Positions 1 through 26,893 of a DNA stretch of 26,893 nucleotides are shown here, in pieces. The notes under the pieces are model-generated. The model made no database searches. It was not told where the DNA came from and worked only from the letters and a program-made list of their open reading frames with translations. A program made the translations under genes and the position numbers. The stretch spans positions 1-26,893 of the forward strand of contig JAJDDH010000166.1 in NCBI GenBank assembly GCA_029260415.1, written 5' to 3'. The number at the start of each line of letters is the position of its first letter. The first letter of the stretch is position 1. Origin of the DNA: Phycisphaerales bacterium (GTDB lineage: Bacteria > Planctomycetota > Phycisphaerae > Phycisphaerales > UBA1924).

Positions 1-1
1 C

Positions 2-724
2 GCCGATCGTGCCCGCCACGTGCGTGCCGTGCCCGTCGACAGGGTCGTCGGGATTACTGTCTCCGTCGTAGAAGTCCCAGCCCCGCGTGTCGTCGATGTA
101 GCCGTTGCCGTCGTCGTCAACCCCGTTGCCGGGGATCTCACCGTTGTTCGACCAGATGTTGTCATCAAGATCGGGGTGTGACCACTGCACGCCGGAATCG
201 ATCACAGCAATCACGAAGCTCGCGTCACCGGTAAACGTATCCCAAGCCTCGGCGGCGTCGATATCAACGTCGAACACCCCGTTGACCCCGCGGATGTTCT
301 GGCCCGTGTTGTCGGCGCCCCACTGCAGGTAGAAGTACGTGTCGTTGGGGGTCGCCTCGTGCCTGACGACGTAATCCGGCTCAGCGAACTCGACAAACGG
401 GAGCTGACGCATCAGATCGACCGCCTGATCAACCGGCAGCGTCGTGGCGAGATGCAGCGTGCCCCGGTCGTCGAGCGGGCGGATGACACGAGCCGAAACT
501 GCACGCATCGCCATCACGCCAAGGTCCGCGTCGCGGAACTTGACAATCATCTGCCCCGGCGCGTGCACCAGCCCGGCATCGTCCATCAGTAACTGCTTGG
601 CAAGCCGAATCTCGGCGTCGGCGACGGCGGGCGCCATCTGGTTCATCTGACCCAAACTCGGCGCCGTAAGCCCTGCGAGCAGCGCGGCGGTGACACCCAT
701 CCGATCTCGACGGAAAGCCATCAT
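2..724 (-). CDS. Secreted S8 family serine peptidase (subtilase), N-terminal part; truncated by the left window edge
   Basis: Not in the ORF track; translated by hand. ATG at 724 follows GGAAGGAG. It has a signal-like segment (GVTAALLAGLTAPSLG), a prodomain ending FVEFAEPDY, TPNDTYFYLQWG, the catalytic Asp motif VIAVIDSG, GNGVDDDGNGYIDDTRGWDF and the catalytic His motif GHGTHVAGTIG at the edge. The Ser motif lies outside the window. Confidence 0.93.
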   Translation of the reverse strand, partial: MMAFRRDRMGVTAALLAGLTAPSLGQMNQMAPAVADAEIRLAKQLLMDDAGLVHAPGQMIVKFRDADLGVMAMRAVSARVIRPLDDRGTLHLATTLPVDQAVDLMRQLPFVEFAEPDYVVRHEATPNDTYFYLQWGADNTGQNIRGVNGVFDVDIDAAEAWDTFTGDASFVIAVIDSGVQWSHPDLDDNIWSNNGEIPGNGVDDDGNGYIDDTRGWDFYDGDSNPDDPVDGHGTHVAGTIG

Positions 725-1065
725 TCAGAATCTCCTTCCATGTGCGATCCGCGCTCGCCAAGAGTTTGGCCGGGAGACACCCCGCGGAACACAGATCGCC
801 GAGTGTAACGCGCCTGCCACAAAGCGCTGAGCGGATACTGTCCGAATTCAGCGCCCGCTCGCGCGTGCCCAGCTCGCGAACCCGGATTCTGGGCGTCTGG
901 GGAACTTCTCCAGCAAACGCCGCCGGGGTCGTTCGGTCAGGCCCGCGAACGGAGCCGTGTTTGTCGTCGTGCTACTCTGATCCAGGACAGGCTGCGCAGC
1001 GGCGCCCGGACCGTGGGGTTGGTCCGCTCCGGTTTCTGCGCCCGGCAATCACGGCCGGTCCGAGC

Positions 1066-2697
1066 TCAGCGATCGGGCCCCGCGAACCGGACGCCCGCCA
1101 GATCGGCCACCTCCCGCTTCCAGCTCGTCAGGTCCGAGGGCGTAAAGCCCGAGAGCGAGTCGTGCCCGCACGCGCGCGCCATGACGCTCATGAGCGAGGC
1201 CGACGCCCAGAAGAACCGGTCCAGGCGCTTGGCGGACTCATCGACGATCAGGCGGGCCCGCAGGTGTTCCTTCTGGGTCGCGATGCCGACGGGGCAGTTG
1301 TTCGAGTTGCAGGCGCGCATGCCCAGGCAGCCGATCGCCTGGATCGCGGCGTTGGAGACCGCGACCGCGTCGGCGCCCAGGGCCATCGCCTTGACGAAGT
1401 CCGCCGGCGTGCGCAGCCCACCCGTCACCACCAGCGTGGTGTCCGGGCTCACGCGGTCGATGTGCCTGCGTGCCCGGGCGAGCGCGGGGATCGTGGGCAC
1501 GGAGATGTTGTCGCGGAAGATCAGCGGCGCCGCCCCGGTGCCCCCGCCCCGACCGTCGAGGATGATGTACTCCGCCGACGCCTCGAGGGCGAAGTCGATG
1601 TCCGCCTCGATGTGCTGGGCGCTGAGCTTGAACCCGACGGGGATGCCGCCCGTGGCCTCGCGGACCTCGTCGGCGACGCGTCTGAAGTCCGCGGGAGTGT
1701 GCAGGTCCTTGAAGGTCGCGGGGCTGATGGCGGGCGTGCCGGGTTCGATGCCGCGCACGCGGGCGATGGTGATGTCGACCTTCTCGCCGGGCAGGTGCCC
1801 GCCGGTGCCCGTCTTGGCGCCCTGGCCCCCCTTGAAGTGGAACGCCTGGCACCGAGCGACCTTGTCCATGCTGAACCCGAACTTGGCCGACGCGAGCTCA
1901 TAGAAGTACCGGCTGTTGGCGGCCTGCTCCCGGGGGAGCATGCCCCCCTCGCCCGAGCAGATGCCCGTGCCCGCCAGTTCCGCGCCGATCGCCAGCGCGG
2001 TCTTCGCCTCGCTCGACAGCGCCCCAAAGCTCATGTCGCTGACCAGCAGCGGGATCACGAGCGTCAGCGGCTTGGCGGCCCGCGCCCCGATCGTGACCTG
2101 CGTTGCAACGGGGTGATCGTCGAGCAGCGGCTTGGTCGCCATCTGCGCGGTGAGGATCTGCAGCTCGTCCCACGTGGGCAGGTCCTGGCGGGGCACGCCC
2201 ATCGCGTCCGAGGGCCCGTGATGCCCGAACTTCTCGAGCCCGTGCTTGGCGAGGTTCTGGATCAGACCAACGTGCGGCTCCTCCGGGGTGCCGTGCACGT
2301 CCGCGTACGCGCCCAGGTACTCGTCGCGGTTGTATGGCTGCGGGTTGGCGTCCTCCCATTCCCGGATCTCGTCGGCGTCCACGACGACGGACCTCACGCC
2401 CCCGTGATCCTCGATCCAGGCGTTGAACCGGTGCAGCGCCTCTTCGTTGTTGTACTCGGAGACGCCCGTGTCCAGGCGGTAGTCCCAGCCGTGGACGCCG
2501 CAGATCAGGTTGTCCCCATCGACGTGCCCGTCGCCCATCAGCGCGCCCCGGTGCAGACAGCGCCCGTACAGCACGGAGACGCGGTCCTCGCCGTCCCGCT
2601 CGAACCGCGTGACAACGAGGTCTACATTGGCAACGAGGGCGTGAACCGGGCGGTCGCGGTCCAACTCCTCCCACCGGGCCACCGGGGTCTTGTTCAT
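1066..2697 (-). CDS. FMN-binding glutamate synthase-family protein with N-terminal Rieske [2Fe-2S] domain (543 aa)
   Basis: Rieske ligands CLH...CGVH. GltS FMN-barrel motifs MSFGALS, SGEGG, KGGQGAKTGTGGHLPGEKV, DGRGGGTGAA and GGLRTPADFVKAMALGADAV. Cys cluster C-x5-C-x4-C (CLGMRACNSNNCP). Start moved to ATG 2697, which has an AGGAG Shine-Dalgarno. Confidence 0.9.
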   Translation of the reverse strand: MNKTPVARWEELDRDRPVHALVANVDLVVTRFERDGEDRVSVLYGRCLHRGALMGDGHVDGDNLICGVHGWDYRLDTGVSEYNNEEALHRFNAWIEDHGGVRSVVVDADEIREWEDANPQPYNRDEYLGAYADVHGTPEEPHVGLIQNLAKHGLEKFGHHGPSDAMGVPRQDLPTWDELQILTAQMATKPLLDDHPVATQVTIGARAAKPLTLVIPLLVSDMSFGALSSEAKTALAIGAELAGTGICSGEGGMLPREQAANSRYFYELASAKFGFSMDKVARCQAFHFKGGQGAKTGTGGHLPGEKVDITIARVRGIEPGTPAISPATFKDLHTPADFRRVADEVREATGGIPVGFKLSAQHIEADIDFALEASAEYIILDGRGGGTGAAPLIFRDNISVPTIPALARARRHIDRVSPDTTLVVTGGLRTPADFVKAMALGADAVAVSNAAIQAIGCLGMRACNSNNCPVGIATQKEHLRARLIVDESAKRLDRFFWASASLMSVMARACGHDSLSGFTPSDLTSWKREVADLAGVRFAGPDR

Positions 2698-3061
2698 CGC
2701 AAGGTCTCCTGCACTCGGGCGCCAAATCGCCTGACGGGGCGACATTCACCGATGCTCGCAGGCTACTGCAAACCGGCGGGCACGCCTTGCGCTCCCGGGG
2801 ACTTTCCGTGTTCCTGCGGGCGCCGACTGGAGCGGACCCCCGATGGCGGCGGTCCCGGCGGTCCGCCGCGCCGAGCCCGGGGCCCGCATGTGGGGGCCTC
2901 CTTCCCAGCACGCAGGTCCGGTGAATGTGCGCCGGTTGTGCGGCCTGGACCGTCTGTGCATGACGCCCCGGCGCCCGCGGCGTCGCCTTCTCGGGCTGCG
3001 GTGGCGGCCCGCACCCCCCGCTCCGATACCACCGGGGATTCTCTTGTCCGGGGGTTCTTTG

Positions 3062-4405
3062 ATGGATATTCAGACCTACGAACTCGTGCTGCTCGGGGGC
3101 GCCCTCTCGGTGCTTGCCCTGCTGCTCCCCTGGAAGAAGCGACGCGCGCCGATCCCATGGACGGCGGTCAGCGTCAGCGGGATGGGCGTGATCGTCCTCG
3201 TTCTGCACGCGATGCGCCAGACCATCGCCAAGTTTGCGTCGGAGCCCGGGTCCTGGCTCGACCCCATGGCGGCCCAGTGGTCCACCTGGCGACTGGTGGA
3301 ACTGGGCGGCATCGTGATCGTGGGCGTGGGCGTCGTCCTGCTCGCACAAACGGCCGAGCACGAGCGGGCCGACGCGAGCCGCAGGCGCCAGCTCGACGCA
3401 CTCGCGCCCAATATCGATATCTCTGCCCCGCTGCTCAAGGCGCTGATCCAGACGGCCCAGGGCACCATGCTCCTGCTGACCAACCGGGCGGGCGCCAGCG
3501 AGCAGCCCCGCTTTCATGTCGCGTTCGTCGATGAATCCGGCGCGGGCGGGCAGGGTCGGCGCTTCGGCGCGGGACGCAAGCTGCTGACCGAGATCTACAC
3601 GCCCTCGCTGGCCGAGGGCATCTACACCGCCGCCCACCGCGCCCTGACGACCAACAGCGTCGCCGAGTCCGAGTGCCAGTGCGCCGAGTCCGAGCGTTCG
3701 TACAAGTTCTCCGCCGCGGCACACGGGCAGTCCGTCATCGTCATGCTCGAAGACATCTCCGAGCGCCGCAAGGCCGAGGAGTCGCTCCGGCGCGTCGCGT
3801 ACACCGACCCGGTCACCGGGCTGGCCAACCGCCCGATGCTCGAGAAGGCGCTCGAGTCGGCCATCGGCACGAGCCGCAACGAGACCGGCGACCGCTTCGC
3901 CGTGATCTACGTCGACTTTGACGGGTTCAAAAGCGTTAACGACATGCACGGGCACCACGTGGGCGATGCGCTGCTGGCGAGCATCGGCTCGCGCATCGCC
4001 GAGCTGCTGGGCGCCTTCGAGGGGCGATCGGCCGACGAGAACGTCGCGGCCCGATGGGGCGGCGACGAGTTCGTCATCCTGCTGGGCGAGTCACGCGTCA
4101 GCGAGGTGGACGCCTTCGCCCAGCGTCTTCTCGAGCTCCTCGGCCAGCCCCACCACATCGAGGGCGTCGAGGTCACCTCCACCGCCAGCATCGGCGTCGG
4201 CGTCCGCCGCGGGCAGTACGAGACCCATATGGCCGTCGTCCGCGACGCGGACTCCGCGATGAACGAGGCCACGCGCCTCGGGCGCAACCGCGTCATCAAG
4301 GGCGGGGAGAGCGCCGACACGTCAGGGCTGCAAGCGCGCAGGCGCGAGGACTGGCAGGACGACACCGCCGCTCCATCCGACGGGGCAGAGCGACAGGCGG
4401 GGTAA
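3062..4405 (+). CDS. Membrane-anchored diguanylate cyclase (about 3 N-terminal TM helices, degenerate PAS-like region, GGDEF domain, no EAL)
   Basis: Motifs YTDPVTGLANR, YVDFDGFKSVNDMHGHHVGD, ARWGGDEF and TASIGV, with a PAC-like EDISERRKAEE linker and three hydrophobic N-terminal segments. Start placed at MDIQTY (ATG 3062) because the upstream in-frame extension looks non-coding; the start is less certain than the call. Confidence 0.88.
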   Translation: MDIQTYELVLLGGALSVLALLLPWKKRRAPIPWTAVSVSGMGVIVLVLHAMRQTIAKFASEPGSWLDPMAAQWSTWRLVELGGIVIVGVGVVLLAQTAEHERADASRRRQLDALAPNIDISAPLLKALIQTAQGTMLLLTNRAGASEQPRFHVAFVDESGAGGQGRRFGAGRKLLTEIYTPSLAEGIYTAAHRALTTNSVAESECQCAESERSYKFSAAAHGQSVIVMLEDISERRKAEESLRRVAYTDPVTGLANRPMLEKALESAIGTSRNETGDRFAVIYVDFDGFKSVNDMHGHHVGDALLASIGSRIAELLGAFEGRSADENVAARWGGDEFVILLGESRVSEVDAFAQRLLELLGQPHHIEGVEVTSTASIGVGVRRGQYETHMAVVRDADSAMNEATRLGRNRVIKGGESADTSGLQARRREDWQDDTAAPSDGAERQAG

Positions 4406-4411
4406 CGAGCG

Positions 4412-6541
4412 ATGGGGGCACAACTGAAGGACCAGGCCAACGGTGGCATGCCCGCGCACGCGGGGCTGAGCGAGGCGCTCCAGCGCGCCTGGTCCGCGTT
4501 CCAGATCTACGGCGACGATCACCCCTCGTTCGCCTCCGCCGCGGCGGACGTCGTGCACGCTGGGGAGGCGATCGACGACACCCAGCGACACCTCCTGCTG
4601 GATCCCGAGTCCCCCGAGCACGGGGGCGGGTGCAAGGACTCGCTCGCCCATGCCCTTTCCGCGCTGGACATCGGAGCCGTGCAACTCGGCGCTGGGCTCG
4701 ACGCCTCCACCCTGGCCCTCGCGTTCTCAGAGATCCGCGCCGCCCGGGGCGCTGGAGTGAAGGGAGCGGGGCTGGCCGAGAGGGTGAGCGCCTGCTGCAA
4801 CACCGCCGTCAAGCTCGTCCCGCTGAACTACGCGCGCCTCACGGAGCACGTCACGGGCGTCAGGCCCAACCCGCGCGCCGACCGCACCACGCGCCTCGGT
4901 GTTGGCGAGCTGCGCTCCGTGCTGTTGGGCGCCACAAGCCAGGGCGGGCAACGCGACGCCGCGGCGTGGATCGGGCGTGCGATCAGCCAGGGCGGGGCAG
5001 ACGCCCAGTGCGTCTCCCAGAGCCTGCAGGAAGCCATCCGAGAGGCCCGGCGCACGGGCGGTGAGGCCTCCGATGACATCGGGCACATCCGCGGCGTGCT
5101 CGCCTCGCTCAGCCCGGAGATCCGCGCCGGACTCATCCAAGATCAGCAGGGCCCGGATCTCGATGCGATCTCCGAGCTCGCGGGCGTCATCCCCGTGATG
5201 GAGACGTGCGAGGCCCTCGCCAACGCCCAGCTCTCGCCAGACAGCATCTGCCACTCCACGCTGATGATGTTCCAACGCCTCGCGACGCTCTCGGCCGGGC
5301 GCGCCGCGGAACTCGGCCGGGTCGAGTCGCTCGCGGCGCTCGTCGTGGACGAGAGCGACGATTCACAGGAGGCCCGCGCCCTGCAGTCGCTCCGCAATCT
5401 CTGCCACGAAGCGCGGCGCGAGGAGTTCACGCCCAAGGAGTACCTCGAACGCCTGCACGAGATCAGCGCCGGGCAGATCGGCGTCGACGCCTCGGCCCCT
5501 GACTTCGAGTGGGAGTCAGACGCCCAGGAGCGTGTCCATGCCGCGGAGATCATCCTCGAGCTGATCGACGCGAACATTGGCGCTGAGCACCTCCGCGCCG
5601 GTCACCTCCGGGCCCTGGCCGGCGCCGTGCGCCACATCGCCTCGCTCGGACGCCCGGACCTGCTCAACCGCGTCGCGGACGCCTGCGCGTCGTACGCCCA
5701 CCACCCGGATGACACCATCCGCGACGAGTGGTCGCAGCTCCAGGTGACGCTCGAGGACGATTCGACCCGGGCGATCGCGCTGTCCTCGGCCACCTCGGAG
5801 GACCTCTTTGAGTCCGGAGCCCAGCGCCTCGCCCAGCAGGGCGAGCGCGAGCTGATCCGCGTGCTGCTCACCGCGCACGCGCTCGGGCCGGGCGCCGCCG
5901 CGGCCCCCTGGATCGCCGACCGCCTCGCGAGCACTGGCCCCGCGCTCGGCGCTGAGATCGGCGCCATGCTCGAATCCAGCCCCGAGATGATCGAGGTGCT
6001 GCTGTCACTCATCAACGGCCTGGACCCCGACGCGGCCTTCGAAGCGATCCAGCCCGCGCTGCTCAACCACAAGGACGACGAGGCCCGACGGCGCGCGTAC
6101 GCCGCGGCGTACACCCTGAGGCACCCCTGGCCGCGCGACCTGTGCCACGCGGCCGTCGTCGAGCCCGACGACCGCATCCGCGCCCTTGGCGTCGCGTACA
6201 TCCTGCGCCGCTCACCCGTCGACCGGACGCCGCTGCTGACCGAGCGACTGCTGCACGCGCTGGGCGGGCCCGCGCCGACGTCTCAGGACCGCGCCATGAT
6301 CATCGACTCGCTCGCCCGCGCGGACTCGGACGCGGCAAGGCAGGCGTTGACCCACGCGCTCATGGGCGCCTCGTGGAGGGCGTCCGGGACCAGCCCGGGG
6401 CTGGGCCGCGCACTGGCGCGGGGGGTGCGATCGAACCGGGCGGGTTCAGCCTCCAGCCTCGCGCTGCTGCTCTGGAGCATCAGCCCCAACCGCCTCATCG
6501 CGTCCGTCAGGAAGGTGAAGGGGGCCCCCGATGTCGGTTGA
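4412..6541 (+). CDS. Hypothetical 709-aa all-alpha protein, probably HEAT/ARM-repeat-like in its C-terminal half
   Basis: Long ORF 6 nt after the DGC stop, overlapping the HD-GYP gene by 11 nt. It has Ala/Leu-rich amphipathic helical segments (e.g. HKDDEARRRAYAAAY, EPDDRIRALGVAYIL) and an N-terminal IYGDDHP motif. The HEAT assignment is pattern inference only. Confidence 0.7.
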   Translation: MGAQLKDQANGGMPAHAGLSEALQRAWSAFQIYGDDHPSFASAAADVVHAGEAIDDTQRHLLLDPESPEHGGGCKDSLAHALSALDIGAVQLGAGLDASTLALAFSEIRAARGAGVKGAGLAERVSACCNTAVKLVPLNYARLTEHVTGVRPNPRADRTTRLGVGELRSVLLGATSQGGQRDAAAWIGRAISQGGADAQCVSQSLQEAIREARRTGGEASDDIGHIRGVLASLSPEIRAGLIQDQQGPDLDAISELAGVIPVMETCEALANAQLSPDSICHSTLMMFQRLATLSAGRAAELGRVESLAALVVDESDDSQEARALQSLRNLCHEARREEFTPKEYLERLHEISAGQIGVDASAPDFEWESDAQERVHAAEIILELIDANIGAEHLRAGHLRALAGAVRHIASLGRPDLLNRVADACASYAHHPDDTIRDEWSQLQVTLEDDSTRAIALSSATSEDLFESGAQRLAQQGERELIRVLLTAHALGPGAAAAPWIADRLASTGPALGAEIGAMLESSPEMIEVLLSLINGLDPDAAFEAIQPALLNHKDDEARRRAYAAAYTLRHPWPRDLCHAAVVEPDDRIRALGVAYILRRSPVDRTPLLTERLLHALGGPAPTSQDRAMIIDSLARADSDAARQALTHALMGASWRASGTSPGLGRALARGVRSNRAGSASSLALLLWSISPNRLIASVRKVKGAPDVG

Positions 6542-7670
6542 CTCGATCGACAGCGCGCTCGTCGCGATCAACGCCGCGGTCGCCTGCCGCCGTCTCTACG
6601 GCGACGGTCACCCGGCCATCGACATGCACGCGCGACGCGCCGCCGAATCACTCAACGCCCTCGCGAAGGAGGCCTCCCCGCGCAGGATCGTCTTCCTTGA
6701 GGGCAGGGTCGTCTGCGACGGCGCTAGTCTGCCGTCGGGCAAGACACTGTGCGAGGGCGCTTTCGCACGCCTGGGCAGCGGTCTGCCCGACTGTCTCGAG
6801 CTGCGCGACGGCATCGGGATCGGCGCGGTCCAGAGCCTGATGTCCACCCTCGTCAGCGGCAGCCCCCTGGACGCCGGCAAGGCCCTCACGCTCTGCTGGG
6901 TGGACCAGGAGACCGACGCCTACACGCTCGGCCAGGGCCCGATCACCATCGATGACCCCGCCTTCCTCTCCCACGAGCTGCGGGGCCTGTGGGACCGGAC
7001 CGCGATCGAGGGGCAGGCCCCGGTCAAGAGCATCGAGGCGCTCGCGGGCGACGTCGTCGCCGCGGTTTCCGCCGGCTCGGCGACCGTCCTGCCCATGGCG
7101 AACCTGAAAGACCACGACGAGTACACCTACGTCCACGCGATCAACGTCGGGGTGATGGCCTCCGCCCTCGCCCGCGCCGTGGGCCTCTCGCAGGACCGGG
7201 TCTTCGACATCACCTGCGCCGCGCTGCTGCACGACGTGGGCAAGAGCGCCATCTCGCTCGAGATCATCAACAAGACGGGCAAGCTCGACGACCACGAGCG
7301 GGCGCGGATGAACGATCACCCCGCGGAGGGCGCCGCGATCCTCGCCGCGTCCCCGGGCCTCGCGCCGGTCGCCGTCAGCGTCGCGTACGAGCACCACATG
7401 AAGCTTGACGGCGGGGGCTACCCCAAGACCCCCAAGGGCTGGAAGGTGTCGCTCGCCAGCCAGGTGGTTCACATCGCCGACGTGTTCGACGCCCTCCGCA
7501 CGCACCGCCCGTACCGCAAGGCGATGCCGATGCACAAAGCGATCGCGATCCTCGAGCAAGACTCCGGCGTCGGCTACGACGCGGAGCTCTACCGCGTGTT
7601 TGTGGAGCACGTGCTGGAGTTCACGCCCAACACGAGCGACGAGCACACGCCCGAATCTCACGCGGCCTGA
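6531..7670 (+). CDS. HD-GYP domain c-di-GMP phosphodiesterase
   Basis: Motifs DEYTYVHAINV, ALLHDVGK, HPAEGA, YEHHMKLDGGGYP and IADVFDALRTHRPYRKAM; GAAGGGGG SD-like sequence before ATG 6531. Confidence 0.93.
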   Translation: MSVDSIDSALVAINAAVACRRLYGDGHPAIDMHARRAAESLNALAKEASPRRIVFLEGRVVCDGASLPSGKTLCEGAFARLGSGLPDCLELRDGIGIGAVQSLMSTLVSGSPLDAGKALTLCWVDQETDAYTLGQGPITIDDPAFLSHELRGLWDRTAIEGQAPVKSIEALAGDVVAAVSAGSATVLPMANLKDHDEYTYVHAINVGVMASALARAVGLSQDRVFDITCAALLHDVGKSAISLEIINKTGKLDDHERARMNDHPAEGAAILAASPGLAPVAVSVAYEHHMKLDGGGYPKTPKGWKVSLASQVVHIADVFDALRTHRPYRKAMPMHKAIAILEQDSGVGYDAELYRVFVEHVLEFTPNTSDEHTPESHAA

Positions 7671-7692
7671 CACCCAGCAGCGCCACCACGAC

Positions 7693-7726
7693 AAGAAAGG
7701 GGCCCACGCTCAACAGCGCGGGCCCC
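7693..7726 (-). terminator. Intrinsic terminator of haloperoxidase-like gene 1
   Basis: Minus strand reads GGGGCCCGCGCT-GTTG-AGCGTGGGCCCC-TTTCTT: a 12-bp stem with one G-U pair and a U-rich tail, 27 nt after the stop. The hairpin also faces the converging HD-GYP gene. Confidence 0.85.
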
Positions 7727-7752
7727 GGTGTTGCACAAGATGCCGGCTCGGC

Positions 7753-7923
7753 TTACGGGCAGCCGGCGCCGAACGACGTCAGGAACGCGAGCACATCGGA
7801 GAAATCGACCGTCCGGAAGGGCGGGGCGATGTCACAGATCAGATCACCCTCGCTGAACGCGGTCAGGAAGCCGATCACGTCGGTGAAGTTGAGCACGCGG
7901 TTGCCGTCGTAGTCCGCCGGGCA
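7753..7923 (-). repeat. GC-type dockerin-like C-terminal domain, copy 1 (two EF-hand-like repeats)
   Basis: CPADYDGNRVLNFTDVIGFLTAFSEGDLICDIAPPFRTVDFSDVLAFLTSFGAGCP-stop; homologous to the tails at 10150-10320 and 12560-12733. Confidence 0.85.
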
Positions 7924-9897
7924 GCTGACCTGACCCGAGAAGTACCGGCGAGACGTGCCCCACGCGTCCTGCGCGACCTCCACACCCATGTGACGACCCG
8001 GCAGGTCATCCGCGGGCGGGTGGATGCCACCCCAGATGCGCGAGAGTGACGTCTGGTCCGACGCGTCGCGGTAGGTCGCCCACTGCAGCGTGATGTTCTG
8101 GCTCGGGCCCTCCTCGAAGATGAGGAACTCGTTCTGCGGGCAGAAGAACTCGCCCACGCCGCCCGGGAAGAACTCGCTGCCCGTCATCCAGGTCATGAGC
8201 TCCGAGGCGCCCCGCGAGAACGTCGAGTGCCCCGAGACGTAGCCCGCGAACGGGGGCGTCACGAACGTCGGGCGCTGGTAGGGCCACCACTCTTCGATCA
8301 GGATCCAGTCCACGCCCGCTTCGTCGATCTCCGGATCGACGATGTAGTCCGGGCCGCGCCAGGCCTTGACGACGATCTTGCCCTCGTTGCCCGCCAGGTG
8401 CTCGTGGCGCTCGCCGGGCGCGGTGGTCGTCGAAGTGCACACCTCGATCAGCCCCGGGTACAGCGCGATGCCGTCGGGGTCAAAGCTCGCCTGGCCCATG
8501 TCGGAACTCTGTCCCTGGTCGCCCATGTAGCGGATGGCGCTGATCGGACGCAGGTAGTCGTACCAGCCCTTGCAGCCCCAGGCAGTCACCGCGACGTCGT
8601 GCATCATGCCGCCGAGCATCAGGTACGCCTTCACGTCCCACTCGAGATCGGGGAGGATCGGGCCCTCGCCGCCGAATCGCTTCTCGAACAGCGGGTGGTC
8701 GTTGACGTAGTTGAGGATCGAGAACCAGTGCCCGGGAGGGGTCTCGGAGGCGGGGCCGTCGGCCCAGAACTCCGCGAGGATGCGGGCGTAGTCGCCGCGC
8801 GGCACGATCTGCGCCGGGTAGGGCGCCATGGTCACCGGGTTCATCGCCCAGCCCATGCCAGAGTCGCCGCCGTTGACGAAGTCGTAGTACGTCGCCCAGT
8901 CGTTGACGCCCGGCAGCGGGCTGTTGCCGAAGCTGGCGGGTGAGATGTCGATCATGACCCCGTCGCTCGGGTCCAGATGGCTCGACCACGAGACGACCAT
9001 CTCGTTGCCCCAGCGGTAGTAGTCGTCGCCCACCCCGTTGAAGAACGGGGGGTCGCCCGGGTCGTGGTAGACGGGGTACGGGTCGCCGCCCCGTGAGTAG
9101 TTGATTTTGTCCTCGTCATGCAGCGCGAAGCCCGCGACCTGTCCCCACTCGGGGCCGAGGAACTCGAGCGAGCCCAGCGGGATCGGGATGTCGTTCTGGT
9201 CCAGGAAGAACTCGATCGCCAGAGGCTGCCAGCGGTTCACGTCCGAGATGTCCGGGTTGCCCGGGAAGTCGGGGAACAGCGGCAGGTTCACGGCCTCGTA
9301 GAACAGGTTGTCGTAGTCGTTCGCTTCGTTGGCGCCGTCCGTCAGCCCGAACAGGATGACCGACGCGCCGATCCGGTTGCCCAGCGCCGCGGGCGTGTCG
9401 CCGATCGTCGTCGTCACCATCGGGTCGTACCCGAGCGATGCCATCTGCGCCTCGACCATCGGGAGGATCGCCGCCGCGCCCACCGAGGGCGTGAACCGCT
9501 GCACCAGGACCCGGTACATCGCGTAGCTGATCGCCTCGTTGCGGGCCGCCTCGACATCGACCGCGGTCTGGCGCTCGCTGTGGAAGACCTGGTCCGCCAC
9601 GTCGTCGTACGCCGCCCACGCGTCCCACATCGCCGCCGACGTGTGGTACAGGTTCCGCGCGTGAACCGTCGGGCGGGCCTTGTCGTTGCGGATCGCCTCA
9701 AGAAGCACGTCGTTCCACTGGCGCGCGACCGAGTGCACGCCCCGCGGCGTCGCGGGCGTCACGCTGCCGTCGGCGTGGTGGGTGCGGTAGATGAACCCGG
9801 CCTCCTGGGCGCTGGCGGGCGTGGCCGCCACCCCCGAGAGCCCCAACGCGATCAGGCCGGCCGCGGCGATCGCCCCTGTGTGCTGTGTACCCGTCAT
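7753..9897 (-). CDS. Secreted vanadium-dependent haloperoxidase/PAP2-superfamily protein, paralogue 1, with C-terminal GC-type dockerin-like domain
   Basis: Signal peptide (AIAAAGLIALGLSGVAATPASA-QE). All three vanadate/phosphate-binding motifs are present: K-x6-RP (KGWYDYLRP), PPFAGYVSGH and SRIWGGIH. Also AEFWADGP, and the protein ends in GAGCP. Confidence 0.85.
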   Translation of the reverse strand: MTGTQHTGAIAAAGLIALGLSGVAATPASAQEAGFIYRTHHADGSVTPATPRGVHSVARQWNDVLLEAIRNDKARPTVHARNLYHTSAAMWDAWAAYDDVADQVFHSERQTAVDVEAARNEAISYAMYRVLVQRFTPSVGAAAILPMVEAQMASLGYDPMVTTTIGDTPAALGNRIGASVILFGLTDGANEANDYDNLFYEAVNLPLFPDFPGNPDISDVNRWQPLAIEFFLDQNDIPIPLGSLEFLGPEWGQVAGFALHDEDKINYSRGGDPYPVYHDPGDPPFFNGVGDDYYRWGNEMVVSWSSHLDPSDGVMIDISPASFGNSPLPGVNDWATYYDFVNGGDSGMGWAMNPVTMAPYPAQIVPRGDYARILAEFWADGPASETPPGHWFSILNYVNDHPLFEKRFGGEGPILPDLEWDVKAYLMLGGMMHDVAVTAWGCKGWYDYLRPISAIRYMGDQGQSSDMGQASFDPDGIALYPGLIEVCTSTTTAPGERHEHLAGNEGKIVVKAWRGPDYIVDPEIDEAGVDWILIEEWWPYQRPTFVTPPFAGYVSGHSTFSRGASELMTWMTGSEFFPGGVGEFFCPQNEFLIFEEGPSQNITLQWATYRDASDQTSLSRIWGGIHPPADDLPGRHMGVEVAQDAWGTSRRYFSGQVSCPADYDGNRVLNFTDVIGFLTAFSEGDLICDIAPPFRTVDFSDVLAFLTSFGAGCP

Positions 9898-10006
9898 GGA
9901 TCAAATCCCCGTGTGTATCCCATCTCAACTCATCAGCCAGGGGGGTCCGAGAACCACCAAGGCCCTGCCGGCGCGCAGCGAACGTCGCGCAGAGTCCGGC
10001 CACCCG

Positions 10007-10034
10007 ATCCTACCGCGCGATCCCCTCGATCCAA
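10007..10034 (-). promoter_or_regulatory. Putative sigma70-type promoter for haloperoxidase-like gene 1
   Basis: Minus strand TTGGAT-16 nt-TAGGAT, about 110 nt upstream of ATG 9897 and just downstream of the upstream gene's terminator. Pattern match only. Confidence 0.35.
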
Positions 10035-10079
10035 AGCCAATCTCACGCCCACGGCCCCTCCCGGGGCACGCCCCGACCC

Positions 10080-10126
10080 AAAAAGCCGAGAACCCCCTCC
10101 CGGCGGTCCGGGAAGGGGTTCGCGGC
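10080..10126 (-). terminator. Intrinsic terminator of haloperoxidase-like gene 2
   Basis: Minus strand reads GCCG-C-GAACCCCTTCCCGG-ACCG-CCGGGAGGGGGTTC-T-CGGC-TTTTT: a long stem with one mismatch and one G-U, then a U5 tail, 23 nt after the stop. Confidence 0.88.
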
Positions 10127-10149
10127 GTGTTCCCTCTGGACGACCCGGG

Positions 10150-10320
10150 TTAGGGGCAGCCCTCGCCGAACGCCTCGAGGAAGGCGATCAGGTCGGTGAA
10201 GTTGACGACACGGAACGGCGGGGCGATGTCACAGATCAGGTCCTGCTCCCCGAACGCCGTGATGAACGCGAGCACGTCCGTGAAGTTCAGGATGCGATCG
10301 CCCGAGTAGTCCGCCGGGCA
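10150..10320 (-). repeat. GC-type dockerin-like C-terminal domain, copy 2
   Basis: CPADYSGDRILNFTDVLAFITAFGEQDLICDIAPPFRVVNFTDLIAFLEAFGEGCP-stop. Confidence 0.85.
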
Positions 10321-12348
10321 GGAGATCTGCCCGCTGAAGTACCGACGCCCCTGCGCCATCGCGTCGGGCGCCAGCTTTGTACCGATGTGACGCCCGGGCA
10401 GATCGTCGGCAGGCGGGTGGATCCCGCCCCAGATCCGCGACTGCGAGCACTCGTCGGACGCGTCGATGTACTTGGCCCACTGCAGCTCACAGTCCACGCT
10501 GGGCCCGTCCTCGAACACGAGGAACTCGTTGGCCGGCGCCTCGAACACGCCCATCCCGCCCGGGAAGTACTCCGAGCCCGTCAGCATGGACAGCAGCTCC
10601 GCGGCGCACCGCGAGTACGTCGAGTGCCCGGAGTAGTACCCCGGGAATGGGGGCGAAACGAACGACGGACGCTGGTAGGGCCACCAGTTCTCCGCCAGGA
10701 TCCAGCCCGTGCCCGCGACATCGACGTCCGGGTCCACGATGAAGTCCGGGCCGCGCCACGCCTTGATCGCGATGCTGCCCTCGCTGCCCGCCAGATGCTC
10801 GTGCTTCTGGCCCGCGGCCGTGGTCTCAGCGGTCACGACCTCGATGAAATCAGGGACCAGGTTCACGCCCAGCGGGTTGTAGCTGGGCATCTCCGGGTCC
10901 GAGCACTGCCCGCGATCAGCCATGTACCGGATGGCGCTGATCGGGCGGACGAAGTCGTACCAGCCCTTGGCGCCCCAGCAGGCGATCGCCGTGTCGTGCA
11001 TCGCGCCGCCCAGCAGCAGGTAGGACTTCACGTCCCACTCGAGCTGGTCCAGCTCGGGGCCCTCGCCCATGAACTGGCGGTTCGAGAGCGGGTGGTCGTT
11101 GACGTAGTTGAGGAGCGTGAACCAGTGCCCGGGGGGCGTCTCGGAGGCGGGGCCGTCAGCCCAGAACTCCGCGAGGATGCGCCCGTAGTCGCCGCGCGGG
11201 ACGATCTGGGGCTCGTAGGGCAGGCCCGTGACCGGGTTGACGTCGTAGCCCATGCTGACCGAGCCGCCGTTGACGCGGTCGTAGTACGTCTCCCAGCTAT
11301 CAACCGGGGGAGGGGCGCCATAGTCGCCGATCGACGCGGGGGAGATGTCCCACATCACGCCGTCGGCCGGGTCGAGAAGGGCCGACCACATGGTCACCAT
11401 CTCAAAGCCCCACTTGTAATATTCCTGCGTCTGGATGTCGCCCATCTGCGGGGGCGGTCCGGGGTCGTGGTACACCGGGTAGTCGAACCCACCGCGGGAG
11501 TAGACCGTCGCGTCCTCCTCGTGCAGCGAGAAGCCTTCGACGATGCCCCACTCCGGGCTCAGCGCGTTGAGCGAACCGAACGGCACCGGGTTGCCCGACT
11601 GATCGACAAAGAAGTCGATCGCCAGAGGCTGCCAGCGGTTGCAGTCGATGATCTCCGGGTTGCCCGGGAGGATCACGATCAGCGGCTCGTTGATCGGCTC
11701 GTAATACTCGTTCCCGTAGTTGTTCGCCTCGTTGGAGCCGTCGGCTTGCCCGTACGCGATGATCGACGCCGCGATCCGGTTGCCCAGCGCCGCGGGCGTG
11801 TCGCCCACGGTGGTATCGATGTTCTTGTCGTAGCCCAGCTCGAGCATCAGCGCGTCCAGGTCGGGCATGATCTCCGGCGCCCCGGGCGACGCCTGGAAGC
11901 GGTACCGCATCAGGCGGTACATCGCGTAGCTGATCGCCTCGGCACGGGCCGCGTCCACGTCCACCGCCGTCTGCTTCTCCTGATGCAGGACCTGGTCCTC
12001 GGGGCCGTTGCCGTAGGCCACCCACGCGTCCCACATCGCGGCGCCGCTGTGGTACAGGTTCCGCGCGTGCACCGTCGGGCGGGAGTTGTCACGCCGGATG
12101 GCGAACAGCAGCTCCTCGTTCCAGGTCCGCGCGATCGAGTGTGACTCCTCGCCGCGCCCGGGGACTTCTTCCCACGTGGCGTCGGGGCGCTGCACCTTGA
12201 ATACGTACCGCCCCGGGCGGTGAATCTTCCCGCTCGCCGCGCCGTCCATGATTACCTGAGCCTGGGCCCCGTCGCCCGCGCTCAGCACGACGGCCAACGC
12301 ACCGATCGCCCCGAGCTTCACCATGTTCCGGTTGTGTGTCATCGCCAC
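10150..12348 (-). CDS. Secreted vanadium-dependent haloperoxidase/PAP2-superfamily protein, paralogue 2, with C-terminal GC-type dockerin-like domain
   Basis: Motifs KGWYDFVRP, PPFPGYYSGH, SRIWGGIH and AEFWADGPASETPPGHW; signal peptide (LGAIGALAVVLSAGDGAQA-QV); collinear with paralogue 1. The start is either GTG 12348 or ATG 12342. Confidence 0.85.
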   Translation of the reverse strand: MAMTHNRNMVKLGAIGALAVVLSAGDGAQAQVIMDGAASGKIHRPGRYVFKVQRPDATWEEVPGRGEESHSIARTWNEELLFAIRRDNSRPTVHARNLYHSGAAMWDAWVAYGNGPEDQVLHQEKQTAVDVDAARAEAISYAMYRLMRYRFQASPGAPEIMPDLDALMLELGYDKNIDTTVGDTPAALGNRIAASIIAYGQADGSNEANNYGNEYYEPINEPLIVILPGNPEIIDCNRWQPLAIDFFVDQSGNPVPFGSLNALSPEWGIVEGFSLHEEDATVYSRGGFDYPVYHDPGPPPQMGDIQTQEYYKWGFEMVTMWSALLDPADGVMWDISPASIGDYGAPPPVDSWETYYDRVNGGSVSMGYDVNPVTGLPYEPQIVPRGDYGRILAEFWADGPASETPPGHWFTLLNYVNDHPLSNRQFMGEGPELDQLEWDVKSYLLLGGAMHDTAIACWGAKGWYDFVRPISAIRYMADRGQCSDPEMPSYNPLGVNLVPDFIEVVTAETTAAGQKHEHLAGSEGSIAIKAWRGPDFIVDPDVDVAGTGWILAENWWPYQRPSFVSPPFPGYYSGHSTYSRCAAELLSMLTGSEYFPGGMGVFEAPANEFLVFEDGPSVDCELQWAKYIDASDECSQSRIWGGIHPPADDLPGRHIGTKLAPDAMAQGRRYFSGQISCPADYSGDRILNFTDVLAFITAFGEQDLICDIAPPFRVVNFTDLIAFLEAFGEGCP

Positions 12349-12435
12349 ATCTCTTTACTTGCTGGGTGTTGACAGGGCGATCACGACGCGACGCCCCCTG
12401 CGCAGACCGCGTCCCATGCGCACGCGGCTCCATGC

Positions 12436-12472
12436 ATGCTAAACCATATATTCCGAAAGACATAGAAAATTC
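12436..12472 (-). promoter_or_regulatory. AT-rich patch, probable promoter region of haloperoxidase-like gene 2
   Basis: A markedly AT-rich stretch in GC-rich DNA. The minus strand contains TAnnnT hexamers (TAGCAT at 12441-12436, also TATGGT) about 90 nt upstream of the start. No convincing -35. Confidence 0.35.
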
Positions 12473-12559
12473 AGGAACCGGACAGGAACCAGAACCCTCC
12501 CCAAAGGGCGGCGTCCGGGAACGATGGCGGTCTCTGGGCTCAGGCGAGCCAAACCCGGA

Positions 12560-12733
12560 TCAGGGGCAGCCAGTCCCGAAGGCGCCCAGGAAGGCGACAA
12601 CGTCTGAGAAGTCGAACGTCCCCATCGGGGCCGCCAGGTCCGCCGCGGGCTCGCCCGCGGCGAAGGCGCTCAGGAAGGCCACCACGTCGGAGAAGTCCAG
12701 CGTACCGAACGGCTCGGCCAGATCCGCGATGCA
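12560..12733 (-). repeat. GC-type dockerin-like C-terminal domain, copy 3 (clear internal duplication)
   Basis: CIADLAEPFGTLDFSDVVAFLSAFAAGEPAADLAAPMGTFDFSDVVAFLGAFGTGCP-stop; DFSDVVAFL occurs twice. Confidence 0.88.
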
Positions 12734-14878
12734 GTCGGGCGCGTCCTCGCAGGTCAGCACGGTGACGTTCACGGCGTCCACGCCCGCCTCGACGACCGAC
12801 CCCGAGCCCGTGTCGCTGGCCGTGAACCGCACCCGCACCTGGCTCGACGGCGAGGCGAAGCTGTCGTTGAGGGTGAAGCTCTTTGCGAACCACCCGCCGC
12901 CCGCCTCGGGGCCCGTGGGCCCGACCGTCTCGAGGTTCTGCCAGCTCGACCCGTTGTTGTTCGAGATCTCGACGACCATGATGTCCTCGTTGGCCGACCC
13001 GCCCGCGGTGTTGGAGAACCAGCGGGCGTAGCTCAGGACCGCCTGTCCGCCCGTCGCGTCCATCGCGGGGCTGGTGAGGGTGGTCGAGCCGCCGTCCACG
13101 TCGGAGTTGCCGTCCTGGTTGTCGGTCAGGTAGCACTGGCCCGAGCCGTCGTAATCGGTCGGGGGATCGCCCCGGTCGCCCCCGCCCGCGGGCACGCCCC
13201 GGTCCCACTGTCCGTCGCTTGCGTTGCCCGAGACGCCCCAGCCCATGTTGGTCTGGAAGTTGTCGTCAAAGTTCGTCGCGCTGTCGCTGGCGATGGGCGC
13301 CGAGAGCGTCGATCCCGGGAAGTCCGCGGGGATGGTGTACGTCTGCCCGCTGGTGGACATTACGCTAACCCAGAAGTTGGCGTCGGTCCCGCAATCGACC
13401 GAGGGGGTGGTGAAGCTCCAGGTCCCGTCGCCGTTGTCGCTGCCGACGACCTCGATCGCGGGCCCGCCCGCGATCACGTTGAGCTTCACTTCCGCCGGGT
13501 CCACGCTCTGGCCCAGCTCCTGAATCTTGATCGAGAGCTGCGCGCCGCCCTCGGGGGGGAACACGCCGGGCAGTTCGCCGTCCATGCTCACCAGCAGGCG
13601 GTCGCCCAGGGCGTCAACGTCGAGGATGAACAGCCCGCGCTCGATGTCGGAGACGATGACGTTGCCCGAGGGGAAGAACGGGTAGTTGCTCCAGGCGCCG
13701 TTGAACCCAAGCCCGTTGGAGCCCGGGTGCGTGTCGAAGTACCCGACCTCGACCGGGTTTGTGGGGTCCGTCGCGTTGAAGATCCGCAGACCCGTGCGGT
13801 AGTTGGACTCGAAGATCAGCTCGTCGCGCGTGTACAGGTTGTGGTCGATCGAGCCCAGCCCGGTCGTGAACGTCCCGGCCTGAAATGGGTTGTTGATGTC
13901 TGACACGTCGAGGATCCGTGTGGTCGTCGTGGAGACCTGCCCGCTGTCCTCGTCCAGCTCATCGTTGAGGTAGAAGTACCGCTTGTCGGGTGAGAGCCAG
14001 CCCTGGTGCGAGTAGCTGGGGGTGGAGTAGAACAGCGTCGAGACGGTAAAGAAGTTATTCGGGTTGGTGACGTCCACGATCCGCAGGCCCGTGCTCGTGA
14101 AGCCGCCGTCGAGACCCGAGTTGCAGAACGCGATCTCACGCCCCGCGAACGGGCCCTCGGAGTAACTGACCACCTGCGCGTCGTGGATGTAGAAGCTGGT
14201 CCACGCCTCGGCGATCTGCGGCGCCTCCGGGTTGTTCAGGTTCAGCTCCACCAGCCCGCCGTTGCCCACGTTCCCGCCCACGATGAACAAACGCCCCGAG
14301 TCCGGGTTGGCGACGATGTTGTGCGCCGTGGAGAACCCGCCCGCGTTGGAGTTGCCAACAAAGGTTACGTTCCCGTTGTCCACGTCCGACAGGTCCATGA
14401 TCTGCACGCCCACGCCCGTCTGGTCGGAGACGCCGTAGGCGTACTCGCCGATGACCTTGACGTCGTGCCAGAGGCTCGCCGGGCCAGGGATGGTCGCGAG
14501 GACGACCGGGCTGGTCGGGTTGGTGATGTCCACGACGCCAAAGCCCGCCTCGAGCCCGAGGATCGCGTACTCACGCCCGCTGGGCGAGACGTACCCCCAG
14601 CAGTCGTTCGAATCCGCGTGGAAGCCCGCGAAGTTGTTGATCGGGATGTTGGCCAGCAGCGTCACGCCGCTCGCGTCGAACAGGCCCCGCTGATCCGCCC
14701 CGTCCACGCTCTGATCCGCCCGGTCGGCGCTCCAGATCGGCCCGAACACCGCCGGCATCTTGTCGGCCAGCTTCCGCCAGTCCTCGTCGTGCGCCAGGGC
14801 GCCCGTGCTCAGCCCGCCCAGCAGGCCCGCGGCGAGGAGGAGACGGATGGAATCGGACGTCCGAGAACCCTTGTACAT
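12560..14878 (-). CDS. Secreted choice-of-anchor B family protein (LVIVD-type beta-propeller, beta-sandwich, GC-type dockerin-like tail), 772 aa
   Basis: Motifs NDCWGYVSPSGREYA, WHDVKV, AHNIV, YIHDAQ, SHQGWL, LNDELDE, SIDHNLY, SNYRTGLRI and GAWSNYPFFPSG, typical of the choice-of-anchor B domain. Signal peptide present. Start moved to ATG 14878, which has an AAGGTG SD. Confidence 0.85.
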   Translation of the reverse strand: MYKGSRTSDSIRLLLAAGLLGGLSTGALAHDEDWRKLADKMPAVFGPIWSADRADQSVDGADQRGLFDASGVTLLANIPINNFAGFHADSNDCWGYVSPSGREYAILGLEAGFGVVDITNPTSPVVLATIPGPASLWHDVKVIGEYAYGVSDQTGVGVQIMDLSDVDNGNVTFVGNSNAGGFSTAHNIVANPDSGRLFIVGGNVGNGGLVELNLNNPEAPQIAEAWTSFYIHDAQVVSYSEGPFAGREIAFCNSGLDGGFTSTGLRIVDVTNPNNFFTVSTLFYSTPSYSHQGWLSPDKRYFYLNDELDEDSGQVSTTTTRILDVSDINNPFQAGTFTTGLGSIDHNLYTRDELIFESNYRTGLRIFNATDPTNPVEVGYFDTHPGSNGLGFNGAWSNYPFFPSGNVIVSDIERGLFILDVDALGDRLLVSMDGELPGVFPPEGGAQLSIKIQELGQSVDPAEVKLNVIAGGPAIEVVGSDNGDGTWSFTTPSVDCGTDANFWVSVMSTSGQTYTIPADFPGSTLSAPIASDSATNFDDNFQTNMGWGVSGNASDGQWDRGVPAGGGDRGDPPTDYDGSGQCYLTDNQDGNSDVDGGSTTLTSPAMDATGGQAVLSYARWFSNTAGGSANEDIMVVEISNNNGSSWQNLETVGPTGPEAGGGWFAKSFTLNDSFASPSSQVRVRFTASDTGSGSVVEAGVDAVNVTVLTCEDAPDCIADLAEPFGTLDFSDVVAFLSAFAAGEPAADLAAPMGTFDFSDVVAFLGAFGTGCP

Positions 14879-15039
14879 ACCAAACACCTTTCGTGGGGAG
14901 CGGCGCAGATCGCGAATTGGCAGCAAGACCCTGCCCGCGACTGCAGGCTACTACGCATACGCCCCTGCCGCCGAGGGGTTTCAGAGACAATCCTCGCTCC
15001 ATCGAACTCGGGGGCTCAACGGGCCGAACAATCCCCGGC

Positions 15040-15882
15040 ATGCGACTCCCCCTCCTTCTCCTCCCCCTCCTCACTGCGCAGGCGCCCCCACCCGCGCTCA
15101 CGCCCCCCCCCGCGCCCGAGCGTCCCACGACCCGTCTACTCCTGCCCGACCTGGACGCGCACCCCCGCCTCGAGGTGAGCTGGACCACCGCCGAGGGTGA
15201 ATCGATCCACCTCGAGGGCGACCGGGCGTACACGGGCGACGCCGGGCGCCTGCCCCTGGGCGAGAACGTCGAGGCCTTCGCCGCCATCGGGGGCACACGC
15301 CTGAGCAAGAGCGCCGGTCACCCCGACGGGCTCATCGTCCGCGCCGGGTTCTACAAGGCCGACATCTCCGCGCCCTTCTTCCGAGACCTGCGCGAGGGCG
15401 CCCGCGTCCGCGTCCGCTTCTCGGGCATCCGCGTCAACCAGCCCGCGGCGCCCCGCCTCGAGTCCGTCGTCCAACACCTCAAGTTCTCGCTCATCGACCT
15501 CGAAGAGTGCGCCATCCCCGACGACGCCTTCGAACAGTTCAACCTCTACAGCCAGACCGAGCTGCTCAACAACCGCATCACCCCGGGACAGGACGCCCGC
15601 CCGGGCGTGCTGGGCGCCTCGGACGTCTCCGCGCACGCGACCACCGAGCCCGATGGTTCGATCACGCTCGACGTGGAGTTCCCCTACGCGATCCTGCGTC
15701 ACGTGCTCGACCCGTGGCACTCGGAGATCCCGGGCACGTTCGTCGAACCGATCCACTTCCACTTCGAGATCGAGCTGCTGCCCGTCGCGACGCTGCGCGC
15801 CATCGAGTCGGGCGAGCAGGTCTGGCCCCCGCCGCTGCGCGACCTGGACGAGTCGGACCAGCAGCCCCTGCCCGACGACTGA
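15040..15882 (+). CDS. Hypothetical exported protein (280 aa)
   Basis: MRLPLLLLPLLTAQA signal-like start and a Pro-rich linker, then a globular-looking region with GC-biased codon usage. No recognised motif. Start chosen at ATG 15040. Confidence 0.65.
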   Translation: MRLPLLLLPLLTAQAPPPALTPPPAPERPTTRLLLPDLDAHPRLEVSWTTAEGESIHLEGDRAYTGDAGRLPLGENVEAFAAIGGTRLSKSAGHPDGLIVRAGFYKADISAPFFRDLREGARVRVRFSGIRVNQPAAPRLESVVQHLKFSLIDLEECAIPDDAFEQFNLYSQTELLNNRITPGQDARPGVLGASDVSAHATTEPDGSITLDVEFPYAILRHVLDPWHSEIPGTFVEPIHFHFEIELLPVATLRAIESGEQVWPPPLRDLDESDQQPLPDD

Positions 15883-15895
15883 CCGATGAGTCGCC

Positions 15896-16957
15896 TCAGC
15901 GCGCGATCCGCATGATCTGAACCCGGTCCGTCGCCCGCCCGGGCCCGACCATCCCGCCCACCACCATCCATCGCCCGTCCCCGATCGGGACCAGCCCCCG
16001 GTGGTCCATGCTCGCCGTCACGCCCACGGGCAGCGCTCCAACGCGAACCCCGCCCGATCCGGCGTCAACCACCAGCAGCTGCTCCAGCGGCGCGCACGCC
16101 TCCCCGTTGTACCCCGTCCCGCTGATGTTGTACGCCGTGTCGCTCCCGCCCAGCGCGAGGATGGCGCCGTCGTTGGCGCCCGTTGTCGAGCACGCCGCCC
16201 GGTAGGTCGCACGCCCCTCGTGCGCGTCGCGTTGTTCCCATACGATCCGGGTCGGGTCCGCCGGGTTGATCCTGCCAACCTGGACCGCCGAGGACATCTC
16301 GAACCCGTCCTTGCCCCGCGCGACCCCGTCCATGACGACGATCGTCTCGCCCGAGACCCCGCCGCTGTGCCCGAAGAGCGGTCGCCCGGGCAGGGGCGTC
16401 GCGCTCGCCCACACATCGCGCCGCGTGTCGTACAGCTGCACGTCACTGACGTTGTCGTTGCTGGGCCCGTGCCACCCGCTGATCAGCACGATGTACCGGT
16501 CGGCGTACACACCCGCGAGCGTGTCATCGACCTCGACGGGAACGCTCGCCAGCTCGGCATACGCGTCCGCGTCCGGGTCGTACCGAAGCAGCCGCTTCTC
16601 CGTCACCTCGTGCCCGTCGTCGAGCACGCTGTACCCGCCGAGGAGGTAGACCCTTCCCGCGACCGTCACGGCGCTGGCCCCGATCCGCGCCCGCCCGCCG
16701 TCCAGCGGGGCGTCGCCGATGCGTATCCAGGCGCGCGTCCCCGAGTCCAGGCGGAACGACGCGGGGGTGATCGTCTGCGGGTCGGTCGGGTCCGTGATGC
16801 CCATGAAGCAGTACACGCTCCAGGCGCCGTCGGGGTGGATGACCGACGTCACGGCGTTGTTGGTAATGGGTATGGGCAGGTCGGGCGCGTGCGCCGCGCA
16901 CCCCGCCTGGAAGGCGAGCACGAGGCTGAGCACCGCAAAAAGGGCGGGTCGGAGCAT
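15896..16957 (-). CDS. Kelch-repeat (beta-propeller) exported protein, possible lipoprotein
   Basis: Kelch-like units (RIGASAVTVAGRVYLLGGY, YIVLISGW...VQLYDTRRDVW, LFGHSGG, ILALGG, WMVVGG); signal peptide ending in QAGC (imperfect lipobox). Confidence 0.75.
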   Translation of the reverse strand: MLRPALFAVLSLVLAFQAGCAAHAPDLPIPITNNAVTSVIHPDGAWSVYCFMGITDPTDPQTITPASFRLDSGTRAWIRIGDAPLDGGRARIGASAVTVAGRVYLLGGYSVLDDGHEVTEKRLLRYDPDADAYAELASVPVEVDDTLAGVYADRYIVLISGWHGPSNDNVSDVQLYDTRRDVWASATPLPGRPLFGHSGGVSGETIVVMDGVARGKDGFEMSSAVQVGRINPADPTRIVWEQRDAHEGRATYRAACSTTGANDGAILALGGSDTAYNISGTGYNGEACAPLEQLLVVDAGSGGVRVGALPVGVTASMDHRGLVPIGDGRWMVVGGMVGPGRATDRVQIMRIAR

Positions 16958-16963
16958 CGACCC

Positions 16964-16969
16964 AGACTA
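16964..16969 (-). promoter_or_regulatory. Putative -10 element of a leaderless transcript (Kelch gene)
   Basis: TAGTCT-6 nt-ATG(16957); no SD. Confidence 0.5.
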
Positions 16970-17001
16970 CCCGAGCCGGGGCGTGGGTCCACGCGGGCCT
17001 C

Positions 17002-17007
17002 TATCCT
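17002..17007 (+). promoter_or_regulatory. Putative -10 element of a leaderless transcript (MarC gene)
   Basis: TATCCT-8 nt-GTG(17016); no SD. Confidence 0.35.
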
Positions 17008-17015
17008 TATCTCGC

Positions 17016-17642
17016 GTGGACAAGCTCATCGGACAGCTCATCTTCTTCTTCACCGTCATCGACCCGATCGGCACGGTCCCCGTCTTCATCGCCGCGACCG
17101 CAGGCGTCCCCGAGCCCACCCGCCGCCTCGTGGCCATCCGAGCGGCGCTGATTTCCGCGGGCGTGCTGCTCGCCTGCATGGTCGTGGGCCAGCTCGTCTT
17201 CGAGCAGCTGGACATCGACTTCGCCGCCTTCCGCGTCGCGGGCGGGATCATCCTCTTCCTCTTCGCCCTGGACATGATCTTCGGGCAGAGCAAGCCCGAG
17301 CACGAGGTCGAAGAGGCGGAGAAGCACCTCAACGACAGCCTCGACGCGGCGGTCTACCCGCTGGCCATCCCCTCCATCGCCGGCCCCGGCGCGATCATGG
17401 CCGTCATCCTCCAGACCGACAACGACAAGTACTCGCTCACCCAGCAGTCGCTCACCGCGATGGTCGTCGCCATCGTGCTCGCGCTCACGCTTGTTGCGAT
17501 GCTGCTCGCCTCCCGCATCCAGAGCCTCATCGGCGAGGTCGGCGCCAGCATCGTCAGCCGCGTCATGGGCCTGCTCTTCGCCGCCCTCGCCGCCGAGAGT
17601 GTGCTCTCGGGCATCCGCGAGTACTACTCGATCGGCGCCTGA
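17016..17642 (+). CDS. MarC family integral membrane protein (208 aa)
   Basis: Motifs FTVIDPIGTVPVF, FAAFRVAGGIILF, AVYPLAIPSIAGPGAI and SRVMGLLFAALA; about 6 TM segments. GTG start at 17016 inferred. Confidence 0.9.
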   Translation: MDKLIGQLIFFFTVIDPIGTVPVFIAATAGVPEPTRRLVAIRAALISAGVLLACMVVGQLVFEQLDIDFAAFRVAGGIILFLFALDMIFGQSKPEHEVEEAEKHLNDSLDAAVYPLAIPSIAGPGAIMAVILQTDNDKYSLTQQSLTAMVVAIVLALTLVAMLLASRIQSLIGEVGASIVSRVMGLLFAALAAESVLSGIREYYSIGA

Positions 17643-17649
17643 CCCGCGT

Positions 17650-18360
17650 TCAGGCGCGGGCCCGAACCTCGGGCATCGCCAGTGCGTGCTCGGCGCTGAA
17701 CCCGTCCCAGCGAGAATCGGTCGAGATCGCCAGCTCAAGCTGTGCCAGGTAGTCTTCCCTCGGGATCTCGACACACCCCAGCCGTTCCAGGTGATCGTTC
17801 TGGAACTGCGTGTCCAGCAGCGTGAACCCGCGGGCGCGCAGGTGGGCGACCAGGTGAACCAGGCACACCTTGCTCGCGTCCGTCCCGCCCAGCCCCGGGC
17901 GTGAGAACATGCTCTCGCCCGCGAACAGCCCGCCCAGGTGCACGCCGTACAGGCCGCCCACGAGCGTGCGCGGCCCGTCGTTCTCGCGCGTCCACGCCTC
18001 GACCGAGTGCGCGTGCCCGCGCGCCCGCAGCGCGCTGTACGCCGCAACGATGCGCTCGTCGATCCACGTCTCGCCCCCGTCGCGCCCCGGGCGCGCCGCC
18101 GCGCAGGCTCGGATCACGCGCCCGAACGCCTCGTCGCTCGTGATCTCGAAGCACCCGGACCGCACCCGCTGCCGCAGCGAGCGCGAGACCCGCAGCCCGC
18201 CGGGCGCCAGCGGGATCACGCCCCGGGGGTCCGGGTCAAACCAGTGGATGTCGCCCCCGGGCTCCCCCATCGGGAACAGCCCCTGGGCATAGGCCCCCAG
18301 CAGGGTGTCGCAGGCCTCGTCCATCGGATCGGGGGCGGGGGGTGTCGGCTCGGGGGGCAT
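17650..18360 (-). CDS. aat: Leucyl/phenylalanyl-tRNA--protein transferase
   Basis: Motifs LLGAYAQGLFPM, WFDPDPRGVI, SRSLRQ, TWIDERI, AHSVEAW, LVGGLYGV, FAGESMFS, DASKVCL and LLDTQF..HLERLG. Start ATG 18360 (alternative ATG 18324). Confidence 0.95.
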   Translation of the reverse strand: MPPEPTPPAPDPMDEACDTLLGAYAQGLFPMGEPGGDIHWFDPDPRGVIPLAPGGLRVSRSLRQRVRSGCFEITSDEAFGRVIRACAAARPGRDGGETWIDERIVAAYSALRARGHAHSVEAWTRENDGPRTLVGGLYGVHLGGLFAGESMFSRPGLGGTDASKVCLVHLVAHLRARGFTLLDTQFQNDHLERLGCVEIPREDYLAQLELAISTDSRWDGFSAEHALAMPEVRARA

Positions 18361-18366
18361 TGTGCT

Positions 18367-18372
18367 AAAATA
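18367..18372 (-). promoter_or_regulatory. Putative -10 element of a leaderless aat transcript
   Basis: TATTTT-6 nt-ATG(18360); no SD. Confidence 0.5.
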
Positions 18373-18475
18373 GCCCATCGCAGGCATTTGAGGCGACATG
18401 CGGATGGACTGAAATCCGCCCGCAGAGATTCCCAACGATGGTGTGCCGCACCGCGGCGCCCTGGGAGGACACGAC

Positions 18476-18706
18476 ATGGAAACCCTGATCCACGATCTCA
18501 TCGCCGACGAAGACCGTCTGATCCTCGTGGTGGGGGGCGCCATCGCGATCATCTGGATCGTGGTCGGCACCGTCGGGAAGGTGTTCACCAATGTCAGCCG
18601 CGAGCGCACAAAGCGTGAGATCGCGGCGTACATTGCCGAGGGTTCGATCTCGCCCGAGCAGGGTGAGCGACTCGTCAAGGCCGACCGCCCGCGCGGCTGC
18701 TGCTAG
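18476..18706 (+). CDS. Small single-TM protein with SHOCT-like C-terminal motif, paralogue A (76 aa)
   Basis: GGAGGA SD before ATG 18476; one hydrophobic helix, then KREIAAYIAEGSISPEQGERLVKA; ends RGCC. Confidence 0.8.
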   Translation: METLIHDLIADEDRLILVVGGAIAIIWIVVGTVGKVFTNVSRERTKREIAAYIAEGSISPEQGERLVKADRPRGCC

Positions 18707-18718
18707 TGGGGATATCCA

Positions 18719-18931
18719 TTGAACGACATTGACCGTGACACCCTGGCGCTGTTCATCCCGATCCTCGCCGTGGGCGGGGGGCTCCTCCTGGGCGCCCTCG
18801 CGATCTTCATGGGCCTGCTCCGGAAGATCAGCAAAGAGAAGCAGATGGAAGAGTCGCGCCGAGAGATCGCCGCCTACGTCGCCGAGGGCTCGATGACGCC
18901 CGACGACGCCGAGCGCATCCTCAAGGCCTAG
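18719..18931 (+). CDS. Small single-TM protein with SHOCT-like C-terminal motif, paralogue B (70 aa)
   Basis: TTG start with a GGGGA SD, 12 nt after gene A; one hydrophobic helix, then RREIAAYVAEGSMTPDDAERILKA. Confidence 0.8.
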   Translation: MNDIDRDTLALFIPILAVGGGLLLGALAIFMGLLRKISKEKQMEESRREIAAYVAEGSMTPDDAERILKA

Positions 18932-18945
18932 TCCCGAAGGACTAG
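18928..18945. terminator. Perfect hairpin at a convergent gene junction (possible weak or bidirectional terminator)
   Basis: CTAGTCC-CGAA-GGACTAG; on the minus strand the loop is the stable cUUCGg tetraloop. No clear U-tract. Confidence 0.4.
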
Positions 18946-18948
18946 TCC

Positions 18949-21045
18949 TTAAGGTGCCGTTCCCAGACTCATCAGCCACACCCGCAGCGTCTCGGCGACG
19001 CTCCACGCCTGCGCCGGGCACCCGTCCGGCTCGCGCGGCGCGTCGGGCGCATCGTCCCCATCAAAGATCTCCGGCAGCTGACCGGGCGACCAGCCCGCGT
19101 CCAGCCACGCGATCAGCGGGCGCAGCGCGTCGCCCGCTTCCGCCCTTGACGCCCCGCTGAACCCGTCCACCCGCATCACCGCCTCGGCGTACGGGCCCAG
19201 CAGCCAGGGCCAGACCGTCCCGTTGTGGTACGCCGCGTCGCGCGCCATCAGGTCGCCCTCGTAGCGCCCCCGGTACTCGGGGTCGTCCGGGTCGAGCGTG
19301 CGCAGGCCCACAGGCGTGAGCAAGCGCTCACGAACGACCCGAACCACGTCGCGACGCTGGGTCGCGCTCAGCGGCGAGTGCGGCAGGCTGGCCGCAAAAA
19401 TCTGGTTCGAGCGCACGCTCTCGTCGGGCGCCCACCCGCCCGCCTGCCCGGGCGTGAGATGATCGACCAGCCCGGATCTAATGCGCACAAACATCGCGTT
19501 GAACGACTCGCCCGCACGCGCCGAGAGCGCCAGAAGTCGATCGCTCGCGGCGCTGTCCGATTCACGCAGCGCCTCGCCCAGCGACACCAGCGCGTTGTAC
19601 CACAGCGCGTTGATCTCCACGGCTTTCCCGTGCCTGGGTGTGAACGTGATCCCGCCCCGCTGCGCGTCCATCCACGTCAGCTGCGTCGTCTCGTTGCCCG
19701 CCGCGATCAGCCCGTCGCCCGGGTCCATCCCGATCTCGTAGTCCGTGCCCCGCTTGTAGGACGCGATCACGTCCAGGCACGCGGGGACCAGCCCGTCAAA
19801 GCCCGCCCGGTCGCCCGACGTCCGCAGGTACTCGCAGCACGCGTGCACAAACCAGAGCGACGCGTCCACCGTGTTGTAGTGGTTGTCGCCCGCGTAATCG
19901 TCGAAGCGGTTGGGGATCAGCCCGTTGCGCCGCGCGCCCGCGAACGTCCGCAGCACGCCCAGTGCCTCGTCGAACCGGTCGGTGACCAGCAGCAGCCCGG
20001 GCAGCGAGATCATCGCGTCGCGCCCCCAGTCGCTGAACCACGGGTACCCCGCGATCACGCTCACGCCCTCGCCCGCGCCGCCGCGCTGCACGACGAACTG
20101 ATCGCCCGCGACGACCAGACGCGCGAGCGTGCGTCGATCGCCCTTGCCCAAGTTCTCCGGCGCCCTGGCGCTGGCCGCCCGCACCAGCGCCGCCAGCCGC
20201 TCCGCCTGCGCCACGCGGTCCGCATCGATGGTGGGCAGCTCCAGCGCGTCGTTCGACGCCCAGAGCGTGATCGTCCGCCCCGCCCGCCCGTCGCCCGCCG
20301 CGTGGGCGATGCCCGGGCAGTACAGGTCCTCCCGGTCCTCCAGCCCTCGCTTGCGCTCCCAGGCGTACAGCACGTCCCGCCAGCGCTCGGGCCCGTGCGC
20401 AAACCGCGCGCCCTCACCCCAGAGCTGGACGCCCCGCTCGCCAGCGTGCGCCACAACCCGCCCGTCGCTGACGCGCGACCGGAACCGCCCGTCGAACGCG
20501 CTCGGGTCGATGACCTGGTGGAAGCCGCGCAGCGCCAGCAGCGGGCGCAGCTCGACGCGCCACGCGACGCCCTCGCCCCCGATCGTGTACCGGATCGCGC
20601 ACGCGTTGCGTCGCTCGAACAGGTGCAGCGACTTGGTGATGTCCACGCTCCGCCCGTCCGCGAGATCCACACGGTACGTCCACGCGCAGCCCGCGCCCAC
20701 CTCGAAGCCCACGAGCTCGGGCAGGTCCTCGGACCGGTCCCCGCCGGTCGTGAAGTGCAAGGGGGTCAGGCAGACGCGCCGCTCGCTGGGGCCGCCCTCG
20801 TTGAGAATCAACGTCTCGTGGACCTGCGTGAGCCCGACCGCCCGCTCGACCGGCGGGCGCTCGGCGCTGACGAGCAGCCCGTGGTACCGCCTCGTGGGCG
20901 TGCCCAGCACGCTGCCCATCGCGTACCCGCCCAGGGCGTTGGTCAGCGTCCACTCCTTCCAGAGCGGCGGGGGGGCACAGCGCAGCTGAGCGCCCGAGAG
21001 TGTCAGGGGCGCGAGGGTCTCGTTTGATCGGGCGACGGCGTCCAT
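18949..21045 (-). CDS. Amylo-alpha-1,6-glucosidase (glycogen debranching enzyme, GDE N-terminal plus catalytic domain)
   Basis: Motifs EWTLTNALGGYAMG, TRRYHGLL, IAGYPWFSDWGRDAMISLPGL, LTWMDA, TPRHGKAVEINALWYNAL, YHNGTVWPWLLG and EIFDGD...GCPAQAWSVAE. Confidence 0.93.
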   Translation of the reverse strand: MDAVARSNETLAPLTLSGAQLRCAPPPLWKEWTLTNALGGYAMGSVLGTPTRRYHGLLVSAERPPVERAVGLTQVHETLILNEGGPSERRVCLTPLHFTTGGDRSEDLPELVGFEVGAGCAWTYRVDLADGRSVDITKSLHLFERRNACAIRYTIGGEGVAWRVELRPLLALRGFHQVIDPSAFDGRFRSRVSDGRVVAHAGERGVQLWGEGARFAHGPERWRDVLYAWERKRGLEDREDLYCPGIAHAAGDGRAGRTITLWASNDALELPTIDADRVAQAERLAALVRAASARAPENLGKGDRRTLARLVVAGDQFVVQRGGAGEGVSVIAGYPWFSDWGRDAMISLPGLLLVTDRFDEALGVLRTFAGARRNGLIPNRFDDYAGDNHYNTVDASLWFVHACCEYLRTSGDRAGFDGLVPACLDVIASYKRGTDYEIGMDPGDGLIAAGNETTQLTWMDAQRGGITFTPRHGKAVEINALWYNALVSLGEALRESDSAASDRLLALSARAGESFNAMFVRIRSGLVDHLTPGQAGGWAPDESVRSNQIFAASLPHSPLSATQRRDVVRVVRERLLTPVGLRTLDPDDPEYRGRYEGDLMARDAAYHNGTVWPWLLGPYAEAVMRVDGFSGASRAEAGDALRPLIAWLDAGWSPGQLPEIFDGDDAPDAPREPDGCPAQAWSVAETLRVWLMSLGTAP

Positions 21046-21051
21046 GGGCCA

Positions 21052-21060
21052 AGGCTAACA
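21052..21060 (-). promoter_or_regulatory. Putative extended -10 element (TGn-TAGCCT) of a leaderless debranching-enzyme transcript
   Basis: TGT-TAGCCT-6 nt-ATG(21045); no SD. Confidence 0.55.
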
Positions 21061-21112
21061 CGCTCCGGCGCCCGCATCCTGCCCGCGTGCCGACACTTGT
21101 CGCCCGGGCGAG

Positions 21113-21141
21113 TTGACTCCCCACCGGACCCCTGCGACACT
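21113..21141 (+). promoter_or_regulatory. Putative sigma70-type promoter of guaB, positioned for a leaderless mRNA
   Basis: TTGACT-17 nt-GACACT-5 nt-ATG(21147); no SD. Confidence 0.55.
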
Positions 21142-21146
21142 CTTTC

Positions 21147-22772
21147 ATGGCGACCCTCCCAACCTCATCTGACAGCCAGGCCAACCCCGGCCCGAGTGCA
21201 GCCCAGAGCCGCGCGCCCGGGACCCGGGCGGACACCAGCGCGCCCCCCCAGCCCACCATCCCGGACCCCAAAATCGTCTCCGATGGGATCACCTTCGACG
21301 ACGTGCTGCTCATCCCCGCGCGCTCGGGCGTCATGCCCAGCGACGCGGACACCTCCACGCGCCTGACCAGTACCATCCGCATCAACATCCCGCTGATCTC
21401 CGCGCCGATGGACACCGTGACCGAGTCCGCCATCGCCATCGCCCTGGCCCAGGAGGGCGGCATCGGGATCATCCACAAAAACCTCTCCATCGACGCCCAG
21501 GCCCGAGAGGTCGCCAAGGTCAAACGCTCGGCCAACGGCGTCATCACCGACCCCGTCACCCTCGGGCCCGACGACACCGTCGCCCGCGCCCACGAGCTCA
21601 TGGCCCAGCACAACGTCTCGGGCTTCCCCATCACCGACGACGGCGCCTCCGTCCTCCGCTCCAAGGGCAGGGTCCTGGGCATCCTCACCCGGCGCGACCT
21701 CAAGTTCGTCGGCTCCGAGTCCACCCCCATCCGCGACATCATGACCGCCTCGGGCCTGATCATCGCCCCGCCCGACACCTCGCTGCAGCAGGCCGAGGAG
21801 ATCCTCAGCCGCAACAAGGTCGAGAAGCTCCTGCTCGTCGATGACGCGGGCGCCCTGGCGGGCCTGATCACCATGCGCGACATCGAGCGCGCCAGCCGCT
21901 TCCCGCGCGCGTGCACCGAGTCACGCGGGCGCCTGCGCTGCGGCGCCGCGATCGGCCCGGGGCAGTTCGACCGCCTCGAGGCCCTGCTGGCCGCGGAGGT
22001 CGATGTCATCACCGTCGACACCGCCCACGGGCACTCCGAGAACGTCATCGAGACCGTCCGCAAGATCAAGGCGAGCTACGCGATCGACGTCATCGCGGGC
22101 AACATCGCGACGGCCCAGGCCGCCCAGGACCTGATCGAGGCGGGCGCCGACGCGGTCAAGGTCGGCATCGGGCCCGGCTCGATCTGCACGACCCGCGTCG
22201 TCACGGGCGTGGGCATGCCGCAGATCACCGCCATCATGAACGCGGTCGAGGGCGTGCGCCGCTCGGGTCGCGACGTGCCCGTGATCGCCGACGGCGGGGT
22301 CCGCCTCTCGGGCGACATCGCCAAGGCCCTGGCCGCGGGCGCCGACTCGGTGATGATGGGCTCGCTGTTCGCCGGGCTCGACGAGTCCCCGGGCGAGATG
22401 GTCATCTCGGGCGGGCGGCGTTTCAAGGCCTATCGCGGCATGGGCTCCGAGGGCGCGATGAACGCGGGCAGCGCCGACCGCTACCGCCAGGCGGACAAGC
22501 TGGGCTCCGACGGCAAGGCCGTCGTGAAGTTCGTTCCCGAGGGCGTCGAGGGGCTGGTGCCCTACCGGGGCTCGCTCGCGGAGTTCGCCTACCAGCTCGT
22601 CGGGGGCCTGCGGGCCGCGATGGGCTACTGCGGCTGCCCGACCATCGACCGCTTCCGCGCCGAAGCCCGCTTCACCCGCGTCAGCGGCGCCACGATGGTC
22701 GAGAACCACCCCCACGACATCCGCATCACCAAGGAATCGCCCAACTACACTTGGGAGCACCCGGGCGACTGA
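21147..22772 (+). CDS. guaB: Inosine-5'-monophosphate dehydrogenase with tandem CBS subdomain
   Basis: Motifs [37 protein letters not shown], catalytic [31 protein letters not shown] and [12 protein letters not shown]. Confidence 0.97.
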
Positions 22773-22793
22773 TCGCCCGCAGCGGAGAGACGG

Positions 22794-23660
22794 ATGCTGG
22801 GTCTGCGAAAGAAGAAAGCCGCCGCGAGCGTGCCCTGTGAGGCGCCCGCGCCTGCGGTCCTGGACGCCCGGGGCAACGAGCTGCTCCGCCTGCCCGAGCC
22901 CGGCGCGGCGATGCTGCCCAGCTCGCTCGCGTTCTCGCTCTACAAAGCGGGCAGCACGCTCCTGAGCAAGGTGCTCGAGGACCTCGCCCCCCACGCGGGC
23001 GTGCGGGCGTACAACCTGGAGAAGGAGCTCTTCCGCCTGGGCATCGAGCACCGCGACCTGCCCAAGAGCGTCGCGGGGGTATTCCGGGAGCGCGGGTACT
23101 GCTACACCGTCTTCCGGTCGATGCCCTTTGCCTACGAGATCCCGATCTTCGAGAACGCGCCCAAGCTCCTGCTCGTGCGAGACCCGAGGGACATCCTCGT
23201 CTCGCACTACTTCTCGATGGGCAAGACCCACCCCACGCCGGGCGACGCGGTAAGCCAGAAGAAGCGCGAGCGCTTCGATCGCGAGCGCCAGATCGTGCAG
23301 ACGACCACGGTCGACGAGCACGCGCTGCGCAAGGCGGAGCTGTTCCGCCGGTACTTCGCGGAGTACGACCGCCGCCTGCTCGCGCAGCCCAACCTCAGGA
23401 TCGATCGGTACGAGGACATCGTCTTCAGCAAGCCCGACTGGGTCGACGCGATCTGCGGGCACCTGGGCTGGGAGATCGAAGTCGAAACTTGCGCCAGCGT
23501 CGCGCAGAAGCACGACATCGTCCCCGAGGACGAGCAGGGCAACCGTCACATCAGGCGCGTGCGCCCGGGCGACCACGTCGAGAAGCTCCGCCCCGAGACG
23601 ATCGCGTCGCTCAACGAGACGTTCGCGCCCGTCCTTGAACGATACGGGTACGACCGATGA
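22794..23660 (+). CDS. Sulfotransferase domain protein, paralogue 1
   Basis: 5'-PSB-like YKAGST, 3'-PB-like VRDPRDILVSHY, RYEDI, and C-terminal HIRRVRPGD; GGAGAG SD. Confidence 0.8.
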   Translation: MLGLRKKKAAASVPCEAPAPAVLDARGNELLRLPEPGAAMLPSSLAFSLYKAGSTLLSKVLEDLAPHAGVRAYNLEKELFRLGIEHRDLPKSVAGVFRERGYCYTVFRSMPFAYEIPIFENAPKLLLVRDPRDILVSHYFSMGKTHPTPGDAVSQKKRERFDRERQIVQTTTVDEHALRKAELFRRYFAEYDRRLLAQPNLRIDRYEDIVFSKPDWVDAICGHLGWEIEVETCASVAQKHDIVPEDEQGNRHIRRVRPGDHVEKLRPETIASLNETFAPVLERYGYDR

Positions 23661-24490
23661 GCGGGGCGGCGCACGAGATCGGCGGGCAGGTGGAGTTGAG
23701 CGTGGACGGGTCCACGATCGCGACGCTCCCGCGCCCGAAGCACACACGCCCCAGCGTGCTCTCCTTCTCGCTGCCCAAGGCCGGCAGCGTGCTGCTCGAG
23801 AGCATCATGGCAGACCTGGCCCACCGGGCGGGGCTGGGCTACTTCAGCCTCGAGACCGTCCTCTTCGAGCGCGGCATCCCCGTTGATGACGCGCCCGCGG
23901 ACGCGTCCAGGCTCTTCTTCCCGCACGGCTACTGCTACGGGGGCTTCCGCCGCCTGCCCAGCGCCTACGACATCCCCATCCTGGGCGACGCCAGGAAAGT
24001 TCTGCTGATCCGTGATCCGCGCGACATGCTCGTCTCGCTGTACTACTCGATCACGACGTCGCACCGCCCGCCGGGCACGGGGGCGGGTCAGGAGGCGCTC
24101 GATCGCTTCGAGCGCGATCGTGCGTCGGTCAGCCGGACCCCCATCGACGTGTTCATGAAGCTGCGGTCCGAGCGGTTCAGCAAGCTCTACCTCTCCTACG
24201 ACCGGATCCTCGACGACCCGTTGCTCCGCGTGTACCGCTACGAAGACGTGCTCTACAAGAAACGCGACTGGGTGAAGAACATCTGCGACTGGTTCTCGTG
24301 GAGCGTGGGCAAGGGGGCGCGCCACGAGATCGCCGACGCCTACGACCAGATCCCCGGCAGCGAGAACCCGGGCCAGCACGTCCGGCGCGCCCACCCGGGC
24401 GATTACAAAGAAAAGCTCGACGACAAGACCATCGCCTTCCTCAACGAGCTGCTCGCCCCGATCCTGGACCGCCACGGGTACGAGCGGTAG
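23657..24490 (+). CDS. Sulfotransferase domain protein, paralogue 2
   Basis: Motifs LPKAGS, IRDPRDMLVSLYYS, RYEDV and HVRRAHPGD; ATGA 4-nt overlap with paralogue 1. Confidence 0.8.
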   Translation: MSGAAHEIGGQVELSVDGSTIATLPRPKHTRPSVLSFSLPKAGSVLLESIMADLAHRAGLGYFSLETVLFERGIPVDDAPADASRLFFPHGYCYGGFRRLPSAYDIPILGDARKVLLIRDPRDMLVSLYYSITTSHRPPGTGAGQEALDRFERDRASVSRTPIDVFMKLRSERFSKLYLSYDRILDDPLLRVYRYEDVLYKKRDWVKNICDWFSWSVGKGARHEIADAYDQIPGSENPGQHVRRAHPGDYKEKLDDKTIAFLNELLAPILDRHGYER

Positions 24491-24562
24491 AGCGGCGTCC
24501 ACACCCCCGGGCGGATTCGTGCCCCGAACCCGAATACAGTTGAGCACCTTTAGGAGGCCGCC

Positions 24563-25360
24563 ATGTTCCACTCGGGCAACCCCACGCTCAATAACTCGAC
24601 CTTCGACGCCCCCGCCCGCTACGACGACCTGGCCGAGCGGGAGCGGAAGGCGACGACCATGACCGTCATGGGCACGGTCAACGCCACGGCGATCCTGCTG
24701 GGCGTGTGCGCCGGCGTCGCCGTCCTCTGCTGGCACTTCATCGGCAAGAACGCCGGGCTCGTCACCCCGATGTGGATGGGCGGCATGCTCGGCGGCCTTG
24801 TCCTCGCCCTGGTCATCTCCTTCAAGCCCCGGACCGCCCCCTTCCTCGCGCCGATCTACGCGGCCCTCGAGGGCGCCTTCCTCGCGGGCTTCAGCTACTT
24901 CGTCGCGGTCAAGTGGATCCCCCCGCTCGCGGACGGCTCGCCCGACACGGGCATCGTCTTCCAGGCCGTGGGCATCACCTTCGCCATCTTCGCGGGCATG
25001 CTCACGGGCTACTGGACCGGGCTCATCCGCGTCGGGCCCGTCGTCGCCAAGATCATGGTCACGGCGCTCATGGGCCTCGTGCTCTACGCCGTGTCGCTCT
25101 TCGTGCTCAACGGCCTCGTCGGCATGAACCTGCCAAACCTGTACTCGAGCGCCTCGCCCATGGGCATCGGCTTCACCGCCATCTGCCTCGGGCTCGCGTC
25201 GTTGTTCTTGATCCTCGACTTCCAGTTCATCGAGGAGGGCGCCAAGAGCGGCGCCCCCAAGCACATGGAGTGGTACGGCGCCTTCGGCCTGCTCGTCACC
25301 CTCGTCTGGATCTACGTCGAGGTCCTGCGCCTGCTCGCCAAGCTCCGCTCCAGCGACTGA
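24563..25360 (+). CDS. Bax inhibitor-1/YccA family membrane protein
   Basis: AGGAGG SD; about 7 TM segments; APIYAALEG, LASLFLILDF and EWYGAFGLLVTLVWIYVEVLRLL. Confidence 0.9.
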   Translation: MFHSGNPTLNNSTFDAPARYDDLAERERKATTMTVMGTVNATAILLGVCAGVAVLCWHFIGKNAGLVTPMWMGGMLGGLVLALVISFKPRTAPFLAPIYAALEGAFLAGFSYFVAVKWIPPLADGSPDTGIVFQAVGITFAIFAGMLTGYWTGLIRVGPVVAKIMVTALMGLVLYAVSLFVLNGLVGMNLPNLYSSASPMGIGFTAICLGLASLFLILDFQFIEEGAKSGAPKHMEWYGAFGLLVTLVWIYVEVLRLLAKLRSSD

Positions 25361-26464
25361 TCACCAGTCCGAGGGCGTGGGCGTGACGGGGCCCTCGCCC
25401 CGGATGCCGTCGATCTGCAGCAGCTCGAAGCGGGAGTCCACCCCCTCCTGCGCGTCGTTGTCGCTGACGAGGATCAGCAGGCGCCCGTCCTCGCCCACGT
25501 CGTTGCTCAGGCACATGCCCTCGTAGTTGGCCGCGGGCACGCCCAGGTCGCTCAGCGTCGCCAGTCGGTGCTTGATCGCGGGCTTGGTGGGCACGACCGC
25601 CAGCGGGTCAACGCCCGCGACGTTGTCGCTCGTGCGCACGTCCACGTGGTACAGGCGCCCGTCGAACCCGCCCTGCCCGTCCTCGTCACGCTCGAGCGCG
25701 ATCAGGCGCCCCCGCTCCACGGCGATCAGCTCCACCAGCCCCAGCCGCTTCGGGTCGTCGTTCAGTGTCGTCGGGCCGAGCTCGTAGGCGAACTCGCCCG
25801 TGACCATCCGCGTCACCAGGTCGATCTCCAGGATCCGCACGCTCCCCGACCCGGCGTCCTGCATCAGCGGCTCCTCATTCGCGGCGTACGCGAACCGCCC
25901 GTCGGGCGTGACGCCCAGCGCCTCGAACCCCCGGTCGTGCGCGATGCCGTGGCTCTCCGAGGGCGCGAACTTCGAGGGCGTGAGCGCCAACTCCTCGCTC
26001 CCGCTGACCTGGTCATAAAGCAGCAGCGACGTCCCGATGCCCGTCTTGGCGTGCCCCTCGCTCGCCAGCAGGAACTGGCGCGAGAGGTTGGCCTCGCCCA
26101 GCAGACGCATCGACTCAGGGTCGAGCGTGTTGGGGGGGAACTCCTCGCCCGCGCTGTTGAGGAAGAAGTGCTGATCGACCCGACCGAGCGGGCGGAAACG
26201 GGGCTCGCCCGTCTCCGCGTCGGCGCCGAACTCGATGCGCATCAGCCCGTACCGCGGCGCCGCGGTCTCGCCCCGATCGCCAGAGACGACCACGTACCAC
26301 CCGCGCCCGATGGGCTCGATCGCGGAGAGCTCGACAACCGGGATCGACGCGTGCTCGCCCCGCCCCCAGTCGTGGGGCATCGACGCCGAGTCGAGACGCT
26401 TGACGTGCCACTCGGGCCCGCCCAGACACGCGCCCGCCAGAACAACGCTCGCAATCAGACTCAT
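25361..26464 (-). CDS. Exported esterase-like activity of phytase family protein (beta-propeller)
   Basis: Signal-like N-terminus; ELSAI, DPESMR, HDRGFEALGVTPDG, NYEGMCL and LLILVSDND; GGGAGAG SD. Confidence 0.8.
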   Translation of the reverse strand: MSLIASVVLAGACLGGPEWHVKRLDSASMPHDWGRGEHASIPVVELSAIEPIGRGWYVVVSGDRGETAAPRYGLMRIEFGADAETGEPRFRPLGRVDQHFFLNSAGEEFPPNTLDPESMRLLGEANLSRQFLLASEGHAKTGIGTSLLLYDQVSGSEELALTPSKFAPSESHGIAHDRGFEALGVTPDGRFAYAANEEPLMQDAGSGSVRILEIDLVTRMVTGEFAYELGPTTLNDDPKRLGLVELIAVERGRLIALERDEDGQGGFDGRLYHVDVRTSDNVAGVDPLAVVPTKPAIKHRLATLSDLGVPAANYEGMCLSNDVGEDGRLLILVSDNDAQEGVDSRFELLQIDGIRGEGPVTPTPSDW

Positions 26465-26485
26465 GGCTGGACTCTCCCGATCCGC

Positions 26486-26893
26486 TCAGACGTTGAACAG
26501 GAAGTGGCACACGTCCGCGTCGCGCATGACGTACTCCTTGCCCACAACCCGCATCCGCCCGGCCTCCTTGATCGCCTTCTCGCTCTTGAACTCCATCAGG
26601 TCGTCCACTCCGTAGACCTCCACGCGGATGAACCCGCGTTCAAAGTCTGTGTGGATCACCCCCGCGGCCTGTGGGCCCTTGGTCCCCTTGGGGATCGTCC
26701 ACGCCCGGATCTCCTTCGGGCCCGCGGTGTAGTAGCTCTGCAGCCCGAGCAGCTCGTACGCCGACCGGGCCAGCTTGTTGAGTGCGGGCTCGTCCATCCC
26801 CATGTCCGCGAGCATCTCCCGCTTGTCGTCCTCGTCCAGCTCGCTCAGCTCGGACTCGATCTTGGCGCACACCGGGACCATCTGCGAGCCCTC
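26486..26893 (-). CDS. ychF: Redox-regulated ATPase YchF, C-terminal part; truncated by the right window edge
   Basis: Motifs [46 protein letters not shown] and [18 protein letters not shown]; the frame stays open to the window end. Confidence 0.95.

Follow-up and report, generated by a model that had tools for sequence, protein, structure and literature searches.

A contig of Phycisphaerales bacterium (GCA_029260415.1, contig JAJDDH010000166.1) carries two adjacent genes, one for a HEAT-like protein (gene X, product P0001) and one for an HD-GYP phosphodiesterase (P0002), whose N-termini resemble each other around the word YGDxHP. The question raised by this locus is whether the resemblance extends to a whole domain and, if so, why a putative scaffold and an enzyme encoded side by side should share it. 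We analysed a stretch of 26,893 nucleotides of this contig, hereafter the window, which comes from a 61%-complete MAG. The two peptides on which the initial annotation was based were found at residues 23-47 of P0001 (YGDDHP at 33-38) and 13-37 of P0002 (YGDGHP at 23-28), and the 18/19 DNA identity between positions 4506-4524 and 6595-6613 was reproduced. This DNA match is nevertheless at chance level, with three other unrelated pairs of 19-mers differing by no more than one mismatch in the window (69% GC), and the DNA on either side of it shows no similarity between the two genes. We attribute the identity to identical residues and codon bias. A further 19 such pairs are confined to tandem haloperoxidase-like paralogues that also lie in the window.

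The N-termini of X and of the HD-GYP protein are copies of one alpha/beta domain of about 100-110 residues, which we call NT. The significance of this homology comes from profiles, rather than from the 19-nt match or from pairwise BLASTP of the two N-termini, which was not significant (7/19 identities, E 0.23). With hhalign, a profile built from 38 sequences of the 700-aa family to which X belongs matched the HD-GYP N-termini with a probability of 95.9% (E 5.9e-9) over 100 columns, well past the six-residue word, pairing P0001 17-112 with P0002 7-111; a comparison of shallow family profiles aligned 44 columns (P 1.6e-4). The sole matches of the 38-sequence profile in the window's own genome were P0001 (3.7e-50) and P0002 (4.6e-8). 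HMMs built without the window's clade also recovered both proteins, with zero other matches in the 234 frames of the window, and the X-type HMM of this kind matched P0002 at residues 10-105 (frame positions 14-109; E 3.9e-7). Every NT domain tested was matched by both the X-type and the HD-type HMM. Thus, the proposal of a paralogous and uncatalogued N-terminal domain was borne out, with no match in Pfam, NCBIfam or the PDB, whereas the accompanying statement that the rest of the two proteins is unrelated applies only past about residue 115-140, one whole domain being held in common before that point.

The AF2 models are in keeping with this conclusion. In P0001, for which the model was built from an MSA of seven rows, the predicted elements are H12-33, H38-52, E60-62, H78-84, E87-92, H98-114, H119-129 and E133-137 (pLDDT 80-92), that is, two helices, a short strand, a helix, a strand, two more helices and a final strand; in P0002 they are H2-23, H28-47, E51-56, E59-62, H70-80, E88-91, H97-109 and E119-122 (pLDDT above 90 for residues 1-115). 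The order of helices and strands matches between the two domains, and both proteins begin, as had been noted, with two helices joined by the motif. The criteria that we propose for NT, an N-terminal position and the succession of a helix, an [LIV]-Y-x3-H-[PA] turn, a second helix, a small sheet and two helices, describe both P0001 and P0002. In the window's clade, most of the beta-hairpin present in other members has been lost from the NT of X (a ten-column deletion in the A6 alignment); the HD-GYP partner keeps this hairpin.

The motif was also expected to be kept in orthologues, and it was: across 40 loci, the tyrosine is present in 64/65 NT domains and the histidine in 58/65. Family-wide conservation is limited to these two residues, so that the word YGDxHP holds as a motif for its Tyr and His, its glycine and aspartate being lineage-specific. 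Among the 38 NT-HEAT relatives the motif Y and H are invariant, and the close family of X has Y33, D36 and H37 invariant; the close orthologues of the HD-GYP protein have Y23, G24 and P28 invariant and H27 in 5/6, and the HD-type NT domains of paired genes have Y in 22/22 and H in 20/22. The turn is probably a structural element, since TPR_10/TPR_12 repeats have a similar G-x-x-H-P turn between their helices.

This likeness to the kinesin-light-chain-type repeats TPR_10/TPR_12, whose inter-repeat turn looks like the first two NT helices and the [LY]-G-x-x-H-P turn that joins them, was considered as a possible family assignment and rejected. Neither P0001 nor P0002 matched a Pfam TPR family, even with E values of up to 10 allowed; in the reverse search, TPR_10/12 proteins matched the NT profile at positions about 16-67 only, 4-18 times each, and NT has just one hairpin, with a small sheet after it. 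In our view the resemblance reflects a structural turn common to both and does not make NT a TPR member. It is very improbable that the resemblance between the two N-termini as a whole is of the same sort, a product of chance or of a common helix-turn-helix capping motif with no shared ancestry. The chance-level DNA match, the BLASTP value and the TPR_10/12 matches to the motif region would fit such an origin, but the profile alignment runs well beyond the turn, the leave-out HMMs give specific matches in both directions, and the order of strands and helices beyond the hairpin is identical, quite apart from the negative Pfam TPR result.

A recent duplication, or gene conversion, between the two neighbours is hardly credible either. 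The 18/19 DNA identity is itself the argument for it; against it stand the dissimilar flanks and NT cores of X and the HD-GYP protein that are 21% identical in the window. Furthermore, NT copies from the same locus are no closer (mean identity 19.2%) than copies from different loci (17.7%), and X and HD copies of the same locus are never sisters in the tree. In the tree the copies group by type, with 2 changes as compared with 15 after shuffling, and this grouping, together with the approximately 19% identity of same-locus copies, indicates an old paralogy that has been maintained. The tips of the X and HD trees show congruence (Mantel r 0.81, with 0/5000 permutations as high). Judged from these sequences, the X-type and HD-type NT domains are ancient paralogues that have been inherited together.

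Table 1. Features of the three-gene block, in window coordinates
Feature	Position	Strand	Basis or remark
Membrane GGDEF diguanylate cyclase (P0003)	3062..4405	+	First gene of the three-gene block; Pfam GGDEF
Gene X (P0001), 709 aa, NT domain and HEAT-like alpha-solenoid	4412..6541	+	
NT domain of X, about residues 14-137	4451..4822	+	AF2 model; hhalign against HD-GYP N-termini
YGDDHP turn of X, residues 33-38, joining helices 1 and 2	4508..4525	+	
Predicted all-helical solenoid of X (approximately residues 164-703)	4901..6520	+	AF2 secondary structure
11-nt overlap of X stop codon and HD-GYP start codon	6531..6541	+	Sequence reading
NT-HD-GYP phosphodiesterase (P0002), 379 aa	6531..7670	+	Pfam HD_5
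NT domain of HD-GYP protein, about residues 1-122	6531..6896	+	AF2; X-type HMM
YGDGHP turn of HD-GYP protein, residues 23-28	6597..6614	+	
Helical linker from NT to catalytic domain, residues 143-186	6957..7088	+	AF2 H143-160, H165-181, H183-186
HD-GYP catalytic domain, residues 192-353	7104..7589	+	Alignment to PmGH

The features of the block are listed in Table 1. Its first gene encodes a protein with a Pfam GGDEF domain (PF00990, E 2e-36) and an intact GGDEF motif in the translation, in agreement with the GG[DE]EF signature. Translation probably starts at M74 of the 2843 ORF, which gives a protein of about 447 aa with hydrophobic segments at its N-terminus and without the NT motif; orthologues of 447-453 aa occupy the equivalent position in loci L001, L002 and L004.

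The HD_5 (PF13487) match of P0002 spans residues 192-353 and, at 104.7 bits (E 5.8e-30), exceeds the cut-off of 27.2; its PDB relatives are 5Z7C and PmGH (4MCW), with E values of 1e-31 to 1e-32. In the alignment to PmGH, the numbering offset of which was checked against K235/G237, the two proteins are identical at P0002 H202, H234-D235, K248/G250, H263, H288-H289, G296-Y297-P298, D317 and R326, and the HD and GYP motifs and the His/Asp metal ligands are intact. The ligands, assigned via the PmGH structure, are presumably among H202, H234-D235, H263, H288-H289 and D317. By this comparison the enzyme looks active. P0002 has Y198 at the position of PmGH E185, rather than the glutamate associated with a third metal and pGpG hydrolysis, and because of this tyrosine the site is predicted to be probably binuclear, with pGpG as the end product. 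A glutamate at the E185 position marks a subclass, not the HD-GYP family.

Several HD-GYP class II phosphodiesterases carry an N-terminal regulatory domain, including PmGH (GAF, 4MCW), RpfG (REC) and Bd1817/PA4108 (DUF3391), and most HD-GYP enzymes have N-terminal regions in which no domain is recognised (Galperin and Chou, 10.1101/2021.11.05.467447). P0002 has the same layout as PmGH, RpfG and Bd1817/PA4108, in that a helical linker connects an N-terminal domain of some 120-190 aa to an intact HD-GYP domain, but its N-terminal domain differs from theirs, lacking a Pfam match and any fold match to GAF or REC. Neither N-terminus gave a hit in Pfam or NCBIfam, and sequence searches of the PDB with profiles A4 and A6 yielded nothing meaningful. 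GAF was rejected as an identity for NT, with no Pfam GAF match and 3CIT (E 1.5, probability 0.03) as the best GAF match.

DUF3391 (PF11871, 3TM8) also precedes HD-GYP, is of similar size and runs into long helices leading to the catalytic domain; it was likewise rejected. At E 10, PF11871 matched neither P0001:1-180 nor P0002:1-190, and 29/31 HD-type segments had no match; the remaining two matched weakly (E 0.0086 and 0.2) and only at positions 93-135, which correspond to the linker helix past the NT core. A search of 151 genomes with PF11871 returned no match, but its controls gave none either, so it carries no weight. 3TM8 was absent among the 50 Foldseek matches listed for NT, and no PDB chain reached a Z of at least 6. 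An Atlas feature search with P0002:1-190 returned unnamed clusters at 0.90-0.92, with DUF3391 at 0.81, inside the noise range. The topologies also disagree: DUF3391 has four strands and then two helices (10.1101/2021.11.05.467447), whereas the predicted models of NT open with two long helices and place the strands after them, in the order of a hairpin, a helix, a strand, another helix and a last strand. The N-terminal domains of HD-GYP proteins described in a 2026 Leptospira paper are DUF3391-like and different from NT.

The body of X has no Pfam family of its own. P0001 fell short of the Pfam HEAT_2 cut-off (E 0.32; 11.7 bits against 27.7), but its relatives reach Pfam HEAT_2 (E 2e-15) and the full-length X-family profile A8 matched many HEAT_2/HEAT proteins (E 1e-10 to 1e-25). 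X has six homologues with 46-63% identity, and its distant relative P0023 aligns with it over 524 columns (98.4% probability). The best PDB matches to the body of the AF2 model (mean pLDDT 72.8) with Foldseek were SF3b155, AP2, beta-catenin and CAND1, at E 2.5e-3 and weaker, this value for SF3b155/AP2 being accompanied by a TM of about 0.2. By its predicted all-helical solenoid and its family profile, X may be akin to the HEAT/ARM scaffolds (PF13646); it is unlike them in lying below the Pfam threshold and in having NT as well as conserved blocks peculiar to itself.

NT was detected in 112/401 Planctomycetota genomes sampled. A frequent arrangement is an NT-HEAT gene followed by an NT-HD-GYP gene with overlapping stop and start codons. 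X lies directly ahead of HD-GYP, the stop codon of the one overlapping or abutting the start codon of the other, in 3/3 close loci and in 4/4 distant relatives looked up by rank (L001, L002, L004, L008, L009, L010 and GCA_044232415), and the three partners that could be read in the distant loci all have the motif. Among 40 Planctomycetota loci fetched, there were 21 pairs of X and NT-HD genes, 16 of which are from loci chosen for two closely spaced NT matches; at L051, a diverged NT-HD partner was detected by Pfam and the HD-type HMM. The expectation that relatives would occur as adjacent HEAT and HD-GYP pairs was thus correct as to frequency and not as to universality, as 8/13 single NT-HEAT genes sampled had no adjacent HD-GYP, and NT-HD-GYP genes are also found alone. 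In the Phycisphaerales clade of the window, a membrane GGDEF cyclase gene precedes the pair. NT-HEAT is also fused to PilZ and to GGDEF-STAND, with two NT in tandem in the latter case, and NT heads REC-PP2C proteins. The tandem NT-NT copies have nearly equal HD-type and X-type scores and are left unassigned as to type. A scan of public genomes with the A1 profile returned only three close Phycisphaerales MAGs, and a protein search with A8 added three NT-bearing relatives and generic HEAT proteins, without sequence-level evidence of NT in other phyla.

The GGDEF cyclase, X and the NT-HD-GYP phosphodiesterase make up a compact three-gene c-di-GMP operon, in which X shares NT with the enzyme. On balance, we favour, with modest confidence, a model in which X is a non-catalytic partner subunit docked through NT-NT contact. 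The paralogous NT domains would associate as a pseudo-homodimer, replacing the NT-NT homodimer of the stand-alone enzyme. This docking would put the solenoid scaffold on the phosphodiesterase and could set its activity or location, in the window's clade beside the cyclase that produces the substrate. NT-NT pairing and a link to c-di-GMP are suggested by the fusions of NT-HEAT to PilZ and GGDEF-STAND, with tandem NT in the GGDEF-STAND case; from these fusions, the conserved gene pairing and the congruent trees we infer that X and the HD-GYP protein bind physically. A complex prediction with X 10-140 and residues 1-128 of the HD-GYP protein gave a score of 0.00 and counts neither way. The loss of the beta-hairpin from X counts against the partner-subunit model, as do the presence of NT on REC-PP2C proteins and the solitary NT-HEAT and NT-HD-GYP genes, two of the single NT-HEAT genes having Ser/Thr kinase genes after them. 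Solitary occurrence of this kind is typical of a sensory input domain.

The latter observations lead to the alternative that NT is an independent sensory input, X and the phosphodiesterase binding the same small signal separately and without contact, so that their adjacency would reflect co-regulation. The variety of outputs headed by NT (HD-GYP, HEAT, REC-PP2C, and the PilZ and GGDEF-STAND fusions), the occurrence of both genes singly and the AFDB/Atlas fold matches to NT, which carry many output domains, all agree with this. However, a conserved Tyr and His in a TPR-like structural turn are a thin basis for a ligand pocket, X is a non-catalytic solenoid without an obvious output of its own to regulate, and the stop/start overlap and tip-congruent trees in distant lineages suit stoichiometric partners better; we consider a purely sensory role somewhat unlikely. 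That X is a downstream c-di-GMP effector or scaffold beside the phosphodiesterase, with NT as a generic oligomerisation module instead of a specific interface between X and the enzyme, is quite unlikely in our opinion. It would account for the PilZ-NT-HEAT and GGDEF-STAND-NT-NT-HEAT fusions, for the GGDEF gene ahead of the pair in the window's clade and for a predicted solenoid fold like that of protein-binding HEAT/ARM scaffolds, but P0001 has neither PilZ nor a c-di-GMP-binding motif, and the enzyme's own diverged NT type, co-inherited with X, would be left unexplained. A stronger form of the partner-subunit model, in which NT-NT is an obligate heterodimer whose paired Tyr/His turns form a composite nucleotide or metabolite site and X is an allosteric pseudo-subunit switching the HD-GYP domain, strikes us as unlikely. 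If such a heterodimer exists, it would, together with the cyclase, make an insulated and self-contained make-and-break c-di-GMP module, undescribed for class II phosphodiesterases.

Of the c-di-GMP phosphodiesterases, the HD-GYP class is the less well understood, and one of its unrecognised N-terminal regions can now be named as a widespread domain, with a paralogue on a dedicated helical-repeat protein of the same operon and links to PilZ, GGDEF-STAND and PP2C architectures. The survey cited above (10.1101/2021.11.05.467447) makes no mention of an upstream HEAT-like protein bearing a paralogous N-terminal domain, and no description of the HEAT/HD-GYP pair was found in the open-access papers searched. 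If X and the HD-GYP protein form a complex, X would be an unstudied accessory subunit for this enzyme class and would offer a handle on the control of local c-di-GMP pools in Planctomycetota. Our census of NT was made by sequence in Planctomycetota and by fold elsewhere, and to judge from the fold matches this might also apply to Acidobacteriota, Gemmatimonadota, Omnitrophota and other phyla.

The initial annotation held that X (P0001), a protein with a HEAT-like solenoid, and its HD-GYP neighbour (P0002) share an N-terminal YGDxHP module. The peptides quoted for it, and the 18/19 DNA identity, were correct when reread from the sequence. With the tandem haloperoxidase paralogues set aside, three further unrelated pairs of 19-mers in the window differ at one position or none, the DNA flanking the match is dissimilar, and the DNA match alone is not above chance; it can be attributed to identical residues under strong GC codon bias (window GC, 69%). 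BLASTP of P0001 against P0002 was insignificant (E 0.23), and hhalign with shallow close-family profiles aligned 44 columns (P 1.6e-4). Only six close homologues of X were identified (46-63% identity), with Y33, D36 and H37 invariant, and L-Y-G-x-x-H-P is kept in five close homologues of the HD-GYP N-terminus.

An exhaustive HMM search with the N-terminus of X yielded two kinds of match, full-length relatives of X and TPR_10/TPR_12 proteins. About 32 proteins of 630-740 aa match the profile once, at positions 8-160, and are distant full-length relatives; for one of them, P0023, the alignment to the X family covers 524 columns (probability 98.4%). Comparison of a 38-sequence alignment from this class (A6) with that of HD-GYP N-termini (A4) gave a probability of 95.9% (E 5.9e-9) over 100 columns, pairing P0001 17-112 with P0002 7-111. 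In its own genome, a 2.39-Mb MAG that is 61% complete, the A6 profile had exactly two matches, X (3.7e-50) and the HD-GYP protein (4.6e-8). HMMs trained on 17 domains, either of X type or of HD type, taken from clades other than the window's own, found P0002 (E 3.9e-7, residues 10-105) and P0001 (E 5e-4), with no further match among the window's 234 frames. The two N-termini therefore share a real domain, hereafter NT, extending beyond the six-residue word. The remainder of the two proteins, described as unrelated, is so only beyond NT, as homology spans the whole of the domain. Of 65 NT domains, 64 have the Tyr, 58 the His and 33 the Pro, and the family motif is [LIV]-Y-x3-H-[PA]; only Tyr and His of the proposed motif are kept family-wide, and the G and D common to the window's two copies are a lineage detail.

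REC, GAF, DUF3391, DUF3369 and four membrane domains have been described as partners of HD-GYP, and most HD-GYP proteins have unrecognised N-termini (10.1101/2021.11.05.467447). DUF3391 was rejected as the identity of NT, P0001 and P0002 having no match even at E 10; weak matches in 2 of 31 HD-type segments cover only the last 40 profile positions, which correspond to the linker helix that follows the core of NT. By its published description DUF3391 begins with strands, whereas the predicted NT models begin with helices. GAF was rejected by a fold search of the PDB with the NT model. The initial annotation had allowed that the module might be an already characterised domain, but no match was found in Pfam, NCBIfam or the PDB, or to DUF3391 or GAF. 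X itself falls in no Pfam or NCBIfam family, and no published description of this HEAT/HD-GYP pair was found in the open-access literature. Each of the TPR_10/TPR_12 proteins matches the NT profile 4 to 18 times, only in its helix-turn-helix part, and the NT turn resembles the G-x-x-H-P turn of these repeats, a likeness that argues for a probable structural role of the NT Tyr and His.

The AlphaFold2 model of P0002 1-190 (31-row alignment; pLDDT >90 for residues 1-115) has the order H2-23, YGDGHP turn, H28-47, hairpin E51-56/E59-62, H70-80, E88-91, H97-109, E119-122, followed by linker helices (143-186). That of full-length X (7-row alignment, mean pLDDT 72.8) has H12-33, turn, H38-52, E60-62, H78-84, E87-92, H98-114, H119-129, E133-137, the secondary-structure order of NT being the same in both. 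X of the window's clade has a ten-column deletion at the hairpin (A6 columns 73-82; NT of X at window 4451-4822); these approximately ten residues are present in all other NT domains, including those of its own HD-GYP partners. Searched against the PDB, the NT model gave a best E of only 1.5 with Foldseek, and VIA-align found no chain with Z of 6 or more among 48,161 representatives. It matched 21 AlphaFold DB clusters at E <0.01, named HD, HD-GYP, HEAT, GGDEF, cNMP-binding, PAS or uncharacterised, and ESM Atlas clusters with HD_5, HEAT_2 or PilZ (TM 0.58-0.65). The Atlas matches come from Omnitrophota, Gemmatimonadota, Acidobacteriota, Fibrobacterota, Actinomycetota, Thermodesulfobacteriota and Methylomirabilota, consistent with a spread of NT over many phyla. 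Beyond NT, the X model has a disordered linker and then an all-helical solenoid, with a weak predicted likeness to HEAT/ARM scaffolds (SF3b155, AP2, beta-catenin, CAND1). The full-length X family profile matched many HEAT_2 proteins; P0001 itself is under the Pfam cut-off for HEAT. A second word, Y-x-L-R-H-P, lies in the C-terminal solenoid both of X (residues 567-572 of P0001, at about 6110-6127 in the window) and of a distant relative, P0030 (residues 540-545), in P0001 within a highly conserved close-family block (YTLRHPWPRDLCH).

In a maximum-likelihood tree inferred from 110 core columns of 22 X/HD pairs, the domains clustered by type, X or HD (2 changes, versus 15 with shuffled labels; 0/500 shuffles as low). 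In no case were the X and HD copies from one locus sisters, and the tip clades were identical in the two halves. Mean X-HD identity was 19.2% within loci and 17.7% between loci; the tree and the low same-locus identity rule out a recent duplication. The X and HD distance matrices were correlated (r 0.81; 0/5000 permutations as high). Taken together, these sequence comparisons indicate that the NT copies are ancient paralogues inherited together.

The order GGDEF, X, HD-GYP was found in all close homologues looked up, with differing upstream neighbours, and the three genes therefore form a conserved unit in this clade. At the loci of four distant X relatives, selected by rank alone, an HD-GYP gene (about 380 aa), or the beginning of one, overlaps or abuts the X stop (4/4), no adjacent GGDEF gene is present, and all three readable HD-GYP partners begin with Y-x3-H-[PA]. 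NT matches occurred in 112 of 401 Planctomycetota genomes sampled (54 of 243 high-quality genomes), often with a spacing of about 2 kb within a contig. At 21 of 40 fetched loci, the gene immediately preceding an NT-HD or NT-HD-GYP gene is of the X type: 16 of 18 picked for two close NT matches, four of the "single-hit" ones, and L051, whose partner shows only HD by Pfam. Adjacent HEAT-like and HD-GYP pairs were recovered at close, distant and fetched loci. Stand-alone NT-HD-GYP genes also occur among the latter, and an adjacent HD-GYP is lacking at 8 of the 13 single X-type genes in the sample; pairing is frequent yet not universal in Planctomycetota. At two of these eight loci a Ser/Thr kinase gene of about 420 aa follows the NT-HEAT gene, in the place of HD-GYP (L056:1401-2645, -; L057:3023-4297, +); the coiled N-termini of these kinases (about 150 aa) do not match NT.

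P0002 aligned with PmGH (4MCW) with conserved HD, HH, GYP, KxG and RPY residues, and has Tyr198 at the position of PmGH E185 (offset checked by K235/G237). Enzymes without this Glu, such as those with Tyr in its place, could not hydrolyse pGpG to GMP, with exceptions (10.1101/2021.11.05.467447), so P0002 is expected to be an active phosphodiesterase yielding pGpG. The GGDEF motif of the cyclase is intact.

NT is a real, uncatalogued domain, and X and HD-GYP are a conserved two-protein module, here of three genes, within c-di-GMP signalling. The two proteins have homologous N-termini, a conserved operon with stop/start overlap, co-inheritance and a tie to c-di-GMP domains. In the most likely model, X would be the phosphodiesterase's non-catalytic partner and would dock onto it by NT-NT association. 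HD-GYP enzymes are usually dimeric; this and the tandem NT-NT of GGDEF-AAA_16(STAND)-NT-NT-HEAT proteins make such docking plausible. The main alternative, NT as a sensor domain in its own right, would suit its many output partners, which include PilZ-NT-HEAT and NT-REC-SpoIIE(PP2C) architectures, and the existence of stand-alone NT genes; we consider it rather unlikely.

Features of the window and NT proteins of other architectures at fetched loci
Feature	Coordinates	Strand	Remarks
Subtilase, cut by window start	2-724	-	Pfam
Rieske/glutamate-synthase-like gene	1066-2745	-	upstream of three-gene block, opposite strand
GGDEF protein	3062-4405	+	Pfam GGDEF E 2e-36; start taken as M74 of 2843 ORF
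X (P0001), 709 aa	4412-6541	+	six bases after GGDEF gene
HD-GYP protein (P0002), 379 aa	6531-7670	+	HD_5 E 5.8e-30, residues 192-353
Tandem haloperoxidase-like genes, 714 and 732 aa	7753-9897, 10150-12348	-	DUF6851 + VCPO_2nd (vanadium haloperoxidase-like)
Kelch-repeat protein	15896-16957	-	Pfam
Glycogen debranching enzyme	18949-21045	-	Pfam
IMP dehydrogenase	21147-22772	+	Pfam
Sulfotransferase	23657-24490	+	Pfam
Phytase-like esterase	25361-26464	-	Pfam
GGDEF, STAND-type AAA_16 ATPase, tandem NT-NT, C-terminal HEAT, about 1400 aa	L037:4048-8211, L038:6580-9486	+	two such genes on each contig
PilZ-NT-HEAT and NT-REC-SpoIIE (PP2C phosphatase) proteins	L040:161-3337 (+); L041:1115-5677 (-); L047:219-3230 (+)

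The close relatives of the window are Phycisphaerales MAGs. The GGDEF, X and HD-GYP genes are tightly packed on one strand, and the start of P0002 overlaps the X stop codon by 11 nt. The haloperoxidase-like paralogues have 19 blocks of 19-48 nt in common (at most one mismatch per 19-mer), and such a gene also follows HD-GYP in L001 and L002. Long open frames at 742-3534 (+, 930 aa) and 1898-3958 (-, 686 aa) have no family; the true gene of that region appears to be the Rieske/glutamate-synthase-like one rather than these long frames. Translated, the 930-aa frame is rich in Arg, Gly and Pro, as is typical when GC-rich DNA is read off-frame.

Follow-up and report, generated by a model that had tools for sequence, protein, structure and literature searches.

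Three adjoining genes of a marine Phycisphaerales planctomycete encode proteins that end in one and the same module, and this module, a ~57-residue, two-helix, two-loop tail of dockerin ancestry, is carried by about 6% of the genes of the genome. The interpretation that, in our opinion, best explains the observations as a whole, and that is on balance somewhat probable, is that the tail docks exported cargo non-covalently onto a protein socket on the cell surface, with a tandem array of cohesin-like PEP-CTERM proteins (family F1) as the best candidate for that socket. The tail itself had already been catalogued; what is new here is its scale within a genome, the degeneracy of its loops, its interchange with other anchors, and the F1 array as candidate socket.

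Three tail-bearing genes in the window

The window, that is, the whole stretch of 26,893 nucleotides that was analysed, belongs to a partial genome (2.39 Mb, 61% complete). Three adjoining minus-strand genes at 7753-9897, 10150-12348, and 12560-14878 share one orientation and encode two vanadium-haloperoxidase/PAP2-like paralogues and one choice-of-anchor B protein. The first-pass annotation had described the three as co-oriented genes for proteins with a signal peptide and a duplicated tail that ends in GCP before the stop codon. The translations bear this out: each protein has a signal-peptide-like N-terminus (judged by eye as Sec-like, ending in A-x-A) and a 56-57-residue duplicated loop-helix tail. 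The features are as follows.

7699..7726, minus strand: terminator-like hairpin directly 3' of gene 1 (12-bp stem, 10 GC pairs, T-rich tail)
7753..9897, minus strand: gene 1, vanadium-haloperoxidase/PAP2-like secreted protein of 714 aa that ends in a GC-type dockerin tail (translation and Pfam)
7756..7923, minus strand: gene 1 tail (residues 659-714), a dockerin-like module of two repeats, bracketed by Cys and ending GCP (NF041540; genome search match 7759-7923)
9808..9897, minus strand: gene 1 signal-peptide-like N-terminus, residues 1-30, ASA followed by Q (by eye)
10090..10121, minus strand: terminator-like hairpin directly 3' of gene 2 (14-bp stem, 10 GC pairs, T run)
10150..12348, minus strand: gene 2, a 732-aa paralogue of gene 1 when read from its GTG, with M3 at 12342 as the probable start (translation and Pfam)
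10153..10320, minus strand: gene 2 tail, residues 677-732, hybrid GC-type like that of gene 1 (NF041540; match 10156-10320)
12560..14878, minus strand: gene 3, coding for a secreted LVIVD-type choice-of-anchor B protein of 772 aa; the start is probably the ATG at 14878, inside ORF 12560-14926 (translation and TIGR04312)
12563..12733, minus strand: gene 3 tail, GC-type typical of the source genus, ending GCP (NF041540; match 12566-12733)
14792..14878, minus strand: gene 3 signal-peptide-like N-terminus, ALA followed by H (by eye)

The terminator-like hairpin 3' of gene 2 makes it probable that genes 2 and 1 are transcribed separately. The gene neighbourhood of the window is not shared by a more distant complete genome that has the haloperoxidase-like gene. 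Sulfotransferase genes also lie within the window.

The proteins of genes 1 and 2 are 61% identical. Pfam DUF6851 matches both (51.6 and 39.9 bits, respectively, against a cut-off of 27), while VCPO_2nd matches gene 2 with 35.2 bits and gene 1, below its cut-off, with 22.9 bits. Direct reading finds the PAP2/haloperoxidase motifs K-x6-RP, (P)SGH, and SR-x5-H-x3-D all kept in both proteins, and close homologues of gene 1 carry the NCBI name vanadium-dependent haloperoxidase. By sequence, then, the two proteins are members of the vanadium haloperoxidase/PAP2 superfamily and predicted enzymes, either haloperoxidases or phosphatases. Gene 3 matches TIGR04312 (choice-of-anchor B) over residues 81-435 with 334 bits against a cut-off of 100; this family is defined by its alternative anchors, and the protein is taken to be of the propeller type. 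The start methionine of gene 3 is common to the orthologues P0004, P0005, and P0007.

The tail is a catalogued family present in more than 100 genes

NCBIfam model NF041540 (dockerin_GC; curated cut-off 29 bits) matches genes 1, 2, and 3 with 39.3, 40.1, and 44.3 bits at residues 659-713, 677-731, and 732-787, the last numbered in ORF 12560-14926. The three proteins are thus ordinary members of an already catalogued family, and NCBI names their database relatives [quoted passage not shown]. The best scorers of the model (82 bits) are a long-loop variant from another genus (G008), whereas tails of the source genus score 30-56 bits.

Counting tail-bearing proteins genome-wide had been proposed in the first-pass annotation. 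A purpose-built HMM finds the tail in 133 ORFs of the source genome, about 6% of its genes, and NF041540 likewise gives 133 matches. With the purpose-built HMM, 131 of the 133 tails lie no more than six residues from the stop codon and about 105 end in [AGST]GCP; the domain ends exactly at the stop codon in 116 of 134 tail domains. Such numbers mean that the sharing of the tail is not due to chance. A rough gene call assigns the tail to 117 of its 1877 genes, and 60 of the 117 sit in runs of 2-5 neighbouring genes. The cargo is unrelated in sequence family and extracellular in type: peptidases of families M10, M12, and M14, amylase, GH16, trypsin, subtilase, nuclease/phosphatase, and FG-GAP proteins. 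A signal-peptide heuristic applied to stop-to-stop ORFs proved too permissive, being positive for 88% of the tail genes and for 45% of the rest. GC tails occur in all 24 genomes of the source family that were searched.

A cysteine just ahead of the first repeat is present in all three tails of the window. Among database tails it lies within 12 residues of the module in 123 of 123 cases, and 122 of the 123 end in GCP; in the source genome, 105 of 123 tails with the terminal cysteine have a cysteine pair 50-62 residues apart. A disulfide bond probably joins the cysteine ahead of the module to the penultimate residue of the tail.

Relation to classical dockerins

Each half of the gene 3 tail consists of a 13-residue degenerate loop, AD-L-A-x-P-x-G-x-L-D-F-S-D, and a V-x-A-F-L-x-A-F helix, with a cysteine four residues ahead of the first loop. 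This is the usual build in the source genome, where loops have 13 residues with Ala and Pro at calcium-ligand positions 3 and 5. The tails of genes 1 and 2 combine a 12-residue near-canonical loop in repeat 1 with a 13-residue degenerate loop in repeat 2; loop 1 of these two genes is the only one with 12-residue spacing and oxygen-bearing side chains at positions 1, 3, 5, 9, and 12. The gene 1 tail has an additional cysteine ahead of repeat 2, and a third cysteine together with one near-canonical loop makes the tails of the two haloperoxidase-like proteins hybrids. The earlier description of the tail as EF-hand-like thus overstates the likeness of the loops: none of 131 source-genome tails fits the canonical 12-residue calcium-loop pattern.

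Several observations nevertheless point to dockerin descent. The sister genera G019 and G010 have C-terminal tails with canonical D-x-N-x-D-G loops, in which Pfam Dockerin_1 (PF00404) matches at NF041540 coordinates. The AlphaFold2 model of the gene 3 tail (pLDDT 87) has two helices, and when it was compared with about 48,000 PDB chains the best six matches were all dockerins, with rmsd of about 3 A over 51-60 residues and Z scores of only 4.5-3.0, as expected for a module of only ~60 residues. Other searches returned nothing: Dockerin_1 has no match in the three isolated tails even at E<=10, Foldseek finds no PDB match for the tail model at E<=0.001, and nothing above noise came from comparing a 48-tail profile with PDB sequences. 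The loss of two calcium-ligand positions, the gained residue, the lack of a Pfam match, and the low Z scores mean that dockerin-type behaviour of the tail is not assured.

With type I dockerins (PF00404; 2vn5_B, 2ccl_B, 6kg9), the GC tail shares the duplicated ~22-residue loop-helix, the two-helix fold as modelled, the C-terminal position on many secreted enzymes, and the occurrence of near-identical copies within one genome. It differs in its host, a Gram-negative-type planctomycete, in its mostly non-cellulolytic cargo, in the conserved cysteines at both ends, in the degenerate calcium loops of the source genus, and in that its cohesin partner is a candidate only.

Does such a module need a protein receptor at all? 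It might bind acidic or sulfated polysaccharide, lipopolysaccharide, or peptidoglycan, self-associate, or merely stabilise its cargo. Cohesin-less orphan dockerins are widespread according to Peer et al. 2009, as cited in PMC6461901; a Pfam Cohesin search finds no canonical cohesin in the tail-rich genomes G010 and G019; and the sulfotransferase genes of the window are a weak hint in the same direction. We nevertheless consider a tail that functions in one of these ways quite unlikely. Tails on unrelated cargo within one genome have a mean column identity of 76%, yet the tail type varies from genus to genus, and this is the pattern expected of co-evolution with a protein partner. Moreover, cohesin-like modules do exist in these genomes, several of which encode them fused to GC tails.

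The tail as a proposed anchor or sorting tag

Evidence for an anchoring role comes from homologues of the haloperoxidase-like core. Among 119 close homologues (63-82% identity), about 102 have Cys-bracketed dockerin-like tails, while 3 to 8 have IPTL-CTERM-like anchors, in which (V/I)P-x-x-SEWG or SGWG is followed by a membrane helix and a basic cluster. The two kinds of C-terminus lie equally far from the GGIHP motif. As the IPTL-CTERM-like anchors occupy the position of the tail in orthologues, the tail behaves as one option among several surface anchors.

In position and in its behaviour as a portable address tag, the tail resembles both PEP-CTERM/IPTL-CTERM signals and the C-terminal domain of type IX secretion. 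It lacks the membrane helix and basic cluster of the former, and it is a folded helical domain, unlike the beta-sandwich of the latter; lacking the helix and cluster and being such a domain, it cannot be an exosortase-type signal. The suggestion made earlier, that the tail is a planctomycete C-terminal sorting or assembly tag, fits its strict C-terminal position, its presence in ~6% of genes, its unrelated cargo, and the anchor swap; the tag had, however, already been named by NCBI. The common surface scaffold to which the tail was further suggested to target the enzymes is hypothetical.

A sorting tag could also act in export proper. On the model of the type IX C-terminal domain of Bacteroidota, a periplasmic machine might recognise the disulfide-closed C-terminal domain, move the cargo across the outer membrane, and then perhaps remove the tail. 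Such a signal would suit a tail that sits strictly at the C-terminus, that closes over 100 signal-peptide proteins of unrelated kinds with a conserved G-C-P, and that is interchangeable with C-terminal sorting signals of the sort that sortase-like enzymes process, and diderm planctomycetes do require some route across the outer membrane. The module is, however, of dockerin descent, and dockerins are binding modules; export signalling therefore appears improbable to us. By comparison, it is probable that the tail serves as a handle by which a protein receptor docks or anchors the cargo. Retention of tail-bearing cargo at the surface is suggested by analogy and anchor swapping.

A PEP-CTERM cohesin-like family as candidate receptor

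The first-pass annotation saw no cohesin in the window and knew of no partner for the tail. Both statements hold: literature searches on "GC-type dockerin" found no paper, partner, or assay for the family, and searches on PEP-CTERM with cohesin and dockerin found no paper either. Outside the window, the genome encodes cohesin-like modules of three kinds, namely a PEP-CTERM array, a cohesin-like protein with a GC tail, and a cohesin/canonical-dockerin locus. Pfam Cohesin (PF00963) gave two sub-threshold matches in five tail-rich genomes and did not pick up the array, the F1 family.

In the source genome, F1 is encoded by four tandem copies on contig C111 and two on contig C257, and arrays of 2-7 copies occur in all six genomes of the source genus. 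An F1 protein has a signal peptide, then a cohesin-like beta-sandwich of ~140 residues, and lastly a PEP-CTERM tail; in 23 of 23 copies this tail shows the (V/I/T)P-x-P motif together with the hydrophobic helix and the Arg cluster. The genome encodes an exosortase of its own (Exosortase_EpsH on contig C148, E 5e-45).

The medium-confidence AlphaFold2 model of F1 (pLDDT 75) predicts a nine-stranded cohesin-type beta-sandwich. In a Foldseek search of the PDB with this model, the top 37 matches are nearly all cohesins (best E 2.7e-4, probability 1.00), and in a PDB search independent of Foldseek cohesins make up 13 of the top 15 (Z 9.6-7.8). Neighbours in the AlphaFold DB bear cohesin or PEP-CTERM names. 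In sequence, the relation is faint: Pfam Cohesin matches just two of 32 members at E ~0.02, and the top two PDB sequence matches of a broader F1 profile are ScaB cohesins of R. flavefaciens (E 0.005 and 0.007).

ScaE of Ruminococcus flavefaciens joins one type III cohesin to an LPXTG sortase anchor. Its structure (2zf9) is among the structural matches of F1, which resembles ScaE, and OlpA and OlpC of C. thermocellum, in its proposed layout, one cohesin-fold module that a C-terminal sorting signal would hold covalently on the envelope. It differs from ScaE in that its anchor is of the PEP-CTERM/exosortase kind in a diderm instead of an LPXTG sortase anchor, in that its sequence is hardly recognisable as that of a cohesin, and in its arrays of 2-7 divergent paralogues.

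Phylogenetic profiling for cohesin-like proteins or co-occurring outer-membrane proteins had also been proposed at the outset. A broad F1 profile was searched in genomes that include 24 of the source family and 4 of its sister family. It has matches in 16 of the 24, and among the six with no more than five tails it misses four (G007, G014, G016, and G021), while G024 has matches and G009 weak ones. Correspondence with the tail distribution is imperfect, however. The tail-rich genomes G012, G013, G020, and G023 have no F1-like match, none of the four genomes of the sister family has one although that family has GC tails, and two matches occur in G037, a genome devoid of GC tails. It should be noted that the compared genomes are kin, so that these counts are not independent, and that having or lacking the tail discriminates poorly in profiling, since most tail-poor relatives (G007, G009, G021, and G029) show, at a first look, more than 100 candidates for Dockerin_1, a hint at dockerin variants of other kinds.

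Further comparisons gave little. The flanks of the F1 array in G006 contain neither tail genes nor obvious partner genes; the context of the PEP-CTERM genes on contig C352 is uninformative (RNase III, an NADH dehydrogenase subunit, and a DNA methylase); and Pfam and NCBIfam find only the sorting motif in six small PEP-CTERM proteins. A complex prediction for F1 (residues 22-152) with the tail scored 0.00, with both chains poorly folded and the run made without controls, and counts neither for nor against binding. The numerical disproportion between seven cohesin-like modules and ~133 tails implies either very high expression of the socket or another receptor. In favour of F1, its cohesin-like module is joined to a GC tail in G000:C413 (283 aa, source genome), G008:C97 (281 aa), G019:C8 (669 aa), and P0300. 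We put F1 forward tentatively, as a possible receptor.

A receptor other than F1 must accordingly be weighed, whether an unrecognised outer-membrane or surface-layer protein, a protein that combines cohesin and GC tail, or proteins of the contig C282 locus. The combined type is that of G000:C413. At the C282 locus, canonical dockerins and a HYR domain accompany a cohesin-like module and an M14 peptidase; an hhalign comparison of F1 with its sequence-recognisable cohesin-like modules detects no kinship (probability 0.1%). The failure to find F1-like proteins in eight of 24 family genomes and in any of the sister family, together with at least 27 PEP-CTERM proteins of other families in the source genome that have unassigned passenger domains, leaves room for such a receptor, and the tail-rich genomes G012 and G023, which lack F1-like matches, do have C282-type modules. 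A cohesin/dockerin "planctosome", to which the C282 locus is similar, has moreover already been proposed for freshwater Phycisphaerae (Andrei et al. 2019, ISME J; PMC6461901). As a general receptor, the C282 module was rejected: it is found in only four of 31 genera of the family, against GC tails in every genome searched, and its proteins carry canonical, not GC-type, dockerins. There being positive evidence for no other candidate, we judge a non-F1 receptor rather unlikely, if less so than export signalling or a tail with no specific receptor.

Proposed mechanism and significance

In the docking interpretation, the three proteins would be exported through Sec, and the GC tail would serve as a non-covalent docking handle that plugs into a protein socket, keeping the cargo on the cell surface instead of letting it be lost to sea water. 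About 6% of gene products, mostly hydrolases and other extracellular enzymes, would be displayed in this way. The candidate socket, the F1 tandem array, would owe its place on the envelope to the exosortase that the same genome encodes and would work in the manner of the sortase-anchored, single-cohesin ScaE.

The planctosome was likewise proposed as a non-cellulolytic surface assembly, of M12 and M14 peptidases (PMC6461901). That proposal was built on a small number of large proteins whose modules Pfam recognises; the GC-type tail, with its more than 100 genes per genome, and PEP-CTERM cohesin-like anchors are not described there. In a broader and more speculative reading, GC tails and exosortase-anchored single-cohesin proteins might together form, in a Gram-negative-type marine bacterium, a cellulosome-like but non-cellulolytic system of surface display for peptidases, glycosidases, nucleases, and peroxidases, in which plug and socket co-diverge from genus to genus and each lineage has a private docking code.

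The PEP-CTERM cohesin-like array makes the question of the receptor testable. If the pairing of GC tail and F1 is true, the long-missing partner of the "orphan" planctomycete dockerins has been identified, and a compact, disulfide-stabilised docking pair might find use in protein display. Among the organisms that degrade algal and particulate organic matter, marine Phycisphaerales are common. If one in 16 or so of the gene products of such an organism does depend on one plug-and-socket system, that system would decide whether its extracellular enzymes are private or public goods.

Three tail-bearing genes in the window

Three co-oriented genes encode secreted-type proteins with a shared C-terminal tail, as the first-pass annotation had proposed; the translations and the NF041540, TIGR04312 and Pfam matches described here confirm that reading.

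7753-9897, minus strand: gene 1, open reading frame of 714 aa
10150-12348, minus strand: gene 2, open reading frame of 732 aa
12560-14926, minus strand: gene 3, open reading frame with its likely start at ATG 14878, 16 codons in

The start of gene 3 is placed at ATG 14878 because its orthologues begin at that Met. Read by eye, all three N-termini look like signal peptides (a basic and hydrophobic stretch ending in A-x-A), and all three translations end in GCP-stop. The NCBIfam model NF041540 (dockerin_GC), whose cut-off is 29 bits, matches each protein at 39-44 bits over its final 55-56 residues. The gene 3 product is a choice-of-anchor B protein (TIGR04312, 334 bits in the NCBIfam scan). The products of genes 1 and 2 are 61% identical to each other and contain Pfam DUF6851 and the VCPO second helical-bundle domain; direct reading of both sequences shows the PAP2/vanadium-haloperoxidase superfamily motifs K-x6-RP, SGH and SR-x5-H-x3-D intact, and proteins closely homologous to them bear the NCBI name 'vanadium-dependent haloperoxidase'. 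Terminator-like hairpins lie 3' of genes 1 and 2 and the intergenic gaps measure 211-252 nt; on this evidence the three genes stand next to each other in one orientation but do not form an obvious operon. Their products add ordinary members to an already catalogued family of secreted proteins with this tail, and the finding itself is thus not novel.

A Kelch-repeat protein gene without the GC tail (15896-16957, minus strand) adjoins the three genes. Downstream of guaB, at 22794-24490 (plus strand) and 25361-26464 (minus strand), lie two adjacent sulfotransferase-family genes and a phytase-like esterase gene, which may bear on a sulfated surface polysaccharide; no link to the tail was seen.

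Abundance, distribution and cargo of the tail

The genome-wide count suggested by the first-pass annotation gave 133 NF041540 matches in the source assembly (2.39 Mb, 434 contigs, 61% complete), in which the window is contig C166. An HMM built from the three tails and iterated once likewise found 133 open reading frames, 131 of which have the module no more than 6 residues from the stop and about 105 of which end in [AGST]GCP. By a crude GC3-based gene call, 117 of 1877 genes (6.2%) carry the tail, and 60 of these 117 have other tail genes as direct neighbours, forming runs of 2-5. In each of the six other genomes of the genus NF041540 matches at least 104 times, counts being capped at 111. 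Every one of the 24 genomes searched in the family has matches, from 1 to more than 111, and genomes of the sister family have 3-28; none was found in 12 genomes that represent four further families of the order. Three genomes of the source family (G007, G009, G021) and one of another family (G029) have few or no NF041540 matches yet give more than 100 first-look Dockerin_1 candidates; the order probably has further C-terminal dockerin variants outside the reach of NF041540.

Searching a protein database with only the tail as query yielded 303 proteins, of which those with a source name are called 'MAG: GC-type dockerin domain-anchored protein [Phycisphaerales bacterium ...]'; a literature search found no publication using the name 'GC-type dockerin'. 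About half of the proteins lack a Pfam domain. The cargo domains of tail proteins are mutually unrelated (M10, M12 and M14 peptidases, alpha-amylase, GH16, trypsin, subtilase, endonuclease/phosphatase, FG-GAP) and of kinds usual in extracellular enzymes. The tail is also found on an animal-haem-peroxidase-family protein (G000:C352:14999-15586, L021) truncated at a contig end; together with the two haloperoxidase-like enzymes this protein suggests a set of surface-displayed oxidative enzymes. One 904-aa GC-tail protein (P0010) is filed in a eukaryotic proteome set (eukprot) and probably comes from Phycisphaerales cells that contaminated, or were associated with, a cultured protist or alga.

Relationship of the tail to dockerins

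Pfam does not match the window tails, and a 48-tail profile found no solved relative among PDB sequences. The tail can still be linked to dockerins in two ways. First, equivalent C-terminal tails of two sister genera (G019, G010) have canonical 12-residue loops (C-P-A-D-F-N-G-D-G-x-x-N-x-x-D), start with Cys, end in G-C or P-C-P, and match NF041540 and Pfam Dockerin_1 at the same coordinates. Second, an AF2 model of the gene 3 tail (pLDDT 87, two helices), compared with about 48,000 PDB chains, had dockerins as its six best matches, at low Z (4.5-3.0; rmsd about 3 Å over 51-60 residues); Foldseek returned nothing significant for this model. In a third genus (G008), a tail variant with loops 7 residues longer gives the top NF041540 scores.

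Judged by sequence, the loops of the source genus are degenerate: their consensus, A-D-L-A-E-P-F-G-V-L-D-F-S-D, is 13 residues long and places Ala and Pro where ligands 3 and 5 would be, and none of 131 tails of the source genome fits the canonical calcium-loop pattern. The tails of genes 1 and 2 are hybrids, in which loop 1 (D-Y-D-G-N-R-V-L-N-F-T-D) retains spacing and oxygen ligands and loop 2 is of the degenerate kind; they also have a third Cys, ahead of repeat 2. A Cys directly before the module and a penultimate Cys are nearly universal among tails. The N- and C-terminal ends of a dockerin are adjacent in the fold, so this pair most naturally suggests a disulfide that would join the two ends of the tail.

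The tail as a probable, interchangeable surface anchor

The C-termini of the 119 best homologues of the gene 1 core (63-82% identical; query without its tail) were classified. Eighty end in G-C(x), and a further 22 have a dockerin-like end whose Cys stands 1-4 residues from the terminus; 6 combine calcium loops with some other ending. In 3-8 the tail gives way to a (V/I)P-x-x-SEWG or SGWG motif, then a hydrophobic helix and a cluster of basic residues, which we take to be the IPTL-CTERM-type sorting anchor pattern (TIGR04174). Such anchors stand in place of the dockerin in close orthologues from other lineages (P0191, P0201, P0236, P0175, P0212), and the lineages with orthologues anchored in this way include a Myxococcota-labelled MAG (P0185). 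The replacing anchor starts at the same distance from the conserved GGIHP motif; thus the haloperoxidase-like family takes alternative C-terminal surface anchors, the GC tail being one of them, as does the choice-of-anchor B family of gene 3. It behaves as a 'choice-of-anchor' family though not so named. This interchange supports a role of the tail in cell-surface retention, and would also be compatible with the alternative that the tail acts as an export signal.

Candidate receptors

The first-pass annotation had seen no cohesin in the window and proposed a wider search. With Pfam Cohesin, five tail-rich genomes gave only two matches, both sub-threshold; cohesin-like modules did emerge at one of these, a contig of the source genome, and in a small family of PEP-CTERM proteins, here called F1.

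G000:C282:1-8051 (L003): two large proteins with cohesin-like modules, HYR domain, canonical (non-GC) dockerins, GC-tail protein, M14 carboxypeptidase
G000:C111:3-2281 (L040): F1 array, four tandem copies
G000:C257:1-1320 (L028-L030): F1 array, two copies

One large C282 protein joins a cohesin-like module to canonical dockerin repeats; the second has the HYR domain, another cohesin-like module and two Dockerin_1 domains. The small GC-tail protein beside them and the M14 peptidase complete a locus resembling the 'planctosome' proposed for freshwater Phycisphaerae (PMC6461901). The best PDB sequence matches of the module profile are cohesins (1g1k and 2vn5, E about 0.01). Present in only 4 of the family's 31 genera, the module cannot be a receptor for the tails in general, and we rejected it in that role.

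The source genome encodes an exosortase and, by pattern search, 27 PEP-CTERM proteins. In each F1 copy a signal peptide precedes a beta-rich domain of about 140 residues, and a PEP-CTERM motif closes the protein; arrays of 2-7 copies occur in all six genomes of the genus. Sequence databases assign the mature domain to no family; its predicted fold is cohesin-type. In a Foldseek search of the PDB with the AF2 model (pLDDT 75, 23-sequence alignment), cohesins made up nearly all of the first 37 matches (best E 2.7e-4, probability 1.00). A Foldseek-independent search placed cohesins in 13 of the top 15 (Z 9.6-7.8, against a generic beta-sandwich background near 7; rmsd 3.1-3.6 Å over 109-124 residues). 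Neighbours in AlphaFold DB carry the name 'cohesin domain-containing' or 'PEP-CTERM' protein. At the sequence level, the top two PDB matches of a 32-member profile are R. flavefaciens ScaB cohesins (E 0.005 and 0.007); Pfam Cohesin matches only 2 of the 32 members (E about 0.02), and hhalign found no link to the C282-type modules. The family is small: a search of 1.84 billion proteins gave 77 representatives at E<=1e-3, and the small proteins among them mostly end in PEP-CTERM.

Links between the tail and F1

A 283-aa protein of the source genome (G000:C413:3785-4633, plus strand; L065) joins an F1-like cohesin-like domain, behind a signal peptide, to the GC tail; the domain was detected at E 7e-7 to 3e-9 with a profile not containing this sequence. 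G008:C97 (281 aa), G019:C8 (669 aa) and P0300 likewise unite such a domain with the tail. Adaptor scaffoldins also have cohesin and dockerin in a single protein, and the fusions resemble them in architecture. Similar proteins were also seen in G005:C14 and G024.

Phylogenetic profiling, likewise proposed earlier, showed an imperfect co-occurrence of F1 and the tail. A broad F1 profile matches 16 of 24 family genomes, including G010 and G019, where the matched open reading frames end in PEP-CTERM, and misses 4 of 6 genomes with five or fewer tails. It finds no match in four tail-rich genomes (G012, G013, G020, G023) or in any of four sister-family genomes, and matches G037, which has no GC tails; G012 and G023 have C282-type modules. 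The genomes are kin and F1 diverges fast, so the co-occurrence is a lead rather than a correlation. Both chains folded poorly in a predicted F1-tail complex, which counts neither way.

In our opinion, the tail is probably a docking handle for surface display, clasped by a disulfide; less probably, it could dock on another protein receptor, act as an export signal or bind a non-protein ligand. The new and most specific hypothesis of this analysis, a tentative one, is that the exosortase-anchored, cohesin-like F1 array provides the socket; on it, the tail would plug into that array, and as a clasped handle would hold its varied cargo on display at the cell surface.
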